This document shows, piece after piece, positions 1 through 64,000 of a DNA stretch of 64,000 bases. The notes beneath the pieces are model-generated. The model was not told the DNA's origin. It did not search any database and worked only from the letters and a program-made list of their open reading frames with translations. Numbering within the stretch: position 1 is the first letter of the stretch; every line of letters begins with the position of its first letter. The stretch is from Dehalococcoidia bacterium (lineage in GTDB: Bacteria; Chloroflexota; Dehalococcoidia; GIF9; AB-539-J10), in NCBI GenBank assembly GCA_021162545.1, contig JAGGYM010000053.1, positions 10,272-74,271 on the forward strand, written 5' to 3'. The translations under genes were made by a program, and so were the position numbers.

Positions 1-2198
1 GTGAAGGCTCCGGCACAGGACCTTCTGTGGGAATCCCCAGAGCGCTGCTGGTTTATGATTTCGCCCCGCTTCTCATAGGGTTTCTTAATGCCCTGGGCGT
101 TAGATGCGTCCTTTCCCACCAGTCCAACAAGGAAATTATAGAGAAGGCCATTGAGTTGGGCTATAGCGATAGCTGCTTTCCCCTCAAGCTGCTCCACGGA
201 CATGCGGCGATGCTGAGCGATACTGATTATATTCTCTACCCCTCCGCAATTCGGATGGGTGAAAAGGATGGCGATGAGGACCAGAAGTATGCCTGTCCTC
301 TCGTTCAGGCTTCTCCCTACATAATACGCCAGACAGTTGACCTGGGAGAACGGTTGTTAATCCCCACGCTGGACTTCAGTCTGGGCAACGCCGATGTAAT
401 CAAGAACCTCACGGATGTTGCCCGCAAGATGGGATTCAGCAGAAGTAAAGGCAAAAAGGCAGCTCTGGCGGGCATTGAAGCTCAGAGCAAATTTGCCTCA
501 GGCCAGGCAGCCCTTGGGGAAGAGTTGCTGCAGCAGCTGCGTCAAAGCGGCCAGCTGGGCGTGGTTCTCTTTGCCAGGTCATATATGTCACAGGACGCGG
601 GAGCCAACCTGGGCATAGCTGAAAAACTCGCCCAGCTCGGGGTGGTGCCCATACCCCTTGACTTCCTGCCCCTCACCTCGGTCAATCCCAAGAAATATTC
701 GGACCGCCCCTACTGGTATTATGAGGGCAAATACCTGGCCGGAGCTGAGATAACCGCATCGGACCCACATCTCTACGGATTGTCGTTGACGAACTTTGGC
801 TGCGGCCCGAACTCCTTTATCCTCCCAGAGGTGGAAGATATCATGGGAGATAAGCCCATGGGACAACTGGAAATCGACGAGCATGCAGCCGAGGCCGGCA
901 TTGTCACCCGCCTTGAAGCATTTGTCGATACTATCCAGGGATTTGCCCGTTCCTCCGGCCAGCACAAAGTCCAGCAGCGCAAGAATATTCGCAGAGAGGT
1001 ACCACTGCTCGAGAACTCGAAAAAGACCTTCCTCATACCTAATATGTCGGTGCATGCCGAGGTCATAGGTAGAGCCATGGAAGCCTATGGAGTCAAGACA
1101 ATCGTGCTCCCGGAGGATGATGAGCGCAATCTTCTCTACGCGGATAGGGTAACTACAGGTATGGAATGTCTGCCCTATCGCGTAACCCTGGGGGGATTCC
1201 TGAGGTTCTACTACGATAACGGAAATAGCGTGAAGAATGTGGAAGGCTTTATGGCCGGGGCATACGGCCCGTGCAGGTTTGGAAAGTATGCAGGAGAGCA
1301 GGTCAAGGCGCTCAGAGAACTTGGAATTGACCTTCCCTTGCGAACTACCATCTCCAATAATGGCTACAGCGACATGAACGTGGGCACTGACTTCATGCGC
1401 TTTGCCTGGAAGTGCTGCGTTGCCGCAGACTACCTGGAGAGGTTGCTCTGGCGAGCGCGCCCTTATGAAAAACAGGCGGGCGCAGCTGACGCGCTGTTCG
1501 CTGAATACAGCGACAGAATTGCCCATCACATTCCCCGCAAGGAGAAATTTGACAAGCTTCTGCACCAGGCAACCGCCGACTTCAAGGCCATTATAGACCC
1601 CGAAATCCCGAGAAGGCCGCTCGTTGGCATCAATGGAGAGTTCTTCCTGCGCTCCAACAAGTTCAGTAATAGCAACCTGGTGACGGTTTGTGAAAATGCA
1701 GGGCTGGAGATTACCGTCTCCCCCGTGGGAGAGTGGCTGAAGTATATCTCCCACAGATATGTTGAAGATGCCGTCAGAGACAGGAATTTCAAGAAGATGG
1801 TGCGTGGTTATATAAGAGAACGGATACAGTATCGCGATGAACACGCGGTAGCGCGGTGTTTCAGTGACCTCATTGACGAGGAAGAACCGCCAACAGGGCA
1901 TATACTGTCACTGACAGAACAATGGCTTTCTCCAAAATGCGGCAGCGAGGCGGTTCTCAGCATAGGGGCTGGAGTCGATTGCATGGAGAACCCCAAATTT
2001 GCCGGCACAATATCCGTCATGCCCCATGGATGCATGCCCGGGGGCATCGTGGCTGCGATGTCGGAAAAACTCAGTGCGCTGTATCAGAAGCCCTGGATCA
2101 ACCTTAGCTATGATGGCTTCATAGAGAGCAACAACCTCGAGAGAGTCAACAATTTCGCCGAGATAATCAGATTTTCCAGTAAGGCACAGGAAAAATGA
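1..2198 (+). CDS. CoA-substrate-specific enzyme activase-associated / 2-hydroxyacyl-CoA dehydratase D-component-like protein, 5'-truncated by the window edge (reading frame is open to base 3)
   Basis: Long ORF open at the window start. Composition and motifs (VGINGEFFLRSNKF..., Cys-rich C-terminus) resemble the HGD-D/activase-associated domain. The family assignment is from memory, not a search. Confidence 0.45.
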   Translation, partial: EGSGTGPSVGIPRALLVYDFAPLLIGFLNALGVRCVLSHQSNKEIIEKAIELGYSDSCFPLKLLHGHAAMLSDTDYILYPSAIRMGEKDGDEDQKYACPLVQASPYIIRQTVDLGERLLIPTLDFSLGNADVIKNLTDVARKMGFSRSKGKKAALAGIEAQSKFASGQAALGEELLQQLRQSGQLGVVLFARSYMSQDAGANLGIAEKLAQLGVVPIPLDFLPLTSVNPKKYSDRPYWYYEGKYLAGAEITASDPHLYGLSLTNFGCGPNSFILPEVEDIMGDKPMGQLEIDEHAAEAGIVTRLEAFVDTIQGFARSSGQHKVQQRKNIRREVPLLENSKKTFLIPNMSVHAEVIGRAMEAYGVKTIVLPEDDERNLLYADRVTTGMECLPYRVTLGGFLRFYYDNGNSVKNVEGFMAGAYGPCRFGKYAGEQVKALRELGIDLPLRTTISNNGYSDMNVGTDFMRFAWKCCVAADYLERLLWRARPYEKQAGAADALFAEYSDRIAHHIPRKEKFDKLLHQATADFKAIIDPEIPRRPLVGINGEFFLRSNKFSNSNLVTVCENAGLEITVSPVGEWLKYISHRYVEDAVRDRNFKKMVRGYIRERIQYRDEHAVARCFSDLIDEEEPPTGHILSLTEQWLSPKCGSEAVLSIGAGVDCMENPKFAGTISVMPHGCMPGGIVAAMSEKLSALYQKPWINLSYDGFIESNNLERVNNFAEIIRFSSKAQEK

Positions 2199-2475
2199 GG
2201 CCGGAAAAGCTTCACTCTGCCTACTTGAGCAGCAAAAGTGCAGTGGCGTTAGCATTTCCCCATCACATAGAATCATCTCGATAGTAAAACGCGACCCGGA
2301 AGATGCAGGGCGAACGGTGAAAAATCCGGCAGATAACAATTGTGAACGGCGTGCCCGTTACTGAAGCCGCGGTAATTTCACTGTTCCATGGTGGCCTGAG
2401 AAATGCCAGTGGTGCTACAATATCCATACCGTCGATGTTGATTTTTGAAGAGACAGGGAGGATTATAGACTAAAG

Positions 2476-2919
2476 ATGAAAGTTATTTTTACTGAGGACG
2501 TGCCTAGTGGGGGAAGGGTGGGGGAGATGAAGGAAGTAAGCAGGGGATATGCCAAGAACTACCTGCTGCCTCAAGGTCTGGCCGTGGTGGCAACACAGGG
2601 AATGGAGAAACGGGTAAAACTGGAGATAGAGGGCAAGCAACACAGGAAATCCGCTGAACATGCCAGGTTTGCGGAAATGGCAGCCCGGCTTGAGGGGACT
2701 GAAGTGCACATCCATGCCAGGGTTGGTGCTGATGAACGCCTCTTTGGCTCCGTTACTGCCGCTGACATAGCGGAAGAGCTAAGCAAATTGATGGAATGCA
2801 CCATCGATAAGAAAAACATAGAGCTGGAAAAGCCCCTGCGGCAGACGGGCAGTTATCCTGTGGTTATCCGCTTTTCGGGGGAGCTCAGACCAAAAGTTAC
2901 TGTAATCGTTGAACAGTAG
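2476..2919 (+). CDS. rplI: 50S ribosomal protein L9
   Basis: 147 aa. The N-terminus MKVIFTEDV..G..GE...V..GYAKNYLLPQGLAV is the L9 signature. It lies immediately upstream of dnaB, the conserved rplI-dnaB order. Confidence 0.9.
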   Translation: MKVIFTEDVPSGGRVGEMKEVSRGYAKNYLLPQGLAVVATQGMEKRVKLEIEGKQHRKSAEHARFAEMAARLEGTEVHIHARVGADERLFGSVTAADIAEELSKLMECTIDKKNIELEKPLRQTGSYPVVIRFSGELRPKVTVIVEQ

Positions 2920-2936
2920 CTGTCGGTCGTTGTGAT

Positions 2937-4313
2937 GTGGCTATGGCAGAGGAAAAATTACCCCCCCATAATGTTGAAGCTGAGGAAGCAGTAGTCGGTT
3001 CACTGCTGATCGATCCCGATGCTATCGTGAAGATCGTTAGTTTCCTCAACCCCGAAGACTTCTGGGAGGAAACGCACCACTTGATATACCGGGCCTGCCT
3101 TTCTCTCTATCAGCGCGAGGAGGCCATAAATCAGGTTACCGCAGCTAACGAGCTAGCTCGCATCGGCAGGTTGGACCAGATTGGAGGTACTGCCTACCTG
3201 AGCTATCTAATATCCATCGTGCCCACGTCACTGCATGTAGAATACTATGCACAAATCGTATCCAACATGGCGATGATGCGAAGATTGATCGCCGCCTCAG
3301 GGCAGATTGCAGCTATCGGCTATGCGGCCGACCCCGATGTCGATGACAGCCTCAACAGAGCTGAAGACATCCTCTTTCAGCTGCGCATGAAACAGGGCTC
3401 CCGTGACTTCGTTTCAATACACGACATCCTGAGGGGATACTTCGACGAAAAGTCCCAGGAGGACCAGACACAGGAAAAGGAAATAATTCACACTCTAATG
3501 GGATTTGGTGGTCTGGATGAAATACTGAATGGGCTGCAGCGGTCTGATTTAGTTGTTCTCGCAGCCCGGCCCAGCCTGGGCAAAACAAGCATGGCCCTGA
3601 ATATTGCCCGAAACGCTGCCCTCAATCAAGGCGCTCACGTCGCTATTTTTAGTCTGGAGATGTCTCGGGAGTCGGTAGTGGAACGCATACTGTCCTGTGA
3701 ATCGGGTGTAGATTCTACTCATATTCGTTTCCGGAGGTTCTTCGGTCAGGAGGAGGCCAGAGTTTTTCAAGCCGGTGGGGCACTGGCCGAGTTGCCGATA
3801 TATATCGATGACTCTCCAATGGTGCGCATCATAGATATCAGGAGTAAAGCACAGCGACTCCGTTCAGAAAAGGGAATTGACCTCATCATCATAGATTATT
3901 TGCAGCTATTACAGGGAGATAGCAAGAGGGAAAATCGAGTTCAGGAAATCAGCAATATAACGCGCTCGTTGAAGCTGCTGGCCAGGGAATTGAACGTTCC
4001 CGTGCTGGTTGTTTCTCAGCTTAGCCGCGCAGTGGAGAAACGGGATTCTCATGTACCTCAACTCTCCGACTTGAGGGAAAGCGGCAGCATTGAACAGGAC
4101 GCCGATATAGTCATCTTTATCTACAGAGATGAAATATACTATACCGAAGAAGAATGGAACAGGATGCATGATATCGAGCGGGAACCATATCCCCGGGGGC
4201 TGGCTGATATCATCGTGGCGAAGCACCGTAACGGCCCCATAGGGCAGGTTAAGTTGCGCTTTGTCAGCAAAACCGCCCGCTTCAGCAATCTGGAGCAGAA
4301 GGCAAAAGTATGA
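2937..4313 (+). CDS. dnaB: replicative DNA helicase DnaB
   Basis: 458 aa with a DnaB N-terminal domain (NVEAEEAVVGSLLIDPDAI), Walker A (ARPSLGKTS) and the RecA-like C-terminal domain. Confidence 0.92.
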   Translation: MAMAEEKLPPHNVEAEEAVVGSLLIDPDAIVKIVSFLNPEDFWEETHHLIYRACLSLYQREEAINQVTAANELARIGRLDQIGGTAYLSYLISIVPTSLHVEYYAQIVSNMAMMRRLIAASGQIAAIGYAADPDVDDSLNRAEDILFQLRMKQGSRDFVSIHDILRGYFDEKSQEDQTQEKEIIHTLMGFGGLDEILNGLQRSDLVVLAARPSLGKTSMALNIARNAALNQGAHVAIFSLEMSRESVVERILSCESGVDSTHIRFRRFFGQEEARVFQAGGALAELPIYIDDSPMVRIIDIRSKAQRLRSEKGIDLIIIDYLQLLQGDSKRENRVQEISNITRSLKLLARELNVPVLVVSQLSRAVEKRDSHVPQLSDLRESGSIEQDADIVIFIYRDEIYYTEEEWNRMHDIEREPYPRGLADIIVAKHRNGPIGQVKLRFVSKTARFSNLEQKAKV

Positions 4314-4864
4314 TAGATATCTTTTCAACTCACATAGTGCCCAGGACCCAGGATATCAATGAGCTCAAGGCAATGCTGTATATCCTCTACCTGCTTGATA
4401 AAAAGAACGGGACCGCCTCTTCCATTAGATATGAAGAACTGTCATCCTGCATTGCCGGGATGACAGGAATGAGCGAGGAAGAGCTTCACCGTTCCCTGGA
4501 GATGGCAGTTGACCATGGCATTGTAAAGAGGATTAAAGTGGAATCAGGGGAAGCTTTCGCGCCCGTCCCTCCCCTTAATCCCAGGGGGAACATCTTCAAT
4601 CTCTATGAGCAAAATATAGGCATGCTCACGCCCATGGTCGCCGAGGAACTTAAGGAAGCTGAAAAGAGGTATCCTGAGTCATGGATTGCCCAGGCTTTCA
4701 AGGAGTCAGTCGCACTGAACAAGCGCAGCTGGAGATATATTTCCCGTATCCTGGAGCGCTGGGCCAGCGAAGGTAAGGAGAATGGAACCCATAGAAAAGA
4801 TTCTAAAGAGAATGGCCCTGACAAATATGTCAGGGGGAAATATGGACACCTCATCAGAAGATAG
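4310..4864 (+). CDS. DnaD-domain replication initiation/primosomal protein (DnaD/DnaB-Bsu C-terminal DDBH2-like)
   Basis: 184 aa. Contains the YxxxIxxxW motif (SWRYISRILERW) typical of the DnaD-like domain. Its ATGA start overlaps the dnaB stop. Confidence 0.5.
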   Translation: MIDIFSTHIVPRTQDINELKAMLYILYLLDKKNGTASSIRYEELSSCIAGMTGMSEEELHRSLEMAVDHGIVKRIKVESGEAFAPVPPLNPRGNIFNLYEQNIGMLTPMVAEELKEAEKRYPESWIAQAFKESVALNKRSWRYISRILERWASEGKENGTHRKDSKENGPDKYVRGKYGHLIRR

Positions 4865-6185
4865 TTCTCAATTCAACTCACTGCACCCGAACGGGACGGA
4901 GGACGAGGCTGATGAATGTCCTATCTGCAAGGGCGCCGGTTTTGTTCATCCTCTTCTAGATTCAGGAGAAACAGATTTCAGCCGGGTGCTGCCCTGCCAG
5001 TGCCAGCAACCTCACCTGCAGCAGGAGAAGCTGCACTACCTGGAAAGGTACAGCAATCTCGGTGCATTGAGCCGTTTTACCTTTGCTACTTTGTCTCCCG
5101 GGGGAAAGGGGGAGACCACTTCCCGGGAAAACTTCTCTCGAATATGCCAGGATGCCATGTCGTTTGCCTCGGAGCCTCAGGGGTGGATATTTCTTGCAGG
5201 GCCTGCAGGCTGCGGCAAGACACATATAGCCTGTGCCATCGCCAACTATCGCCTGGAGATGGGACATCCTGTATTCTATATCGGCGTTTCTGAACTCCTG
5301 GACCACCTTCGCTCTGCTTTCAGTCCTTCCTCAGAATTGAGTTACGACGAGCTATTCGAGCGGATAAGAAATGCGCCGTTGCTGGTTCTCGATGACCTCG
5401 GCGTAGAAAGCACTACCCCCTGGGCACGAGAAAAGCTGGAGCAACTTTTCAATTACCGTTTCAACTCCAACCTGCCCACTGTGATTACCAGCGATGTGCC
5501 TCCGGAGAACCAGGATGAACGCCTGCGCAAGTACCTGAGTGACAATGATTTTTGCCAGACATATACAATTCTCCCCACAGCAGAAGCAAAGCTGGAACAG
5601 TCCCCCCTGCAACTGGAAATGCTTAAGAAGATGACCTTCGATAATTTTGACCTCAAACGCATGAACCTCTCTTCGGAGCAGCGCCAAAATCTGAAGGCAG
5701 CATTCCAACTCGCCGAAGAATTCGCTTCCCATCCGGAAGGGTGGCTGATATTTCAGGGTCTAAATGGTTGCGGCAAAACTCACCTGGCTGCCTCAATCGC
5801 CAATTATCAACTGGCCCAGGGAAACCCCGTCTTCTTCATCCAGGTACCCGACCTCCTCGACCACCTGCGCTCGACCTTTGGCGCCGAAAGCAGGATATCT
5901 TACGATAAGTTCTTCGAAAAAATTAAGACGGCGCCCCTCCTGATACTAGATGACTTTGGACAACAATCAGTCACTCCATGGGCACAGGAAAAACTGTACC
6001 AGTTAATCAACTACCGCTATAACGCCATGCTGCCCACCGTGGTTACCATGTGTGCCTCTCTGGATGAAATCGAAGTGCGGTGCAGTTCAAGGATGGTGGA
6101 CCCCAGGTTGAGCCTGGTGTTCAATATCACGGCTCCCGATTACCGGGGTGATACTAAACCAGTCCGCAAGGCCAGGCAACCCTGA
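4782..6185 (+). CDS. helicase-loader-like ATPase with TANDEM DnaC/DnaI-type AAA+ domains and an N-terminal zinc-ribbon; the start is uncertain, with alternative Met codons at 4812/4827/4842
   Basis: Two complete AAA+ modules. Module 1 has Walker A GPAGCGKTH and Walker B LLVLDDLG. Module 2 has GLNGCGKTH and LLILDDFG. About 120 aa of the two modules align with each other (…ANY.L..G.PVF.I.V..LLDHLRS.F…LL.LDD.G.…TPWA.EKL.QL.NYR.N..LPTV.T). The N-terminal CPICKGAGF…CQC zinc-ribbon resembles the DnaI N-terminal domain. Confidence 0.65.
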   Translation: MEPIEKILKRMALTNMSGGNMDTSSEDSSQFNSLHPNGTEDEADECPICKGAGFVHPLLDSGETDFSRVLPCQCQQPHLQQEKLHYLERYSNLGALSRFTFATLSPGGKGETTSRENFSRICQDAMSFASEPQGWIFLAGPAGCGKTHIACAIANYRLEMGHPVFYIGVSELLDHLRSAFSPSSELSYDELFERIRNAPLLVLDDLGVESTTPWAREKLEQLFNYRFNSNLPTVITSDVPPENQDERLRKYLSDNDFCQTYTILPTAEAKLEQSPLQLEMLKKMTFDNFDLKRMNLSSEQRQNLKAAFQLAEEFASHPEGWLIFQGLNGCGKTHLAASIANYQLAQGNPVFFIQVPDLLDHLRSTFGAESRISYDKFFEKIKTAPLLILDDFGQQSVTPWAQEKLYQLINYRYNAMLPTVVTMCASLDEIEVRCSSRMVDPRLSLVFNITAPDYRGDTKPVRKARQP

Positions 6186-6215
6186 CAGGGCTGTAGATAT
6201 AAGCCGGCTGTGTAA

Positions 6216-8909
6216 ATGGAACTGAAAGAAAGAACTTCTCTCCTGCTTTTTGACGGCAATGCGCTGATACATCGCGCTTTCCATGCCCTGCCTCCCATGA
6301 CGGTGCCCAGGACAGGAGAGATGGTAAATGCCGTTTACGGATTCACCAGCACCTTGCTTAAAGCGCTGCGAGAACTGGAAGCTACTTACTGTGCAGCCGC
6401 CTTCGATTACCCCGCACCGACATTCAGGAAAAAGAAATTTGAAGAATATAAGGCCCAGCGTCCCAGGACACCACCCGAACTGATAAGTCAGATAATCCTC
6501 TCTCACCAAATAGCAGCGGCATTCCGTATCCCTGTCTTTGAGATGAATGGATTTGAGGCAGATGATATCCTGGGAACTTTAAGCCGGCAGGCCAGAGCTC
6601 AGGGCGTCGAAACCATCATCGTTACCGGCGACAACGATATGCTCCAGCTCGTATCGCCCGAGGTGAAAGTCTATACTCCCGGGCGGAAATTCGATGATGC
6701 CGTTCTCTATGACAGCGAAGGGGTAAAGCGAAAATGGGGAGTTGGGCCGGAAGCCATTCCCGACCTCAAAGCCCTGACAGGCGATGCTTCCGATAACATA
6801 CCGGGCGTTTCCGGTATAGGCCAGAAGACTGCTGCCAGGCTGTTGCAGCAATTTGGCACCGTGGAGGAAGTCTATGCTCGTATCGAGGAAATTACGCCAC
6901 AGAGGTTACAGGCAACCTTGCTTCAGTATAAGGAACAGGTATCGCTGGGCAAAGAGCTAACCACCATTGTCAGGAATGTCCCCATCAGCCTGGATCTGGA
7001 GGAGTGCAGGGTAAGCGATTACGACCATGCAGGAGTGTTGAAGCTGTTTCAGAAGCTGGAGTTTACCAGGCTGCTCTCCAGGTTGCCCCAGAGTTCAGAT
7101 GAACTGGAGCCACATCGCTCTTCGCTCCCCATTTCTCCCGGTGAGAAAAATGCGGTGGAAGACGAGATGGCATTACAAAAGGCCCTGGCCTCGATAAATG
7201 CGGCCAAGGAATTCGTCATCGATGTAGAGCTTACAGATGGAGATGTGCGGGGACTAACGCTATCACCCATCAGGGGCAAATCGTTTTATATCCCGCTGGA
7301 ACTCGACAAATTTTCCTTCCACCGGATTTCCCTCCCCGAAGTGGCGGCTGGGCTCAAACCAGCACTGGAGGATTCCCTCAAGAGCAAAATCTCTTGCGAC
7401 GCCAAGCAATTACTGTCTTTACTGACAGGGCAGGGAATAGAGCTAAAAAACCTGTGCTTTGATGTAACGGTTGCGGCACACCTCCTCGGGGAGAAGAAGC
7501 TAAGCCTTGATGCGCTTGCCTTCAATAAGCTCGGACTTGAGCTGAAGCCCCGGGGCAAGCCAAAGGGAAAAAGCCGACAGCAGAAGGACTCTCTTTCTGT
7601 GGACGAAGCCGCTGAATATGCCGCTGCCGGTGCCAGTGTCGTCTGGGATTTGAAAAGCAAACTGGAGCAGGAAGTGCACCAGCAGGGGCTGGAAAAAGTT
7701 TTCTATGAAATGGAGCTGCCCCTCATTCAAATACTGGTGGATATGGAGAGAAAGGGGGTTGCTCTGGATATCCATTTGCTCCGTGAACTGTCCCTCAGTT
7801 TGCAGAGCGAGATAACGGGGCTGGAGGCCATGATATATAACAGCGTCGGCCACCGCTTCAATATAAATTCACCACGGCAACTGGGAGAGGTTCTTTTCCA
7901 GGACTTGAAGCTACCTTCAGGGCACAAGACGAAGACCGGTTATTCTACGGAGGCTCGCATACTGGAGTCGCTGAGAGACGTTCATCCTGCCGTCAACTTC
8001 GTATTGCAATACCGCCAGTTGAGCAAGCTAAAATCAACCTATGTCGATGCTCTGCCCACACTTGCCGATAAGATGACGGGAAGAGTGCACACTACTCTCA
8101 GCCAGGTGGGTACAGCCACGGGAAGAATTTCTTCCAGCGAGCCGAATCTGCAGAATATTCCCATCAGGACCGAACAGGGAAACAAAATAAGGCAGGCCTT
8201 TATAGCCTCTCCTGGCAATGTCTTGCTCAGCGCCGACTATTCTCAGATAGACCTGAGAGTCCTGGCGCATCTTTCCCAGGATGAAGGACTCATTGCTGCT
8301 TTTGTCAACGATGAAGATATCCATACGACCACGGCCTCGCGCCTCTTTAACGTTACTGCCGGGCAGGTGACACCGGAGATGCGGCGCAATGCCAAGACGG
8401 TTAATTTCGGCGTTATCTACGGCATGAGCGATTATGGACTCGAGCAGGCCACCAGTTTCACCCGGTCAGAGGCATCTCAATTCATCTCCCTTTATTTCGA
8501 GAGGTATCCCCGGGTAAAGGAGTATCTGGAGAAAATCAAAAAACAGGCCAGGAAACTGGGCTACGTGCAGACGCTGGAAGGAAGACGCCGTTTCCTGCCC
8601 GAGATCAACTCTCCCAACAGGCTGGTAAGAGAAGCTGCAGAGAGGATGGCGATAAATGCTCCGGTACAGGGCACTTCAGCCGATATAATCAAGATTGCCA
8701 TGATCAATCTTCACATGGAAATGAAAAGGAGAGAACTCAGGAGCAAGATGCTCCTGCAAATTCATGACGAGCTGCTCTTCGAAATCCCTCGAGAGGAGAT
8801 TGAAACCATACGTTCTCTAGTCCAGGAGATAATGCCTGGAGCAGTGAAGCTCTGTGTGCCTCTCAAGATATCCCTCAAGCTGGGTAAAAACTGGGGAGAG
8901 ATGTCATAG
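6216..8909 (+). CDS. polA: DNA polymerase I
   Basis: 897 aa with a 5'-3' exonuclease N-terminus (LLLFDGNALIHRAFHAL), a central 3'-5' exo-like domain and a family A polymerase C-terminus (RRNAKTVNFGVIYG, LLQIHDELLFE). Confidence 0.92.
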   Translation: MELKERTSLLLFDGNALIHRAFHALPPMTVPRTGEMVNAVYGFTSTLLKALRELEATYCAAAFDYPAPTFRKKKFEEYKAQRPRTPPELISQIILSHQIAAAFRIPVFEMNGFEADDILGTLSRQARAQGVETIIVTGDNDMLQLVSPEVKVYTPGRKFDDAVLYDSEGVKRKWGVGPEAIPDLKALTGDASDNIPGVSGIGQKTAARLLQQFGTVEEVYARIEEITPQRLQATLLQYKEQVSLGKELTTIVRNVPISLDLEECRVSDYDHAGVLKLFQKLEFTRLLSRLPQSSDELEPHRSSLPISPGEKNAVEDEMALQKALASINAAKEFVIDVELTDGDVRGLTLSPIRGKSFYIPLELDKFSFHRISLPEVAAGLKPALEDSLKSKISCDAKQLLSLLTGQGIELKNLCFDVTVAAHLLGEKKLSLDALAFNKLGLELKPRGKPKGKSRQQKDSLSVDEAAEYAAAGASVVWDLKSKLEQEVHQQGLEKVFYEMELPLIQILVDMERKGVALDIHLLRELSLSLQSEITGLEAMIYNSVGHRFNINSPRQLGEVLFQDLKLPSGHKTKTGYSTEARILESLRDVHPAVNFVLQYRQLSKLKSTYVDALPTLADKMTGRVHTTLSQVGTATGRISSSEPNLQNIPIRTEQGNKIRQAFIASPGNVLLSADYSQIDLRVLAHLSQDEGLIAAFVNDEDIHTTTASRLFNVTAGQVTPEMRRNAKTVNFGVIYGMSDYGLEQATSFTRSEASQFISLYFERYPRVKEYLEKIKKQARKLGYVQTLEGRRRFLPEINSPNRLVREAAERMAINAPVQGTSADIIKIAMINLHMEMKRRELRSKMLLQIHDELLFEIPREEIETIRSLVQEIMPGAVKLCVPLKISLKLGKNWGEMS

Positions 8910-8912
8910 AAC

Positions 8913-10319
8913 CTATCCACTGAGATAGGCATGGATATCGTTCGCAGCTCTTCTGGCAGCCCCCATGGCACTGATAACTGTGGCCGACCCGGTAGCCATG
9001 TCTCCTCCACACCATACCCTGTCTTTACTGGTTCTTCCCGTGGCCTCATCGGTTTTGACCGTGCCCCACCTGGTTAGCTCCAGCCCTTCAGTGGTTGAGG
9101 GAATAATCGGATTGGGTTTTGTCCCCAGAGCAGGTATGGCTATATCTATGTCCATGGTGAATTCAGTTCCCGGTTTGGGGATGGGGCGGCGCCGCCCGCT
9201 TTCGTCGGGTTCTCCCAGCTCCATCTCGTATAATTCCACGCCAGTGACTCTGCCCTGCTCATTGCCAATGAACCTCCTGGGATTAGCCAGGAGCTTGAAA
9301 ATCACTCCTTCCTCTTTGGCGTTCTCCCGCTCCTCAGCTCTTGCGGGCATTTCCACTTCTGAGCGGCGGTACACGATATAAACCTCTTTGGCCCCGAGCC
9401 TCAGAGCGCATCGTGAAGCGTCCATGGCTACGTTGCCACCGCCGAAGACTGCTACCCTCTGGCCGACCTGTATCGGCGTGTCATATTGAGGGAAGAGATA
9501 GGCCTTCATCAGATTGGTCCGGGTAAGAAATTCATTGGCGGAATACACGCCGCTGAGATTCTCACCGGGGATATTCAGGAACATCGGGGCCCCGGCTCCC
9601 GGCGCCAGGAAAACAGCATCACAGCCATTTTGCAGAAGTTCATCTACAGTTGCTATTTTGCCTATTACGTTGTCGAGTTTAATTTCCACGCCCAGCGATG
9701 CCACATAGTTAACTTCGCGCTGCACTATTCCTTTTGGCAATCTGAACTCCGGGATACCGTAGGTCAGAACGCCTCCGGTCACATGGAGCGCTTCCAGGAT
9801 GGTGACTTTATACCCCAGCTTGGCCAGGTCGGCAGCGCAGGTTAACCCTGCCGGTCCCGAGCCAACCACAGCTACCTTTTTGCCGTTGGACTTTATACTT
9901 TCCTTTTTCTGCGCTACAACCCCGGGATGAGACTGTTCCCAGCTAGCTACATAGCGCTCCAGGCGGCCTATGGCGATGGGCGCTCCTTTCTTGGCCAAAA
10001 GACAGGTCATCTCACACTGGGTCTCCTGAGGGCAAACCCTACCGCAAATGCCGGGCAGGCTGTTCTTGTCCTTGAGTATTCGCACTGCTTCGGGCAAGTC
10101 ATCTTTGGCTATCGCTTTTATGAATCCCGGGATATCAATGCCGACGGGACAGCCATCCATGCACCTGGGCTTCTTACACTGTATGCACCTGCCCGCTTCT
10201 TCGCGAGCCTGCTCCTGGGTGTACCCCAAAGCCACTTCGCTAAAATTTTTCACCCTCGCTTCGGGCGTTTGCTTCGGCATGGACGCCCTGTTTAGGTTTA
10301 TCTTCTGTTTCTCAGGCAT
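8913..10319 (-). CDS. nfnB: NADPH-dependent glutamate synthase beta-subunit-like FAD/NAD(P) oxidoreductase (NfnB/SudA-like)
   Basis: 468 aa. It has an N-terminal 2x[4Fe-4S] region (CIQCKKPRCMDGCPV…CGRVCPQETQCE) followed by a GltD-type pyridine-nucleotide-disulfide oxidoreductase domain (KVAVVGSGPAGL). Confidence 0.75.
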   Translation of the reverse strand: MPEKQKINLNRASMPKQTPEARVKNFSEVALGYTQEQAREEAGRCIQCKKPRCMDGCPVGIDIPGFIKAIAKDDLPEAVRILKDKNSLPGICGRVCPQETQCEMTCLLAKKGAPIAIGRLERYVASWEQSHPGVVAQKKESIKSNGKKVAVVGSGPAGLTCAADLAKLGYKVTILEALHVTGGVLTYGIPEFRLPKGIVQREVNYVASLGVEIKLDNVIGKIATVDELLQNGCDAVFLAPGAGAPMFLNIPGENLSGVYSANEFLTRTNLMKAYLFPQYDTPIQVGQRVAVFGGGNVAMDASRCALRLGAKEVYIVYRRSEVEMPARAEERENAKEEGVIFKLLANPRRFIGNEQGRVTGVELYEMELGEPDESGRRRPIPKPGTEFTMDIDIAIPALGTKPNPIIPSTTEGLELTRWGTVKTDEATGRTSKDRVWCGGDMATGSATVISAMGAARRAANDIHAYLSG

Positions 10320-10332
10320 GATTTTATCTCCT

Positions 10333-11184
10333 TTAAGCGGACACGCTTTTCTTCCAGCATTCCAGCGATTCTTTTTCTTCCTTTAGATAAGTACGCTGGC
10401 GGTTCATAAGCAGATCCCAGTCCACTTCATGTCCATTGAAGTCCGGGCCGTCAACGCAGGCGAACCTGGTTTCATTGTTCACCAGGACGCGGCAGCAGCC
10501 ACACATCCCCGTGCCATCGACCATAATGGGGTTGAGGCTGACTATGGTCTTGATTCCGAAAGGCCTGGAAGTCAGAGAGCAGAATTTCATCATTATGGTT
10601 GGGCCAATGGCAATGACCCTGTTAACTCCACCATCCTGGAGGAGTTCTTTCAGCGGCTCGGTTACCATCCCCTTACGCTGATATGAGCCATCATCGGTGG
10701 TTACGATGAGCTCATCGCTCACGCTACCCAGTCTATCTTCCCAGAAAACCAGGTCTTTGGTGCGAAATCCCATAATCGAGATAACTTTGTTCCCCGCTTC
10801 TTTCATTGCCCGAGCGATGGGAACGATGGTGGCAATGGCAAATCCCCCAGCGACGCACACTACGGTGCCGAACTTTTCAATTTCCGTCGGCTGCCCCAGC
10901 GGCCCAACGAAGTTCATCAGATGATCTCCGGCTTTAAGGCAGGCCAGCTTCCTGCTGGTGGTGCCCACTTCCATGAAGACAATGGTTACGCTTCCTTCTT
11001 CCGTATCCCAATCGGCAATGGTCAGAGGAATGCGTTCCCCTTCCTCGCTGCCCCTGACAATGACAAACTGCCCTGGCCGGGCTTTTCTGGCTACCTCGGG
11101 AGCTTTTACCCGGAACAGGTGAATGTCCTTGCTGAGGTCCTCTCGAGCTAAAATCTGGTACATGTTTCCTCCTTTGCCATGCAA
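10333..11184 (-). CDS. nfnA: ferredoxin-NADP+ reductase small subunit (NfnA/SudB/dihydroorotate dehydrogenase electron-transfer-subunit-like); the start may be the Met at 11163
   Basis: 283 aa with an FAD/NAD-binding fold and a C-terminal 2Fe-2S motif (…GMCGCCRV…RFACVDGP). It is paired with the GltD-like gene as in NfnAB/SudAB. Confidence 0.7.
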   Translation of the reverse strand: MHGKGGNMYQILAREDLSKDIHLFRVKAPEVARKARPGQFVIVRGSEEGERIPLTIADWDTEEGSVTIVFMEVGTTSRKLACLKAGDHLMNFVGPLGQPTEIEKFGTVVCVAGGFAIATIVPIARAMKEAGNKVISIMGFRTKDLVFWEDRLGSVSDELIVTTDDGSYQRKGMVTEPLKELLQDGGVNRVIAIGPTIMMKFCSLTSRPFGIKTIVSLNPIMVDGTGMCGCCRVLVNNETRFACVDGPDFNGHEVDWDLLMNRQRTYLKEEKESLECWKKSVSA

Positions 11185-11229
11185 AAAGCGAGTGTAATTA
11201 TAGCTTGGTATGCTAGACTAGTCCAGAAG

Positions 11230-12057
11230 ATGCCTGAGTTGCCGGAAGTAGAAACGATTAAGAATGAGCTCATGCCACACGTGGTGGGATACAGCATCAC
11301 CGGCGTTGAGCTTCTCGATGACAGTGTGGTGACTGGAATGTCCGGCGGAGAATTTTGCCGCATGGTGGCAGGTCAAGCGGTGGAGAAGCTCGAACGGCGG
11401 GGCAAGTATCTTATTTTCCTCCTGGCGAATGGTTATTCGCTGGTCGTGCACTTCAGAATGACCGGAGCTTTGTTGCTGGGTTCAAAAAATATCGACCGCC
11501 ACACCAGGGCGGTGTTTCACCTTTCCATTGGGGAGCACTTCGTATTTCGCGACCCGCGCAGATTTGGCGTAATGCGATTGTTGCAAGACATCGACGACCT
11601 GACAGGAAAACTGGGGCCTGAGCCGCTAAGCGAAAACTTTACGCCCAATGTTCTGGCACGGGGACTGAGCAATCATCACATTCCCATAAAGGCAGCTCTC
11701 CTTGACCAGGGCCTCATCGCCGGCATCGGCAACATGTATGCTGACGAGTCCCTCTTCGCGTCCCATATTCACCCTTTGAGAAAGGCAGATGCACTGTCGC
11801 CTGAAGAGATTTCTAACCTGCACCGCTCCATTCAGAAGATTCTCCGGCTGGCTATCAGCGATAAAGGTGCCAGCGTGGACACCTATGTTCGCCCGGATGG
11901 ACAGGAAGGAACGGCCCAGTTCAAATTCAATGTAGCTCACAGATACGGCAAGGCATGCCCCGTTTGCGGCGCGCCGATTCAACGGATCATGGTGCGAAAT
12001 CGCGGCACCTGCTTCTGCCCCGGGTGCCAGTCTCCAGGACAGGGGCTCCTGCTATAG
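11230..12057 (+). CDS. mutM: formamidopyrimidine-DNA glycosylase
   Basis: Starts MPELPEVET (catalytic Pro2/Glu3). The C-terminal zinc finger is CPVCGAPIQR…CFCPGCQ. The ORF track begins 17 codons earlier at 11179. Confidence 0.85.
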   Translation: MPELPEVETIKNELMPHVVGYSITGVELLDDSVVTGMSGGEFCRMVAGQAVEKLERRGKYLIFLLANGYSLVVHFRMTGALLLGSKNIDRHTRAVFHLSIGEHFVFRDPRRFGVMRLLQDIDDLTGKLGPEPLSENFTPNVLARGLSNHHIPIKAALLDQGLIAGIGNMYADESLFASHIHPLRKADALSPEEISNLHRSIQKILRLAISDKGASVDTYVRPDGQEGTAQFKFNVAHRYGKACPVCGAPIQRIMVRNRGTCFCPGCQSPGQGLLL

Positions 12058-12567
12058 GCGGTTGTAGCAGTAGAACCAGTATAAGCAATACCAGCTCATT
12101 TGCCAGTGCACGCTGGCTCAAAATACTGCCCATGCAAACCGGGATGGCGAAAAATCGAGGAATTTCCACCAACAGTCCTCATGTCCGTGTGGTCAGCCAG
12201 CACAGGTTGCGTGTCAAATCATTTAAGTAGGTAACCCAACCGGAGGTTGTTGCATAAAAATTCGAGGTCGTGTATAACATCTTCCATCGGAAAGGGCTTT
12301 CTAGCCTGATCCAGCGAATTTCTTCGCAACATGTATTTCTAGTCTCTGTGAATCGACGTCACGGGCAAGGGTTCTGGCAGGAAATATCTTGACATGGCTT
12401 TATTTGGTACGTGCGAGAAATTATATTGCATGCGGGCAGACAACCACATCCGTATTTCCATAAGGAACAGCGCCGCTGTGTGGGCCAGTCTGGAGGGTGT
12501 TCTCGGTCATCCTTCTCTCGTTCTTCAGATCGGCCTCTTCTGGTGAAGTCGAATTAGTAAACCTATC

Positions 12568-13086
12568 GTGCTGGTGCCCTTTATCAGAGGAGAGATATCA
12601 CTTAAATTCAGGCGGAGAGAAAACTCTCAGCAAAGGAGTAATGGATGGCAAAAGCAAAACTGTGTCCCTTTTCACACAGGCTCTGCACTGAGTGTCCCTA
12701 CTACAGAGGCAGGCACTTCAAACTGGGCCTGCGCAAGGAAATACGGTGGCTTTCTTGGTAAATCAGACGGGAACACTGCTCCCAGCGGCTCCTATCATTC
12801 TGGCGAGCTCCGGGATTGGAAAGATTGCATCGAGTCATGGAACAACAGTGGCCCTGAGTTGAAAGCTGGCACAGAGGTCAAGTTGAAGGTGATTGATGTT
12901 GATACGAACAGCTTTAGAATTTGCGACCTTGAGGAGGCAAAAACGTGGAACTACGCTAATCCAGGAAAGATAAGAATGATCAAAGGCCTTGAAGTCACCA
13001 GCTGGGATAGACTGATGAAAATTATCTCCCATAAAATTTCCGGAGGGCAGCAGGAGATGATTGAGGTCAATGAAATCCCGTGTTAA
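12568..13086 (+). CDS. hypothetical protein with uncertain start (no in-frame ATG near the 5' end; may start at an internal TTG/GTG)
   Basis: The ORF is given by the track only and I recognise no family. It overlaps a short Cys-rich ORF in another frame (12645..12761). Confidence 0.25.
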   Translation: MLVPFIRGEISLKFRRRENSQQRSNGWQKQNCVPFHTGSALSVPTTEAGTSNWACARKYGGFLGKSDGNTAPSGSYHSGELRDWKDCIESWNNSGPELKAGTEVKLKVIDVDTNSFRICDLEEAKTWNYANPGKIRMIKGLEVTSWDRLMKIISHKISGGQQEMIEVNEIPC

Positions 13087-13138
13087 GCGGCGAGAGGTAG
13101 GCCAGAAACAATAAATACAGGAGGTTTAATAGTCTGCG

Positions 13139-13690
13139 ATGTTAATAGAAGGGAAATTTACTCTAAAAGCTCCTATTCAGCAAACATGGGATTTCCTGCT
13201 CAAACCGGAAACGCTGGCTGCCTGTGTGCCCGGCGCGGAAAAAGTGGAACTGGTCGATGACAGGACGTTTGATTGCCTTGTTGCAGCGTCTGTAGGTGCC
13301 ATAAAAGTGAAGTTCCAATTCAGTGTCATTTTGACGGAGATAGATCCCCCGTCGCACTTGAAAGCGGAGGGTTCCGGCGAGGAAGTAAATAAACGTGGAA
13401 CTTTCACCATGCAGCTGACGGTGGACCTTAAAGAACTGCCGGAAGAAAACGTTGAAGTCTATTACAGGACCGACGTGAATATCGTGGGCAATCTGGCCAC
13501 CTTTGGCGACAGGATAATGAAAGCCAAGGCAAGGCAGGTGGGAGTAGAATTCGCCGACGCCCTGTCCAGAAAGCTGTCGGGCGAGGAAGTAGTTCCATCT
13601 ACCGGACTGAAAATGGGTGCAGGGGAGGTTGCAGCCAGCATTGCTGCGCTGCCAGCGGAAAAATTGAAAAACGTCTTCAAGAGAAAGTAA
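13139..13690 (+). CDS. SRPBCC-family CoxG-like protein (carbon monoxide dehydrogenase subunit G family)
   Basis: 183 aa. MLIEGKFTLKAPIQQTWDFLLKPE…CVPG matches the CoxG N-terminus. It lies directly upstream of FAD, Fe-S and Mo subunit genes. Confidence 0.8.
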   Translation: MLIEGKFTLKAPIQQTWDFLLKPETLAACVPGAEKVELVDDRTFDCLVAASVGAIKVKFQFSVILTEIDPPSHLKAEGSGEEVNKRGTFTMQLTVDLKELPEENVEVYYRTDVNIVGNLATFGDRIMKAKARQVGVEFADALSRKLSGEEVVPSTGLKMGAGEVAASIAALPAEKLKNVFKRK

Positions 13691-13747
13691 AACCGTCTGG
13701 TTGATGACTTCAGACAATATTAATATCCAAAAGGAGGATGGCAAAAC

Positions 13748-14680
13748 ATGATAAAGGACTTTGAGTACTCTGCCCCTGGAACGCTTGACGAAGCCTTGAG
13801 TTTGATATCTCAGTATGGGGAAGATGGCAAGATAATAGCAGGAGGGCAATCTTTGCTGCTTTTGATGAGGCGGAAATTGGTCGCTCCCCGGTACCTGGTT
13901 GATATCAAGGGCATATCATCTCTGGACTACATTAATATCAGCGAAAACGGCGACTTAAATATAGGCGCTTTAACAACACATCGAGCCATAGAGACATCCA
14001 GGGAAATACAGCAAAAATTCCGCATACTCTCTGAAATGGAAGAGAACATAGCTGCGGTCGAGAACCGAAACTGGGGCAGCATAGGAGGCAATCTTTGCCA
14101 TGCCGATCCAGTTGGGGATCCCTCTCCTGTATTGGTAGCATTAAATGCGCGCCTGGAGATCGTGAGCGTTCGAGGAGAGAGAACCGTGGCAGTGGAAGAT
14201 TTTGCCAGGGACCGCTTCTATGTAAATCTTGCGCACGATGAAATACTTACAGAGATTCAGGTGCCATGCCCTGCTCCTCGCACGGGAAGCAAATACACCA
14301 AGTTCAGCATCCTGGAAGGCAGTTTTGCTCTGGCATCGGTGGCCATGTCAGTTACCCTCAATGCTAAGAGCGATATCTGCGATGATGTCAGAATAGCCCT
14401 TGGGGCTGTAAATTCCACAGCTATGCGGGCCAGGGAAGCTGAGGAAGTACTCATAGGTAAAGAAATTACCGATGAGCTATTGGAAAAAGCAGGAGAGGTT
14501 GCCTCTGGGGAGGCTGATCCCATAGGTGATATGAGAGCTTCCGCGGCTTATCGGAAAGAGCTGGTGAAAGTGCTGGTGAAACGGGTAGGAAAGGAAGCTC
14601 TGTTGAGAGCTGGTAAGGATAGTTGGGAAGGGAGCTCTGCCAAGAGCGACGGGAAAGTAGCTCTGTTAGGAAGGAGATAA
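13748..14680 (+). CDS. xanthine dehydrogenase-family FAD-binding medium subunit (CoxM-like)
   Basis: 310 aa with the FAD-binding motif IIAGGQSLLLLMRRKL and a CO-dehydrogenase-flavoprotein C-terminal domain. Confidence 0.85.
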   Translation: MIKDFEYSAPGTLDEALSLISQYGEDGKIIAGGQSLLLLMRRKLVAPRYLVDIKGISSLDYINISENGDLNIGALTTHRAIETSREIQQKFRILSEMEENIAAVENRNWGSIGGNLCHADPVGDPSPVLVALNARLEIVSVRGERTVAVEDFARDRFYVNLAHDEILTEIQVPCPAPRTGSKYTKFSILEGSFALASVAMSVTLNAKSDICDDVRIALGAVNSTAMRAREAEEVLIGKEITDELLEKAGEVASGEADPIGDMRASAAYRKELVKVLVKRVGKEALLRAGKDSWEGSSAKSDGKVALLGRR

Positions 14681-14682
14681 AG

Positions 14683-15162
14683 ATGAAAAGAGAGTTGAAA
14701 ATCACGGTCAACGGTGATCTTTACGAACTTTACGTAGACCCTGGCATGTTACTGGTAGAGGTACTGAGAGACAGGCTGGGGCTGACGGGAACCAAGAGGG
14801 GTTGCAATAGCATGAGTTGTGGTGTCTGCACGGTGATACTGGACGGCAAGGCGGTTAAGTCATGCACCATACTTGCTCTTCAGGCAAACGGCAAGAACGT
14901 TACCACCATCGAAGGCATGGCCAACGGCTCTAAGTTGCACCCAATACAGCAGTCTTTCATTGACCACTGGGCATTCCAGTGCGGATTCTGCACTTCGGGG
15001 CAGATCATGGCAGCCAAAGCACTGCTGGACGAGAATCCCAATCCAACCAGAGAAGAAATCAAGCATACCATGAACGGTCATCTCTGCAGGTGCACCGGAT
15101 ATAACATGATTATCGAAGCGATACTGGATGCAGCAAACAGACTTCAGGAGGAAGTGAAATGA
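14683..15162 (+). CDS. xanthine dehydrogenase-family [2Fe-2S] small subunit (CoxS-like)
   Basis: MKRELKITVNG…GCNSMSCGVCTV… plus a second cluster motif (CGFCTSGQ). An RBS aggagataaag precedes the ATG at 14683. The track ORF starts upstream at 14623, in frame and overlapping the previous gene. Confidence 0.85.
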   Translation: MKRELKITVNGDLYELYVDPGMLLVEVLRDRLGLTGTKRGCNSMSCGVCTVILDGKAVKSCTILALQANGKNVTTIEGMANGSKLHPIQQSFIDHWAFQCGFCTSGQIMAAKALLDENPNPTREEIKHTMNGHLCRCTGYNMIIEAILDAANRLQEEVK

Positions 15163-17444
15163 AACATTATCATGTAATAGAGAAAGATACTCCCAATGTG
15201 GATGGATTTGCCAAGGTCACTGGCCAAGCGGTATATACTTTTGACATGACCATGCCCGGCATGCTTTATGGCAAGATATTGAGAAGTCCTCATCCTCATG
15301 CCAGGATCATCAGCATCGATACCAGCAAGGCTGAAAGCCTGCCCGGCGTTAAGGCAGTCATCACAGCCAAGGAAACGGGAGAGCGGCGGCAAGGTGCCTG
15401 GAGGCGCTACCAAGAGCTTTGCGATGAGCCCGTACTCTGCCTGGAAAAAGTTCGTTATATTGGAGACCCGGTAGCAGCAGTGGCCGCTATTGACGAAGAT
15501 ATTGCCATGGAAGCCCTGGACCTGATCGAGGTGGAATACGAACCGCTGCCTGCGGTGTTTGATCCCCTGGAGTCAATACAAGAGGGTGCGCCCCAGCTTC
15601 ACGATGAGGTAGAAAACAACATAAACGTGACCCGTCATATTGAATGGGGCGATGCGGACAAGGGGTTTGAGGAAGCAGACTTCATCAGGGAAGATGAGTT
15701 CATCTTGCCTGCTCAGAGCCATGTCCCTCTAGAGACGCATGGCTCCCTAGCCAGCTTTGATGGTGGCACCAACAGGTTGACGCTCTGGACTTCCACTCAG
15801 ACCCCCTACTATGTGCAGTGTTTACTGGCAGAGGCCATGGATTTGAGAGAGAACGAGGTGACGGTAATCAAACCTCATTGTGGATCGGGTTTTGGTGGCA
15901 AGAATGAACTGTTCGCCGACCAGTTCTGTGCCGGTTATCTGGCCAGAAAGACGGGTAGGCCAGTAAAGATAGTCTATACCAGGGAAGAAGAGTTTACCTG
16001 TGCGCGGCGCCGGACTCCAATACATTACTATCTCAAGATTGGTGCCAAACGCGACGGTACCTTTGTCGCCAAAGAGGCTAGGGCATTCAGCGATGGGGGA
16101 GCCTATACTTCCATGGGGGCTACTCTCCTTTACCTGACAGGATGGTTCTCAGCCTTCCCCTATTGCTATCCCAACTACAGGTACGATGGATACAAGGTTT
16201 TTACCAATAAGAGCCCGTCGTCTTCCATGCGCGGTTATGGTGGTATCCAGGCAAATTTTTGTGGCGAATCACAAATAGAAATGCTGGCTGCTGATATGGG
16301 GCTTGATCCCGTTGAAATAAGAAAGAAAAATGCCATGTACCCCAACTATGAGGTTCCCGGGCAGGCAACCATAGCGAGCTGCGGTCTGCCCGAAGGCCTT
16401 GAGAAAATAGGTGAATACATCAAGGAGCGCGGCGAATTACCCGAGGATCACGGCATAGGACTGGCTTGCTACGGTTTTAACAGCGGTGGCATCTTCAACT
16501 GGTTCAACACGCCCTATGCTTTTTCAGGAGCCGAGGTGAGAATAAACATCGACGGTATGGTTGACGTTTATTCTCTGGCAGCGGATATAGGTCAGGGTGC
16601 CGACACAACTATGTGCATGATAGCTGCGGAAGAGCTTGGTGTTCACCTTGACGATATCAGGATGCACTCGGGGGATACCAGTATTTGCCCCTCCGACCTC
16701 GGTGCCTGGGCCAGCAGGGAAACCCTGATGATGGGCAACGCCGTTAAGATGGCTGCGGCAGACGCCAAACGGCAGCTCTTCGAAGTGGCGGCATCGAAAA
16801 TGAGCGCGAATATCGTCTACGACCTGGAGGCAGGAGACAGAAGAATTTACCTCAGGGACCGCCCTGAAAGAGGCCTATCGTATTACGACGTCGTCAAGGA
16901 TGCCATAAGAGCCAAGGAAGGAAGTTTAATTGTAGGCAGAGGGCATTACACTCCCCATGGAAAGGGCATGATTTCTCCTGCTTTTAGCTTCGGCGTTCAG
17001 GCAATAGAAGTGAAGGTTGACAGGGAGACGGGGTATGTTAAAATAATGAACGCTTTTACCGCTCATGACTGCGGTCAGGTCATAAACCCTATGGCCGTTC
17101 GGGGACAGGTTGAGGGTTCTATAATGATGGCTGCTGGCTATGCTTATTCTGAGGAGATGCTGTATAGTGAGGGCGAGGTTTTGAACCCCAATCTCGTAGA
17201 TTATAGTCTGATTGGGTTTCGCGATATGCCCAGCGCGGTGACGGTAGATTGCCCGACCCATGAACCAGAAGGGCCTTTTGGAGCTAAGGAAGTGGGGGAA
17301 GGCATTACCTGTCCCACTGCGGGGGCACTGGCAAATGCCGTTTACCATGCCGTTGGCGTGCGGATTACTGATCCGCCGCTGACGCCGGAAAAAATTCTCA
17401 TGGCGTTGAAGAAGAAGGAGACACAAGAAAAATCGCCTAAGTAG
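15159..17444 (+). CDS. xanthine dehydrogenase-family molybdopterin-binding large subunit (aldehyde oxidase/xanthine dehydrogenase a/b hammerhead plus MoCo domains); substrate unknown
   Basis: 761 aa. It carries a GSGFGGK Mo-cofactor motif. The active-site region reads SMRGYGG rather than the CoxL VAYRCSFR/AYRGAGR loops, so it is probably not a true CO dehydrogenase. Confidence 0.85.
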   Translation: MKHYHVIEKDTPNVDGFAKVTGQAVYTFDMTMPGMLYGKILRSPHPHARIISIDTSKAESLPGVKAVITAKETGERRQGAWRRYQELCDEPVLCLEKVRYIGDPVAAVAAIDEDIAMEALDLIEVEYEPLPAVFDPLESIQEGAPQLHDEVENNINVTRHIEWGDADKGFEEADFIREDEFILPAQSHVPLETHGSLASFDGGTNRLTLWTSTQTPYYVQCLLAEAMDLRENEVTVIKPHCGSGFGGKNELFADQFCAGYLARKTGRPVKIVYTREEEFTCARRRTPIHYYLKIGAKRDGTFVAKEARAFSDGGAYTSMGATLLYLTGWFSAFPYCYPNYRYDGYKVFTNKSPSSSMRGYGGIQANFCGESQIEMLAADMGLDPVEIRKKNAMYPNYEVPGQATIASCGLPEGLEKIGEYIKERGELPEDHGIGLACYGFNSGGIFNWFNTPYAFSGAEVRINIDGMVDVYSLAADIGQGADTTMCMIAAEELGVHLDDIRMHSGDTSICPSDLGAWASRETLMMGNAVKMAAADAKRQLFEVAASKMSANIVYDLEAGDRRIYLRDRPERGLSYYDVVKDAIRAKEGSLIVGRGHYTPHGKGMISPAFSFGVQAIEVKVDRETGYVKIMNAFTAHDCGQVINPMAVRGQVEGSIMMAAGYAYSEEMLYSEGEVLNPNLVDYSLIGFRDMPSAVTVDCPTHEPEGPFGAKEVGEGITCPTAGALANAVYHAVGVRITDPPLTPEKILMALKKKETQEKSPK

Positions 17445-17473
17445 AGGCATAAGACAGAGAAGGAGGTTTACTA

Positions 17474-17695
17474 ATGTTTTATCATTGTCCGGTTTGTCAT
17501 AAGGTCTCACCGAATGCCAAGGACCTTGCCCGGCACATAATGGGAACGGGCAACAAAGAGCACCGGGGTTGGATCGAGTCGAAGTGCCTCTCTTTCTCGA
17601 AATTGCTCACCGCGCAAGCCACCAGCTTTGGAGACAAAGGGTATCAGCCCCTGACCGAGCTGCTGGAAAGAGAGGCTGAACGGGATGAAGAATAG
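17474..17695 (+). CDS. small C2H2-like zinc-finger protein (hypothetical)
   Basis: 73 aa with a strong RBS (gaaggagg) 6 nt upstream. The motif is C5-x2-C8-x12-H21-x8-H30 and the C-terminus is acidic. It sits between the Mo-subunit gene and hyuA. Confidence 0.45.
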   Translation: MFYHCPVCHKVSPNAKDLARHIMGTGNKEHRGWIESKCLSFSKLLTAQATSFGDKGYQPLTELLEREAERDEE

Positions 17696-17756
17696 GGAAG
17701 CAGTAAATCTGATGTCAAATAACTTCCCCACCAAGGGAAGGAGCGGAGGTAACTGA

Positions 17757-19817
17757 ATGCGAATAGGAATCGATGTAGGGGGTACTTTCACCGATGTGGT
17801 GCTGGTGGATGACGAAGGAAAGTTTTACTACACCAAGGCTACTACTACTCACTATGATTTAGCCGAAGGCGTACTGAACGGACTGGCTGATATCCTGCAG
17901 ATGTCGGGCAAATCCCTCAAGGAGACAGATACCATCGTCCACGGCACCACCATCGGCACCAATGCCATTGTGGAGGGAAATGGAGCCAGAGCAAGTCTGA
18001 TCACCACAAAGGGATTCGAGGACGTGCTGGAGATCAGGAGAGTGGCGCGCCCCAAAGAGGCCGCTTACGACTTCGAGGTGGACAACCCTCCTCCCCTGGT
18101 GCCGCGCTATTTGAGAAAGGGCATAATTGAACGCACCAATCACAAGGGAGAGGTAGTAATTCCCCTCGATGAAACTTCGGTGCGCCAAGTTGTAGCTTTC
18201 TTTAAAAAAGAGCAGGTGGATGCCATAGTAGTTTCTCTGCTTTTCTCTTTCCTCAACCCCGCTCATGAATTGCGCGTGGCTGAAATATGCCGGGAAATGA
18301 TGCCGGGAATAGATGTTTCCCTTTCGCATGAAATCTGTCCTGAATTTCGAGAGTACGAGCGAACCTGTACCACCGTTATGAACGGTTATCTTGGACCCGT
18401 TATCAGCGAGTACATGGACAATCTGGTTGCCCGTCTCACGAAAAGGTATGGAAAAGTCGACCTCCACATCATGCAGAGCAACGGCGGATCAATGACGGTT
18501 GATATCGCCAAGCACTACTCCGCCAACTTGATTAACTCAGGCCCCGCTGCCGGAGCCATTGCCTCCGCCTTCATCACCAAGCTCATGGGCAGAGACCTGG
18601 CTGTCGGCGCGGATATGGGAGGAACCACCTTTGATATCAGCCTCATCGACGGTGGTATTCCCAGAAGCACTACCTGGGGAGGAGTAACCGAATACCCTAT
18701 CAAGCTTCCCATGGTTGATATGACAACTATTGGCGCCGGTGGAGGTAGTATCGCCTGGATAGATGACATGGGGGCACTCAATGCAGGACCTCAGAGCGCC
18801 GGTTCGCAACCCGGGCCATCCTGCTACGGAACCGGTGGCGAATTGCCCACCATAACCGATGCTAACCTGGTTCTGCACCGACTGGATCCAAAGTATTTCC
18901 TGGGCGGCAGGCAGCAAATATACCCGGAAAAAGCGTATCAGGCCATCAAGGAACATGTAGCTGATAAGCTGGGAATGTCAGTGGAAGAGGCCGCTCTGGG
19001 AATAATCAGAATTGCCAACGCCAACATGGCAAAGGGCATCAGCGGCAGCTCAGTGGAAAGGGGATACGACCTGCGCGACTTCATGTTGATAGCCTTTGGT
19101 GGGGCCTGTTCCCTCCATGCCGTGGAGATAGCCAGGGAATTGCACATACCGGAGGTAGTAGCACCACCCATGTCCGGGCTCTATTCCGCTGTGGGGTTGG
19201 TCGTAGCCGACATACAGCACGATTACGTCAGGACGATGAAGGCGCGTATGGATGAACTCACAGGCCCGGAGATACAGGCCATTTTCCAGGAACTTGAAGA
19301 GAAGGGCATCCAGCAGTTGCGAGAAGAAAAGGTAAAGGAAGAGGACATGGTGCTGGAGTGGTCAGCCGATATGCGCTATGAGGGACAATCATGGGAATTA
19401 AACATTTCTATTGCGCGCACCGATACCGTAGGCCCTCAGGAAATAGCGCAAATAGAGTCTATCTTCCACGAAGAGCATCAAAAGGCATATTCCTATTCCA
19501 ATCCAGGGGAAGTGGTAGAATTTGTTAACTTCCGCGTGAGAGCCAAAGGCAAAGCTACCAAAGCGACTTTGCCCAGTTATCCTGAAGACCCAACTCCCCC
19601 GTCAGCAGCATTGAAGGATCGCAGAGTTGTCTGGTTTGATGAAGGCCCCCTTGAAATTCCCGTCTATGAGAGGGACCTCTTTGGAGTCGGCTCATCAGTA
19701 GATGGCCCCTGTATTATTGAGGAAAGAGTTTCCACGACTCTCGTGCCTGCGGGATGCACCTGTCGCATTGATGCCTTCAAGAACCTGGTGGTTTCCACTG
19801 GAGAAGATGAAGACTAA
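17757..19817 (+). CDS. hyuA: hydantoinase/oxoprolinase family protein, A subunit (HyuA / acetone-carboxylase-beta-like)
   Basis: 686 aa. MRIGIDVGGTFTDVVL is the ASKHA-fold N-terminus typical of N-methylhydantoinase A / 5-oxoprolinase. Confidence 0.85.
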   Translation: MRIGIDVGGTFTDVVLVDDEGKFYYTKATTTHYDLAEGVLNGLADILQMSGKSLKETDTIVHGTTIGTNAIVEGNGARASLITTKGFEDVLEIRRVARPKEAAYDFEVDNPPPLVPRYLRKGIIERTNHKGEVVIPLDETSVRQVVAFFKKEQVDAIVVSLLFSFLNPAHELRVAEICREMMPGIDVSLSHEICPEFREYERTCTTVMNGYLGPVISEYMDNLVARLTKRYGKVDLHIMQSNGGSMTVDIAKHYSANLINSGPAAGAIASAFITKLMGRDLAVGADMGGTTFDISLIDGGIPRSTTWGGVTEYPIKLPMVDMTTIGAGGGSIAWIDDMGALNAGPQSAGSQPGPSCYGTGGELPTITDANLVLHRLDPKYFLGGRQQIYPEKAYQAIKEHVADKLGMSVEEAALGIIRIANANMAKGISGSSVERGYDLRDFMLIAFGGACSLHAVEIARELHIPEVVAPPMSGLYSAVGLVVADIQHDYVRTMKARMDELTGPEIQAIFQELEEKGIQQLREEKVKEEDMVLEWSADMRYEGQSWELNISIARTDTVGPQEIAQIESIFHEEHQKAYSYSNPGEVVEFVNFRVRAKGKATKATLPSYPEDPTPPSAALKDRRVVWFDEGPLEIPVYERDLFGVGSSVDGPCIIEERVSTTLVPAGCTCRIDAFKNLVVSTGEDED

Positions 19818-19851
19818 GCTAAAATGACAGACATAAAAATGGAGGATGACA

Positions 19852-21585
19852 ATGGCTAAATACAAAGCAGATCCGGTTACCATGCAGGTTATTCGCTATG
19901 CGCTCGAGGCAGTGGCGGATGATATGGGGCATGCCCTGCAGCGCATGGGACGAAGCACCATCGTCAAGGAAATCATGGATTTTAACTGTGCCGTCCTTGG
20001 CCGCGAGGGCGACATTCTGGCTCAGGCGCATCTGTGTCCGCTGATGATGTTCAGCTTGCCTCGTACCTGCTATAACATAGTGCAGCATTACCCCGCAGAT
20101 TCCTGGCAGGAAGGCGATGTCATTATGACCAACGATCCCTACTTGGGAGGCCAGCACCTGCTCGATGTGCAGTTTTTCTCTCCGGTAATACACGAGGGCA
20201 AACACGTGGGCTTTGTGGCCAACATTTGTCACCAGCTGGATATGGGAGGAGCGGTCCCCGGAGGTGTAGCCGGAGGGCTCACCGAGATATATCAGGAAGG
20301 TCTGCGCATTCCCTTCGTTAAGATTCTCAAGGGGGGAAAAGAAGACGAAGAACTTTTCTCCCTTGTTGGACGGAACATTCGTATCCCGGAGAAGACCCTG
20401 TCTGACTTCAGGGCTCAAATTGCCACTACTGCAGTGGGGGTAAACAGGGTGAAAGAGGTCATAGATAAGTATGGATTGGATATCTTCCAGCAAAGCACTC
20501 AAATGCTGATAGATTACAGCGAGAAGCGAATCCGACGCTTCATCAGCGAACTCCCCGACGGTGACTACACCGGAGAAGACTGGCTGGACGATGATGGGCA
20601 CAGTGACGACCCCATTAGACTCCAGGTCAATGTACATGTACAGGGCGACACCATGAAGGTCGATTTTAAAGGTACTGCCAAGCAGGTTAAAGGCAATATC
20701 AATTGTCCCTGGTCCTGCAGCGAAGGAGCCGTGTTCTATACCGCAGTGGGCTTAATAGACCCCTATATGCCCATAAACGCCGGCTGTTTTCGCCCCATTG
20801 AAGTAACACCCGATGAGGGACTCATCACCTGTCCACTCCCGCCAGGAGCAGTCACCGCGCGCAGCCAGACGATGACCAAGATCACCGAGGCCATGCTCAG
20901 AGCCGTAGCTCCAATCCTGCCCAGTAAAGTTGTTTCAGGAAGTCATGGTCAGGCCACTACTTGCAGCTTCGCGGGAATTCATCCCGAGACGGGCAGGCCT
21001 TTTGGCTACATAGAAATCCAGGGGGGAGGCTGCGGTGCCAGGCCAGACAAGGATGGAGCTGATGGCCAGGACTTACACCTGGGACGGTTCATGAACACCC
21101 CGGTAGAGGCGGTGGAGATGGAATATCCCGTTACTATCGAGCGATACGGGTTCATTCCCGATTCAGCGGGGGCAGGAAGATGGAGGGGAGGCCTCAGCAT
21201 GCGCCGGGACATCCGCTTCCACGCAGATGTTACCTTCGCCAGGTACTCCGACAGACGCAAGTTTGCTCCTCAGGGAATCTTCGGGGGCAAAGAAGGAATC
21301 AAGGGTGACATGGTGCTCAACCCCGGCACTGATAAAGAAGAGCACCCCGAATCCAAGGGTGTCAGCGAGATAAAGGCGGGAGACCTTCTCAGCCTTCGCC
21401 TGCCCGGCAGCGGTGGCTATGGCCCCCCCTGGAAGCGAGAAGCCTCCAAAGTTCGCTGGGACGTGCTTAACGGCAAGATCAGCGCCGAATCAGCCAGGGA
21501 CAATTATCTGGTAGTCCTTAATCCTGATATCACGGTCAATGAGGAGAAGACGAAAGCCCTGCGAGACAGAGCTTCAGTTAAATAG
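19852..21585 (+). CDS. hyuB: hydantoinase B/oxoprolinase family protein (HyuB)
   Basis: 577 aa from the Met at 19852, which has a GGAGG RBS 6 nt upstream. DPVTMQVIRYAL…NDPYLGGQHL is the HyuB signature. Confidence 0.85.
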   Translation: MAKYKADPVTMQVIRYALEAVADDMGHALQRMGRSTIVKEIMDFNCAVLGREGDILAQAHLCPLMMFSLPRTCYNIVQHYPADSWQEGDVIMTNDPYLGGQHLLDVQFFSPVIHEGKHVGFVANICHQLDMGGAVPGGVAGGLTEIYQEGLRIPFVKILKGGKEDEELFSLVGRNIRIPEKTLSDFRAQIATTAVGVNRVKEVIDKYGLDIFQQSTQMLIDYSEKRIRRFISELPDGDYTGEDWLDDDGHSDDPIRLQVNVHVQGDTMKVDFKGTAKQVKGNINCPWSCSEGAVFYTAVGLIDPYMPINAGCFRPIEVTPDEGLITCPLPPGAVTARSQTMTKITEAMLRAVAPILPSKVVSGSHGQATTCSFAGIHPETGRPFGYIEIQGGGCGARPDKDGADGQDLHLGRFMNTPVEAVEMEYPVTIERYGFIPDSAGAGRWRGGLSMRRDIRFHADVTFARYSDRRKFAPQGIFGGKEGIKGDMVLNPGTDKEEHPESKGVSEIKAGDLLSLRLPGSGGYGPPWKREASKVRWDVLNGKISAESARDNYLVVLNPDITVNEEKTKALRDRASVK

Positions 21586-21702
21586 AATTGACTTCGCCCC
21601 AAGTGGTATACTGACCCTGTTCTGAGAAACAAAGTCAGAGAAACTAAAAGCCCAGGAGAGTGCTTGAAATAGAGGGCTCTCTTGGTTTGTGTAACTGATG
21701 TT

Positions 21703-23955
21703 ATGAATGACGAAATTGAAACCAAAAGAGCTCTTTGTTTTGCCTGTTCCGGGCTGGCAGGAGTTGAAGCTACCGTCAAAGATGGCAGGGTAGTAAAACT
21801 CAGTGGCGAGCCGGACCACTTCATGAACAAGGGATGGCTTTGTGACAGGTCCCGGGCATTCATGGAACATCTTTATCATCCCGACCGCCTGAATTACCCC
21901 TTGAAAAGAGCCGGCCGCAGAGGAGAAAACAAGTGGGAGAGGATTTCCTGGGACCAGGCCCTGGATGAAATAGCCAAAAAGCTAAAAGAGATAAAAGCGG
22001 ATTACGGAGCCGAGGCCCTGGCCAGCGTCTGTGGCACCGGCAGGGGACACCAGCAAATAATAAAAGAGAGGTTCATGAACCTCTTCGGCAGCCCCAACAG
22101 TGCCAATGCAGGGCAGTGGTGTGCCATTTATAACTACATGCTTGAGGCAGCAATCTATGGAGGGGCTACAAGGGGGAAATCGGGCCTTGGCGTTGGCAAG
22201 TGTCTCGTGTTGTGGGGAAAGGAACCGGCAGAATCTCAGGCATGCACCTTCCGAAACCTGCTGGAGCTGAAACGTGCTGGCACCAAGTTTATTGTCATTG
22301 ACCCGAAGCTTTCGCTGAGCGTGGATAAGCTCGCCGATGTATGGCTGCAGATTAGACCCGGCACGGATGCCGCTCTGGCACTGGGCTGGTTAAACGTCAT
22401 CATAGCAGAAGAACTCTACGACAAGGAATTCGTGGACAAATGGTGTTACGGCTTTGACCAGCTGAAGGAAAGGGTGAAGGAGTATCCCCCTGAGAAGGTA
22501 GCCGAGATAACCTGGATTCCCGAAGAAAAAATAGTGGAGGCGGCGCGTTTATATGCCACCAGCAAACCGGCATCTATCCAGTGGGGAGTAAAAGGAGGAG
22601 ATATGGAGGGGGTGAACGCCTCCTCAATGATGCACGCCAAGTGCATCCTGCGCGCCATTACCGGCAACCTCGACGTTCCGGGAGGTGACATAATCCAGGG
22701 GCCATGCGAGAAGGCCAACTATGGCCCCATCTTTGAATGCCTGGACATGATTCCACCGAAGCAGAGAGCCAAGCAGCTGGGCGCTGATAAGTACCGGGCG
22801 TGGACCTGGCCGGGCTATGAAATTATCTACGAAGCGGGCAAGCGCTACTGGTACGGGAAAGGTTGTTTTGGCGGTTATGCTCCTGCCTGCGACTTCCCCA
22901 GCTTGTGGCGAGCCATAATCACGGGCAAGCCATACCCGGTGAAGGCCTTGATATGCGGAGGGCACAATCCCCTCCTGGCCAATGCCAATACGCACATCGT
23001 CTACAAAGCACTCAAGAGTCCCAACCTCGAGCTAACTGTGGTTCTGGAGCAGTGGATGACGCCCAGCGCCATGCTGGCCGACTACGTCTTTCCCGTTGCC
23101 AACTGGTTGGAAAAGCCCGTTGTATCTATGCATACCAGCCAGGGCATGGGAAACTATGTTTCCATCGGGGAGAAGGTGGTAGAACCTCTCTACGATCGTA
23201 AGCCCGATCACTATTTCTACCGGGAACTTGGCTTGAGGCTCGGTCAGGAGAAGTACTGGTGCGACACGCTTGAAGACGAGTTCACCTGGCTGCTTGAGCC
23301 CCTGCTGGATGAATTGGGCTACGATTCCGCCATGGAATTTGCCAGGAAAGAGAGGTGGTGGCATCCACCTTTTGTGGAAAAGCGGTATGAAAAGATAAAT
23401 CCCAAGACGGGGAAGCAATGGGGTTTCGCCACGCCCACGGGAAAAGCCGAAGTTTATTCCACCTGGTTTGAGCAGCTTGGCTATGACCCCCTGCCTCATT
23501 ACGAAGAGCCGCCCGAAACGCCGGTAAGCAACCCTGAACTGGCCAAAGAATATCCCCTTATCCTCATGACGGGTATGCGGTTCAGGGCCATGCACCATTC
23601 AGAACACAGACAGATTTCCTCTTTACGGAGGCTGCAACCTTACCCCACAACCAGGATCCATCCTGATACGGCTCGAGAGCTCGGGATAAAAGATGGCGAC
23701 TGGGTTTTTATCGAGACCGTCAGGGGAAGAATCAAACAAAAGGCCTCTCTTTATGCTGGCATAAATCCAAAGGTAGTTGAGATTCAGCACGGCTGGTGGT
23801 TCCCGGAGAAAAAAGCGGAGGACCCCTCGTTGTTCGGGGTCTTCGAGTCCAACGCCAACGTGTTAACCGAAGACGATGAAAAACATCGAGATGCTCCGTC
23901 GGGGGCAGTAGCTTTTGTTCCTTACCTGTGCAAGGTTTACCCGGCAAATGAGTAA
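21703..23955 (+). CDS. molybdopterin/tungstopterin oxidoreductase, DMSO-reductase (MopB) family catalytic subunit; cytoplasmic (no Tat signal); alternative start at 21682
   Basis: About 750 aa. It has an N-terminal MopB Fe-S region, MGD-binding domains and a C-terminal molybdopterin dinucleotide-binding beta-barrel (…HGWWFPE…). The N-terminal motif reads C-x2-C-x3-A-x27-C, so the third Cys is replaced by Ala. Confidence 0.8.
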   Translation: MNDEIETKRALCFACSGLAGVEATVKDGRVVKLSGEPDHFMNKGWLCDRSRAFMEHLYHPDRLNYPLKRAGRRGENKWERISWDQALDEIAKKLKEIKADYGAEALASVCGTGRGHQQIIKERFMNLFGSPNSANAGQWCAIYNYMLEAAIYGGATRGKSGLGVGKCLVLWGKEPAESQACTFRNLLELKRAGTKFIVIDPKLSLSVDKLADVWLQIRPGTDAALALGWLNVIIAEELYDKEFVDKWCYGFDQLKERVKEYPPEKVAEITWIPEEKIVEAARLYATSKPASIQWGVKGGDMEGVNASSMMHAKCILRAITGNLDVPGGDIIQGPCEKANYGPIFECLDMIPPKQRAKQLGADKYRAWTWPGYEIIYEAGKRYWYGKGCFGGYAPACDFPSLWRAIITGKPYPVKALICGGHNPLLANANTHIVYKALKSPNLELTVVLEQWMTPSAMLADYVFPVANWLEKPVVSMHTSQGMGNYVSIGEKVVEPLYDRKPDHYFYRELGLRLGQEKYWCDTLEDEFTWLLEPLLDELGYDSAMEFARKERWWHPPFVEKRYEKINPKTGKQWGFATPTGKAEVYSTWFEQLGYDPLPHYEEPPETPVSNPELAKEYPLILMTGMRFRAMHHSEHRQISSLRRLQPYPTTRIHPDTARELGIKDGDWVFIETVRGRIKQKASLYAGINPKVVEIQHGWWFPEKKAEDPSLFGVFESNANVLTEDDEKHRDAPSGAVAFVPYLCKVYPANE

Positions 23956-23981
23956 GAGGAGCTGCACGTTACATTCGAGAT

Positions 23982-24623
23982 ATGGCTAAAGTGCATCTGG
24001 CCATCGATGGAGTGGACGTTGAGGTTGACCAAGGCACCACCATACTGGAAGCAGCTCGAGAAGCGGGCATTTATATCCCCACCCTGTGCTTTCATCCCGA
24101 TTTGCCGCTATCGCTAGCTGTGTGCCGCCTGTGCGTTGTTGAGGCTACAGAGGCGGAATCGCGGTTCCCCAGCTCGTGTGTCACCCCGGTTGCATGGGGG
24201 ATGATAGTTCGCACGGATACGCCAGCTGTCAAAGAGATCCGGCGGCACTTCTTCAAAGCCATTTTCTCTCCACTGCCAAGCCCCAGGCTCAACATGCCGG
24301 AGTTGAAGAAGCTCGCGGACTACATAGGTGTAGGGGAGGAGGATTTCCCCCCTTATGTTTTCAAGAACCTTCCCGTTGACCGCGACCAGCCGCTTCTCGA
24401 ACTGGACCACAACCGCTGTATCCTTTGCGAATTATGTATCAGGGCATGTAAAAAGGAACTGGGGGGAACCGGGGCAATAGACTTCGACTACAGGGGAGGG
24501 AGATGGATGGTAGTTCCTTTTCCTTCACCATCGCTCAAGGAAAACGGCTGCAGATTTTGTGGCCTCTGCGTGGAAGTGTGCCCCACGGGCGCGCTGAGAT
24601 ATAAGAAAGGTGAGAGTAATTGA
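23982..24623 (+). CDS. NuoG/HoxU-N-terminal-like iron-sulfur protein (2Fe-2S ferredoxin fold, a His/Cys3 [4Fe-4S] and a [4Fe-4S]), standalone copy
   Basis: 213 aa with CFHPDLPLSLAVCRLC (2Fe-2S), HNRCILCELCIRAC and CRFCGLCVEVCPTG. It is about 93% nucleotide-identical to the 5' 640 bp of the next gene. Confidence 0.75.
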   Translation: MAKVHLAIDGVDVEVDQGTTILEAAREAGIYIPTLCFHPDLPLSLAVCRLCVVEATEAESRFPSSCVTPVAWGMIVRTDTPAVKEIRRHFFKAIFSPLPSPRLNMPELKKLADYIGVGEEDFPPYVFKNLPVDRDQPLLELDHNRCILCELCIRACKKELGGTGAIDFDYRGGRWMVVPFPSPSLKENGCRFCGLCVEVCPTGALRYKKGESN

Positions 24624-25283
24624 TCACAGGAGGCAAAGAATATGGGTAAATTGCATCTGGCCATCGATGGCGTGGACGTTGAGGTTGATCAAGGCACCAC
24701 CATACTGGAAGCAGCTCGAGGAGCGGGCATTTATATTCCCACCCTGTGCTTTCATCCTGATTTGCCACTATCGCTAGCTGTCTGCCGCCTGTGCGTTGTT
24801 GAAGCTACGGAGGCGGAATCACGGTTCCCCAGTTCGTGTGTCACCCCGGTTGCACGGGGGATGATAGTTCGCACAAATACGCCAGCAGTCAGAGAGCTCC
24901 GGCGGCATTTCTTCAAGGCCCTGCTCACTCCACTGCCGAGCCCCAGGCTCAATATGCCGGGGTTGAAAAAGCTCGCGGACTACATAGGCGTAGAAGAGGG
25001 GGATTTCCCCCCTTATGTCTCCAGAAACCTTCCCGTTGACCGCGACCAGCCGCTTTTCGAACTGGACCACAACCGCTGTATCCTCTGCGGGCTATGCATA
25101 AGAGCATGCAAGGAACTGCGTGGTGTAGGGGCAATAGACTTCAGTCTCAAGGGCGAGAGCTGGACGGCAGGCCCCTTTCCCTCTCCATCGCTCAAGGAAA
25201 ACGGCTGCAGATTTTGTGGCCTCTGCGTGGAAGCGTGCCCTACAGGTGCACTGACGGACAGAGATGGAGGATGGGTCGACCGC
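23982..25283 (+). repeat. tandem direct duplication (~640 bp units at 23982..24623 and 24642..25283, ~93% nt identity)
   Basis: I aligned the two units by eye. The first 280 nt of each differ at about 20 positions and both keep an open frame with the same Cys motifs. Confidence 0.8.
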
Positions 25284-26759
25284 GACAAGCCACAGGCCCC
25301 CTGTACCCAGGCCTGTCCTGCGGGAGTTGACGTGCCGCGATACGTTTGGCTCATAGGACAGCGGAGATTCGATGACGCAGCGGCAGTTATCAGGGAAGAG
25401 GTTACTTTTCCCGGAGTTTTAGGTCGGGTATGCCCTCATCCCTGCGAAGAAAAGTGCCAGCGCGCCGCGCTAACCGAGCCCATCGCAATAGCGGCTTTGA
25501 AACGCACTGCTGCAGAGCAAAGCGTCAGCTGGCACCAAAATTTGCCGGCGGTTGTTGCCACCGGCAAAAAAATTGCCATCGTGGGCTCAGGCCCATGCGG
25601 TCTTACCGCCGGTTACCATCTGGCGCGCAAAGGCCACTCCGTGACCGTGTTTGAGGAGACGCTGGAACCGGGCGGCATGATGCGGTTGTGCATTCCGTCC
25701 TACCGTCTGCCCCGGCACATACTGGCGCAGGAAATAGAAGAGATCAAAAGAGCGGGGGTCGCCATAAAAACGGGCGCGAAAGTGGAATCGGTGAGCAAAC
25801 TCTTTCAGCAGGGGTACAATGCTGTCCTGCTTGCCACCGGAGCTCACCAGTCGCTCAAGCTGGGCATAGAAGGTGAAAACGGTCCCGGTGTGATGAACGG
25901 CGTTGCTTTCTTAAAAGACGCAAACCTGGGAAAAGTGCGCCACATTGAGGGATGGATAGCGGTCGTTGGTGGAGGAAATGCTGCCATAGATTCTGCACGA
26001 GTGGCCTTGCGGATGGGAGCTCAGAGGGTAACCATCCTCTACAGGCGCTCCCGTACAGAGATGCCAGCAGATGTCGAGCAGGTGGAAGCGGCACTGGAAG
26101 AGGGGATTGAAATCGAATTTCTCACTGCTCCCACGAAGATACTCAGAAAAGGCGGCAGCCTCCAGGTCGAATGCATCCGGATGAAGCTGGGAGAGAAAGA
26201 TGCCAGCGGGAGACAGCGGCCCCTTCCCATCGAAGGGAGCGAGCGCGTTCTTGAGTTTGACACTCTCCTTGCAGCCATCGGAGAAACTGCTGAAAGTTCC
26301 TTCATTGGAGAAAACGACTCCGTGCAAATTGGCAATACGGGGTTGATCGCAGTTGATGAGAGTGGCGTGACAACTGATATGCCGGGCGTTTATGCGGCAG
26401 GCGATGCAGTCAGCGGCCCATCTACCGTTATCGAGGCCATCGCTATGGGGAAGAAAGCCGCCGCATCCATCGATAAATACCTCGGTGGAGATGGAGATAT
26501 AAGCGAAAATCTAATTGAGCCGGCAGTGCCCAATTTACGGGCGGAACCCGTAGAGGACTTCGCTGACCTGAATCGCGTTCGAAAACCCTGTCTGCCAGTC
26601 GAGCAACGAATGATTCTCGCTCCAGATGGAACTTTCCCCGAGGTAGAGCTTGGATTTACTGGAGCCATGGCGTCCGAAGAAGCAAGCCGATGCTTGCAAT
26701 GCCAGCTAAGGTTCAGCATTTCTCCTGTTGTGCCTCTGCCAGCAAAACAGGCGCGTTAA
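24642..26759 (+). CDS. fusion protein: NuoG-N-terminal-like Fe-S module plus 2x[4Fe-4S] plus GltD-like NAD(P)H-dependent FAD oxidoreductase
   Basis: 705 aa. The first ~200 aa are near-identical to the preceding ORF. Then comes a dinucleotide-binding GltD-like domain (KIAIVGSGPCGLTAGYHLA…AAGDAVSGPSTVIEAIAMG). Confidence 0.8.
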   Translation: MGKLHLAIDGVDVEVDQGTTILEAARGAGIYIPTLCFHPDLPLSLAVCRLCVVEATEAESRFPSSCVTPVARGMIVRTNTPAVRELRRHFFKALLTPLPSPRLNMPGLKKLADYIGVEEGDFPPYVSRNLPVDRDQPLFELDHNRCILCGLCIRACKELRGVGAIDFSLKGESWTAGPFPSPSLKENGCRFCGLCVEACPTGALTDRDGGWVDRDKPQAPCTQACPAGVDVPRYVWLIGQRRFDDAAAVIREEVTFPGVLGRVCPHPCEEKCQRAALTEPIAIAALKRTAAEQSVSWHQNLPAVVATGKKIAIVGSGPCGLTAGYHLARKGHSVTVFEETLEPGGMMRLCIPSYRLPRHILAQEIEEIKRAGVAIKTGAKVESVSKLFQQGYNAVLLATGAHQSLKLGIEGENGPGVMNGVAFLKDANLGKVRHIEGWIAVVGGGNAAIDSARVALRMGAQRVTILYRRSRTEMPADVEQVEAALEEGIEIEFLTAPTKILRKGGSLQVECIRMKLGEKDASGRQRPLPIEGSERVLEFDTLLAAIGETAESSFIGENDSVQIGNTGLIAVDESGVTTDMPGVYAAGDAVSGPSTVIEAIAMGKKAAASIDKYLGGDGDISENLIEPAVPNLRAEPVEDFADLNRVRKPCLPVEQRMILAPDGTFPEVELGFTGAMASEEASRCLQCQLRFSISPVVPLPAKQAR

Positions 26760-26769
26760 GGAGGATACG

Positions 26770-27750
26770 ATGTTTTCCAGCGAAGTAGTCATCAACGAAG
26801 AACGATGTCGTGGATGTGGATATTGTGTGCAATTTTGCCCTCGAGAATGTCTGGAACTGGACAGGGACAAGATCGGCCCCCTGGGATGTGCCCTGCCCGT
26901 TTTGACCAAAGCTGAGCAATGCAATACTTGTGGGGTTTGTGCCAGAATGTGTCCCCACTGGGCAATAGAGGTTTTCGCAACTCTAAAGATTCCGGAGGAA
27001 GCTCCCATCAGGGAAAAAATTGCAGGCTTACCAAAGTTGATGCCTTCTCCACCTCTGGCAAACTGTGCCGGATGTCAGCATCCAACGGTGGGCAGGCTCA
27101 TTGCCGGAGTTATAGCTGAACTGGGGCTCCGCGATAAGTTCGTCGCTCTCGATGGCATAAGCTGTGGAGGTTCATCAGTGTTAAGCATGGATTTCGGGCA
27201 GGTAGTGGGCATATATGACGACCCGATCGAGATGGCTCTGGCGGCCAAGCGCGCCCATCCCGATAAAGTCGTACTCGCTTTACTGAACAGCCCGAAGTTC
27301 GATATCATCGGCTACGATTCTTTGATGAGGGCGCTGACTTCGTCTGAAAAGATTACGATCATTAACTGTAATGACCCTCTCTATGGCCCGTGGCCGGCAA
27401 AGTGGCGCGTGGCCACTCCGGTGAGCTGCGTTCCTGATCCTGCTGCCGGGGAATTGACTGTAAGCAAATATCATGTACCGATGGCTGAAATGGCAGCAAC
27501 GTTCGACGGAGTTGCCTACAGCGCCCGTGGCGCTTTTACCTCGCTGGATGATTATGAGCACACAAAAAGCTATCTCAGAACTGCCATTCAAAAGCAGGTG
27601 CATAATGCCGGTTTTAGTTTTGTGGACGTTCTTTGCGCATGCATGGTTTTATCATATGAGAATCCCGTGGATTGTTTGCGGTGGATCAAAGAGGAGATGG
27701 TTGCTAAACTCCCTCTGGGCATATACAAGAACACCGATCGCGAGAGATAA
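26770..27750 (+). CDS. 2x[4Fe-4S] ferredoxin domain fused to a 2-oxoacid:ferredoxin-oxidoreductase beta-subunit-like (TPP-fold) domain; function unknown
   Basis: There is an RBS aggaggatacg before the ATG at 26770. The N-terminus reads CRGCGYCVQFCP…CNTCGVCARMCP. A CAGCQHP motif sits where OFOR beta subunits carry CPGCGH. No clear GDG TPP motif was seen. The track ORF starts at 26728. Confidence 0.5.
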   Translation: MFSSEVVINEERCRGCGYCVQFCPRECLELDRDKIGPLGCALPVLTKAEQCNTCGVCARMCPHWAIEVFATLKIPEEAPIREKIAGLPKLMPSPPLANCAGCQHPTVGRLIAGVIAELGLRDKFVALDGISCGGSSVLSMDFGQVVGIYDDPIEMALAAKRAHPDKVVLALLNSPKFDIIGYDSLMRALTSSEKITIINCNDPLYGPWPAKWRVATPVSCVPDPAAGELTVSKYHVPMAEMAATFDGVAYSARGAFTSLDDYEHTKSYLRTAIQKQVHNAGFSFVDVLCACMVLSYENPVDCLRWIKEEMVAKLPLGIYKNTDRER

Positions 27751-27755
27751 TGAGC

Positions 27756-28706
27756 TCATACCCGGATATGTGGAGCAAGAGACCTCAACGCTCGCGCTAG
27801 ATCCTCCGGCAACGAGCACCTGAATTCCTGGTATTCATCGTTACGTGGGAGACGGAAGCCCAGATAGTGAGCATGAACAAACTGTCTCTTCAGAAACGGC
27901 ACTCTCGCGCCATAAACAGGGTCGCCTGCTACCGGATAGCCGATAGCTTTCAGGTGCACCCGTATCTGGTGAGTGCGTCCTGTCAAAGTAGCCACTTCTA
28001 TTAAGGTGTAGCCCTCCAGATATTCCTCGACTTCGTACCTGGAGATGGCTTCCTTTCCCGTTTCAACTATCGCCATTTGCCTGCGGTGATGGGGATCTCT
28101 GCCTATAGGCGCCTCAATTATCCCCCGGACAGGCGACAGCCTGCCCTTCACCAGAACGAGATACCCTTTACTTACGGTGCGGTCCTTGAACTGGCCTGCG
28201 AGATACCTGCGAGCGAAGTCGTTCTTGGCTATCACGATAAGCCCTGAAGTATCCTTATCCAGCCTGTGAACTATGCCGGAGCGCATGGGGTCATCGCCCG
28301 TATCTATGTGAGGACAATAGGATAGAATGGCATTGACCAGCGTATGCGCGGGGTGCCCCGGGGATGGGTGAGTAATCAGTCCGGGGGGCTTGTCAAGGAC
28401 CAGGATATCTTCATCTTCGTAAACCATGCTCAGAGGTATCTTCTCAGGTGAAGGGCGCTCCGGCAGAACCGGGAGCATGATGGTTATCCTGTCAGTTTCC
28501 TTCAATTTCAGGCTCGCTTTCGCCTTCTGTTCGTTAACCAGAACGCAGTCCTGCTCAACGAATTTCTTTATGCCGGAGCGGGAAAATTGTGGTAAAGTCT
28601 GCACCAGGTATTTATCCAGACGGCTACCCGCCATGGTCGGATCGACCTGGAGCGTCTCAACTTTCATCCCCACGTCCATGTTCATGCATCTTGCTGAAGA
28701 AGCCAT
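27756..28706 (-). CDS. rluD: 23S rRNA pseudouridine synthase, RluA family (RluD-like); the true start is probably the internal Met near 28667
   Basis: It has an S4 domain (LDKYLVQTLPQFSRSGIKKFV) and the catalytic motif HRLDKDTSGLIVIAKN. Confidence 0.88.
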   Translation of the reverse strand: MASSARCMNMDVGMKVETLQVDPTMAGSRLDKYLVQTLPQFSRSGIKKFVEQDCVLVNEQKAKASLKLKETDRITIMLPVLPERPSPEKIPLSMVYEDEDILVLDKPPGLITHPSPGHPAHTLVNAILSYCPHIDTGDDPMRSGIVHRLDKDTSGLIVIAKNDFARRYLAGQFKDRTVSKGYLVLVKGRLSPVRGIIEAPIGRDPHHRRQMAIVETGKEAISRYEVEEYLEGYTLIEVATLTGRTHQIRVHLKAIGYPVAGDPVYGARVPFLKRQFVHAHYLGFRLPRNDEYQEFRCSLPEDLARALRSLAPHIRV

Positions 28707-29166
28707 CTCGAATCAGCGATATAATAAATGCCAAGATGCCTACAACTACGGCAGAATCGGCAAAATTGAAGGCAGGCCAGATAAAGACGTCCTGTATGTG
28801 AAACTCAATAAAGTCGGTTACGCTGCCAGAGCAGAGACGGTCTATCAGGTTCCCTATAGCACCTCCCAGTATCAAGCTGACGGACACTATACTCAGAGTT
28901 GTAACAGGAGACAGGTACCTGAGAATTAGCACTATTACCACCAGGCTGATTACGCTGACTGCAATAAGAAAGAGAGTCTGGTTGGCAAATAATCCAAAGG
29001 CAGCTCCAGAATTCTCAACATGAACTAAGTTGAGCCATCCCGGCAACAGCTCTATTTGTGGTGAATTTGCTCGGACCCAGAGCTTGCTCAGTTGATCGAG
29101 AAGAACCACCAGGAAAACCACCAGCAAGGATAAAGCAACTTTCCTCTTATCTTGTACCCTTCGCAT
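28657..29166 (-). CDS. lspA: lipoprotein signal peptidase (signal peptidase II)
   Basis: 169 aa, four TM segments, conserved NSGAAFG and FNFAD motifs. Confidence 0.88.
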   Translation of the reverse strand: MRRVQDKRKVALSLLVVFLVVLLDQLSKLWVRANSPQIELLPGWLNLVHVENSGAAFGLFANQTLFLIAVSVISLVVIVLILRYLSPVTTLSIVSVSLILGGAIGNLIDRLCSGSVTDFIEFHIQDVFIWPAFNFADSAVVVGILAFIISLIRDGFFSKMHEHGRGDES

Positions 29167-29515
29167 CCTTTGTCTGGCTCGCTTTGCACTTCAAACATAA
29201 GCTTGCTTGAGGTAGCGCCTCAAGGCGAGCCTGCTCTATAGGTTGACCACAGGCGTCACATAATCCATAAGTGCCTGCTTCATATTTTTGTAAGGCATGC
29301 TCTATGCTGGCAAGCGAAACCCTTGCCCTTTCTTCTTGAGCTATTCTCCTCTCCATTTCCAGTGCACCATCCGCCTCTTCCTCCCTCTTGCCAAAGGGAC
29401 TGCCATCTCTCCTCTCTGACATCGACGATGCATCCGCTTCCAGCTGATCCAGCTTTACCAGTATTTGCCTCTCCTCTTGCTTCAGTCTCTCATAAAGTTC
29501 ACTTGATTTGGCCAC
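29147..29515 (-). CDS. DksA/TraR-family C4-type zinc-finger protein
   Basis: A coiled-coil N-terminus, then CDACGQPI…CLKC. Confidence 0.75.
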   Translation of the reverse strand: MAKSSELYERLKQEERQILVKLDQLEADASSMSERRDGSPFGKREEEADGALEMERRIAQEERARVSLASIEHALQKYEAGTYGLCDACGQPIEQARLEALPQASLCLKCKASQTKDAKGTR

Positions 29516-29609
29516 TTCATGCCCTCCTCCAATCCAGTATTGCTACGTATCGCGTAACTGCGCTAAAAACTCAAAATTTCCAAGGGAAAATGCCAGTTGA
29601 GATAGAGGA

Positions 29610-31202
29610 TTAATCGAAAGCCTTTCTTATATCGGGATGCAAGACACCCTGAAGTTTTTCCACGGATTCGCGCCTTATCTTAACAAGCTCTCTTTTTCTT
29701 TCTTTAAATTCGCTTTTCGAATAAAGTCTCTCCGGGTGCAAATAGATATCATCCACATATCTTATGGCATTTGGCACTTTAAAGCCCACGGGTGAATCTG
29801 TCCAGTCCTCAAGCCCTCCCCGGAAAAGAGAGTCCAGAGTGGCTACGGTTTGTTCCACCGTGATGTTCTCATGGTGGTCTCCTTCGCCAATTCCACCTGT
29901 ATTTATCAGGTAGTAATTCGTATATCGAAGGCCCTGCAGTATCTCATAGAACCTGTTGGCATGCTCTGCCCTGTCTCCTGCCATAAAGGGGTCGTAAAAA
30001 AACTCACTCTTGATCTTTCCCGCTTGCGTGGGGTCGCCCGCTGAAGATTCCATTGACTGTCCTAAAATCATCAGCGCTGTGGCCTGCTCTAAAGTCAATT
30101 TTGATATTATCGGTATCAGTGGGCCTCGCGTTATGAGAATCAGGTTATCGATCCTGTCAACGTCAATATAGGGACTGGCATGAAGGAAACTTTTTCTCGG
30201 GATAACAGCCCTTCCATTCGATGTCCTTTCAAAATTATAGAAGTCGAAATCTCCCCCCCCCGTCACATAGATATTCTCACAGAGGGTCTCCTGTTTCAGC
30301 AAACCATAAAAAATTTCGATCTGGTTGCCTGGATTTACCCCTTCCGTCTTGACAAATATCCCTCCGGCCTCAAATCCATGGAAAGAGCCGTCAGGCATGA
30401 GAGTTCCTCCATCATCCTGAACGAGCCACGATTTTTCCTTTCCTTTTCTGGCAAGGATCTTGCCCGTCAGCGTCGTTTTTCCGTTGGCGCTGACAGCAAG
30501 GAGCAGCGACCTCGTGGTCCTGTAGCCACCGTGAACTGTTTGAAGATAGTCCTCCCGGCAGCCGGCATGCAAGAATATGCCCCCTCTTTGAGTTTTGCTA
30601 ACCCAGTCTTCAGCGGCAAAGACCCCTTTCTTGTATTCGCCGATGTAATTGCCATTGCGGACTATTTTGATAACCCTGCCCCTATCCAGCATGGCCAACC
30701 TGATGGTGATATCCTTCTTGGGAAGCACTTTGGCTTTGTTGGATTCAAAAGCCTCATCGGCAAACATCACTATCTCGTATGATGGTTGCACTGTTTCATC
30801 CTTTACGGGCAAAAACAGATTGCCTCCTCCATAGGCCACATGGGCAAACCTCTCAGGGACAATTAACCTGACGACAGCCCTGCTCCTGTCATTGCCCACA
30901 ATTCTGTCGATGGAAATCAGCTTTTCCCTGGCTAAAGCCTTTTCAGCCTGAGACAGCAGCTTCAGCTCTTCGTCACCGAAAGCATCGTCAACGCTATTCC
31001 TGGTAAACAGCGCCGCTCTGGAGGAAGGCTCACTTTCCGCAACATAATTTCCGTACTTGGTTTTCCTCGTCCCCGGCTGTCTCTCCACCAGCAACCTCAA
31101 CTCTTCACTGCCAGGATTGTGAATTAACCGGTTTTCCTCTATCGCCTTATCTCTGATCCTGGCGACAGTTCGTGCAAATTCTTCCAGGTCGATAGCTGAC
31201 AT
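29610..31202 (-). CDS. pckA: phosphoenolpyruvate carboxykinase (ATP)-like protein (divergent)
   Basis: 530 aa, matching ATP-PEPCK in length. It has a kinase-1a-like SANGKTTLTG, then LVQDDGG / FEAGG…ENIYV, collinear with the E. coli SGTGKTTLS…LIGDDEHGW…FEGG…ENV. The alignment is from memory. Confidence 0.55.
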   Translation of the reverse strand: MSAIDLEEFARTVARIRDKAIEENRLIHNPGSEELRLLVERQPGTRKTKYGNYVAESEPSSRAALFTRNSVDDAFGDEELKLLSQAEKALAREKLISIDRIVGNDRSRAVVRLIVPERFAHVAYGGGNLFLPVKDETVQPSYEIVMFADEAFESNKAKVLPKKDITIRLAMLDRGRVIKIVRNGNYIGEYKKGVFAAEDWVSKTQRGGIFLHAGCREDYLQTVHGGYRTTRSLLLAVSANGKTTLTGKILARKGKEKSWLVQDDGGTLMPDGSFHGFEAGGIFVKTEGVNPGNQIEIFYGLLKQETLCENIYVTGGGDFDFYNFERTSNGRAVIPRKSFLHASPYIDVDRIDNLILITRGPLIPIISKLTLEQATALMILGQSMESSAGDPTQAGKIKSEFFYDPFMAGDRAEHANRFYEILQGLRYTNYYLINTGGIGEGDHHENITVEQTVATLDSLFRGGLEDWTDSPVGFKVPNAIRYVDDIYLHPERLYSKSEFKERKRELVKIRRESVEKLQGVLHPDIRKAFD

Positions 31203-31293
31203 CTTGATCCTCCGTGTAGCGCAGTTCCGGCCTTTCCTCTCACGCCAGAAAAGAAGCCGGGCAGAAGCAGTATTTTACCGCCTCATATCTAAT

Positions 31294-33192
31294 CTATACT
31301 TCGCGGAATTCTCCTTCTACCGTCCCTTCCTCGCCGGGGCTGCTCTGGCTGCTACCTTCCGCTTCCGGCGCAGGCGGCTGCTGGTACACCGACGCTCCAA
31401 TTTTCTGCATGGCCTGCGACAGTTCCTTCACAGCACTATTAATTGCACCAGCGTCTTTTCCCTGGAGAGCAGAGCGCACGCTGGCTATCTTGGTTTCTAC
31501 TTCCTGCTTTACATCCGCCGGTACCTTCTCTCCATGCTCGCGGAGCGTTTTCTCCGCAGTGTAAGCCAGATTATCGGCAGAATTGTACAGCTCAACTTCT
31601 TCCTTGCGCCTGACATCCTCAGCAGAATGAGCCTCTGCTTCTTGCCTCATCTTCTCTATCTCTTCTTTGCCCAACCCGCTGGAGGCAGTGATGGTGATTT
31701 TCTGCTCTTTTCCGGTACCTTTGTCGAGTGCACTGACTTTCAGAATTCCATTTGCATCTATGTCAAAGGTCACTTCGATCTGAGGCAGTCCCCGTGGCGC
31801 CGGTAAAATGCCATCAAGCATAAAACGCCCCAGAGTCCGATTATCCCCAGCCATGGGGCGCTCCCCCTGGAGTATGTGTATCTCCACGCTGGGTTGATTG
31901 TCGCTGGCTGTACTGAAAATCTGGCTCTTGGAGGTGGGGACAGTCGTGTTGCGTGGAATGAGAGGTGTAGCCACTCCCCCCAGGGTCTCTATACCCAGAG
32001 TAAGCGGGGTAACGTCAAGCAAGAGAACTTCTCCGACCTCCCCTTTGAGAACCCCCGCCTGAATGGCTGCCCCTCTGGCTACAACTTCATCGGGGTTGAT
32101 TCCCTTGGATGGTTCTTTACCAAAGAATTGCTTTACCTTTTCCTGAACCAGGGGCATCCTGGTCTGACCACCTACGAGAAGAACTTCAGTTACCTGGTTT
32201 GCTGCCAATCCAGCATCCTGCAGTGCCTGTTGACAGGGCTCAATCGTTTGCTCGACCAAATCCATAATCAGTTGTTCCAACTTGGAACGCGTTAGAGCGA
32301 TATTAAGGTGTTTTGGCCCCGCTGCATCGGCAGTAATGAAGGGAAGGTTTATCTCGGTTTGTTGCACCGTTGAGAGTTCACACTTTGCTCTTTCCGCCGC
32401 CTCCTTGAGCCTTTGCAATGCCATGCGATCATTTCTCAGGTCAATTCCCTGGTCTTTTTTGAATTCATCGCAAAGCCACTCAACAACACGATGATCGAAG
32501 TCCTCACCGCCAAGGTGCGTGTTCCCGCTGGTTGATTTGACCTGGAAGGTGCCCTCTCCTATCTCCAGAACAGAGACATCGAACGTTCCCCCACCCAAGT
32601 CATATACCACTATAATCCCCTCGTTTTTCTTATCAGTGCCATAGGCTAAAGCGGCGGCGGTGGGTTCGTTAATTATGCGAATGACGTTCAATCCCGCAAT
32701 TGCCCCGGCATCTTTGGTTGCCTGACGCTGACTGTCATTGAAATAGGCCGGCACCGTAATCACCGCATCCGTCACCGTATCGCCAAGATAAGCTTCCGCA
32801 TCAGCCTTGAGCTTCTGCAAAATCATCGCCGATATTTCCTGAGGAGTATATTCTTTGCTTCCCATGAGTACCTTGATTTCGTCGTTCGGACCATGCGTTA
32901 CCTTATAAGATGCACGGCGGGCATCCTCTTCAGGAGACATTTCCCTCCCCACTGGCTCATTCCATTTTCGCCCCATGAATCGCTTGATGGCATATACGGT
33001 ATTATCCGGATTAACGATAGCCTGCCTCTTGGCAACCTGCCCTACTAATCTCTCCCCGTTCTTGTTTATGGCCACTACAGAGGGAAATAAGTTTGAGCCT
33101 TCAGAACAGGGAATCAGCTTCGGCTGCCCTCCTTCCATAATGGCAACCTCGCTCAGAGTCGTGCCCAAGTCAATACCTACTGTTTTTCCCAT
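31294..33192 (-). CDS. dnaK: molecular chaperone DnaK (Hsp70)
   Basis: [14 protein letters not shown], the GG…RMPLVQ linker and a C-terminal lid. It is downstream of grpE and hrcA. Confidence 0.95.
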
Positions 33193-33194
33193 GA

Positions 33195-33749
33195 TTATCC
33201 TCCGTTTATTATATCTTCTTCTCTGGTTTTCTCTTGCTTTTCCTTACCCACTACGACAGAACTTGGGCGAAGAAGTTTGCCTTTGAACATATAGCCCGCA
33301 CGAACCTCTTCAAGAACTACCCCTTCTTTTCCTTCTGCCTGTGCTACCGCTTCATGCACATGGGGGTCAAAAACTTCGCCAACAGCCCCGAGCCTGGTTA
33401 GTCCCTGCGTTTCCAGAGCCGATTTAGTCTTATTATAGATGAGTCTTACACCTTCAGTCCAACTGGATCTGGCAAATTTAGCCGGCAGTGAATCAAAGGC
33501 TCTCTCAAAATCGTCCAGAACAGGCAACAGGTTCAAGACGAGCGCCCTGTTGGCAGATTCGATTATCTCCAACTTCTCACGCTCAGCACGCTTTATGTAA
33601 TTGCTTAAATCAGCCTGTGCTCTCTGCAAGCCAGCCAGATATTCCTCTGCCCTGTCTCTTTCCTGAGATAAAGCTTCTTCAGGTATTTCTTCATCCTGCT
33701 CACTTGCTAGGATATCTGATGTGCTCTCGTCATTATTGTTCTCGGCCAA
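33195..33749 (-). CDS. grpE: nucleotide exchange factor GrpE
   Basis: 184 aa with an acidic N-terminus and a coiled coil ([19 protein letters not shown]). Its position between hrcA and dnaK fits. Confidence 0.9.
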
Positions 33750-33761
33750 CTCGGAACCTCC

Positions 33762-34781
33762 TCAAACTCGTTGAGTTATTCTATCGCTAAGTAGTGCTGC
33801 AAAGCACTTAAGTGAAGACAATGTCGTGACATAATCCATGCGCTTCGGACCAACCACACCCAGAAGGCCAGCAGCTTTCCCCGGTACTCCATATTGCTTG
33901 ACCAGCAGACTTAAGTCCCTCAAGGCAGTCTCGTGATTTTCCGCACCGATGGTTACGCTCGTTTCCTCTCCTCGATCGAAGGGCTGAAATGATATTTCCC
34001 TGAGCCACTCCCCTCCCTCCAATACCTCCAGGATCTCGGGAACTCTGGGATTATTAAAAAATTCAGGATGCCTTAGCATCAAGCACAAACCTTCAAGGTA
34101 TGGCTTGCCATATTCTCGCGCATCTTCAGCAGCCATCACATCTGCAATAAATCCGGATATCTGTTTCTCTTCGGTGGTAAGGTGCTCCTCGCTGGCGAGG
34201 ATCTGCTGGCTATCCATTCCCGCGTAGATAGCATTGAATTTGTTGGCCAGCTTCGTCAGATTATCCTGGGCAATGAAAGCCTTCAATGGCAGCATCTTCT
34301 GCACTACCTTTGCTTCACACAGAACCATAATCAACAAAACCAGAAGATTCTGTGAGGCCACCATGTCCAGGTGTTTGAAATGGTGACGGGTTGCTCTGGG
34401 TAAAGTTACTATCACCATATTATGAGCCAGGCTTGACAGAAGTACTGCTGCCTGCCTCAGCCATTGCTCTATTTCCTCGCCTACCTCTTGCTTCAATTGC
34501 TGAAGAACATCCTGTTCAGGCATGGAGAAATCGACATCACTGTCTATCGTCTCCACATAGAAACGGTAAGCTTTGTCCGTGGGGACGCAGCCGGCAGAAG
34601 CATGAGGCCTGGCAATATAGCCCTCTTCTGCCAGAGAAACCATGTCGTTGCGGATGGTGGCAGAACTTACCTTCAGGTCATATTTCCTGACGATCGTTTC
34701 TGAGGCAAGAGGCATCGCCTCATGGATATAACTCTCCACTATTATCTTAAGGACAGCCTTTTTTCTCTCTGCGGCAGTCAA
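33762..34781 (-). CDS. hrcA: heat-inducible transcription repressor HrcA (TTG start)
   Basis: The N-terminal winged helix (…RKKAVLKIIVESYIHEAMPLASETIV) aligns with B. subtilis HrcA. This is the first gene of the hrcA-grpE-dnaK operon. Confidence 0.88.
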   Translation of the reverse strand: MTAAERKKAVLKIIVESYIHEAMPLASETIVRKYDLKVSSATIRNDMVSLAEEGYIARPHASAGCVPTDKAYRFYVETIDSDVDFSMPEQDVLQQLKQEVGEEIEQWLRQAAVLLSSLAHNMVIVTLPRATRHHFKHLDMVASQNLLVLLIMVLCEAKVVQKMLPLKAFIAQDNLTKLANKFNAIYAGMDSQQILASEEHLTTEEKQISGFIADVMAAEDAREYGKPYLEGLCLMLRHPEFFNNPRVPEILEVLEGGEWLREISFQPFDRGEETSVTIGAENHETALRDLSLLVKQYGVPGKAAGLLGVVGPKRMDYVTTLSSLKCFAALLSDRITQRV

Positions 34782-34808
34782 TTAGCACTCTCCCTCGTCA
34801 ATTGCTAA
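34782..34808 (-). promoter_or_regulatory. CIRCE-like inverted repeat (HrcA operator), imperfect: TTAGCAATT-N9-GAGTGCTAA on the coding strand
   Basis: One half-site is a perfect GAGTGCTAA/TTAGCACTC. The other has 2 mismatches. The N9 spacer GACGAGGGA doubles as the RBS, and the repeat abuts the hrcA TTG start. Confidence 0.5.
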
Positions 34809-35034
34809 TTAAAGGTAATATATCATCGTCAGAGGCACACTGTCAATAAAACTGGCTTCGCTTGTATTAAGAATAAAAGTGATTTACTGCAAGTCTGGTG
34901 GTAAAATACTCAGGCAAGCAGAAGTCTGTATTCCTTGTTGTCGTTATCCTGACTGGAGGGGATAACCTTGAGAATATATTCTATGCTTGGGGTAGAAACT
35001 GCGTGGAACACTGAAGGGCAGGCAAATACAATCG

Positions 35035-36009
35035 GTGGAAGCTCTTATCATGAAAGAGAAGACATTTACTGGAGAAAAGGGGACGAAAGTGCGCTCTATC
35101 AACCATGGCAAGTTAACCTGGTTTTACGTTGAAATGCCCACAGCCAAGGATGTTGAATTTTTTACCAGGAAGTTTAATTTCCACCCTCTTAGTTTAGAAG
35201 ATGTGCTCAGCCGCATACAGCGTCCTAAAATTGACGAGGACGAAGATCATCTTTTTCTGGTTCTCCACTTTCCTGTATTTGACAAAAAAAACCGCGTGAC
35301 CAAGCCCAGCGAAGTGGATATCTTCATCGGGGAAGACTATATTGTCACCACGCATTGCTCCGGCAACCTGAAGCCGCTATCGGCTTTTTTCAAGTTGTGC
35401 CAGACCGATGAAGACAGCCGGCAATATTACCTGGGGCGAAGTTCAGGATTTCTCCTCTACCATATTCTTGATAGATTGACTAACTATTGTTTCCCCATCC
35501 TCAACAAAGTCATGGAGAACATCGATGAGATAGAAGATGTCATTTTTACCAGAACTACTCCTGATACGGTTCGGCGTATTTCTTTGCTTCGCCGTGATTT
35601 GATTTCCTTCCGTCGCGTCATTCGTCCCCAGATAGCGGTAATCGAAACCCTGGAGAGAGAGGAATACCCCTTTTTGAAGGAAGACCAGGAGATTTATTTT
35701 GGTGATATCGCTGACCACATCCGCAAGATATGGGATGGCCTTGAGGACTGCAAGGAGGTAGTGGACGGACTTGCCGAAACCAGTAACTGGTTAACCTCAC
35801 ACCGAATACAGGAAATCATGCGGGTATTGACTATCGTCATGGCAATTTTAGCTCCCCCCACCCTACTATCAGGCATCTTCGGCATGAATGTTCCTCTGCC
35901 CGGAGGAATAGACCATGGAGACCTTTTCCCGCTGGGCATTCTGCTCGCCGTCATGGCTCTAATGGGAACAGGAGTGTTCCTTTACCTCCGACACAGGCGG
36001 TGGCTTTAG
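35035..36009 (+). CDS. corA: magnesium/cobalt transporter CorA
   Basis: 324 aa with two C-terminal TM helices and a GMN motif (IFGMNVPLP). The N-terminal domain is CorA-like. Confidence 0.88.
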   Translation: MEALIMKEKTFTGEKGTKVRSINHGKLTWFYVEMPTAKDVEFFTRKFNFHPLSLEDVLSRIQRPKIDEDEDHLFLVLHFPVFDKKNRVTKPSEVDIFIGEDYIVTTHCSGNLKPLSAFFKLCQTDEDSRQYYLGRSSGFLLYHILDRLTNYCFPILNKVMENIDEIEDVIFTRTTPDTVRRISLLRRDLISFRRVIRPQIAVIETLEREEYPFLKEDQEIYFGDIADHIRKIWDGLEDCKEVVDGLAETSNWLTSHRIQEIMRVLTIVMAILAPPTLLSGIFGMNVPLPGGIDHGDLFPLGILLAVMALMGTGVFLYLRHRRWL

Positions 36010-36148
36010 AAGACATTCCCTTCTGTCGCAACCGGGCTCGAGAGGAAAGACACTGCTCTCCCCATGCAGCGATAATGGCAGAGTCCGAATTGTGATGTTA
36101 TACTAACGCTTATTCCCAATCCGGAATTTGTGAATTAAAGACGTTGCT

Positions 36149-36925
36149 ATGCTTCTGGCTATAGATATCGGTAACACCAGCGTTAAGCTGGGGATATTTG
36201 ATGGCGATAGGCTGATGCATACCTGGACCCTGGCCACAGGTATCCATCGCACACCGGATGAGTACGGCACATTTTTGCTCGGTCTCATGGAACACCAGCG
36301 CCTTTTGCCTTCCAGCGTGGAGGATGCAGTCCTGTGTGGAGTTGTGCCTCCATTGATATCTGTATTCGTAGATTTATGCCAGAAGTATTTACAGCATAAA
36401 CCTCTGGTAGTTGAGGCAGGTGTGAAAACCGGCATACGAATCCAGGTTGATAATCCCAGAGAGGTGGGAACCGACAGGGTAGTAGGCGCGGTCGCCGCTC
36501 ACCACCTCTACGAAAAACCGGTAATAATTATCGACTTTGGCACCGCCATCACTTTCGACGTGATTTCGCTGGATGGCGACTATATCGGTGGGGTTATCTG
36601 CCCGGGAATGAATGTGGCCCTGGAAGCACTGTTCGCCCGTACCGCCATGCTGCCCCGGATAGAACTGACTCCTCCCCAGCAGGTTATCGGAAAGAATACC
36701 GTATCAGCCATGCAATCGGGCATGGTTCTGGGCTACACTAGCCTCATAGAAGGCATGGTAAAGAGAATAGAAGGAGAACTGGGAAGTAAGTCTCTGGTAG
36801 TTGCTACTGGAGGTTATGCCCATCAGATGGCCAGGGGAACATCTGCCATCGATGTGGTAAACCCTGACCTAGTACTGACGGGACTGCGTCTCGTTTACGA
36901 GAGGAACAAACGCGATGACACTTAG
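36149..36925 (+). CDS. coaX: type III pantothenate kinase
   Basis: MLLAIDIGNTSVKLGIF… and IIDFGTA…ATGGYA are the CoaX (Bvg accessory factor family) motifs. Confidence 0.9.
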   Translation: MLLAIDIGNTSVKLGIFDGDRLMHTWTLATGIHRTPDEYGTFLLGLMEHQRLLPSSVEDAVLCGVVPPLISVFVDLCQKYLQHKPLVVEAGVKTGIRIQVDNPREVGTDRVVGAVAAHHLYEKPVIIIDFGTAITFDVISLDGDYIGGVICPGMNVALEALFARTAMLPRIELTPPQQVIGKNTVSAMQSGMVLGYTSLIEGMVKRIEGELGSKSLVVATGGYAHQMARGTSAIDVVNPDLVLTGLRLVYERNKRDDT

Positions 36926-38102
36926 CGGCAAAACTATCATACTGGGAGTAACGGGAAGCATTGCCGCCTATAAGGCAGCAGAGCTTGCCAGCCGGCTCGT
37001 TCAGCGCGAGGCAAATGTCAACACAATTATGACGGAAGCAGCCATGCGCTTCATATCTCCACTTACCTTCCGCAGCCTTACCGGGCGACCTGTAGTTACA
37101 GGCATGTTCGATTTGAATTCTGAATTCAGCATTGAGCATGTATCTCTGGCTGAGGCGGCAGATATAGTGGTAATTGCTCCCGCTACAGCCAACATCATCG
37201 CCAAATTAGCCTCAGGTCTTGCGGATGACATACTGTGCAGCACTGTCCTGGCAACCAAGTCTTCAGTACTGATAGCCCCGGCGATGAACGTAAATATGTA
37301 TGAAAACAGGATCACGCAAAACAACCTGTCTGAACTCAAATCCCGTGGTTTTATCGTGGTTGGTCCCGACACAGGCAGACTGGCTTCTGGAGAGGCGGGC
37401 CCAGGGCGCTTCGCCGGCATCAGCGACATCACAGGCTCCATCTGCCAGGTGTTGGGGAGAAAGGGAGACCTGGCTCACAAGCACATAGTGATTACCGCTG
37501 GTGGTACACAGGAGTCCATAGACCCCGTCCGTTACATCAGCAACCGCTCTTCGGGCAAGATGGGCTATGCCCTGGCTGAAGCAGCTCGCGACAGAGGAGC
37601 TGAAGTGACCCTGATCACGGCTCCCTCTTCACTAATCAAACCCTACGGAGTGGAACTATACAGCATCAACACCGCCCAGGAGATGTACCAGGCAGTGAGA
37701 GACATCGCGCCTCGCGCAGGCGCCCTGATTATGGCGGCTGCTGTGGCCGATTACCGTCCCGCAAGCGTAGCCAAAGACAAGATCAAGAAAGCGAACTCAT
37801 CATTAACTCTGAATCTGGTAAATACTCCGGATATTTTAGATAATGTCAAAGGAGATTTCGTTAGAGTGGGCTTTGCTGCCGAAAGCGAGCATCTGGTGGA
37901 GAACGCCAGAGCAAAGCTGCAGCGAAAAAACCTCGACCTCATCATAGCCAATGATATCACTGCCGAAGGCAGCGGCTTCGGCGCTGATAATAATGAAGTG
38001 GTCATCATCGGGCGAGGAGACGCAAAGAATAAATTGCCTCTCCTGCCCAAGAGAGAAGTGGCCGACAAAATCCTGGATGAAGTGGCGGCCTTACTCCCGT
38101 GA
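36915..38102 (+). CDS. coaBC: bifunctional phosphopantothenoylcysteine decarboxylase / phosphopantothenate-cysteine ligase
   Basis: 395 aa with an N-terminal flavoprotein domain (IILGVTGSIAAYKA) and a C-terminal DFP/CoaB domain (ITAGGTQESIDPVRYISNRSSGKMG). Confidence 0.9.
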   Translation: MTLSGKTIILGVTGSIAAYKAAELASRLVQREANVNTIMTEAAMRFISPLTFRSLTGRPVVTGMFDLNSEFSIEHVSLAEAADIVVIAPATANIIAKLASGLADDILCSTVLATKSSVLIAPAMNVNMYENRITQNNLSELKSRGFIVVGPDTGRLASGEAGPGRFAGISDITGSICQVLGRKGDLAHKHIVITAGGTQESIDPVRYISNRSSGKMGYALAEAARDRGAEVTLITAPSSLIKPYGVELYSINTAQEMYQAVRDIAPRAGALIMAAAVADYRPASVAKDKIKKANSSLTLNLVNTPDILDNVKGDFVRVGFAAESEHLVENARAKLQRKNLDLIIANDITAEGSGFGADNNEVVIIGRGDAKNKLPLLPKREVADKILDEVAALLP

Positions 38103-38164
38103 GGATTTGCCAGTCCGAAATTGATTACCCTGTCGCTCTGTAGCAAAACTGGATGGAGAGAACG

Positions 38165-40867
38165 ATGTCAATTACAATTCCCAGGGCATACGAGCCAGGT
38201 GGTATAGAAAAAAAATGGTATGATTTCTGGCTTGAGCGAGGATATTTCACCCCCAGGATAGACCACGGGAAAAAACCCTTCGTCGTTATCATGCCTCCAG
38301 CAAATGTAACGGGAAAGCTTCACCTGGGGCATGCGCTTACAGACACCCTGGAGGACATCATGGTGCGCTGGCATCGCATGAAGGGTGCTCCTACCCTGTG
38401 GTTACCGGGAACTGACCACGCCGGAATTGCCACGCAGGTAGTCACAGAACGAAAGCTGGCCAGACAAGGACTGAGTAAAAATGACCTGGGTATCGAAGAA
38501 TTTCTCAAAGCCGCATGGGAAGGAGCGAATGAAAGCAGGGAAGCAATTAACCGGCAACATCAGATGCTGGGAGTTTCCTGTGATTGGAGCAGAGAAAGAT
38601 TCACTCTGGACGAAGGTCCCTGCAGGGCTGTCAATACCGCTTTCGTCCGTCTCTATAACAAAAGCTTAATTTATCGAGGAGAGCGAATGATAAACTGGTG
38701 CCCGCGCTGTCAAACTGCTCTTTCCGATCTCGAAGTAGAGCACAAGGACATCGCAGGACATCTTTATTATATCCGTTATGCACTGGAAGAAGGAGACGGA
38801 TTTATTACCGTAGCCACCACCAGGCCAGAAACTTTCTTTGGCGACACTGCAGTAGCAGTCAATCCCGAAGATGTACGTTATAAAAGTTCCATCGGAAAGA
38901 ATGTCGTTCTGCCCTTCATAAATAGAAAAATCCCCGTAATAGCGGATGATGCGGTTGATTTTTCCTTTGGCACCGGGGCATTGAAGATAACGCCTGCTCA
39001 CGACCCCACGGACTTTGAGGTTGCCGAACGGCATAAATTACCTTCGATAAACGTTATAGAACCCGATGCCACGATGAACGACAATGCTGGTTCATACAGG
39101 GGAATGGAGAGATTTGCCTGCCGCGAGCAGGTAATAGTTGCTCTGAAGAGCGAAGGACTCCTGGAGAAAATTGAACCTTACTTGCACTCAGTGGGACACT
39201 GCAATCGCTGTCAGACCATGGTTGAACCCAGAGTTAGCTGGCAATGGTTCGTCAGGACAAAACCGCTGGCAGAAAAGGCTATCAGCGTTGTTGAAGATGG
39301 CAGCATTACCATCATTCCCGAGCGCTTCACTAAGGTATATTTCAGGTGGATGGAGAACATTAAAGACTGGTGCATCAGCCGGCAGCTATGGTGGGGACAT
39401 CGCATACCCGTGTGGTCCTGCCAGGACTGCGGTAAATTGACAGCGGCCGTGGATGAACCTTCCTGCTGCATTCACTGCGGATCAAAGCAACTTGTCAGGG
39501 ACCCTGATGTTCTCGATACATGGTTCAGTTCGGCGTTGTGGACGCATTCGACGCTGGGCTGGCCCGGTGACACTGAAGACCTCCGCTACTTTTATCCTAC
39601 CTCGGTGATGGAGACCGGTTATGATATCCTCTTCTTCTGGGTTGCCAGGATGATAATGATGGGGCTGGAGGATACGGGGGAAGTTCCCTTCCGTTCTGTT
39701 TATCTCCACGGGCTGCTCAGAGATGAAAATGGGGAAAAAATGAGCAAGCTGCGGGGAAATGTTCTCGATCCGTCCGAAATGATAGAGGAGTACGGAGTGG
39801 ATGCACTTCGTTTTGCCCTGACTACGGGAAGTTTTCCTGGCAACGACATTAACCTGGGCAAGGGGAAACTGAAATCCAGCCGAAACTTCGTCAATAAACT
39901 GTGGAACACAACCCGGTTTATTCTCCAGAACCTTGACAGGAAAAGGCACGATGACAAAGCCCCGCTACAGGAGGAGATAACAGCAAAATCCTCCCTGTAC
40001 CAGGGGCAGGAAGCAACAATAGAAGACCGCTGGATTATGAGCCAGCTAAACCGGCTCGTCCTGAACGTGGACGCTCTGATGGCGGAGTTCCAGTTTGGTG
40101 AAGCCGCACAGCAAATTTACGACTTCGTCTGGTCCAAATTCTGTGACTGGTATATTGAGATTGCCAAGATACGCTTCCGGAGCAGCCAACCTCAACCTTC
40201 GCCCCTGCCCGTATTAACCAGTACTCTGGACACCTCCCTGCGCCTTCTGCATCCCTTCATGCCCTTTGTTACCGAAGAATTATGGCAAAATCTGAGAATG
40301 GGTTCCGACGATAAAGCGCAAACGGTAGATTCTATCATGATAGCTCCTTATCCTGTTGCCAGCACATCAGCCATCGACCCTGAGGCGGAACGAGCAATGG
40401 CATGTGTGATGGATATCGTTCGTTCCATTCGCAACGCTCGAGCTGAACGTAAAGTCAACGCTGAAAAGTGGATTGCGGCTGAAATCTACGCCACCGACCT
40501 TTTGCCATATCTCGATTCACAAAAAGAGATGCTGGAAAAGCTGGCTCGAGTTAATCCTTTATCTATACTGAGCAGGCATGAAAGGAAAACCGAAAAAGAG
40601 GAAGCTCTTGTGCTGGTATTACGGGAAGTGGAGGTGCTCCTGCCCCTGTCGGGGATGATAGATTTAACGGTTGAAAAGGAGAGACTGGAAAAAGAGAGCA
40701 GTGCAATCGAATCTATCGTGCAAAAGCTGGAACAGAGGTTGCAAGATGCAAACTTCCTGTCTAAAGCACCGCCTCTCGTTCGTGAGAAAGAAAAACAGAA
40801 GCTGGATGCACTTGAAGACAAGTTGGAAAGGTTACGTCAAGAGCTACTGCAACTCCCGTCAGAGTAG
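38165..40867 (+). CDS. valS: valine--tRNA ligase
   Basis: The HIGH motif is PPANVTGKLHLGHA and KMSKS is KMSKLRGN. It has a C-terminal coiled coil and is about 900 aa. The track ORF starts 4 codons earlier. Confidence 0.93.
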   Translation: MSITIPRAYEPGGIEKKWYDFWLERGYFTPRIDHGKKPFVVIMPPANVTGKLHLGHALTDTLEDIMVRWHRMKGAPTLWLPGTDHAGIATQVVTERKLARQGLSKNDLGIEEFLKAAWEGANESREAINRQHQMLGVSCDWSRERFTLDEGPCRAVNTAFVRLYNKSLIYRGERMINWCPRCQTALSDLEVEHKDIAGHLYYIRYALEEGDGFITVATTRPETFFGDTAVAVNPEDVRYKSSIGKNVVLPFINRKIPVIADDAVDFSFGTGALKITPAHDPTDFEVAERHKLPSINVIEPDATMNDNAGSYRGMERFACREQVIVALKSEGLLEKIEPYLHSVGHCNRCQTMVEPRVSWQWFVRTKPLAEKAISVVEDGSITIIPERFTKVYFRWMENIKDWCISRQLWWGHRIPVWSCQDCGKLTAAVDEPSCCIHCGSKQLVRDPDVLDTWFSSALWTHSTLGWPGDTEDLRYFYPTSVMETGYDILFFWVARMIMMGLEDTGEVPFRSVYLHGLLRDENGEKMSKLRGNVLDPSEMIEEYGVDALRFALTTGSFPGNDINLGKGKLKSSRNFVNKLWNTTRFILQNLDRKRHDDKAPLQEEITAKSSLYQGQEATIEDRWIMSQLNRLVLNVDALMAEFQFGEAAQQIYDFVWSKFCDWYIEIAKIRFRSSQPQPSPLPVLTSTLDTSLRLLHPFMPFVTEELWQNLRMGSDDKAQTVDSIMIAPYPVASTSAIDPEAERAMACVMDIVRSIRNARAERKVNAEKWIAAEIYATDLLPYLDSQKEMLEKLARVNPLSILSRHERKTEKEEALVLVLREVEVLLPLSGMIDLTVEKERLEKESSAIESIVQKLEQRLQDANFLSKAPPLVREKEKQKLDALEDKLERLRQELLQLPSE

Positions 40868-41536
40868 TGGGGTTAATCCTCTCAGTCTTAGATCATGATG
40901 CATTTTTATAAGGGCCTTCTTGGTGTCACTAGCAACGCGAGATTTATCGCATTTGCTTACACGATACTTAAATAGCCAGTAGGTAAATTCGCTCAGTTCG
41001 CTCATGCCAGTGGAACGAGAACTGGGGTAATGCCTCTCTTTTCTGAATTTCTCCAGCAGCGCTGCCTGCGTGGAGCCATAAATATGCCGGTAGGCGTTAT
41101 CGCTTACCCCTGTGTCGTCGCTCAATCCTGAAGCTCTTCTCTCTTTGCGCATTTCCTCAGTGACGGCTAGAACTAAGAACTGCTCCACCAGCACGCCATA
41201 GAGATAGTTAAGATAAGCTTTGTACTTGGAACTGCCAATCAGATCCCGGAACTTCTCCCTGTTCAACTCGACCGGAGGCCGGTCAAAGAAGAGAAGCGCG
41301 ATGCGCTCGCTTTCAGGAATAAGTTCATCAACCTCTTCACACAATCGCTCTGCCAGGACCAGCCAGTCAAGGGCTTCGTGATCGATGAGATAGAGATAAT
41401 GCCGCCCGTTATAGTCTTCTTCGGAGCTTTCCCACAACCCGATAGCTTCCAGCAAAGCTATATACCAGTGCTTGCCCCCCGCAATAGCCCTTTTCAGGTG
41501 CTGGATTGCATGGACATCCCCTGCATGAGTAGTCAT
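40859..41536 (-). CDS. hypothetical protein
   Basis: 225 aa ORF immediately downstream of secA on the same strand. Its 3' end overlaps valS convergently by 9 nt. I recognise no family. Confidence 0.4.
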   Translation of the reverse strand: MTTHAGDVHAIQHLKRAIAGGKHWYIALLEAIGLWESSEEDYNGRHYLYLIDHEALDWLVLAERLCEEVDELIPESERIALLFFDRPPVELNREKFRDLIGSSKYKAYLNYLYGVLVEQFLVLAVTEEMRKERRASGLSDDTGVSDNAYRHIYGSTQAALLEKFRKERHYPSSRSTGMSELSEFTYWLFKYRVSKCDKSRVASDTKKALIKMHHDLRLRGLTPLL

Positions 41537-41616
41537 AGTATTCGCCTCTTGAATTTATCACGGGAGACTGTTTACATACCACGGACGTTTGTTTTCTCTA
41601 CGTTCACAGGAATTCC

Positions 41617-44214
41617 CTACAAGTTTCTTCCACAACAGTGTTTGTATTTCTTGCCCGATCCACAGGGGCAGGGTTCATTGCGCCCCACTTTCCTGCCAGC
41701 CACTACGGCTTGCTTCTTTTGACGGGCAGGCGTCCTGGTAACATTAACGTGATAGATGTTGTGAACGATATCATATTGAATGCTGGCCAAAAGCGCCTCA
41801 AACAGGGCATGCCCCTCTTTCTTGAAAACCACCAGCGGGTTCTGCTGGGCAGCAGCACGCAAGCCTATTCCCTGGCGCATGTCCTCCATAGCGGTGAGGT
41901 GTTCCATCCACAATTTATCCATAACGCGAAGCATTACAAGCCGCTCCGCGATGCGCATACTGTCAGCACCCATATCCCTCTCTCGCTGAGCATATTCTTC
42001 AAGGGCATACCCGATTAACTTTTCTCTGAGTTGCTCGCCGCTGAGTTTTGCCATCTCATCGCCTTTGAATTCAGGCGGCAGGGAAAATATTCTGGAGATG
42101 TCATCAGATAACCCTGATACATCCAGCTCATTTAAGGTGGAGTCAAAGTGAGTATTCACCAGATTGAGAATTTCATCCTGAACCATAGATGTTATATTTG
42201 CCTTGAGATCAATTCCGCCGAGGATTTTTTTCCTCTCAGTGTAAATCAACTTGCGGTGATTATTGGCTACATCATCGTATTCCACAAGGTGCTTGCGAAT
42301 ATCGAAATGATAACCTTCCGTCTGTGTTTGGGCATTCCTTATAGCTTTGGTGACCAGTGGATTCTCAATTGGAGTATCTTCATCTGTAGCCCATTGCATC
42401 AGCCCCTTGATGCGCTCACCGCCAAAGCGACGCACAATTTCATCCTCCAGGGAAGCATAAAAGCGAGAACTACCAGGATCGCCCTGTCTGCCCGCTCTTC
42501 CTCGAAGCTGGTTGTCAATGCGCCTGGCTTCATGGTGCTCAGTGCCAATAACATGAAGCCCTCCAAGCCCAACGACCCTGTTATGCTCCTCAAGCCACTT
42601 GCTCGAGTCCAGAGCATCAGGATTGCCGCCCAGTATGATGTCTACACCTCGCCCCGCCATGTGCGTTGCCACAGTCACCTTTCCCGGAGCACCTGCCTGG
42701 GCAATTATTTCTGCCTCCTTCTCATGATTCTTGGCGTTCAACACCTGGTGCACTATGCCTTTCCTGGTCAGTAAACCTGACAGTATCTCTGACTTTTCAA
42801 TGGAGGTCGTGCCTATAAGCACGGGCCTTCCCTGATCGTGCAACTGCACAATTTCCTTAACCACGGCCCTGAATTTAGTCTCTTCATCCCTATAAATCCG
42901 GTCGGTATGGTCTATGCGAACCAGTGGCTTGTTCGTGGGAATAACCACTACTTCCAGTTTGTAGATCTTGTGTAGTTCTTCAGCTTCAGTAGCCGCAGTG
43001 CCGGTCATGCCAGCCAGTTTCTGATAGAGCCGGAAGTAGTTTTGAAAAGTTATAGAAGCTACGGTAACGCTCTCGCGCTGTATTTTTACGCCCTCTCTAG
43101 CTTCAATAGCCTGGTGCAATCCTTCGGAATATCTGCGACCAAACATTAGCCTTCCAGTGAAATCGTCAACGATGACCACCTGCCCGTTCTTAACGACATA
43201 GTCGCGATCTCTCTTGAACAGAACGTGAGCTTTGAGAGCACTTTCCAGGTGCTGGGTGAGCAGGTAGTTAGAGGGATCATAGAGATTGGGTTCTTTGAGC
43301 AGGCCTTCTCTCTTCAGCAAATTCTCTACTTTGGTGATGCCTGTGTCACTGAGCGTGACAGTACGCGTTCTCTCCTCAATATTGTAGTCTTCATCTTTCA
43401 CCAGGTGAGAGGTAAGGCCGGCAAATATTCTGTATTTATCTGCTGCTTCTTCAGCAGGGCCGCTGATAATTAAGGGCGTCCGTGCCTCATCAATGAGAAT
43501 ATTATCGACCTCGTCTACTATGGCATAATCCAGCGGTCGCTGCACGCACTGAGATGAATCCAACACCAGGTTGTCTCTGAGATAATCGAACCCAAACTCG
43601 TTGTTGGTGCCATAGGTGATGTCCGCCTCATATGCCTGGCGGCGAGAGATGGGCCGAAGATGCTTCCATTTTGCACCTTCAGAATCATAATCTGTATCGT
43701 AAATGTAAGAAGGGGCAGGTTCATCCGGAGATTGCTGGGCATTGATGCAGGCAACACTTACACCCAGAGCGTTGTAAATGGCCCCCATCCAGTGACAATC
43801 GCGCTTGGCCAGATAGTCATTGACGGTAACCAGATGACAACCTTTACCCGTAAGAGCATTAAGGTAAAGGGGCAAAGTAGCCACCAGTGTTTTTCCTTCA
43901 CCTGTCGCCATCTCGGCTACTTTACCCTGGTGGAGAACGACCCCTCCCATTAGCTGAACATCAAAATGCCTCTGCTTTATAGTCCGCCTGGCAGCTTCTC
44001 TCACCGCGGCATAGGCTTCAGGCAGGAGCTCGTCCAGGAGACCCTCTTTATCCCCTCCAAGCCTTGCCTTGAATTCGCCGGTCTTATCGCGCAACTGCAC
44101 ATCGCTGAGCGCTTCAAAGTCAGCTTCCAGAGAGTTTATCTGGTCAACTACAGGTTGAAGGCGCTTCAGCTCTTTTTCGTTAGAATCAACCAGACCACTG
44201 AGCCACTTGAACAT
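41617..44214 (-). CDS. secA: preprotein translocase ATPase SecA
   Basis: 865 aa with DEAD-motor motifs (MATGEGKTLV, DEVDNILIDEA) and the C-terminal zinc finger CPCGSGKKYKHCCG. Confidence 0.95.
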   Translation of the reverse strand: MFKWLSGLVDSNEKELKRLQPVVDQINSLEADFEALSDVQLRDKTGEFKARLGGDKEGLLDELLPEAYAAVREAARRTIKQRHFDVQLMGGVVLHQGKVAEMATGEGKTLVATLPLYLNALTGKGCHLVTVNDYLAKRDCHWMGAIYNALGVSVACINAQQSPDEPAPSYIYDTDYDSEGAKWKHLRPISRRQAYEADITYGTNNEFGFDYLRDNLVLDSSQCVQRPLDYAIVDEVDNILIDEARTPLIISGPAEEAADKYRIFAGLTSHLVKDEDYNIEERTRTVTLSDTGITKVENLLKREGLLKEPNLYDPSNYLLTQHLESALKAHVLFKRDRDYVVKNGQVVIVDDFTGRLMFGRRYSEGLHQAIEAREGVKIQRESVTVASITFQNYFRLYQKLAGMTGTAATEAEELHKIYKLEVVVIPTNKPLVRIDHTDRIYRDEETKFRAVVKEIVQLHDQGRPVLIGTTSIEKSEILSGLLTRKGIVHQVLNAKNHEKEAEIIAQAGAPGKVTVATHMAGRGVDIILGGNPDALDSSKWLEEHNRVVGLGGLHVIGTEHHEARRIDNQLRGRAGRQGDPGSSRFYASLEDEIVRRFGGERIKGLMQWATDEDTPIENPLVTKAIRNAQTQTEGYHFDIRKHLVEYDDVANNHRKLIYTERKKILGGIDLKANITSMVQDEILNLVNTHFDSTLNELDVSGLSDDISRIFSLPPEFKGDEMAKLSGEQLREKLIGYALEEYAQRERDMGADSMRIAERLVMLRVMDKLWMEHLTAMEDMRQGIGLRAAAQQNPLVVFKKEGHALFEALLASIQYDIVHNIYHVNVTRTPARQKKQAVVAGRKVGRNEPCPCGSGKKYKHCCGRNL

Positions 44215-44244
44215 CCTTGCTTCTCTTCTCTTTTGCTGAAGTAC

Positions 44245-45177
44245 CTATTCGAACATAGCACCCACAGAGAGCCCTGTGTGAATGCGGTGGATAGCTTCCC
44301 CAATAAGTGAGGCCACGGACAAAACAGTAACTTTGTCCAGGTTTTCTTTAAGCGGAATGGTGTCGGTGACGACTATCTCTTTTATCGGACTCGACTTCAT
44401 TCGTTCAATAGCTGAACCTGAAAACACGGGATGGGTACAACAGGAATAAACCTCGGTGGCTCCATTTTCGACGAGCGCATTGGCCACGCCAACCAGAGAA
44501 CCTGCGGTGTCGATCTCATCATCGACGATTAAGGCACGCATTCCTTCTACCTCTCCGATGATATTCAGCGTTTCAATGGTATCGCTGTTTCCCAGCCGTC
44601 TCTTTTCAATTATGGACAGTGGCGAATCAAGTTTGGCGGCCACGTCGCGTGCCCGCTTGGAGATACCGATGTCCGTAGCAACTACCACCAGATTATCTAG
44701 GGCTTTTTCCCTGAAGTATTGTGTCAGAATAGACAGGGCGGTTAGTTCATCGACGGGTATATTAAAAAAACCCTGAATCTGAGCAGCGTGCAGGTCCACG
44801 GTCAGCAGTCGGTTGGCACCAGCAGTGGTAAGAAGATCAGCCACCAGGCGAGCGGTAATGGGCACTCTGGGCTGGTCTTTCTTGTCAGTACGGCCATAGC
44901 CATAATAGGGAATAACTGCAGTAATTCGCCCCGCTGAGGCCCTTTTAAAGGCATCAAGCATTATCAGCAGCTCGACCAGGCTCTTATTGACAGGAGAACA
45001 AATCGGTTGGATGACGAAGATATCTCGTTGACGGACATTCTCGGCAATGCGCACGAAAATGTTCTCGTTGCTGAATTCAAAAACTTCGGCCAGACCCAGG
45101 GGTATGCCGAGATAACCACAGACAGAGTTTGCCAGGCCGGGAGATGCATTGCCGCTAAATACTTTTAATCCGTCCAT
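44245..45177 (-). CDS. prs: ribose-phosphate pyrophosphokinase
   Basis: 310 aa with a PRPP-binding motif (ALIVDDEIDTAGS) and the N-terminal motif VFSGNASPGLA. Confidence 0.9.
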   Translation of the reverse strand: MDGLKVFSGNASPGLANSVCGYLGIPLGLAEVFEFSNENIFVRIAENVRQRDIFVIQPICSPVNKSLVELLIMLDAFKRASAGRITAVIPYYGYGRTDKKDQPRVPITARLVADLLTTAGANRLLTVDLHAAQIQGFFNIPVDELTALSILTQYFREKALDNLVVVATDIGISKRARDVAAKLDSPLSIIEKRRLGNSDTIETLNIIGEVEGMRALIVDDEIDTAGSLVGVANALVENGATEVYSCCTHPVFSGSAIERMKSSPIKEIVVTDTIPLKENLDKVTVLSVASLIGEAIHRIHTGLSVGAMFE

Positions 45178-45350
45178 CGTTTCCCCCTTCTTAACCTGAC
45201 TTTACCTGATTATACCACGAAACTAATTCTCTTCCTTAAAGGGAAAAGGGTGGTTTCAGGAAGACGGAGGTCAGGGGATTTCCCGACAGGGTATCCTCAT
45301 TGTGGAAAGCTGAACATGACTCCTGCAAGCCATTTAAGGAACAAGGTGCT

Positions 45351-46607
45351 TTATTTAAGGGCGGGTACAGGGAAATGTCGGCACATTTCTTTCACTTCAT
45401 GGCGGATTCGCTCTCTCAGCTTCTCATCCTGAGGATTGGAAAGCACCTGCGAAATGAAGCTGGCTATCTCTATTACTTCACCTGTGCCAAACCCCCTGGT
45501 CGTTATTGCAGGAGTACCCAATCGGATACCGCTGGCGATGCGTGGTGGCTTGGGGTCAAAGGGAATAGTATTCCTGTTAGCCAGAATGCCAGATGCTTCC
45601 AGAGCTTCCTCTGCTTCTCTACCGCTTATCCCCAGGGGCGAAATGTCAACGAGAACCATGTGATTATCGGTACCACCTGAGACAATGCGCATCCCGTATT
45701 TCTGTAGTTCCAGAGCTAACACCCGGGCATTTTTCAATACTGAACGCTGATACTCGACGAACTCTGGCTGCATGGCATTGAAAAAACACACGGCTTTAGC
45801 GGCAATGACGTGCATTGCAGGCCCCCCCTGCATCCGGGGGAAAACTGCTGCATCTATAGCTGGAGCCAGCTCTTTCTTGCACAGAATAAAACCGCCCCGA
45901 GGTCCGCGCAACGTTTTTTGGGTGGTAGAAGTAACTACGTCGACATGCGGAACGGGAGAGGGATGGAGCCCCGCAGCCACCAATCCCGAAATGTGAGCAA
46001 TATCAGCCACCAGACCGGCATCCACTTTATCTGCGATGTCACGAAAGCGTTTGAAGTCGATGGTGCGGGGATAGGCACTGGCCCCTGCTACTATGAGCTT
46101 GGGCCTGTTTCGCAAAGCCAGTTCTTCGATTTCGTCGTAATCAAGCATCTCAGTCCTGGCATTAACTCCGTAGGGGATGAAGTTATACCATTTACCGGAG
46201 AAGTTAACCTTGGAACCGTGGGTGAGGTGTCCTCCGTGGCTGAGACTTAAGCCCATAACTGCATCGCCGAATCCCAGCAGAGCTGAATAAGTTGCCATAT
46301 TGGCCTGGCTCCCGCTATGAGGTTGAACATTGGCATGCTCTGCCTTAAAGAGCTCTTTAGCTCGCTCTATGGCCAGAGTTTCTACTGTATCTATATTGGC
46401 GCAGCCCCCATAATAACGGCGCCCCGGATATCCTTCAGCATATTTGTCGGTCATCAGGCAGCTTTGAGCTTCAATGATAGAGGGATGCACATGATTTTCC
46501 GAAGCTATGAGAGTTATGGTATTCTCCTGCCGCTCAGCTTCCTGTTCAAGGATACGAGCTACCTCGCTATCGTGCCTCTCCAGCAGGGAATCTTTATATA
46601 GTGTCAC
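45351..46607 (-). CDS. glyA: serine hydroxymethyltransferase
   Basis: 418 aa with [16 protein letters not shown] and the PLP-lysine region [16 protein letters not shown]. Confidence 0.93.
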
Positions 46608-46674
46608 GTCGGCGATATAATACTACCTATTGCCCTGACAGTCAAAGAAGCTTTCCGCGGTTAATTCCACAAAT

Positions 46675-46703
46675 TTGACAAAAGGAGGAAATCGACCTAC
46701 AAT
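46675..46703 (+). promoter_or_regulatory. sigma70-type consensus promoter upstream of the 16S rRNA gene (TTGACA-N17-TACAAT)
   Basis: TTGACA at 46675-46680, a 17-nt spacer, then TACAAT at 46698-46703. This is about 55 nt upstream of the mature 16S 5' end. Confidence 0.6.
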
Positions 46704-46759
46704 AGATTCTGTTCTTTCTGTAGAACCTTAACAATTGAATAGTGGAAGGAAGGTTTTTA

Positions 46760-48276
<1,517 letters not shown>

Positions 48277-48317
48277 AGGGAGTCAAAAAGCATATAGCTT
48301 TATGATCCTTAGGTCGA

Positions 48318-48358
48318 TCGATAAGCTAAAAGCTTATCGCCAAGTGTGTTTTTTCTTC
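48318..48358 (+). terminator. putative intrinsic terminator after the 16S rRNA gene (hairpin CGATAAGC-TAAA-AGCTTATCG followed by a T-rich tract)
   Basis: A perfect 8-bp stem at 48318-48339. The T6 run at 48348-48355 sits about 8 nt from the stem, so this is not a textbook terminator. Confidence 0.35.
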
Positions 48359-48566
48359 CTTCCACTATTCAGTTGTTAAAGACATTGGTTTGTGCGTTGA
48401 AGACTATTGCGAAATTTGTACAGCCCTTCTTGTAATTCATAGAATCTAAACACAGCCATAGCATTATTTTGACGGTCTTTTCGGCTATAAGGTATACTAC
48501 TTCCTTTCAGTGCCAAGAGGTATCTCTTGTGGCATAAAAATAAGGAAAGAAGAAGGAGATAGAATA

Positions 48567-49439
48567 ATGGAAATCATCGACGGCAGGAAAATAGCTGCTG
48601 AAATCCGCGAGGAGTTGAAACAGGAGATAAGCAAACTTAAGGAAAAGGGAGTAACCCCAGGGCTTGCAGCAATTCTAGTAGGGGAGAATGCTGCCTCTTT
48701 ATCTTACCTTCGGAGTATTGCCAGGGGATGTGAAAAGGTAGGCATGCTTATGGAGACGGTTAAGTTGCCTGAGGATATTACTCAAGAGCAGATTGAAAGT
48801 AAAATAGGTGAACTCAATCAAAACCCCAAATTCCATGGCATTATCCTCCAACTTCCTTTGCCTAAACATCTTGACACGCTTAAAGTAGAAAGCGCTATCT
48901 TGCCTGATAAAGATATTGATGGAACTAATCCAGTAAATACAGGAAAATTACTCTTGGGAGAAGAGACTTTCTTCCCCTCAACTCCTTATGGAGTTAAAGA
49001 ACTGTTGTTCCGCAGTGGCTATAGCCCTGAAGGGAAACATGTAGTTATCTGCGGTCGCAGCAATATTGTGGGTAAACCTCTGATGGGTATGCTCGTGCAA
49101 AAACAAAAAGGAGCTAATGCTACTGTAACTATCTGCCATACTGGGACCAAAGACTTTGCCTCAATTACAAGGCAAGCTGATATTCTGGTTGCCGCTATGG
49201 GGAGAGCCAAAACAATTACAGCAAATATGGTGAAGGGAGGGGCCATAGTAATTGACGTGGGGGTGAATCAAATAGAAGACCCAGCCACAGGGAAATTCAA
49301 GTTAACAGGAGATGTTGATTTTGAAGCGGTGAAAGACAAGGTAGGAGCAATAACACCCGTACCAGGAGGAACTGGCCCTGTGACTTCAGCAATGTTAATG
49401 ACTAATACTGTTAAATCTGCCAAGAGGTATAATAAATAA
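48567..49439 (+). CDS. folD: bifunctional methylenetetrahydrofolate dehydrogenase/methenyl-THF cyclohydrolase
   Basis: MEIIDGRKIAAEIREEL…PGLAAILVG…, the motif GIILQLPLPKHL and a Rossmann domain (VVICGRSNIVGKP). The track ORF starts 19 codons upstream, but the RBS supports 48567. Confidence 0.9.
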   Translation: MEIIDGRKIAAEIREELKQEISKLKEKGVTPGLAAILVGENAASLSYLRSIARGCEKVGMLMETVKLPEDITQEQIESKIGELNQNPKFHGIILQLPLPKHLDTLKVESAILPDKDIDGTNPVNTGKLLLGEETFFPSTPYGVKELLFRSGYSPEGKHVVICGRSNIVGKPLMGMLVQKQKGANATVTICHTGTKDFASITRQADILVAAMGRAKTITANMVKGGAIVIDVGVNQIEDPATGKFKLTGDVDFEAVKDKVGAITPVPGGTGPVTSAMLMTNTVKSAKRYNK

Positions 49440-50324
49440 ATGACCAAGATACTTGATGGGAAGAAGTTGTCAACTGAAATAAGAGATGAAATTAAACAGG
49501 ACATACTAAAACTCAAGGAAAAAGGAATAGTCCCTGGGCTTGCAGGTATCCTTGTCGGCCAAAATGAAGGTTCAGCTACTTATGTTCGACTTAAAGAAAA
49601 AGCGGCTGAAGCGTTAGGTATACTCACACAGGCAGTGAGATTATCCGAAGATGCATCAGAGGAGCAGTTACTCAAGCAGATTGATAAACTTAACCTGGAT
49701 AGTAAAATTCATGGTATCTTCATTCAACTTCCTCTTCCTAAACATATAAATGAAAATAGAGCTCTGAATGCCATCTTGCCCGAGAAGGATGTAGATGGAT
49801 TTCACCCTATGAATGTAGGCAAAGCCTGGTTGGGACAAGAAGCATTTCTTCCTGCAACACCAGATGGAATTCGTGAGATACTTACCCGATATGGCTACAG
49901 CAACTTGAAGGATAAACATGCAGTGATGGTAAGCGCGGATAATTTAGTAGGAAAACCCATGGCATCCATCCTCATTCAAGAAAATGTGGGAGTAAATGTG
50001 ACTCTTTGTCACCCTGCTACTCCAAACTTGTCCGATTATACCCGCCAAGCAGATATATTAGTTGTTTCAGTGAATAAGGCGAGGTTTATTACTGCAGATA
50101 TGGTTAAAGAAGGCGTGATAGCGATAGATTTTGGTGCTAACTACATAGAAAATCCTGCCGATAAGACGAAGAGGAAGTTAGTAGGCGATATAGACTTTGA
50201 AAAGGTCAAAGAAAAAGCCGAGGCAATTACACCCGTTCCTGGTGGAGTAGGCCCTATGACGATTACTATGCTCCTGTGCAGCACTGTCAAAGCAGCAAAG
50301 ATAATGTCACGTAGCCGATTATGA
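49440..50324 (+). CDS. folD: second FolD paralog (methylene-THF dehydrogenase/cyclohydrolase family)
   Basis: 294 aa. MTKILDGKKLSTEIRDEI…PGLAGILVG…IFIQLPLPKHI. About 50% identical to the upstream copy. It starts 1 nt after the upstream stop. Confidence 0.85.
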   Translation: MTKILDGKKLSTEIRDEIKQDILKLKEKGIVPGLAGILVGQNEGSATYVRLKEKAAEALGILTQAVRLSEDASEEQLLKQIDKLNLDSKIHGIFIQLPLPKHINENRALNAILPEKDVDGFHPMNVGKAWLGQEAFLPATPDGIREILTRYGYSNLKDKHAVMVSADNLVGKPMASILIQENVGVNVTLCHPATPNLSDYTRQADILVVSVNKARFITADMVKEGVIAIDFGANYIENPADKTKRKLVGDIDFEKVKEKAEAITPVPGGVGPMTITMLLCSTVKAAKIMSRSRL

Positions 50325-50346
50325 AAATAGAGGAGGTATCATAAAC

Positions 50347-51033
50347 ATGGAAATACTAGATACTATCCCTATGCATCTGGATATTAACGAGGTGTCGAAA
50401 AAGCTGCACCTGGATAAAAAGAAGGGATATTCGAATACTGCTCAAGAATTGGTTGAGCTTGCTAATTCTCTGATCCACCCTAAGGCTATTTACGAAGTTT
50501 CATACGTTGATAATAAGAATGAGGACACGGTGGATATCGGTAGCGTGAAATTTACCAGCCGTGTACTCAGGGTTAATTTAGATAAAATAGGAAGAGTTTT
50601 CCCATATGTTGTGACAATTGGGAAGGAATTAGAGGACAGTACAGCTTCTTTTGATAATCTATTAAAGGCATATTGCCTGGATGAAATAGGAAATATGCTT
50701 ATTGAGATGGGCATGGAATATCTCAAAGGTTACTTGGAGAGGCGATACAAACTTGAACAGTTGTCAAATATAAGTCCAGGAAGTTTAAAGGATTGGCCAA
50801 TAACGCAACAAAAACAGCTGTTTTCAATTTTTGGTAATGTTGAAGGTTTAATTGGAGTTAAGTTAACCGACAGCTCACTTATGATTCCCAAGAAATCCGA
50901 ATCTGGGATATTTTTTCCTACCCAGGTCAAGTTTTATAGTTGCCAGCTATGCCCAAGAGAGAACTGTAAGGGAAGAGCAGCGCCATATGACGAGAACCTG
51001 GCGGAAAGTTATAGAAAAGAAGTGTCGGAATAA
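50347..51033 (+). CDS. standalone vitamin-B12-dependent methionine synthase activation-domain (AdoMet-binding reactivation) -like protein
   Basis: 228 aa. The C-terminal segment SLMIPKKSESGIFFPTQVKFYS parallels the MetH activation-domain motif (…[21 protein letters not shown]), recalled from memory. It ends with CQLCPRENC. Confidence 0.5.
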   Translation: MEILDTIPMHLDINEVSKKLHLDKKKGYSNTAQELVELANSLIHPKAIYEVSYVDNKNEDTVDIGSVKFTSRVLRVNLDKIGRVFPYVVTIGKELEDSTASFDNLLKAYCLDEIGNMLIEMGMEYLKGYLERRYKLEQLSNISPGSLKDWPITQQKQLFSIFGNVEGLIGVKLTDSSLMIPKKSESGIFFPTQVKFYSCQLCPRENCKGRAAPYDENLAESYRKEVSE

Positions 51034-51268
51034 AACTTTAAGATTCTTCTCTCATAGATGCTAGATTTTTCCTGACATCCACCCGGAGCGTATTGTGTAC
51101 TTTTCCCATTGGCCAGACTAGCCATCTTATTCATTACCCATGTTTTAGCTTTGGCTCTGATTACAGACTTTGTTTTTCTTGCCGTGGAGGCATCAGCTTT
51201 CAGAATCACCCCGAAGCTGCTCTCTGGATCAACTGCGATAGCTTGGTTTCATAAGCCAAGTAAATTAG

Positions 51269-51345
51269 TGGCGCGCCTAGAGGGATTTGAACCCACGACC
51301 CCCGGTTCCGAAGACCGGTGCTCTTGTCCGCTGAGCTATAGGCGC
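51269..51345 (-). tRNA. tRNA-Arg (anticodon TCG), CCA encoded
   Basis: Cloverleaf with acceptor GCGCCTA/TAGGCGC, anticodon stem CCGGT/ACCGG, loop CTTCGGA and T-loop GTGGGTTCAAATCCC. There is one U-U mismatch in the T-stem. Confidence 0.75.
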
Positions 51346-51352
51346 ACTTACG

Positions 51353-51426
51353 GGTGAGTGATGGGATTTGAACCCACGATCTCCAGGGCCACAACCTGGC
51401 GCCTTAACCACTGGGCTACACTCACC
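51353..51426 (-). tRNA. tRNA-His (anticodon GTG) with encoded G-1
   Basis: Acceptor GTGAGTG/CACTCAC with an extra 5' G pairing C73. Anticodon stem CCAGG/CCTGG, loop TTGTGGC, T-loop GGGTTCAAATCCC. Confidence 0.85.
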
Positions 51427-51637
51427 ACAAGCACAAGGTATTATACTTGATAACTGTTAGTGCTTTCAATTAAAATAACGTTTTGGCAATATCTTTTATA
51501 TTTTAGCAAAACGGGAAGCCCAATATTGCTACCTCCTGGTGTAATCTGGGTATTTTGGAGGTGCGGGCTTTATTGAACCCAAGAGAGGTGAGTTATGAGT
51601 AGTTTATTCTGTTTTCGGGCAAAAGGGAGAAGCTAGA

Positions 51638-52627
51638 ATGAAATCAAATTACCTTAGACTGAACAAATGGATAATTGGCCTGGCTATTTTAGTGTCCATC
51701 ATTTTTGTTGCGGCAGGTTGTGCTCCAGCTAACCACCAGCCGACCATCACCAGCATCAAAGCTGTGCCAGAGGCGGTTTACCCATCAGGCAGTTGCCAAA
51801 TTGAATGCGCTGCTTCAGATGATGACGATGATGAGCTAAGCTACGAGTGGTCAGCCAGTAAGGGGCATATAGATGGTGATGGGTCTATTGTTACCTGGAA
51901 CGCCCCAGAATCCGCAGGGATCTATAGCGTTACGGTTAAGGTAATTGATGGCAATGAAGGAGAAGTTTCTAACTCTATAGCTATTAGTGTGAGGGGCAAC
52001 CATCCACCAACTATTGTTAGCCTGACAGCAGATACGGATTGGATTGAACCGTCGAATAGTTGTCAACTTAAATGTGAAGTTAAAGACCTTGATGGTGACA
52101 AATTGAGCTATGAGTGGTCGGCTAATGGAGGTGTTATTTCCGGTGAAGGTTCGGTTGTCACATGGACTGCTCCTGAGACAACAGGTCTTTGTAATATCGC
52201 AATTGCAGTCGCTGATGGCCACGGCGAAGAAGATAAAGCCTTATTAGCTATTACTGTGGCGCTTAGCCCCCCACCGATTATCGAAGACCTGGTTGTCACC
52301 AGCGAACACCCCAAGTACGTGAAGAGAGGAGAAGAAAACACAGACAGGTACAAAATCTTGAAAAGCAAAAGTTGTGAAATTAAGTGTGTTGTTGTGAATG
52401 CCAGCTCCGAACTAATTTACGAATGGTCATGCGGCGGAGGCAAGATTTCTGGAGAAGGCTCTGTGGTTACCTGGATAGCGCCTCCTGACCGAGGCACAGT
52501 TACTATTACAGTAACAGTGTCTGATGCTGAAGGGGAGGTAGCCAGTAAGAACATAGTTTTTGAAGTGAACACCTGCGCATGCTCGCTTAAGAACTGGGGG
52601 CAGGCGGTAGATATCATCTCTAGTTAA
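51638..52627 (+). CDS. secreted lipoprotein with three tandem PKD-like domains
   Basis: A signal peptide with a lipobox (…FVAAGCAP). Then three ~95-aa repeats, each with P(T/P)I…SC…LSYEWSA..G.I.GEGS.VTW.AP…G…I.V.V.DG.GE, which is PKD-like (sYeWdfGDG…). Confidence 0.7.
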   Translation: MKSNYLRLNKWIIGLAILVSIIFVAAGCAPANHQPTITSIKAVPEAVYPSGSCQIECAASDDDDDELSYEWSASKGHIDGDGSIVTWNAPESAGIYSVTVKVIDGNEGEVSNSIAISVRGNHPPTIVSLTADTDWIEPSNSCQLKCEVKDLDGDKLSYEWSANGGVISGEGSVVTWTAPETTGLCNIAIAVADGHGEEDKALLAITVALSPPPIIEDLVVTSEHPKYVKRGEENTDRYKILKSKSCEIKCVVVNASSELIYEWSCGGGKISGEGSVVTWIAPPDRGTVTITVTVSDAEGEVASKNIVFEVNTCACSLKNWGQAVDIISS

Positions 52628-53345
52628 GCGGTACGAGTTTCACCTTGCCCCAAATTCCTATCTCGTCGCCTTTGATGATAACTATGCCATGCAAATTCTT
52701 TACTCCCTGTGCTTTCTCAATTGCTCCAGAAATATCTTCCCTGCTTTTGACCGAATTGCCTATAGCGGTAGCTATAGCGTCGGCCAAAGCCGTTGATGGC
52801 GAAAGAGCCACAATGGCATCGGCGTTGCCTAAATTCAGGGAATGCCCTATCGTTGCTGAAGAGGTACATATACCTAAAGGCGTTTCCTGAGGCTTGATTT
52901 CCAGGGCGATTTTCCCTGTAAAAGGAGACTGCCCGGCATAGATTCCCGCTAATCTTTTCTGTGATATTTTTAGGAAAATATCACCGCCATTTTCCACGAT
53001 TACCTCAGGCGAAAAGGGAAGTAAATCCCTGCCCACAGCTTCGGCAATAGCTCCAGCTACCGCTGCCATGGGGCCGACGCCAGCTAACTGTGATGCCCTG
53101 AGCATTTCTTTGACTATGGTCGGAGCACCTTCTTCCATTGGATACGGCCGCAATGTAGTTAGAAAGAGCGGATGGTATTCTATGTATTTTTCCAGTGATG
53201 AACGGTGCTTCAGTACAGACTTGAGAGCTTTGCCTTTGAGATCACGCTGTGCTCGAATGTATAAGTTGGTTTGCTTTACCACTACATTAAAGGAAACTAA
53301 GTCACTGTCTTTGATCCAGTGTCGATAAGTTTGTGCTTCACACAT
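52620..53345 (-). CDS. UPF0280/ApbE-like family protein (function unknown)
   Basis: 241 aa. The Gly/Ala-rich core GICTSSATIGHSLNLGNADAIVA resembles the UPF0280 family (from memory). It is co-directional and contiguous with the NIL-ferredoxin and COG1900 genes. Confidence 0.45.
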   Translation of the reverse strand: MCEAQTYRHWIKDSDLVSFNVVVKQTNLYIRAQRDLKGKALKSVLKHRSSLEKYIEYHPLFLTTLRPYPMEEGAPTIVKEMLRASQLAGVGPMAAVAGAIAEAVGRDLLPFSPEVIVENGGDIFLKISQKRLAGIYAGQSPFTGKIALEIKPQETPLGICTSSATIGHSLNLGNADAIVALSPSTALADAIATAIGNSVKSREDISGAIEKAQGVKNLHGIVIIKGDEIGIWGKVKLVPLN

Positions 53346-53756
53346 TTAGAAATACAATCGCATGGCTCGGGGGGGGCAAGCTTTAACACATAATCCACAG
53401 ATAACGCATTTATTGTGGTCAAAGAGCACTTTCCTGGTCTTTGCTTCTAGGGAAAAAGCGCCGCTGGGACAAATGGCAACGCATGCTCCACAGTGGGTAC
53501 ATCTGGCTTCATCGCGTACCACATCCTGTGAAAGAGATTGAATTTTTACGCCCACGCTGGCAAGATACTGGATGCCCTTGTCATAGTTTTTCTGGGTGCC
53601 ACCCAATTCCATAATTAGCAACCCTTCTTCACCTGGCGACACTGAAGCTTTAAGAATGTTAAAGTTGAGGTTGAAATCTTTGACCAAGCGGTAAACAACC
53701 GGTTGCCCTGTCACGTGTGGGGGAAAATGAAGCACTATCCTTTTAGAGATATCCAT
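53346..53756 (-). CDS. NIL-domain plus 2x[4Fe-4S] ferredoxin protein (methanogen MA1822-type partner of the homocysteine-biosynthesis sulfurtransferase)
   Basis: 136 aa with an N-terminal NIL-like domain and a C-terminal CTHCGACVAICP…CVICGLCVKACP. It lies immediately downstream of the COG1900 gene. Confidence 0.7.
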   Translation of the reverse strand: MDISKRIVLHFPPHVTGQPVVYRLVKDFNLNFNILKASVSPGEEGLLIMELGGTQKNYDKGIQYLASVGVKIQSLSQDVVRDEARCTHCGACVAICPSGAFSLEAKTRKVLFDHNKCVICGLCVKACPPRAMRLYF

Positions 53757-53760
53757 TTTA

Positions 53761-54969
53761 TTATTCAGTTATGAGCCTTTCCTCAAGAGGCTTAAAGGTT
53801 ATATCTGACTCTATCCCTGGCAAATGAGCTACAGGCTCAGTAAGTAGAAATTCACCTCTCTCTATCCAATCTTTTAATATGCCAGCAATCTCTATTGCTT
53901 TGGGGTAGCTAGATAATGAAGCTGTAGGTACGTCTTTCCCTTGAACCTTTATATGACCGCTTTTAAGTTCTGCGTAGCTAATCTCCCCCAAAATTCCTGG
54001 CTTCCTTTGCGGATAAGTCTCGGAGAATTCGATGATGGGAGCAAAGATTTCATCGTCGGTTACTGTGGTGTAGCGTAAAATTTCCTCGGAGAGTACAGGT
54101 ATTGGGATTCCTATACCTGTACTTAGCGTGCAACCGTAGCCAAACATGCTCGTTCCGACCAACCATTCTGGTTTCATCTGCTTCAAATCACCGATGAGCG
54201 ATAAAGAGCCTGCTCCCTCTCTAGGCACACCATTTTCTCCTCGGGGAACATTGGGGTTGTGTTGTGTGCCGTGCCAGGCAACATAGCCAATGCCCCCACC
54301 AATGAACACTTTTGTTCCCACACCTATGGATTTATAATAAGGGTCATTTAGCAAAGGGGAAAGTTGCCCTGAAGTGCTGTAATGTGCGTTGCCCAAATTT
54401 GGTTTTAACACTCCCATATAAGTGTAGAGCATCCTGTCTGATGAGTTAACAGCAACCTCATAGTTTTGGTAAGCATTTCTCACATTAAACAGGATAGCAT
54501 CATTGATATCCTTGAGGTTGATCCAACTTTCTAGTTTTCTCCTGGGATAACAATCTGTGCCATAAGCAGTAGCTACCAGTCTGATATCTTTACCTGCCAC
54601 CAGTTCTTCAATAACATGTCCGCCGCCATAATTAAACTCGCCGGGGTGAAATTTGTTTCTGGGGTCATCATCGGGCAGCGCGTTAGCTCCAAGAAAGACA
54701 TCTGCAGCAGCCAGTCCAGTGTACACCGGAACATCATTGAGATAAGCCTTGCCACCACCGAGCTTTATCCTGGGTTGAGAATGGCCAAAATTGAGGAATG
54801 CACCGGAGGAGCACATAGGACTAAAAGTGCCGGTAGTCACCACATCAATTTCCTCCGCTGCCTTATGCAGACCTTTTTCCCTGGCAATATCAATTACTTC
54901 CTCAGCAGTGACTACTACCGCCTTCCCTTTTTTTATTTTCTCGTTAATTTCAACGATTGTTTTTAACAT
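53761..54969 (-). CDS. COG1900/DUF39 family protein (L-aspartate-semialdehyde sulfurtransferase-type homocysteine biosynthesis enzyme, MA1821-like)
   Basis: 402 aa. The family was recognised from sequence memory (…GTFSPMCSSGAFLNFGH…). It has the canonical pairing with the NIL-ferredoxin gene. Confidence 0.7.
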   Translation of the reverse strand: MLKTIVEINEKIKKGKAVVVTAEEVIDIAREKGLHKAAEEIDVVTTGTFSPMCSSGAFLNFGHSQPRIKLGGGKAYLNDVPVYTGLAAADVFLGANALPDDDPRNKFHPGEFNYGGGHVIEELVAGKDIRLVATAYGTDCYPRRKLESWINLKDINDAILFNVRNAYQNYEVAVNSSDRMLYTYMGVLKPNLGNAHYSTSGQLSPLLNDPYYKSIGVGTKVFIGGGIGYVAWHGTQHNPNVPRGENGVPREGAGSLSLIGDLKQMKPEWLVGTSMFGYGCTLSTGIGIPIPVLSEEILRYTTVTDDEIFAPIIEFSETYPQRKPGILGEISYAELKSGHIKVQGKDVPTASLSSYPKAIEIAGILKDWIERGEFLLTEPVAHLPGIESDITFKPLEERLITE

Positions 54970-55020
54970 GGCTCTTTAGCAACCTACCTACTATTCTGGA
55001 CCATCCACATAAAGAATCCC

Positions 55021-55794
55021 TTATCTCAATAATTCCATAGCCAATTTGGCTGCCTTTCTGCCAGATAATAGCATGCCACCGAATACTGGGCCCATCCTGG
55101 GCGAACCGAAGACAGCGTTTGCTGCCATGCCGACGATTATCAATCCTGGGTAAATTTCCCTGGTGTTCTCGGCAATTTTACTTTCCGCTACTTCAACCCA
55201 CATTGGTTTTTCGCCGATTACATCCCCTGTTGCAGTCCTCAATTTTCCTCCCATCTTCCTGGTAACCATATGGCAAATTTCACAATCGTGTCCTGTGGCG
55301 TCTATTACTAATCTAGACCTTATAGCCAAAGGGTCAACATGTAAATTCGCTAAAAGAACAGGGCTCCAGTTTAATACTAATCCACTAACCTTATCAGCTT
55401 CCCTGATAACTATATCCTCAATACCGATCAGATTAAATACCTTTGCTCCAGCCCTTATGGTAAGAGAGCAAAGGGTTGAGGCCAGTTCTACAGCGCTAGC
55501 GACATAGTACCCCCCTTCGTAGGCAGTACTGGCAACGCCAAATTCATCCAGGATTTCCTTAGCCGCATCCTGTACTACAATCTTGTTGAACATCATGCCA
55601 CCTCCCCAGATACCACCCCCTGCGCTTAATTTTCTTTCAAATATGGAAGTCTTGATTCCTCCTTTTGCCAGATAATAAGCAGCAGTCATTCCTGCCGGGC
55701 CAGCACCCACAATAGCCACATCAAGCTCCATTGCCTCAAGCAGGTCTTTTATGTAGCTTTCTGTTATAGCCCGTGAAACAATAACTTCATCCAT
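55021..55794 (-). CDS. thi4: thiazole synthase Thi4 (archaeal-type, sulfide-dependent thiamine thiazole synthase / ribose-1,5-bisphosphate isomerase family)
   Basis: 257 aa. [18 protein letters not shown]…[12 protein letters not shown] are Thi4 motifs. Confidence 0.85.
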
Positions 55795-55948
55795 TCGAGG
55801 AGTACCTGAATTGAAATAGCTTAAATAGTATACACTTCCTGGAGGTTAAATTTCCAGTTACTGTGCTGGCCTGATTCTCTAAGCCCATTCTATCTCTAGT
55901 ATTTTGTTCTATTGTCTTTATCTTAAAACAAGTAGTTTTTTACCTGGG

Positions 55949-56872
55949 TCACTTCTTTTTTGAAACCTGCTCTGTCTTATAAGGGTTAACATGAACCATA
56001 ACATCCTGTATATGCTCAAGTGTGTCCATAAGCCTACTTCTTACTTCGACAGCTACTCCATGACCTTGCTCCACAGTGAGTTTGCTATTCACAGCTATCT
56101 CCACATCAATGGTGAATCTAGAACCACGACGATGCACCTTGAGGTCATCGATTGACTTAATTCCTCCAATCTCCAGGGCAGTAGTTCTAATCTGGTCCAA
56201 AATTGCTGAACTTGGCCTTTCATCCATCAGTACCCCAATATTCGGGCGAAGAAGAGTAAGGGAAACCCTGATTATAAAAGCGGAAACAATAAGGCCAGCT
56301 ACAGGGTCTAAATACTGATAACCTAATCTGGCTCCGAGTATACCGGCTAAAACAGCCACCGAGGAGTAAGCATCCGAACGGTGATCCCATGCAGTGGCAA
56401 TAACAGCAGGGCTATTATTCCTTTTCCCCACTTTGAGTGTATAACGAAACAGACCTTCTTTTACAACTATGGAGGCAATGGCTGCTACCAGAGCAATCGT
56501 AGCTGGAGTTTCAAAATGCTTGTGGACAATGAGGTGAACGGCGGAAATGCCAACAAAGACTCCGGTAGCAAGAATTATGAGGGCCACTATAAAAGCAGCG
56601 ATAGTCTCTGCATTGGCATGCCCGTAAGGATGGCTTTCATCTGCTGGTTTTTCTCCAATTCGTAGGCTTACATAAACAGTTCCTGTGGCCAGACAATCGG
56701 ATATAGAGTCAATGGCATCGGCTATCATAGCATAGCTGAAGCCAAGTATACCGGCGAGCATCTTGAAAATTGCTAGCACTATGTTGACGCCAAGCCCTAC
56801 TAAGGTGCAGGTTTTAGAATCATAAAAATTAACTCCTGACATAAATCCTCGTCTTCTATCTCCAGCTAACAA
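55949..56872 (-). CDS. cation diffusion facilitator family metal efflux transporter
   Basis: 307 aa, six TM segments, CDF signatures (…ADAIDSISD…HGHANAE…) and a C-terminal cytoplasmic domain. Confidence 0.85.
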   Translation of the reverse strand: MLAGDRRRGFMSGVNFYDSKTCTLVGLGVNIVLAIFKMLAGILGFSYAMIADAIDSISDCLATGTVYVSLRIGEKPADESHPYGHANAETIAAFIVALIILATGVFVGISAVHLIVHKHFETPATIALVAAIASIVVKEGLFRYTLKVGKRNNSPAVIATAWDHRSDAYSSVAVLAGILGARLGYQYLDPVAGLIVSAFIIRVSLTLLRPNIGVLMDERPSSAILDQIRTTALEIGGIKSIDDLKVHRRGSRFTIDVEIAVNSKLTVEQGHGVAVEVRSRLMDTLEHIQDVMVHVNPYKTEQVSKKK

Positions 56873-56874
56873 GC

Positions 56875-57045
56875 CTAGATTGCCTGGGCAAAAGTTTGTC
56901 TATTGAGCGGGTGGAGCTTATGCGCCTCCCACTGTTCCTTGGGGAGGACACAGATGTTGCCTTTCTCTTCTATTTTCACTTTCTCATCCGTTATCTTGAT
57001 TACCGGAGAGCAGAGCCCTTCTCCGCACAGGCTTACGATTTTCAT
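56875..57045 (-). CDS. small Cys-rich hypothetical protein (56 aa: MKIVSLCGEGLCSPVIKITDEKVKIEEKGNICVLPKEQWEAHKLHPLNRQTFAQAI)
   Basis: It is not in the ORF track because it is under 60 aa. It has a strong RBS (AAGGAGG) 8 nt upstream of the ATG. Its stop is 2 nt from the CDF start, placing it in an operon between the permease and the CDF gene. It contains C7, C12, C33 and a H..H pair. Confidence 0.35.
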   Translation of the reverse strand: MKIVSLCGEGLCSPVIKITDEKVKIEEKGNICVLPKEQWEAHKLHPLNRQTFAQAI

Positions 57046-57115
57046 GTTTTTAGCCTCCTTGCGTTTGAAAATTTAGAACCTTCTTTTATAGCCCCATCCG
57101 CAATCAGGAGTAATT

Positions 57116-58134
57116 CTATATTAACGAGAAGGAATACCCTAAAACCAGGGACATTATGCTAATGCATGCCAGATAAATAAGCAAGATTTTGCCACTGAAT
57201 TCCTTTTTCAGAACAAGGATAGTTCCCCAACTGGTAATCGGGCCTACCAATAGCAGAACCAGTCCGGCGCCGATATTCATTCCTTGCGACAGAAAGGCCT
57301 TAACCAGAGGAGGACTGGCTGTGGAGCAGACATACATCAAAAGTCCAAGAACAAGGCTGAATAAATACCCCAATCCACCGCTGAAATAGGTGCCAACAAA
57401 TTTCCCTACAGGGGTAACTGTCACTACCAGAGCTGCCAGAGCAAGTCCTAGAAGAATCTCAGGGCCAATTTCCTTCACCATATCCGCAAAACCATATCTG
57501 AAAGCTGAATTCACTCTGTCCTTAATCCTAATGCTCCGGGTGCATTGCTCTGCAGTAGCATATTCTTCGGCTTCCCTCTCAAAAATCGCTTGGCAATGAG
57601 GAGAACAAAAATAATAACTTTTGCCCCCATATTCTGTTTTTAATCCCTTCGCTGTATCCACATTCATTCCACAAACAGGGTCTATAGCAAGTTCTGCCCT
57701 TTGAAGAGGACTCGCCAAGTCCTTGGGCTCAGATTGAATGAGGTTGCCAACAATACCCATGATTGACCCCATCAAGATCGCGGCAAATAATATAAATACG
57801 GTGAACTTTATACCCAGCAGGGCATAACAAACCAGAAGAGCGCTTATCGAGGTGGCTGGTGTCGCTACCAAGAAAGCTAAAACTGGACCTAGCCTTGCCC
57901 CTTTCTGGTGTAGACCTACCGCTACTGGGAGAGACCCTATACAGCAAAGGGGAAGAACTGTCCCTGCAAGGGTGGACTAGAGGAGAGGCTTTATTCCTCG
58001 CCCACCAAGGTGTCTTTCCACCAATCCTCCAGGAACAAACTCATGGATCAAGCCGCTCAGGAGCAAGCCTATTGCAAGGAAGGGCAATACCTCGATTAAA
58101 TAATCCCTAAACGCGATAAAAAACTGGGCTATCA
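57116..58134 (-). pseudogene. ArsP-like COG0701 permease with an embedded TRASH/YHS metal-binding domain; the N-terminal ~90 codons are disrupted by two compensating frameshifts (pseudogene, or homopolymer-type assembly error). The intact C-terminal ORF is 57116..57871
   Basis: The conserved N-terminus (…DYLIEVLP | LLAIGLLLSGLIHEFVPGGLVERHLGGRGIKPLL | SSPPLQGTVLPLCCIGSLPVAVGL…) is encoded in three successive frame segments. The gene frame has stops TAG at ~58069-58071 and TAA at ~57992-57994. The middle 32 codons lie in the -1 frame. The TRASH motif is DPVCGMNVDTAKGLKTEYGGKSYYFCSPHCQAIFE. A TTG start overlaps the acr3 stop (TTGA). Confidence 0.5.
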
Positions 58135-59235
58135 ACCACTTGCTCCTTCGCCGTCACCATCGGCGTATTGAATTCGTGGCTGGTAGAAGAAACCTCTTGT
58201 CTTCTTACAGAGCCATACCAGAAAGAGCATGAAGGGGACCTCTGTCAGAACGCCAACAACTGTAGCCAGCACTGCTCCTGAAGAGAGGCCAAATACGGTC
58301 GTTGCTACAGCAACGGCTACCTCAAAGTGATTGCTTCCAGCGATTATTGCTGTTGGTGCCGCATCCTCATAGGAGAGATGAATAGGTTTAGAGATGAGGT
58401 AAGTGAGGGCAAAGACAAAAAGGATATTCAGGAATATCCCGATGGCAATCATGCCCACGGATGCCGGAAGTTCTGTGATTATGTCCCCCTGCAGACTGAA
58501 TAGGATCAGTAGAGTGATGAGGAGAGTGATTATCGACACGGTCCGCAGGGGAGGAATAAGTTTTGTTTTAAACCATCCTATTCCCCTCCGCTTAATCGTC
58601 TGAGTTCTGGTGAAGTAGCCACATAAGAGAGGAAGGCCAATATAGACTGCCACCGAAGAAACGATCGCTTTCCAAGGTATAGCAATTCCCGAAATTCCCA
58701 AGAGAAACTGGACCAGCGGGGCATAGAAGAGCACCATTGAGAGCGAGTTTATGGCAGTCATTACTAGCGTGTGCGCCATATTTCCTTTTGCCAGATAACT
58801 CCACATCAAAACCATAGCAGTGCATGGAGCAACGCCAAGAAGAATCATTCCAGCCCGGTATTCCTGAGCAATCTCGGGTGATAAGAAGCTCTTGAAAACT
58901 ACATCCATGAACAGCCAGGCGAAGAAAGTCATAGTAAAGGGTTTTATCGCCCAGTTGGCAACAAGAGTGGTGATTATTGGCTTTGGGGCCCTGGCCGCTT
59001 TTTTCACCTGACTGAAATCTATCTGCACCATTATGGGATAGATCATCATGAACAAACAAATAGCAATTGGGATGGAGACATTGGCAACAGTTAGCCCACC
59101 TAATACGTCGGAGATTTTGGGAAAAACCTTCCCTATCCCTATCCCGGCACCAATACAAAGTGCTACCCACAGGCTCAGGTATTTCTCCCAAACTCCAAGT
59201 CTGCTTTCCCTTTCTTGGGCCATATCGCGTCGCAT
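58132..59235 (-). CDS. acr3: arsenite efflux transporter, ACR3 family
   Basis: 367 aa, 10 TM segments, the ACR3 signature (…GVAPCTAMVLMWSYLAKG…). It lies 4 nt downstream of arsM. Confidence 0.9.
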   Translation of the reverse strand: MRRDMAQERESRLGVWEKYLSLWVALCIGAGIGIGKVFPKISDVLGGLTVANVSIPIAICLFMMIYPIMVQIDFSQVKKAARAPKPIITTLVANWAIKPFTMTFFAWLFMDVVFKSFLSPEIAQEYRAGMILLGVAPCTAMVLMWSYLAKGNMAHTLVMTAINSLSMVLFYAPLVQFLLGISGIAIPWKAIVSSVAVYIGLPLLCGYFTRTQTIKRRGIGWFKTKLIPPLRTVSIITLLITLLILFSLQGDIITELPASVGMIAIGIFLNILFVFALTYLISKPIHLSYEDAAPTAIIAGSNHFEVAVAVATTVFGLSSGAVLATVVGVLTEVPFMLFLVWLCKKTRGFFYQPRIQYADGDGEGASG

Positions 59236-59239
59236 TTTC

Positions 59240-60000
59240 TCACTTGTACGCCTTAACTGTAATGTTCAAAAGCTTTTCTATAGCTCCGTTTCCCTTACTC
59301 TCTATATAGAATTCTCTACTGGACACCATCATCACATCCTCGAACCTGGCCTTTCTTACCTCGCCCAAGTATTCTTGCTGCTCTAAAGCCCCGGCGATAC
59401 ATCCTGTCCAGGCATCAAGATCATTCTTTATCTCATCGGGGGAGTTCTCTCTGGGAAACTATATCGGAAACTATGAGCCTTCCACCGGGCTTCAGAACCC
59501 GGTAAGCCTCCCGGAAGGCTTTAGATTTATCTGGTGATAGATTGATAACGCAGTTACTGCTAACGACGCCCACAGATTCATCCTCGATGGGAAGTTTCTC
59601 AATTTCCGCCAGGCGAAACTCTACATTTTGGTAGCCATAACTCCTAGCGATACCTTTTGCCTTGTCCCCCATTTCCTCTGTCATATCAACTCCGATAACC
59701 CTGCCGGTGGGGCCAACCTTATTAGCTGCCAAGAATACATCTACGCCTGCCCCTGACCTTAAATCCAGGACTACCTCGCCCTGTTTTATGTCTGCTGTAG
59801 CGGTGGGATTACCACATCCCAAGCCTATAACCGCCTCTTCTGGAATTTGTTCCAAATCTTCTCTCAAGTATCCGATAGCCTGAGCTTGGGGCAGAAGGTT
59901 GGCTCCGCAAGCACAACTTGGGCAACAGTTTTGTTGGTCTTGCTTAGCTATCTGAGCGTATCTCCTCTTCACCACTTCCCTGATTTTCTTCTCTTCCATA
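59240..60000 (-). pseudogene. arsM: arsenite S-adenosylmethionine methyltransferase ArsM with an apparent +1 frameshift at a C5 homopolymer (coding-strand CCCCC = plus-strand GGGGG at 59438-59442). The N-terminal 189-codon ORF (59433..60000) is intact and the conserved C-terminal tail continues in the +1 frame to 59240
   Basis: The N-terminus has CCPSCAC and a SAM-MTase domain (VLDLRSGAGVDV…VVSSNCVINLSPDKSKAF…LKPGGRLIVSDIV). After …RELP, the frame with DEIKNDLDAWTGCIAGALEQQEYL… (conserved GC(I/V)AGA Cys) is open. Removing one C restores ELPDEIK. Confidence 0.6.
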
Positions 60001-60106
60001 ATTGACCTCCTTGCATTTGCGCCGCAACAGCACTCGTTAACTAAAGCAGCGCACACAATATCCTGCGGGCTGTAAAAAAACCAGTAAGTAAATTGCCATC
60101 TAAATT

Positions 60107-60379
60107 TCAGCCACCACTGACGATAAACTGAATAGTGAGTTCATCATTCTTCTTCACAGGGCTATCCAATTTCAGTGTATATGAATTCGTCGATTTAATA
60201 AAAATCTGGTAAAGGCCTCTCAACTCCTTTTGCCTGACACTAATTTCTTTCTTAATGCCAGGAAATCGCGCCTCCAAATTGTCAAGGCACTGACCAACAT
60301 TTCGGCCTTCTGTCTCAACCAATCCACGGCCATCGGTCAAGTATTTCAGATGCCAGGCAATTTTTACCTTGATACTCAT
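60107..60379 (-). CDS. MoaD/ThiS-family sulfur-carrier protein (C-terminal Gly-Gly)
   Basis: 90 aa ending …IQFIVSGG with a beta-grasp-like pattern. It is adjacent to a MoeB/ThiF-family gene and to AOR. Confidence 0.65.
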   Translation of the reverse strand: MSIKVKIAWHLKYLTDGRGLVETEGRNVGQCLDNLEARFPGIKKEISVRQKELRGLYQIFIKSTNSYTLKLDSPVKKNDELTIQFIVSGG

Positions 60380-62211
60380 TATGACTCATATGATTCAGGT
60401 GAAAATCGTTTTCCCCTTCGTCTAGCCATTTTTTTCTGTGGGGCCAACTCCTCTATCCCGAGTTCCCGAATCTTCTCCAGTTTTGGAATTCCCGTTTTCC
60501 TACTCCAGTCTCGAAGCTCGTAATATTCGTCCAGCATTTTCTCAAAATCCTCCAGCGGGACCATCCAGCCCGTATCCTCCAGGGGCTCAGTAAATCTCTT
60601 GGGCAATGTGTCATCCTTTCTAGAGAGCCCTTCACGAACGTTAAATAGTCGGGTTACATTATAGGCTCTCTCACCCAGAGCCATGAACCATTTTTCATCG
60701 GCATCCCATCCAAGGGAAGTAAGCGCCTCTGTCAACCACTCTGCCGAATATGGTGCACAATCGCATGTTATAAGGCTCCACGCAGCAGCGTTGTAATCCT
60801 GCAATCGCTTCACCAATGCGGCTTTCCCCACAGTGGTGAACGGGTCTAGCGTTTTGCCAAAAACTTCCGCACCAGTTGGATACGCCCTCTGATGACAAGC
60901 GCCTCTATCAGCTGTGGCATAAGCAAGGGCCATCCCTCTCGACCCTCTGGGATCATATCCAGCAACTTCAAGTCCCTTGACATGAACAGCAAAATCCCCT
61001 GTTCTCTTCATAAGTTTGGCCGAAGCCGCTCTTACACCTTCGGCCAGAAGATCCCCTATCCCCTCCCTGGTAGTTATCATTTTCACTAACTCTACCTGTT
61101 TTTTCGAATCTCCAAAAGGAATCTTATAATTTATCAGGCCTTTCTCTGAGCATTCCATAGCAAAGGCAATGACATCTCCCAAGGACATCACGTCAATACC
61201 ATATTCATTAGCCAACCTTATGGATTCTAATACTGTGCTCAAATCGCCCTGCCCACAGTTTGCTCCAAGCAGCACCATAGGCTCATATGATACTGTAGCT
61301 TCAGCGCCTGCAAAAGGACCTTCATTCGCCCTCACTATATTGCCACAGCCAATGGGGCACAAATGACAGCTAGACTTTTGTATAACATTTGGCCGCAATG
61401 CAGCTTCATTAATATTTTTAACCTGCTCAAATGAACCCGCAGTAAAGTTCCGGGTCGGTACAATGTGCGCTTCGTTACACATATCAATATTGGGAGTGAA
61501 CATGCCCCCACTGAAAAACTCTCTGAGGTCCTTATTATCAGCAAGGCGTCTAAAGTGTTTCTTCTGGAGTTCCTTTGTTTTCTCAGGAATATCGATTTTC
61601 CCGTTGCTCTTAATGGCAATGGCCTTCAGATTCTTTGACCCCATTACAGCGCCAATGCCACAACGCCCTATCGCTCCAGGGCGCCCACTCCCGGTCACAT
61701 TGTTCAATACACATGCAAATTTGACCAGATTTTCCCCGCCAGGACCAATCGTTGCCACACTAAAACCTGGATAATATTCGCTTGTCTCCGTAGTACTCTT
61801 CCCTTTAAGAGTGGAACTAACGTCTTCCAGCATTACATTGTGCCCCTCTACCTTCAGAACAACCAAATTTGGACTTTTCCCTTCAATAATAATTCCCAAA
61901 TACCCTGCCTTCCTTAGTTCATACGAAAAATTGCCGCCGGAAAAAGAATCAGCGTATGCTCCTGTCAAGGGTGACTTCGTCACCACCGCATAACGCGTGC
62001 AACTGGGCATGATACCTGTTAAGGGGCCAGCTATAAACATGAGTTTATTATCAGGCCCCAATGGGTCAGTCTTAGCCCTTAACTCTTTATAGAGATAATA
62101 AGCGCCTAACCCCTTTCCACCGACATACTTATGCATTAACTCAGGTGATATTAGCTCCTCCTTCACCACCCCCTCTGACAGGTTAACCCTTAATAACTTG
62201 TACTTTTCCAT
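60379..62211 (-). CDS. aor: tungsten-containing aldehyde:ferredoxin oxidoreductase (AOR family)
   Basis: About 610 aa from MEKYKLLRVNLSEG… The AOR N-terminal domain and Cys ligands for a [4Fe-4S] cluster are present (…CHLCPIGCG…). Confidence 0.85.
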   Translation of the reverse strand: MEKYKLLRVNLSEGVVKEELISPELMHKYVGGKGLGAYYLYKELRAKTDPLGPDNKLMFIAGPLTGIMPSCTRYAVVTKSPLTGAYADSFSGGNFSYELRKAGYLGIIIEGKSPNLVVLKVEGHNVMLEDVSSTLKGKSTTETSEYYPGFSVATIGPGGENLVKFACVLNNVTGSGRPGAIGRCGIGAVMGSKNLKAIAIKSNGKIDIPEKTKELQKKHFRRLADNKDLREFFSGGMFTPNIDMCNEAHIVPTRNFTAGSFEQVKNINEAALRPNVIQKSSCHLCPIGCGNIVRANEGPFAGAEATVSYEPMVLLGANCGQGDLSTVLESIRLANEYGIDVMSLGDVIAFAMECSEKGLINYKIPFGDSKKQVELVKMITTREGIGDLLAEGVRAASAKLMKRTGDFAVHVKGLEVAGYDPRGSRGMALAYATADRGACHQRAYPTGAEVFGKTLDPFTTVGKAALVKRLQDYNAAAWSLITCDCAPYSAEWLTEALTSLGWDADEKWFMALGERAYNVTRLFNVREGLSRKDDTLPKRFTEPLEDTGWMVPLEDFEKMLDEYYELRDWSRKTGIPKLEKIRELGIEELAPQKKMARRRGKRFSPESYES

Positions 62212-62258
62212 TGCATTTCGCCTCCTGTAATTAGCTAAATTTGGCCTCCACACACTCA

Positions 62259-63053
62259 TCAAGACTCACTGCCTCCACAAACCCTGCATTCAGGATTCTT
62301 GGCTAAATTGGCTATGGTGAACTCCATCCCTTCACCATCAATATATAACATCCTGTTGGTGAGCAAATTACCAAAACCGGTAAGAAGTTTAACTACTTCC
62401 ATAACCTGTAGAGTAGCTATCAACGCCGGAGCCATACCGAAAACCGGAATTACCCCCTTGTTTTTCGGAGCTTCAGGGAAAATACAGGCAAAGCAGGCGG
62501 TTTCCCCAGGAATTATGGTGGTAACTTCACCAATGAGCCCATTCACTCCTCCATGGATGAAAGGGATTCTTTCTGCCACGCATGCTGAGTTAAGAATAAA
62601 TCTGGTTTCGAAATTATCCATCCCGTCTATTACCACATCTGCTCTCATAATAATGCCCCGCACATTTCCCTGGGTAATTCTCTCAAGAAGCGGACTAATC
62701 TTTATCGACGGATTCAATTTGGCCAGTTTCCTTGCTGCCGAGAACGGTTTCTCCTCTCCGATATCCTCATCCCAATAAAGAATTTGTCGGTTTAAATTAG
62801 AGAGCTCCACGCGGTCACAATCCACCAGAGTAATATGTCCCATGCCAGCACAGGCTAAATATATAGAAGCGCTGGTTCCCAATCCCCCAAGTCCAGCTAC
62901 CACTACATGGGAGCGCTTAAGCTTCTCTTGCCCCTGCCACCCAAAACTTGGGTATAATATTTGCCGCCTGTATCTGCTGAGATCACTATTTGTAAGCACA
63001 TTTCCCTTCGCTCTTTTCATTAAATTCTTACTTTGCCTCCTTTGAACTATCAA
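62259..63053 (-). CDS. MoeB/ThiF/HesA-family E1-like adenylyltransferase (start possibly at the internal Met near 63020)
   Basis: RYRRQIL…VVVAGLGGLGTSASIYLACAGMG…LVDCDRVELSNLNRQ and a C-terminal CxxC…CRVCGG zinc motif. Confidence 0.8.
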   Translation of the reverse strand: MIVQRRQSKNLMKRAKGNVLTNSDLSRYRRQILYPSFGWQGQEKLKRSHVVVAGLGGLGTSASIYLACAGMGHITLVDCDRVELSNLNRQILYWDEDIGEEKPFSAARKLAKLNPSIKISPLLERITQGNVRGIIMRADVVIDGMDNFETRFILNSACVAERIPFIHGGVNGLIGEVTTIIPGETACFACIFPEAPKNKGVIPVFGMAPALIATLQVMEVVKLLTGFGNLLTNRMLYIDGEGMEFTIANLAKNPECRVCGGSES

Positions 63054-63274
63054 AATTGTAATCCCAACACCTCAGGGAAATCAATGCACTATATACGTCA
63101 TTAATTAAACTCAACCTGAAATAATCCCTGGCATGGGCCTTTAAGATAAACATGAATACATAAGGTATGACGAAATTCCTGAACAGCCAGGTTGCACTCT
63201 ACAAACTAAGACAATTGTGGACAAAACCCCACGGAATCTGGTATAAATACTCAATTAATTTACCAGCTAACAAT

Positions 63275-64000
63275 ATGTCAAATTTTTCCCCACCGGATGC
63301 GGCTAGAGCGGTTTGGAGGGGCGTGCGTAATTATATAACTAAGCGCCCCCTGGTTGTTTCCTTCGAGGTAACGCTTTCCTGTAATTGCAATTGTCGACAT
63401 TGCGATCTTGGTGGCATAATAAGAGACGAGAAACAAATTAAGCCGGATGAGTTTGCACGGTTAACTCGGTCTCTGGATCCACCATTAGTGCAAATCTCAG
63501 GTGGCGAGCCACTCCTGCGCAAAGATATAGTAGATATTGTCAGGGCTATCAAACAATCCAGGGGAACATCTTACCTGATGCTCGTCACTAATGGTGTGCT
63601 ACTGAATGAGCACAACTACCTGCAGATGCATAAAGCAGGGCTAAATCAGTTATCAGTCTCATTGGATTTTCCTGATGAACGCCATGATGATTTTCGGCGA
63701 CACAGAGGTTTATACAAGCATCTGGATGAAACACTCCCCCAGCTTGCAAGGTTTGGGTATAGGGACATTATCTTGAACACGGCTATAACGAAAGACAATT
63801 TGAAAGACCTATTACCTTTAGCTCAAAAGGCCAAGGAATGGAATGTATCTATATCATATAGCGCATATACCCCACTGCGGACAGGCAATAGCAGCTACTC
63901 TATCAATGATGGAGGAGACCTGGAGCTTTTGCGTAAGACCATTTATGAGCTTATAGAACTAAAGAAGCGAAACGGACATATAACCAACTCCAGAGCTGTG
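63275..64000 (+). CDS. radical SAM domain protein, 3'-truncated by the window edge
   Basis: ATG at 63275. The frame stays open to the window end. CNCNCRHC is a CxxxCxxC radical-SAM cluster motif and a glycine-rich SAM motif (ISGGEPLL) follows. It is absent from the ORF track because no stop lies within the window. Confidence 0.7.
   Translation, partial: MSNFSPPDAARAVWRGVRNYITKRPLVVSFEVTLSCNCNCRHCDLGGIIRDEKQIKPDEFARLTRSLDPPLVQISGGEPLLRKDIVDIVRAIKQSRGTSYLMLVTNGVLLNEHNYLQMHKAGLNQLSVSLDFPDERHDDFRRHRGLYKHLDETLPQLARFGYRDIILNTAITKDNLKDLLPLAQKAKEWNVSISYSAYTPLRTGNSSYSINDGGDLELLRKTIYELIELKKRNGHITNSRAV

Follow-up and report, generated by a model that had tools for sequence, protein, structure and literature searches.

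A probable four-gene transcription unit joining a predicted non-suicide Thi4 to the DUF39 homocysteine pathway in an uncultured Dehalococcoidales bacterium

Four co-directional minus-strand ORFs at positions 52620-55794 of the window (the whole 64,000-nucleotide stretch of DNA analysed) form a gene cluster that is real and mostly ordinary, being another example of a known system. The best explanation, which we consider very probable, is a four-gene transcription unit in which an anaerobic, uncultured member of the Dehalococcoidales joins two biochemically independent sulfide-consuming enzymes. The coordinates given by an earlier, sequence-only reading agree exactly with the ORF listing. The intergenic gaps, in order from thi4 to UPF0280, are 51, 4 and 0 nt, the UPF0280 start codon directly abutting the NIL-ferredoxin stop (Table 1). 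The ORFs are genuine genes rather than chance ORFs, with strong, full-length HMM matches, and HMM analysis of the DUF39, NIL, UPF0280 and Thi4 assignments upheld all four. GenBank lists the same proteins under MCD6568112-MCD6568115, in a Dehalococcoidia MAG; their PGAP names are UPF0280 family protein, 4Fe-4S binding protein, homocysteine biosynthesis protein and thiazole biosynthesis protein. The strictly anaerobic, Dehalococcoidia-like lifestyle proposed earlier agrees with an anaerobic Dehalococcoidia host.

Table 1. Positions of the four genes and the upstream promoter-like element in the window
Feature	Position	Strand	Remarks
thi4	55021-55794	-	257 aa; first gene of the unit
COG1900a/DUF39/HcyBio	53761-54969	-	402 aa
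NIL + 2x[4Fe-4S] ferredoxin	53346-53756	-	136 aa
UPF0280/COG2122	52620-53345	-	241 aa
Promoter-like element TGGAAA-18 nt-TATACT	55827-55856	-	Consensus scan; 5' of thi4

The COG1900 protein matches HcyBio (PF01837) over its full length (496 bits, profile positions 1-349). Its residues Cys53 ('PMCSSG') and Cys140 ('GTDCYP') are conserved in 62/62 and 61/62 homologues, respectively, and correspond to the two conserved cysteines described for L-ASST (L-aspartate semialdehyde sulfurtransferase; PMC12068725). On these features it is assigned as the catalytic subunit of L-ASST, of the MA1821 / Dde_3007 / DET0921 type. The next gene encodes a NIL domain (PF09383, 58 bits, residues 5-72) and a Fer4 region (residues 79-131) with two 4Fe-4S motifs, whose eight cysteines, arranged as two CxxCxxCxxxCP motifs, are kept without exception in 75/75 homologues, and its product is classed as an MA1822 / DvMF_0262 type subunit. 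Because the ORF length of 411 nt is kept in nearly all loci, the 136-aa start is favoured over the shorter version of 88 aa that some public gene sets give. Both HMMs and cysteine motifs agree with the MA1821/MA1822-type pair recognized in the sequence-only reading. UPF0280 scored 306 bits with NF003323 (PRK04334; cutoff 271) and matched PDB 2o34 (E = 8e-43); a search against a local copy of Pfam gave no match, and homologues in a larger database carry the precomputed family PF27030 'AbpE_bact', named UPF0280. It is accordingly named here, by homology, an accessory protein of the homocysteine pathway of the MA1715 / DvMF_0044 / DET0919 type. The protein had been regarded as an uncharacterised add-on, but it is COG2122, which has been published as the third part of the DUF39 pathway.

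A methanogen-type pathway had also been thought notable in a bacterium, yet it has already been shown genetically in Desulfovibrio (PMC5764234, PMC4045070). Mutants of D. vulgaris Miyazaki in DUF39, NIL/ferredoxin or COG2122 are methionine auxotrophs, 170 fitness experiments gave a correlation of r = 0.98 between COG2122 (DvMF_0044) and DUF39, and homoserine is not an intermediate (PMC5764234). Dehalococcoides DET0921:DET0919 was named as a user of the pathway (Price et al. 2018, PMC5764234), and COG2122 and ferredoxin genes often adjoin DUF39 orthologues (PMC4045070). MA1821 and MA1822 form L-ASST, in which Cys54 is essential and methionine is bound by the NIL domain; MA1715 has been described as its sulfur-trafficking protein (PMC12068725). 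The window contains the same three families as these systems (MA1821-MA1822 with MA1715; DvMF_1464, DvMF_0262 and DvMF_0044; DET0921:DET0919), keeps both COG1900a cysteines and the eight ferredoxin cysteines, and has the gene order DUF39-NIL-ferredoxin-COG2122 identical to that of the Dehalococcoides cluster. The window COG1900a has no CBS domains, like Dde_3007 and unlike MA1821/MJ0100; its three genes are contiguous, whereas those of D. vulgaris are dispersed; and thi4 heads the operon, whose activity would follow by homology. Neither alternative homocysteine genes (metA/X, metB, metY/Z) nor other thiamin genes (thiC/D/E) were found among the scanned window ORFs.

Thi4 matched PF01946 (287 bits) and TIGR00292 (322.9 bits, cutoff 148.3), the latter titled 'sulfide-dependent adenosine diphosphate thiazole synthase', and in the PDB it comes closest to 7rk0, the non-Cys THI4 of Thermovibrio (E = 6e-84). 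The homology to the non-Cys THI4s of Methanocaldococcus jannaschii, Methanotorris igneus and Thermovibrio ammonificans (PDB 4Y4M, 4Y4N, 6HK1, 7RK0) is full-length. The position of the sacrificial Cys is His (motif 'ANLHVDPL'), as in most non-Cys THI4s (PMC8454699), and the metal ligands Asp (VDP) and His (GHD) are kept. The enzyme is, by its motifs, a non-Cys (His-type), sulfide-dependent ADP-thiazole (ADT) synthase for vitamin B1, and the earlier reading of a sulfide-using type stands. Near thi4 lie a CDF transporter and a metal protein with a TRASH/YHS domain, another resemblance to the neighbourhoods reported for non-Cys THI4s. The window enzyme differs from those with structures in Cys109 and Cys174, present in 28/28 cluster-linked His-type Thi4s, and from known non-Cys THI4s in being operon-linked to homocysteine genes. 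A further residue, Cys171, occurs in the window Thi4 and its closest relatives and is absent from the solved structures.

Suicide Thi4s have a described set of sulfur-relay neighbours, namely ThiS, ThiF, CysK, NifS, DUF6775 and HcyBio (ACS Omega 2026, PMC13325395). An exact case is an island in a D. mccartyi MAG, comprising NifS-like, Rrf2, ThiF, ThiS, JAB, Cys-type Thi4, DUF6775, CysK, DUF39, NIL-ferredoxin and UPF0280. The window Thi4 is likewise co-localised with sulfur-handling genes including HcyBio, but it is of the non-suicide His type and has no adjacent DUF6775, CysK or NifS; its ThiF and ThiS-like genes are 5-8 kb distant, one on each side of a gene for an aldehyde:ferredoxin oxidoreductase.

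Synteny was examined in 80 related genomes, in which 63 loci were informative for UPF0280 and 50 for Thi4 adjacency. UPF0280 lies directly downstream of DUF39 and NIL-ferredoxin in 59/63 loci, with or without Thi4, which bears out the suggested co-occurrence of UPF0280 with COG1900. Thi4 adjoins the block in half of its informative loci (25/50), and the tight four-gene block is found in 25 species-level genomes. The Thi4-adjacent loci are essentially one DUF39 superclade (Dehalococcoidales), so the adjacency may be a single, vertically inherited ancestral event and is by itself weak evidence of functional coupling. A gene order that is neutral and lineage-specific, carrying no meaning for function or regulation, would be consistent with one such rearrangement, with the partial sharing of wider synteny in the clade (methyltransferase, YHS-permease, ThiF), and with the low count outside it, where non-Cys Thi4 lies near DUF39/NIL-ferredoxin in only 5/72 loci. 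However, the four-gene block persists while its flanks vary between loci, thi4 and DUF39 are separated by a median of about 14 bp, and gaps are typically 7-30 bp. The five DUF39 matches outside the clade fall within 667 kb of Thi4 flanks, where ~0.3 would be expected assuming one copy per ~2.5 Mb. They include at least two further adjacent orders (CysM-CysRS/DUF39/NIL-ferredoxin/Thi4 and DUF39/NIL-ferredoxin/YcaO/Thi4), together with two loci in which DUF39 is 3-8 kb away. A Cys-type Thi4 also shares the D. mccartyi island with DUF39, and HcyBio is among the recurrent Thi4 neighbours. We regard a neutral order as unlikely, though a serious alternative.

The grouping might instead be explained by UPF0280/COG2122 serving as a sulfide- or persulfide-delivery factor shared by Thi4 and the homocysteine enzyme, as the sequence-only reading had suggested. 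The tightness of the block in so many species is compatible with this, as are the clade-specific Cys109 and Cys174 of Thi4, and the rescue of M. acetivorans MA1715 mutants by cysteine or homocysteine (PMC5764234, PMC12068725) implies that the protein may serve more than one sulfur acceptor. However, UPF0280 stays with DUF39/NIL-ferredoxin in the Thi4-less half of the loci and is absent from the flanks of all five non-clade Thi4-DUF39 clusters, even by tblastn at E<=1e-3; UPF0280 thus tracks the homocysteine enzyme, not Thi4. Thi4 also stands at the operon end farthest from UPF0280, whose one widely conserved cysteine, Cys160, is not invariant, 7/81 homologues having Gly, Ala or Ser there. E. 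coli is not known to encode COG2122. Non-Cys THI4s nevertheless work in E. coli cells, where they complement thiG mutants alone (PMC8454699). A shared delivery factor is therefore improbable.

The COG1900 protein has only a very slight chance of being a different aldehyde sulfurtransferase, for example an enzyme resembling coenzyme M synthase (MMP16) or the maker of another thiol. COG1900 contains several paralogous subfamilies and in M. acetivorans L-ASST may have a second role in making CoM (PMC12068725), but the partial match to the MMP16 model TIGR03287 (119.8 bits) is far under the cutoff of 364. HcyBio is the sole Pfam match, with no internal ferredoxin domain detected; both signature cysteine motifs, common to nearest subfamily representatives and missing in distant paralogues, are present; and the partners are a separate NIL-ferredoxin and COG2122, as they are where the pathway has been proven genetically. 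Hardly credible is the proposal of UPF0280 as an ApbE-like flavin transferase acting on a partner such as Thi4 or the ferredoxin subunit: database sources class COG2122 in the ApbE superfamily, the role was speculated in 2014 (PMC4045070) and an HMM scan finds a dinucleotide-binding fold in Thi4, but the likeness to ApbE is in the superfamily label only, with no PF02424 match at E<=0.01 and with a UPF0280 profile recovering only 2o34, and not one ApbE chain up to E<=10, from all PDB sequences, the published homology stops short of the flavin site, the flavin-binding region not being conserved (PMC5764234), and Thi4 takes NAD as its substrate and carries no covalent flavin (PMC8454699).

For the preferred reading of two independent sulfide consumers, gene identities, motif conservation and synteny are direct observations, and activities, co-transcription and regulation are predicted from the literature and homology. 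COG1900a would move sulfur onto L-aspartate semialdehyde, by the published proposal via a Cys53 persulfide and a thioaldehyde intermediate. NIL-ferredoxin would supply two low-potential electrons via its two [4Fe-4S] clusters, its NIL domain probably mediating methionine feedback, and COG2122/UPF0280 would allow efficient sulfide use by the homocysteine enzyme. Thi4 would act as a catalytic, non-suicide enzyme. The TGGAAA-18 nt-TATACT element is probably the operon promoter. In 20/35 related loci the 150 nt upstream of thi4 contain a 'GTATA[CA]T' -10-like box, and a consensus scan of the 51-nt thi4-DUF39 gap found no promoter or terminator; in Thi4-less loci DUF39 has its own predicted promoter of the TTGACA/TAATAT type. 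A riboswitch search found none.

That thi4 stands first in the operon would most likely reflect co-expression of sulfide-dependent biosyntheses, not a shared protein partner. A pattern of sulfide consumers placed together is supported by the independent Thi4-DUF39/NIL-ferredoxin clusters in other orders and by 15 loci in which CysK is beside DUF39 or Thi4, and the earlier idea of such a grouping is borne out by its recurrence in related and non-clade loci. This recurrent operon-level clustering of CysK, Thi4 and the homocysteine pathway is mildly new, having been partly reported for suicide Thi4s (ACS Omega 2026, PMC13325395).

The four co-directional minus-strand ORFs of the sequence-only reading were seen at exactly 52620-55794, and its four family assignments (Thi4, DUF39, NIL-ferredoxin and UPF0280) were each matched in HMM searches. 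The intergenic gaps from gene 1 to gene 4 are 51, 4 and 0 nt, and a consensus scan placed a putative promoter 5' of thi4 and no terminator-like site in the gaps of the four-gene cluster. No riboswitch or leader RNA was detected by Rfam gathering thresholds in the whole window, or at E<=1 over 52400-57000, and TPP and SAM elements were absent near the cluster. The four proteins correspond to GenBank MCD6568112-15 from a Dehalococcoidia MAG, where PGAP annotates gene 2 as 'homocysteine biosynthesis protein' and gene 1 as 'thiazole biosynthesis protein'. The closest species-level genomes are Dehalococcoidales MAGs (UPF0280 identity 81-82%), and the window has ordinary chromosomal content (DnaB, PolA, SecA, ValRS, DnaK, SHMT, two FolD genes and a lone 16S rRNA).

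Features of the sulfide-related gene cluster and of other loci in the window
Feature	Position	Strand	Remarks
Thi4 gene (gene 1)	55021-55794	-	257 aa
COG1900a/DUF39 gene (gene 2)	53761-54969	-	402 aa
NIL-ferredoxin gene (gene 3)	53346-53756	-	136 aa
UPF0280 gene (gene 4)	52620-53345	-	241 aa
Putative promoter TGGAAA-18-TATACT	55856-55827	-	5' of thi4; consensus scan
16S rRNA gene, complete bacterial	46759-48274	+	1484 bits
Metal/metalloid set directly upstream of thi4	55949-56872, 57116-57871, 58132-59235, 59433-60056	all -	
ThiF-family E1-like enzyme, C-terminal CxxC	62259-63053	-	
Tungsten-type aldehyde:ferredoxin oxidoreductase	60379-62262	-	
ThiS/MoaD-like protein, Gly-Gly end	60107-60379	-	90 aa
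PKD/Ig-repeat protein	51638-52627	+	convergent with UPF0280; 8-bp overlap at UPF0280 3' end
Protein with two AAA+ modules (DnaA-type, IstB/DnaC-type)	4782-6185	+	467 aa; just 3' of DnaB (2937-4313)

The gene 2 product matches PF01837 (HcyBio/DUF39) with 496.3 bits, residues 17-376 covering profile positions 1-349 of 349, and contains no CBS domains. Cys53 ('PMCSSG') is present in 62/62 homologues and Cys140 ('GTDCYP') in 61/62. Searching the whole library with the COG1900 protein gave 1010 clusters at the 50% identity level; this search, used solely for placement in the COG1900a subfamily, showed that both motifs occur also in the nearest 50%-identity cluster representatives, one of which has 504 aa, and are missing in distant paralogues. 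COG1900a proteins of the L-ASST (short for L-aspartate semialdehyde sulfurtransferase) type carry two 'nearly universally conserved' cysteines, Cys54 (essential) and Cys131 in MA1821 (PMC12068725). Cys53 and Cys140 appear to match these two residues, an equivalence that we infer from the motifs and not from an alignment to MA1821. Assignment to MMP16/COG1900d, the coenzyme M synthase with an inserted ferredoxin domain, was rejected: TIGR03287 scored 119.8 bits against a cutoff of 363.95, and Pfam found no Fer4 inside the 402-aa protein. A search of the PDB by sequence returned no solved homologue of the COG1900 protein.

The NIL-ferredoxin, encoded beside COG1900a in the window, consists of a NIL domain (PF09383, 58.4 bits, residues 5-72) followed by matches to Fer4 families over residues 79-131. 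It contains two CxxCxxCxxxCP motifs, whose eight cysteines are invariant in 75/75 homologues, and the ORF keeps its length of 411 nt (136 aa) in nearly all of the 75 homologous loci. Late starts in several public gene calls give 88 or 106 aa (homologous loci L002, L003 and L005); given the invariant cysteines and the conserved ORF length, these calls lose the NIL domain.

D. alaskensis depends on DUF39 to synthesize homocysteine, and DUF39 orthologues, which include Dehalococcoides DET0921, often adjoin a ferredoxin and COG2122 (Kuehl et al. 2014, PMC4045070). D. vulgaris Miyazaki requires DUF39, the NIL/ferredoxin protein and COG2122; the fitness correlation between COG2122 and DUF39 is r=0.98, and the route does not pass through homoserine (Price et al. 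2018, PMC5764234). The same paper summarizes the Methanosarcina work, in which MA1821 and MA1822 act in this pathway, a persulfide forms on a conserved MA1821 cysteine, and MA1715, a COG2122 protein, is needed at low sulfide (PMC5764234). The enzyme was named L-aspartate semialdehyde sulfurtransferase in the 2025 MMP16 paper, where the NIL domain is said to bind methionine and MA1715 to be a protein that traffics sulfur for L-ASST (PMC12068725). On these three reports, three of the four genes belong to a published system, this bacterial class included. By analogy with the Desulfovibrio and Methanosarcina orthologues, from which the auxotrophy evidence comes, gene 2 is predicted to form homocysteine from aspartate semialdehyde and sulfide. 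No metA, metB or metY was found among the ORFs scanned in the window.

The Thi4 protein matches PF01946 (287.4 bits) and the NCBIfam equivalog TIGR00292, 'sulfide-dependent adenosine diphosphate thiazole synthase' (with 322.9 bits, where the cutoff is 148.3). PDB alignments and the description of the Thermovibrio THI4 place the sacrificial-Cys position just before V-D-P, where the window protein has His ('ANLHVDPL'), and the metal-ligand Asp and His are kept ('LHVDP...DATGHD'). The Thermovibrio enzyme has Met158 in the Cys position, with Asp160 and His175 as ligands; His occupies this position in 171 of 199 non-Cys THI4s, and non-Cys THI4s expressed in E. coli function without a partner (PMC8454699). 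Methanogen THI4s read 'GLH[IV]DP' at the corresponding site. Since the window Thi4 has His at the sacrificial-Cys position, as do most non-Cys and methanogen enzymes, it is assigned to the catalytic, sulfide-dependent non-Cys type, with multiple-turnover formation of ADT from sulfide predicted, and it lacks the C-x-D-P cysteine of the suicide type. Cys-type relatives with 'ITCVDP' (~40% identity) occur in L011, L033 and L073. A literature search on thiamin or thiazole biosynthesis in Dehalococcoides yielded nothing relevant.

UPF0280 matches NF003323 (PRK04334) with 306 bits against a trusted cutoff of 271, and its homologues belong to PF27030, with the source name 'UPF0280 family protein [Dehalococcoidia bacterium]'. 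The only solved homologue is PDB 2o34 (E 8e-43), whose function is unassigned, and an AlphaFold2 model from an 18-sequence alignment was poor (pLDDT 54). The sequence-only reading had described UPF0280 as ApbE-like and had considered a flavin-transfer function. This gained no support: no Pfam family, ApbE (PF02424) included, was matched at E<=0.01, and a UPF0280 profile searched against all PDB sequences retrieved no ApbE chains at E<=10, 2o34 being the sole match. The homology of COG2122 to ApbE was previously reported to stop short of the flavin-binding region (PMC5764234).

The genomic context of UPF0280 was examined in a scan restricted to one genome per species, which yielded 322 relatives; the window proteins were compared by tblastn with the best 80 of the 322 loci, which have 55-82% identity and come nearly all from Dehalococcoidales. 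DUF39 and NIL-ferredoxin lie directly upstream of UPF0280 on the same strand in 59 of the 63 loci with enough upstream sequence among these best 80, which bears out the proposed linkage of UPF0280 with COG1900, and NIL-ferredoxin alone adjoins UPF0280 in 73/76. Of 50 informative loci from the same best 80, 25 have Thi4 immediately upstream of DUF39, with a median gap of ~14 bp, and the genes flanking the four-gene block vary between loci. On a neighbour-joining tree of DUF39, the Thi4-adjacent loci form essentially one superclade with few losses, so the Thi4-DUF39 arrangement probably has one or a few origins and was retained afterwards. Within the Thi4-adjacent clade, 20 of 35 loci have a 'GTATA[CA]T' -10-like box ahead of thi4, and in Thi4-less loci DUF39 has its own TTGACA/TAATAT-type promoter-like sequence near its start; both observations fit a single transcript with thi4 at its head.

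In seven Thi4-less Dehalococcoidales loci (L036, L039, L048-L051 and L060) a ThiF-family gene lies immediately downstream of UPF0280, followed by a ThiS-family gene in L050, the single locus examined for this. A D. mccartyi MAG (L011, 1076-10735) carries a sulfur island of about twelve genes, which starts with a NifS-like desulfurase, an Rrf2 regulator, ThiF and ThiS, continues with a 112-aa ORF of no assigned family, a JAB peptidase, a Cys-type Thi4 ('ITCVDP'), DUF6775 and CysK, and ends with DUF39, NIL-ferredoxin, an aspartyl-protease-like 139-aa ORF and UPF0280.

Metagenomes were scanned with an alignment of non-Cys Thi4s headed by the Thermovibrio sequence, which recovered 80 loci. Eight of these belong to the window's clade, and in them DUF39 follows Thi4 wherever the contig allows. 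DUF39 was also present in 5 of the other 72 loci (667 kb of flanks), where ~0.3 would be expected assuming one DUF39 copy per ~2.5 Mb. The gene order in these loci is unlike that of the window in L092 and L096 (CysM-CysRS fusion/DUF39/NIL-ferredoxin/Thi4) and in L097 (DUF39/NIL-ferredoxin/YcaO-TPR/Thi4), and in L105 and L115 DUF39 lies 3-8 kb from Thi4. UPF0280 was absent from the flanks of all five non-clade loci, even at E<=1e-3. The fusion protein in L096 (4508-6853, 781 aa) joins CysM to cysteinyl-tRNA synthetase and is encoded directly upstream of DUF39. The L097 YcaO-TPR protein (8280-10001), encoded between NIL-ferredoxin and a Tyr-type Thi4, is related to the YcaO of McrA-glycine thioamidation.

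A CysK-type cysteine synthase (TIGR01139 above cutoff) is encoded directly upstream of Thi4 or DUF39 in 15 loci, a deltaproteobacterium included, for example in the order HisRS-CysK-Thi4-DUF39-NIL-ferredoxin-UPF0280; these loci include L153 (2685-3632), L041 (1712-2707), L011 (6735-7718), L143, L073, L084, L105, L115, L064 and L066. In L066, CysK stands beside a UPF0280 gene without DUF39. The window itself contains no CysK. The sulfide users CysK, non-Cys Thi4 and the homocysteine enzyme are thus repeatedly grouped at the operon level, in several gene orders. This grouping has been partly reported before from the side of the suicide Thi4s, for which HcyBio and CysK are listed among recurrent neighbours (PMC13325395).

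The best-supported reading of the locus is that one co-transcribed unit would serve two independent sulfide-consuming biosyntheses, with predicted activities, co-transcription and regulation: a catalytic Thi4 would form ADP-thiazole, and a three-component L-aspartate semialdehyde sulfurtransferase system would form homocysteine, with UPF0280/COG2122 as its accessory. For COG2122 such a role is the best-supported one, and its part in sulfide assimilation is suggested by the mutant phenotypes of D. vulgaris and M. acetivorans. The sequence-only reading had instead made UPF0280 a sulfide-delivery accessory shared with Thi4. COG2122 tracks the homocysteine enzyme and not Thi4: it follows DUF39 and is missing from the Thi4-DUF39 clusters of other lineages, and the ability of non-Cys THI4s to work alone in E. 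coli likewise argues against a shared accessory.

A further alternative is that Thi4 in the window's clade does not use free sulfide and shares with homocysteine synthesis a protein-bound sulfur route, through COG2122 and/or a COG1900a persulfide. In its favour are the predicted co-transcription with the homocysteine genes and two clade-specific conserved cysteines, Cys109 ('STLCS') and Cys174 ('GHDxExC') in the window protein, which are common to 28/28 cluster-linked His-type Thi4s (L006-L085 and L132-L153); in solved non-Cys THI4s the two residues are Ala and Val. The window's closest relatives have an additional Cys171, giving a CEIC motif right behind the metal-ligand His. We consider this alternative very improbable. 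If true, the shared route together with the CysK of sister lineages would make up an operon devoted to 'sulfide assimilation' and sharing one delivery system. Cys160 ('GICTSS') is the sole widely conserved cysteine of UPF0280, and 7 of 81 homologues (L030-L034, L046 and L047) carry Gly, Ala or Ser instead; an intact NIL-ferredoxin gene adjoins in 7/7 of these loci, and DUF39 was also detected in 5/7. An obligatory persulfide carrier at Cys160 is therefore rejected, and a simple carrier role is doubtful.

Several other features of the window were recorded. The metal/metalloid set comprises a CDF cation-efflux transporter, an ArsP-type permease with a YHS/TRASH domain, an SBF/ACR3-like transporter and an ArsM-like SAM methyltransferase. 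The YHS-permease recurs <=10 kb away in ~6 related Thi4-positive loci, and clustering of non-Cys THI4 genes with TRASH and metal-handling genes has been described (PMC8454699). Genes for a ThiF-family enzyme, an aldehyde:ferredoxin oxidoreductase and a ThiS/MoaD-like protein lie together on the minus strand at 60107-63053. One-carbon genes near the cluster (45351-46607 -, 48510-50324 + and 50347-51033 +) encode SHMT, two tandem FolD paralogues and a 228-aa protein (50347-51033 +) whose match to PF02965, the reactivation domain of MetH, is weak and below threshold (23.4 bits; cutoff 25). This 228-aa protein is not a conserved cluster neighbour in other genomes. At its N terminus the PKD/Ig-repeat protein has a hydrophobic stretch and then a Cys, which may be a lipoprotein signal, and many related loci have a convergent homologue of its gene after UPF0280. 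The 467-aa double AAA+ protein may be a helicase loader.

No 23S or 5S rRNA was found anywhere in the 64-kb window, so the rRNA genes are unlinked, as is known for Dehalococcoidia. The plus-strand regions 27-2198 and 13748-27750 encode a CoA-enzyme-activase domain protein, subunits of xanthine-dehydrogenase-family Mo enzymes, hydantoinase/oxoprolinase A and B, a molybdopterin oxidoreductase and large Fe-S flavoproteins. This gene content fits an anaerobic lifestyle. No reductive dehalogenase was seen among the window ORFs scanned.

The locus adds no new pathway, as the homocysteine system and COG2122 are published, Dehalococcoides included. Its added value is small and comparative: COG2122 follows the homocysteine enzyme, and the grouping of sulfide users in operons is recurrent, which could guide experiments on sulfide regulation or channelling in strict anaerobes. 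The locus indicates that an uncultured Dehalococcoidales bacterium most likely uses sulfide directly to make methionine and the thiazole of thiamin, which is of use in metabolic reconstruction, where automated tools often label such organisms auxotrophs.

Follow-up and report, generated by a model that had tools for sequence, protein, structure and literature searches.

The minus strand of the 64,000-nucleotide stretch of Dehalococcoidia DNA analysed here (hereafter the window) carries, at positions 57116-58135, the 339 codons of an ArsP_1/COG0701 permease with a YHS domain, which lie in one frame and are interpreted below as a pseudogene. This frame begins at a TTG codon at 58135, which forms part of a 4-nt overlap (TTGA) with the TGA stop codon of acr3, and the sequence AAGGAG was noted by eye 7 nt upstream of it. 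The frame opens with LIAQFFIAFRDYLIEVLPFL and continues without any frame change to the terminal TAG stop at 57116-57118, at the same residue with which homologous proteins end. Exactly one internal stop codon was present, an amber TAG at 57977-57979 flanked by GIKPLL and STLAGTVLPLCC, which stands in place of Tyr53. It leaves an N-terminal fragment of 52 codons (57980-58135, or 57977-58135 with the stop included) that contains TM1 only and ends where TM2 begins. Beyond it follow 286 codons, 251 if counted from the first TTG onward, the latter forming a C-terminal ORF (57116-57871) without TM1-TM3. No Shine-Dalgarno-like sequence could be read by eye ahead of this ORF or of the candidate internal starts, and public gene calls downstream of the stop use other starts, yielding products of 218 and 274 aa.

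The topology, which is a hydropathy estimate only, comprised four plus four TM segments flanking a hydrophilic loop of approximately 85 residues. This central loop between TM4 and TM5 carries the YHS/TRASH metal-binding domain (Pfam YHS; residues 151-195, 57551-57685). Codon 53 falls at the start of TM2, 11 residues before the vicinal Cys64-Cys65 pair of the TM2 motif LP(I/L)CCxGSLP (57941-57946), which is located downstream of the stop and is lost from any product. An AlphaFold2 model of the closest intact orthologue, P0001 (94% amino acid identity; 94.6% nucleotide identity in locus L001), was of insufficient quality for use (mean pLDDT 47.6, pTM 0.34); it had been built on an alignment of 44 sequences with identities of 73% or higher. 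A PDB sequence search returned no solved relative.

As originally predicted, acr3 is located on one side of the permease and a small Cys-rich ORF and a CDF transporter gene on the other, all on the minus strand. The acr3 gene (58132-59235), encoding an arsenite efflux protein of 367 codons, is intact and scored 356.6 bits against NCBIfam TIGR00832 (cut-off 282.8). The CDF cation efflux transporter gene (55949-56872) is also intact (Pfam Cation_efflux and ZT_dimer; TIGR01297, 246.5 bits), has a likely ATG start at 56842 and is 91% identical to its orthologue in L001. The small ORF (56875-57045) is a degenerate copy of a four-Cys protein family of 51 aa, which comprises 308 clusters and has no Pfam model. 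Residues C7, C12, C13, C32, W39, L42, K45 and E50 are invariant in 100 family members of 51-aa length; the window copy carries the changes C13S, L42H, K45H, I46P and E50Q and lacks the normal stop codon, giving a product of 56 aa. Beyond acr3 lies an arsM pseudogene (59240-59999), in which a run of four C has gained a fifth (C5 at 59438-59442), a frameshift called relative to the intact orthologues in loci L089 and L090. The frame-corrected ArsM was 87% identical to the L089 protein, and its SAM-binding motif was altered from DLGSGAG to DLRSGAG (Gly to Arg). A promoter and terminator scan of 55800-60500 gave results at or below shuffle expectation, and an Rfam search of the window returned only 16S rRNA and two tRNAs, with no match near the permease locus.

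Family membership was assessed with the amber codon restored to Tyr53. The resulting 339-aa protein matched Pfam ArsP_1 (PF03773) with 124.4 bits (cut-off 32.3) in a single continuous match spanning positions 4-292 of the 294-position profile, while the 251-codon ORF alone scored 69.7 bits. Scores against Pfam YHS (PF04945, cut-off 30.3) were 61.9 bits for the restored protein and 62.6 bits for the 251-codon ORF, and the Cys ligand motif DPVCGM ... C..HC was present; the TRASH_HVO_1752_C model remained sub-threshold (21.5-22.4 against a cut-off of 27). The original prediction that the 251-codon ORF encodes a permease of this family with an inserted YHS/TRASH domain was therefore upheld, as was the placement of the N-terminal part of the protein in a disrupted region upstream, from which it is separated by the stop. 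By itself, the N-terminal fragment aligns to the second half of the ArsP_1 profile, the family having an internal two-fold repeat, and intact relatives carry a Cys motif in each four-helix half, LPLCCxGSLP in TM2 and MYxCSTASxP in TM6. Of 120 homologues, all have C65 and all but one have C64. Among curated models, the top match was the SO_0444 Cu/Zn efflux family (NCBIfam NF033936; 226 bits, E = 7.6e-67, residues 13-336), although its equivalog cut-off of 300 bits was not reached, P0001 scoring 225.9 and P0038 207.1 bits. The second, SaoE (NCBIfam NF040736), gave 130.5 bits, well under its cut-off of 325. [quoted passage not shown]

The YHS insertion had been described as unusual for the family, which proved correct for the wider family but not for the relatives closest to the window protein. 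A DPxCGM YHS-like motif was detected by pattern matching in only 2 of 127 full-length proteins of the wider family, taken from the top 150 of the 50%-identity representatives (8,430 matches at E <= 1e-3, 530 at E <= 1e-30). In the Dehalococcoidia subfamily, ArsP_1 and YHS occurred together in 119 of the best 120 clusters at 90% identity (of 1,517 matches, E <= 1e-10). A central YHS domain is thus rare in the wider permease family and standard within a large subfamily from Dehalococcoidia. In a distant Actinomycetota/Acidobacteriota permease branch, between one and four YHS copies were fused independently to the C-terminus. No description of YHS-bearing ArsP_1 permeases, or of the subfamily together with its 51-aa four-Cys partner, was found in the searched literature.

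Comparison with the orthologous loci L001 and L002 (JGI metagenomes) and L003 (NCBI GCA_964465885.1) placed the lesion at a single base. All three have TAC at codon 53, where the window has TAG, the sole difference at that codon, and TAG at this position was found in none of the intact orthologues compared. Of 120 homologues, 118 have Tyr at residue 53 and two have Lys; Tyr was likewise present in each of the seven intact 339-aa proteins compared from the 90% cluster to which the window protein belongs. A scan of the window for other same-frame ORF pairs split by one stop returned only adjacent genes or antisense ORFs. One such pair, of 143 and 437 aa and separated by TGA (588-2339, minus strand), had no Pfam match and was antisense to a real DUF2229 gene.

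The reproducibility of the allele was established through an exact look-up of the Acr3 protein, which retrieved five further contigs from three samples, all with a split permease and a split arsM. L084, L085 and L088 derive from JGI 3300016457, L086 from ENA ERZ23499370 and L087 from ENA ERZ23499350; they were 99.96% identical to the window, and the TAG string and the C5 run of arsM were present in each. A second haplotype, TAG included, is represented by L085 and L086, which have private SNPs in common at 57196 and 57298. Both contigs leave the window sequence at 57185 for unrelated DNA and end soon after. The 160-nt foreign tail of these two contigs contains a 38-aa ORF fragment without a Pfam match, its only similarity being 31 nt at window positions 12210-12240. 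No exact match to a 35-nt TAG-containing string was obtained in a metagenome contig scan, the contigs having been found via protein identity. Four JGI contigs and one ENA contig carry the 52-aa fragment as a separately called gene, and the 218-aa fragment was found in JGI and Logan by exact-sequence look-up. In NCBI, MCD6568118.1 (MAG: permease, Dehalococcoidia bacterium; 274 aa) is identical to window codons 66-339 and starts past the stop. The best genome matches were Dehalococcoidia MAGs, with shared synteny.

The permease was also followed through related loci. Across 14 loci it adjoins acr3/arsR(/arsM) in six, immediately following acr3 in the window, L003, L005, L089 and L090 and lying beside arsR-acr3 in L010; no ars gene lies beside it in L001, L002, L091, L092, L093 and L094. 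In L089 and L090 (about 78% amino acid identity) the arsR-arsM-acr3-permease array is still intact, and acr3 and the permease overlap by 4 nt as in the window. In L001 and L002 the permease is intact and arsM and acr3 are absent; some 62 nt from the 3' end of acr3 remain, which points to a deletion there. CDF, CutA1, Rrf2 or the four-Cys protein is found near the permease in most of the 14 loci, and the permease also occurs within a sulfur-carrier gene block (ThiF, a ThiS-like gene, HcyBio and Thi4). The mixture of arsenic and metal genes pointed out in the original prediction is therefore real, with arsM, acr3 and CDF all present, but it is no local oddity, the neighbourhood being recurrent and conserved. 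The permeases are often accompanied by the strictly conserved 51-aa four-Cys protein, CDF and CutA1.

Other lesions of the same gene were encountered in these loci. In L093 and L094, from two ENA samples and with an L001-type context, the permease is broken at codon 158 (window position about 57662, inside the YHS domain), and the JGI protein P0134 is the same product as this cut permease. The foreign DNA opens with an ORF giving weak, sub-threshold matches to HTH_23, HTH_28 and LZ_Tnp_IS481, and by these matches the insertion looks like an IS. The L003 permease (P0038, 296 aa) lacks the YHS domain through an exact 129-nt in-frame deletion corresponding to window positions 57553-57681, which is flanked by TGCTA microhomologies. 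As judged from these sequences, the permease appears to have been hit separately in sister lineages, in one case by an IS-like insertion and in the other by the 129-nt YHS deletion. Within one species-level clade, the knock-outs seen comprise an amber codon, an IS-like insertion, a YHS deletion and a 3' truncation.

Signs of relaxed constraint were sought in the remainder of the window permease. Besides the stop, it carries 10 private amino acid changes relative to the seven intact cluster members, all of them downstream of the stop. Four (F116L, L124S, R310K and G314S) fall at positions where conservation across 117 homologues is 97% or higher; private deviations at such positions numbered none in P0001 and two in P0002. 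The dN/dS value against L001 was 0.33 for the permease and 0.22 for the neighbouring Thi4 gene. The former gives no strong signal of long neutral drift, and the inactivation is therefore considered recent. The excess of private changes and the dN/dS value are based on small numbers and are only suggestive of relaxed constraint on the permease.

How the reading frame came to be interrupted had been explained differently in the original prediction, which proposed a 1-nt deletion near 58080 and a compensating 1-nt insertion near 57985, leaving some 30 codons out of frame and the N-terminal part spread over three frame segments with an in-frame TAG and an in-frame TAA. Frame analysis, however, gave the one frame from TTG 58135 described above, in which the TAG was confirmed and no in-frame TAA was present. 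A MAFFT alignment of 57900-58140 with L001, L002 and L003, at 94-95% DNA identity, was gap-free, and the restored protein matched ArsP_1 in a single stretch. Compensating frameshifts therefore retain a probability close to nil, and the idea probably arose from a wrong frame read by eye. It had also been suggested that the indels might be sequencing artefacts. If sequencing or assembly error had produced the indel pair, or the TAG, the gene would be intact in the organism, and such an error would be in keeping with the state of arsM, located two genes upstream with acr3 between, where the C4 to C5 homopolymer indel is of a typical error type. The TAG, however, is a substitution and not an indel. 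Since it recurs, identically and together with the C5 run, in five other contigs, which derive from three samples and two assembly resources and include the second haplotype, and since the 274-aa NCBI product also begins past the stop, the TAG is taken to be a real allele, and an artefact is considered extremely improbable.

A real TAG might nonetheless be decoded, by pyrrolysine insertion, a suppressor tRNA or programmed read-through, so that a full-length permease is made. Pyrrolysine and other recoding were in fact considered first, and were rejected on TAG usage, the TAC codon of the orthologues and the conserved Tyr. The 286 codons beyond the stop are still open and largely conserved, with a dN/dS of 0.33, and near-cognate decoding of UAG can incorporate Tyr, among other residues, all of which would suit recoding. 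However, of the 50 longest non-overlapping ORFs of the window, 14 (28%) end in TAG, the permease itself among them, and the orthologues all encode this Tyr as TAC and none has TAG. No tRNA-CUA was found within the window, its tRNAs being tRNA-Arg and tRNA-His only, and several co-located genes are degraded too. Furthermore, the base following the amber stop is T, which favours efficient termination according to E. coli data. Recoding is accordingly judged very unlikely, although some low-level read-through of the TAG may occur. Much the same low probability is assigned to a functional truncated or split protein, in which the C-terminal 218-274 residues would be made from an internal start and act alone or with the 52-aa fragment. 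Gene callers do predict such products, and the internal two-fold repeat of the family and the match of the N-terminal fragment to the second half of the Pfam profile speak for this reading. On the other hand, the candidate internal starts are without a Shine-Dalgarno-like sequence (read by eye), the invariant CC motif of TM2 and TM1-TM3 are missing, private substitutions affect invariant residues of the C-terminal half, and the 3' end is also cut off in the second haplotype. A wider proposal, that the ArsP_1 permeases of Dehalococcoidia with a YHS domain in the central loop form a distinct soft-metal/metalloid export module, perhaps unlike both ArsP and SO_0444 in substrate or regulation, and that their repeated knock-outs would reflect selection against the transporter in some sediments and not neutral decay, is doubtful, although less remote than the readings above.

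The interpretation preferred here, and held with high confidence, is that the locus is a recently inactivated nonsense pseudogene of a Dehalococcoidia-type ArsP_1 permease. The stop was found at a codon that is a sense codon in the orthologues, TAG is a normal terminator in the window, and the stop is reproducible. A single C to G change would have converted the Tyr53 codon TAC to amber TAG. Translation from the acr3-coupled TTG would then halt after 52 residues, just past TM1 and before both Cys motifs and the YHS domain, such that no functional permease would be made, and the nonsense mutation appears to be fixed in the sampled population. With arsM frameshifted and the four-Cys gene degenerate, the block would seem to be decaying as a whole, leaving only acr3 and CDF intact.

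The function of the intact protein was considered from homology and gene neighbourhood, on which grounds its most likely role is to export a soft metal or metalloid through a thiol-lined path. This assignment was made because SO_0444 and SaoE are the best curated matches and fitness and complementation data are available for SO_0444 (PMC3219624), and because the permease adjoins acr3 in the window, L003, L005, L089 and L090 and has CDF and CutA1 as neighbours. In Shewanella oneidensis, growth under Zn and Cu stress requires SO_0444 (PMC3219624), while SaoE of Clostridioides difficile (CD2367), a member of the ArsP family, is a proposed heavy-metal/organometal exporter, and CSC is the hallmark and most conserved motif of both families (bioRxiv 10.1101/2022.07.06.499078). 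TCDB places SO_0444/SaoE-type proteins in the ArsP organoarsenical exporter family. For the permease, an arsenical substrate appears somewhat more likely than Cu or Zn, and the cytoplasmic YHS domain would serve as a substrate-binding or sensing module. The YHS domain of a Mycobacterium phlei adenylyl cyclase is a proposed copper sensor (PMC4626032).

The main value of the analysis is one of correction, the frameshifts being a reading error and the supposed artefact a nonsense allele that is real and fixed. In public annotation, the products of 52, 218, 251 and 274 aa need to be merged and flagged as a single pseudogene, and arsM needs a flag too. The locus offers a small, clean example of how an arsM-acr3-permease cluster decays module by module in uncultured Dehalococcoidia of sediments, with arsenite efflux through acr3 kept and the methylation gene and the ArsP-like exporter lost. 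Cold-seep surveys have reported abundant arsM, arsP and acr3 and have listed Dehalococcoidia among arsenic-related taxa (PMC10060404); arsenic-gene surveys of this kind that count arsM or arsP matches would over-count dead copies. The intact subfamily, which is annotated in databases and experimentally uncharacterised, would be a reasonable target for transport assays.

Among known systems, ArsP of Campylobacter jejuni exports MAs(III) and shares an operon with acr3 (PMC6205960). The window permease resembles this methylarsenite/trivalent organoarsenical efflux protein (TCDB Organo-Arsenical Exporter) in its Pfam family, its multiple TM segments and its Cys-containing motifs, and also in context, arsM lying upstream of the permease in L089 and L090 and, frameshifted, in the window. 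Unlike ArsP, however, it has a central YHS domain and is a pseudogene, and many members of its subfamily have no adjoining ars genes. It is likened to SO_0444 by its top curated score and by the metal genes CDF and CutA1 in its neighbourhood, but it falls below the cut-off of 300 bits, carries an internal YHS domain and is linked to acr3/arsR/arsM in several genomes. The vicinal CC of its TM2, in place of the CSC of the related characterised families (CSC/USC in SO_0444), is a further point of difference. With respect to SaoE it lies far below the cut-off and has no SAO locus genes nearby, and SaoE as described is without a YHS insertion. The YHS domain itself is the same small Cys-containing metal-binding module as that of the YHS/TRASH fusions of copper P-type ATPases and the mycobacterial adenylyl cyclase, but whereas in those fusions it stands at a terminus, in the window permease it occupies the central loop of a secondary permease.

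Damage to the permease gene was also observed in close relatives. In a sister lineage, seen in one JGI and two ENA samples, the gene is broken within its YHS domain by foreign DNA, at a point equivalent to window position ~57662 (L093:4473-4822 and L094:4473-4569 in the two ENA contigs). This foreign DNA opens with a transposase-like HTH ORF, for which weak matches to HTH_23, HTH_28 and LZ_Tnp_IS481 were obtained. A different lesion was seen in P0038, the permease of a close relative (NCBI GCA_964465885.1, locus L003), where a 129-nt in-frame deletion flanked by TGCTA microhomologies removes exactly the YHS domain (L003:670-680, lacking window 57553-57681); outside this deletion, the gene is an open frame.

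The two contigs of the second haplotype, L085 and L086, depart from the window sequence within the 3' end of the permease, the junction lying at window position 57185. The unrelated DNA beyond it (L085:6052-6211 and L086:6052-6104) starts CGTGTCAAATCATTTAA... and runs for 53-160 nt up to the contig ends. A 31-nt relative of this string, with 3 mismatches, was found at window 12210-12240, in an ORF-poor spacer of 510 nt that follows the fpg gene; the string may mark where a repeat or mobile element ends.

Two permease copies of the Dehalococcoidia type that are more distant also look damaged. In L010 (3947-4891), the YHS domain is degenerate and shortened (DPVCGTHHPGSSHC); in L011 (1887-2997) the second half of the gene, past the YHS domain, is in a different frame. 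As the latter derives from a MAG of 5x coverage, its frame change may be an error.

The neighboring arsM gene (window 59240-59999, minus strand) is likewise a pseudogene. Compared with the intact orthologues of the relatives L089 and L090, a C4 run has grown to C5 (59438-59442) by insertion of one C, and the SAM-binding motif carries a Gly to Arg change, now being DLRSGAG. The frameshift is also present in five other contigs.

Gene presence or absence was found to vary among genomes 90-95% identical. The orthologous loci L001 and L002 are without arsM and acr3, keeping ~62 nt from the 3' end of acr3 (window 58199-60103 versus L001:9876-9938). Conversely, an Rrf2 regulator gene between ThiF and AOR in L001 (6967-7737) is missing from the window (~62232-62242), and the same gene is cut to 76 aa in L093 and L094.

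The small Cys-rich ORF (window 56875-57045, minus strand) belongs to a 51-aa family made up of 308 clusters, with further members at L089:234-389, L004:4546-4701 and L092:5093-5248. The family is strictly conserved and its four Cys are invariant. In the window copy, invariant residues have been lost, as has the stop codon. No Pfam or NCBIfam model was found for the family; its proteins are labeled "hypothetical", with few source names given, Dehalococcoidia among them. The gene has either the permease or the CDF gene as its neighbor.

The plus strand at window 46759-48274 holds a bacterial 16S rRNA gene in full (Rfam SSU_rRNA_bacteria, 1484.5 bits), which could serve for placing the organism. 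As no Rfam match to 23S or 5S was obtained across the whole window, the 16S gene appears to be unlinked from other rRNA genes. The permease block itself is enclosed by a conserved sulfur-carrier neighborhood (window 60107-63053 and 53346-55794, minus strand) comprising ThiF, AOR, a ThiS/SAMP-like 90-aa protein, Thi4, HcyBio and NIL-ferredoxin, and in other Dehalococcoidia MAGs the permease is again surrounded by this same neighborhood.

What the first reader, a model, noticed from the sequence alone, without database searches (positions are those of the whole stretch)
59240..60000. arsM interrupted by a +1 frameshift at a C5 homopolymer
The ArsM reading frame ends at …SQRELPR* (TGA). The conserved C-terminal tail (DEIKNDLDAWTGCIAGAL…, containing the third catalytic Cys of ArsM) continues in the +1 frame down to a TGA at 59240. 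Removing one C from the coding-strand CCCCC run (plus-strand GGGGG at 59438-59442) restores a contiguous ~253-aa ArsM. This is either a homopolymer sequencing error or a true inactivating slippage event in the arsenic-methylation gene.
Basis: seen in the sequence. Interest (0 to 1): 0.5.

Follow-up and report, generated by a model that had tools for sequence, protein, structure and literature searches.

The report
Dead arsenic-methylation gene, real frameshift
The arsenite methyltransferase gene (arsM) of this uncultured Dehalococcoidia bacterium really is broken by one extra C, and because several independent assemblies share the break it is an ordinary inherited pseudogene, not a sequencing error.

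Summary
arsM lies on the minus strand, from the ATG at 59999 to the TGA at 59240. A C5 run (plus-strand GGGGG, 59438-59442) stops the frame at ...ELPR-TGA (59435-59433). The last 65 codons continue in the +1 frame. Removing one C gives a 252-aa protein, the modal length of its homologues, which passes NCBIfam's arsenite methyltransferase cut-off.

It is a real, inherited mutation, not an assembly error:
- The same 188-aa truncated product is encoded on seven contigs, from one JGI metagenome, two ENA assemblies and one Logan run assembly. They fall into several SNP-defined haplotypes, and all carry C5.
- Eight intact relative loci, at 78-93% nucleotide identity where measured, have C4.
- The frameshift allele also carries G81R in the SAM-binding glycine motif, where 120 of 120 homologues have G. 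It has nine more lineage-specific replacements.
- Three haplotype contigs add a stop (Q207 to TAG) in the orphaned tail.
- A neighbouring permease gene has a TAC-to-TAG nonsense mutation, while acr3 between them is intact.
- No other broken gene was seen in the window.

This is an ordinary pseudogene in a metal-resistance cluster that is also damaged, in different genes, in related populations. Interest is low.

The parts
59433..59999 (-). arsM 5' part. It runs from ATG 59999-59997 through 188 codons to the premature stop TGA 59435-59433. It still encodes C25/C26, C62 (CmArsM Cys72) and C150 (CmArsM Cys174).
   Evidence: Cysteine mapping comes from the alignment to CmArsM 4fr0. The exact 188-aa product is called on 7 other contigs.
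59438..59442 (-). C5 homopolymer on the coding strand (plus-strand GGGGG). This is the site of the 1-bp insertion. Eight intact relative loci have C4 here.
   Evidence: The alignment to L001 shows a single 1-bp gap exactly here. L002, L003, L005 and L007 have ungapped intact ORFs. L026-L028 have C4.
59240..59437 (-). Orphaned arsM 3' tail in the +1 frame. It holds codons D188-K252 plus the original stop TGA 59242-59240, and includes C200 (CmArsM Cys224).
   Evidence: C200 is conserved in 120 of 120 homologues.
59757..59759 (-). Codon 81, AGG (Arg), where the relatives have GGG (Gly). This is the first glycine of the SAM-binding motif I, so VLDLGSGAG has become VLDLRSGAG.
   Evidence: G>A at codon 81, position 1, derived on the window branch. 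(G in 120 of 120 homologues). (G in the four aligned solved ArsM/AS3MT sequences).
59380..59380 (-). Polymorphic site in the tail. The window has C (CAG, Q207). Contigs L015/L020, L019 and L024 have T, which gives TAG in the former reading frame, a second lesion downstream of the frameshift.
58132..59235 (-). acr3, an arsenite efflux transporter of 367 aa. It is intact. Its ATG lies 4 nt after the original arsM stop.
   Evidence: TIGR00832 acr3 scores 356.6 bits against a cut-off of 282.8. Pfam SBF hit. The identical protein is NCBI MCD6568119.1.
57116..58135 (-). Permease gene of Pfam family ArsP_1 (PF03773) with an inserted YHS domain. It is interrupted by an in-frame TAG at codon 53 (57977-57979), where L001 has TAC (Tyr).
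   Evidence: The same TAG is present in every near-identical contig that covers the site.

Best explanation
This is a genuine, inherited arsM pseudogene in a population of an uncultured Dehalococcoidia bacterium. The likely cause, inferred rather than shown, is replication slippage that lengthened a C4 run to C5 in codons 186-188. Translation now ends two codons later, at ...ELPR-stop. The product lacks the last 65 residues, including Cys200. Cys200 is the equivalent of CmArsM Cys224, one of the two cysteines that hold the arsenical in the active site. The same allele carries Gly81 to Arg in the SAM-binding glycine motif, so even a frame-corrected product would probably not bind SAM. The gene is therefore non-functional and is drifting. 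It shows an excess of replacements at otherwise invariant positions, and some haplotypes carry a further stop codon in the orphaned tail. Arsenite efflux by the intact downstream acr3 is presumably what this lineage still relies on, which is also an inference. What is shown: the lesion, its presence on several haplotypes, the intact C4 state in relatives, and the additional lesions. What is inferred: the slippage mechanism, the loss of enzyme activity, and the reason selection was relaxed.
For: 1. The exact 188-aa truncated product is called on 7 contigs: four from JGI 3300016457, one each from ENA ERZ23499370 and ERZ23499350, and one from Logan SRR14000037. All are 99.96-100% identical to the window. 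All contain the C5 site and the AGG codon 81.
2. These contigs differ from the window and from each other at 62907, 62843, 62745, 59380, 57298, 57196 and 56943. The frameshift therefore sits on several haplotypes and predates their divergence.
3. The closest relative locus, L001 (93% nucleotide identity, same gene order), has C4 and an intact 252-aa gene. So do L007, L002, L003, L005 and P0122. L026-L028 also have C4.
4. No full-length protein with the window's haplotype appears among the 120 listed hits of a search of 5.8 billion proteins. The best hit is 96% identical.
5. The window branch has 10 replacement and 6 silent changes in arsM, against 1 and 3 on the L001 branch. The replacements hit positions that are G81 in 120/120, G218 in 119/120, K7 in 119/120, L71 in 119/120 and I147 in 116/120 homologues.
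6. On the window branch, omega is about 0.45 for arsM plus the permease, against 0.20 for the flanking AFOR and MoaD-like genes (Fisher p = 0.034).
7. C>T at 59380 in three contigs creates TAG at Q207 of the tail frame.
8. The window is otherwise clean. It has 92% ORF coverage with ORFs up to 904 aa. All suspicious overlapping ORF pairs turned out to be separate complete genes. Sixty-six G/C runs of 5 or more lie inside the 32 long ORFs tallied, which include intact acr3.
9. The second broken gene nearby is broken by a substitution (TAC to TAG), which cannot be a homopolymer artefact.
10. C200 maps to CmArsM Cys224 and C150 to Cys174. [quoted passage not shown]
Against: No read pileups were available, so support for C5 is indirect and rests on agreement between assemblies. 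The two ENA assemblies and the Logan run may come from one project, which would leave perhaps only two truly independent sources. The elevated omega rests on small counts: arsM alone against the controls gives p = 0.11, and the window arsM plus permease against the same genes in L001 gives p = 0.19. The effect of G81R on SAM binding is inferred from conservation, not measured. Low-level ribosomal +1 slippage on CCC-C cannot be formally excluded.
Confidence: 0.93

Rival explanations
1. Homopolymer sequencing or assembly error. The organism really has C4 and an intact arsM.
For: The lesion is a 1-bp length change in a homopolymer, the classic error type. The window carries a complete 16S rRNA gene inside a long contig, which could hint at long-read data. 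This is speculative.
Against: Seven contigs from four datasets, built by three different assembly pipelines, carry C5 on several SNP haplotypes. No C4 version of this haplotype appears among the 120 listed hits of the protein search. The same allele has G81R at a position that is Gly in 120 of 120 homologues. A base-substitution stop occurs in the tail in some haplotypes and another in the neighbouring permease. No other frameshifted gene was seen in 64 kb, although the window holds 250 homopolymer runs of 5 or more.
Confidence: 0.03
2. Programmed or tolerated +1 ribosomal frameshift. tRNA-Pro slips from CCC to the overlapping CCC ahead of CGA-UGA, and a full-length functional ArsM is made.
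For: The sequence CUC CCC CGA UGA allows perfect re-pairing of a CCC-reading tRNA in the +1 frame. A stop codon follows one codon later. CCC-N sites are known from general knowledge to be prone to +1 slippage.
Against: The frameshift is not conserved. All 120 closest homologues and eight intact relative loci are single ORFs with C4. By inspection, no Shine-Dalgarno-like stimulator lies upstream, where the sequence is CAGAGAGAACUC. CGA is not especially rare, at 6.0 per 1000 codons. A tRNA-Arg(UCG) that reads CGA directly is encoded in the window. G81R would cripple any full-length product. Three haplotypes have a stop at Q207 in the tail frame, which shows the tail is not under selection.
Confidence: 0.02
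3. The 188-aa N-terminal fragment is kept as a functional truncated protein, for example an arsenic- or SAM-binding or regulatory protein, rather than being a dead gene.
For: The fragment keeps most of the Rossmann fold and three of the four conserved cysteine positions. It is still preceded by a good ribosome-binding site, AGGAGG.
Against: The fragment itself carries 8 of the 10 lineage-specific replacements, including G81R in the SAM motif and I147S next to Cys150. No homologue of this truncated length appears among the relatives. Its N:S ratio on this branch is raised rather than lowered.
Confidence: 0.02

Closest known systems
Bacterial ArsM / As(III) S-adenosylmethionine methyltransferase (NCBIfam NF008823; solved relatives CmArsM 4FR0/4FS8, CrArsM 5EVJ, human AS3MT 8XT7)
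   Same: It has the same 252-aa length as its Dehalococcoidia orthologues. All conserved cysteine positions are encoded: C25/C26, C62 = Cys72, C150 = Cys174 and C200 = Cys224. It sits next to acr3, as ars genes commonly do.
   Different: The reading frame is broken after codon 187, so Cys200 is not translated. The first glycine of SAM motif I is Arg. It is a relic of the family, not a working member.
Homopolymer-slippage pseudogenes and contingency loci (general phenomenon)
   Same: It is a one-base length change in a short mononucleotide run that causes a premature stop. This is the commonest route to bacterial pseudogenes.
   Different: A C5 run is too short to act as a reversible phase-variation switch. 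The extra lesions (G81R, and Q207* in some haplotypes) show the loss is not being reversed.
Programmed +1 frameshifting of the prfB (RF2) type
   Same: A slippery codon that can re-pair in the +1 frame lies close to an in-frame UGA.
   Different: In prfB the stop is in the A site at the shift codon, an upstream SD-like element stimulates the shift, and the site is conserved across bacteria. Here the stop lies one codon further on, no SD-like element is seen, and no relative has the frameshift.

Membership tests
ArsM arsenite methyltransferase (NF008823 / AS3MT family) | Sequence similarity above the curated family threshold | tested here: met
   The repaired 252-aa sequence scores 316.8 bits against a cut-off of 263. 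It is 96% identical to the intact orthologue P0001. This holds only after removing one C in silico.
ArsM arsenite methyltransferase (NF008823 / AS3MT family) | One continuous reading frame encoding the whole catalytic domain | tested here: not met
   The frame stops at 59435-59433 after 188 codons. The last 65 codons are in the +1 frame.
ArsM arsenite methyltransferase (NF008823 / AS3MT family) | Four conserved cysteines (CmArsM Cys44, Cys72, Cys174, Cys224) present in the product | tested here: not met
   C25/C26, C62 and C150 are in the translated part. C200 (= Cys224) is encoded only in the out-of-frame tail. The requirement for all four is taken from PMC6138428.
ArsM arsenite methyltransferase (NF008823 / AS3MT family) | Class I methyltransferase motif I (D/E-x-G-x-G-x-G) for SAM binding | tested here: not met
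   The window has DLRSGAG. All 120 homologues have G at position 81, as do the four aligned solved ArsM/AS3MT sequences.
ArsM arsenite methyltransferase (NF008823 / AS3MT family) | As(III) methylation activity | not testable with these tools
   This needs expression of the native and repaired alleles and arsenic speciation.
Programmed +1 ribosomal frameshift site | The frameshift is conserved among orthologues | tested here: not met
   L001, L002, L003, L005, L007 and L026-L028 have C4 and single ORFs. The 120 closest proteins are full length.
Programmed +1 ribosomal frameshift site | The downstream frame is kept under purifying selection | tested here: not met
   Three haplotype contigs carry CAG to TAG at Q207 in the tail frame. 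G218R and V224M are derived changes in the tail.
Programmed +1 ribosomal frameshift site | Slippery P-site codon together with a slow A-site codon or a stop, and a stimulator | tested here: inconclusive
   CCC-C allows re-pairing. However, CGA is used at 6.0 per 1000 codons, a tRNA-Arg(UCG) gene is present, and no SD-like element is seen upstream (by eye).
ACR3 arsenite efflux transporter (TIGR00832), for the neighbouring gene | Score above the equivalog cut-off and an intact ORF | tested here: met
   356.6 bits against a cut-off of 282.8, with a 367-aa uninterrupted ORF.
ArsP methylarsenite efflux permease, for the neighbouring broken permease | Specific assignment to ArsP rather than to other members of the PF03773 superfamily | tested here: not met
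   It hits Pfam ArsP_1 (124 bits) and YHS. Its best NCBIfam model is the SO_0444 Cu/Zn efflux family at 222.6 bits, below the cut-off of 300. The substrate is therefore unknown and it should not be called ArsP.

The most novel reading that the evidence does not exclude
The arsM break may be one episode of repeated, lineage-specific dismantling of a single arsM-acr3-permease cluster in a Dehalococcoidia clade. The window lineage lost arsM and the permease but kept acr3. L001 kept arsM and the permease but deleted 940 bp of acr3. L007 lost the 3' half of the permease. L002 and L003 keep all three genes. If these losses are adaptive, for instance because making toxic methylarsenite is costly under anoxia when efflux is enough, the clade would be a natural experiment on which arsenic strategy anaerobes need.
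Probability: 0.2. Interest if true: 0.35.

Novelty: already known. Interest (0 to 1): 0.14.

Why it matters
The main value is for annotation and for ecological inference. Surveys that count arsM genes to predict arsenic methylation potential would count this population as a methylator if they worked from reads or partial hits, yet its gene is dead. The case also shows that comparing independent public assemblies can settle the question of error versus real mutation for a homopolymer frameshift when no reads are at hand. The differing lesions in the same cluster in sister populations suggest that arsenic and metal resistance genes are dispensable in this clade. That pattern is a modest lead, not a discovery.

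Tried and rejected
1. Sequencing error was rejected on the agreement of several assemblies and haplotypes and on the extra substitution lesions.
2. Programmed +1 frameshift was rejected because there is no conservation, there is a stop in the tail in some haplotypes, G81R is present, and tRNA-Arg(UCG) is encoded.
3. I first read the downstream permease as ArsP. That would have made a neat story of joint loss of methylarsenite production and export. NCBIfam places it nearer the SO_0444 Cu/Zn efflux family and below cut-off, so I dropped the story.
4. I looked for other frameshifted genes in the window as a measure of assembly quality. Four overlapping same-strand ORF pairs were suspicious: 13748/14623, 24642/26728, 27756/28657 and 28657/29147. 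The six members scanned are separate complete genes by Pfam.
5. A scan of metagenome contigs with a pattern that allowed C4 or C5 returned only three distant C4 relatives. It did not include the JGI contigs already known, so it gave no allele frequency.
6. A literature search for the sample identifiers (SPET22, SAMN18353073, SRR14000037, Ga0186713) found nothing relevant. A search for arsM pseudogene or frameshift reports found nothing specific.
7. No second arsM copy exists in the window (tblastn).
8. The AFOR outgroup sequences (L007, L010) carry a 1-bp indel relative to the window, so my codon alignment of that control gene is imperfect over part of its length. I treat the omega comparison as supportive only.

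Full report
**Observation.** The gene lies on the minus strand. It starts at ATG 59999-59997, behind an AGGAGG ribosome-binding site, and reads MEEKKIREVV... through ...RLIVSDIVSQRELPR to TGA at 59435-59433, which is 188 codons. The next frame then reads DEIKNDLDAWTGCIAGALEQQEYLGEV...NITVKAYK to TGA at 59242-59240. tblastn of the repaired protein returns two abutting pieces in frames -3 and -1, each 100% identical. Removing one C gives a 252-aa protein. It scores 316.8 bits on NCBIfam NF008823 arsenite methyltransferase, whose cut-off is 263, and it hits the Methyltransf_31/11/25 Pfam domains. Of the 120 closest homologues, 97 are exactly 252 aa. Those that carry names are Dehalococcoidia or Dehalococcoidales MAG proteins called arsenite methyltransferase.

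**Real mutation or assembly error.** The exact 188-aa truncated product is recorded on seven other contigs. Four are in JGI metagenome 3300016457, one each is in ENA assemblies ERZ23499370 and ERZ23499350, and one is in the Logan assembly of run SRR14000037. A look-up with the neighbouring ACR3 protein recovered the same JGI and ENA contigs. All are 99.96-100% identical to the window over 2.7-9.1 kb, and all contain the C5 site exactly.

These contigs are not copies of one sequence. They differ from the window and from each other at 62907, 62843, 62745, 59380, 57298, 57196 and 56943, in at least four combinations. The extra C therefore sits on several distinguishable haplotypes, recovered by three assembly pipelines. 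That is what an inherited mutation looks like and not what a random homopolymer miscall looks like.

The orthologous locus L001 has 93% nucleotide identity and the same gene order. It differs at this spot by exactly one base, C4 instead of C5, and encodes an intact 252-aa protein. L007, L002, L003, L005 and P0122 are also intact, and L026-L028 also have C4. No full-length protein with the window's own haplotype appeared among the listed hits of the 5.8-billion-protein search, where the best hit was 96% identical.

The window itself looks like a clean assembly. ORFs cover 92% of it, with ORFs up to 904 aa. Six members of the four suspicious overlapping ORF pairs were scanned against Pfam and proved to be separate complete genes. 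Sixty-six G/C runs of 5 or more lie inside the 32 long ORFs tallied, one of which is the intact acr3.

**Further signs of decay.** With L007, L002, L003 and L005 as outgroups, the window branch of arsM carries 16 derived changes, 10 of them replacements. The sister L001 branch carries 4, of which 1 is a replacement. The replacements fall on positions that are almost never changed among 120 homologues:
- K7R: K in 119 of 120.
- L71I: L in 119 of 120.
- G81R: G in 120 of 120.
- I147S: I in 116 of 120.
- G218R: G in 119 of 120.

Gly81 is the first glycine of the class I methyltransferase SAM-binding motif (VLDLGSGAG). The four aligned solved ArsM/AS3MT sequences all have glycine there. P0122, a second close relative at 95% identity, lacks all ten replacements, so they travel only with the frameshift allele.

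In three of the JGI contigs a C>T change at 59380 turns Gln207 (CAG) of the former tail frame into TAG. In those haplotypes even a corrected C4 would not restore the protein. This shows directly that the tail is no longer under selection.

A rough branch comparison gives omega of about 0.47 for arsM and 0.43 for the neighbouring permease on the window branch. The flanking AFOR and MoaD-like genes give about 0.20 (Fisher p = 0.034 for the pooled comparison). The counts are small and the AFOR outgroup alignment is imperfect, so I treat this as supportive only.

**Consequence for the protein.** Alignment to CmArsM (4FR0) maps the window's C62, C150 and C200 to Cys72, Cys174 and Cys224. [quoted passage not shown] The truncated product lacks Cys200 and the end of the domain, and it carries Arg in the SAM motif. 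Loss of activity is an inference from these facts and was not measured here.

**Surroundings.** The cluster on the minus strand reads as follows:
- An E1-like ThiF/MoeB gene (62259-62999).
- An aldehyde:ferredoxin oxidoreductase (60379-62211).
- A 90-aa MoaD/SAMP-like gene (60107-60379).
- The arsM pseudogene.
- acr3 (58132-59235), which is intact and scores 356.6 bits on TIGR00832 against a cut-off of 282.8.
- A PF03773 permease with an inserted YHS domain (57116-58135).
- A cation-diffusion-facilitator gene (55949-56872).

The permease is also dead. Codon 53 is TAG where L001 has TAC. The TAG is present in every near-identical contig that reaches it. TAG is an ordinary stop in this window, ending 14 of 56 ORFs. 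I first read this gene as ArsP. Its best NCBIfam match is instead the SO_0444 Cu/Zn efflux family, below cut-off, so its substrate is open.

The original arsM stop lies 4 nt before the acr3 ATG. The premature stop now ends translation 198 nt upstream, which may weaken translational coupling. This point is an inference.

ACR3 and AFOR are identical to NCBI proteins MCD6568119.1 and MCD6568121.1 from a Dehalococcoidia MAG contig of 76,887 bp. Only one accession number lies between them, and the 188-aa fragment has no NCBI source. NCBI's pipeline has therefore probably already set arsM aside as a pseudogene, though this too is an inference.

**Rivals.** A programmed +1 frameshift is mechanically conceivable, because a CCC-reading tRNA can re-pair on the overlapping CCC in CUC-CCC-CGA-UGA. 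Several findings count against it:
- No relative has the frameshift.
- The tail carries a stop in some haplotypes.
- CGA is used at 6.0 per 1000 codons, and a tRNA-Arg(UCG) gene lies in the window.
- No SD-like stimulator is visible upstream.
- G81R would disable the product anyway.

A functional truncated fragment is unlikely because the fragment itself holds most of the damaging replacements.

**Comparison and novelty.** This is a relic of a well-known enzyme family, inactivated by the commonest kind of bacterial pseudogenising mutation. Nothing about the mechanism is new. The one mildly interesting pattern is that sister populations have damaged different genes of the same cluster. L001 has a 940-bp deletion inside acr3, flanked by short GGTTT-type microhomology. 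L007 lacks the 3' half of the permease. L002 and L003 keep all three genes.

**Verdict.** Novelty is "already known" and interest is low.

Noticed in passing
window 57116-58135 (-), stop at 57977-57979: The PF03773 (ArsP_1) permease with an inserted YHS domain, just downstream of acr3, has an in-frame TAG at codon 53 where the relative L001 has TAC. All near-identical contigs that cover the site share it. Its best NCBIfam match is the SO_0444 Cu/Zn efflux family, below cut-off, so it is not securely an ArsP.
   Followed up: yes
L001 3863-4018 against window 58199-59138; L007 8368-8452 against window 57076-57620: Related populations damage other genes of the same cluster. L001 has a 940-bp deletion that removes most of acr3, with short GGTTT-like microhomology at the junction. 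L007 lacks about 545 bp of the 3' half of the permease. L002 and L003 keep arsM, acr3 and the permease intact.
   Followed up: partly
window 59380: This is a C/T polymorphism among the near-identical contigs. The T allele (L015/L020, L019, L024) creates TAG at Gln207 in the orphaned arsM tail frame.
   Followed up: yes
window 46759-48274 (+); 51269-51425 (-): A complete bacterial 16S rRNA gene (1484 bits) has no 23S gene detected anywhere in the window, as expected for unlinked rRNA genes. Further along lie adjacent tRNA-Arg(TCG) and tRNA-His(GTG) genes. The short ORFs listed at 47365-47634 and 47919-48134 lie inside the rRNA gene and are spurious.
   Followed up: partly
window about 57185; L016/L021 and L017/L022: Two contigs, one from JGI and one from ENA, stop matching the window beyond 57185, near the 3' end of the permease gene, and end 53-160 bp later. 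This suggests a structural variant or repeat boundary in part of the population.
   Followed up: no
window about 62238; L001 408-859: L001 carries about 452 bp between the ThiF/MoeB-like gene and the AFOR gene that the window lacks. Its content was not examined.
   Followed up: no
window 60107-62999 (-): Immediately upstream of arsM sits a trio of genes: an E1-like ThiF/MoeB adenylyltransferase, an aldehyde:ferredoxin oxidoreductase and a 90-aa MoaD/SAMP-like small protein. The trio is conserved in L001, L007 and L010. The mechanical ORF list starts AFOR at TTG 62262 (627 aa), but public gene calls and homologues use ATG 62211 (610 aa).
   Followed up: partly
L007 and L010 3740-5573 against window 60379-62211: The AFOR genes of L007 and L010 align to the window with a single 1-bp gap, and my fixed-frame translation of them showed 3 internal stops. 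This could be a coordinate or frame artefact or a real frameshift in those MAGs. It was not resolved.
   Followed up: no
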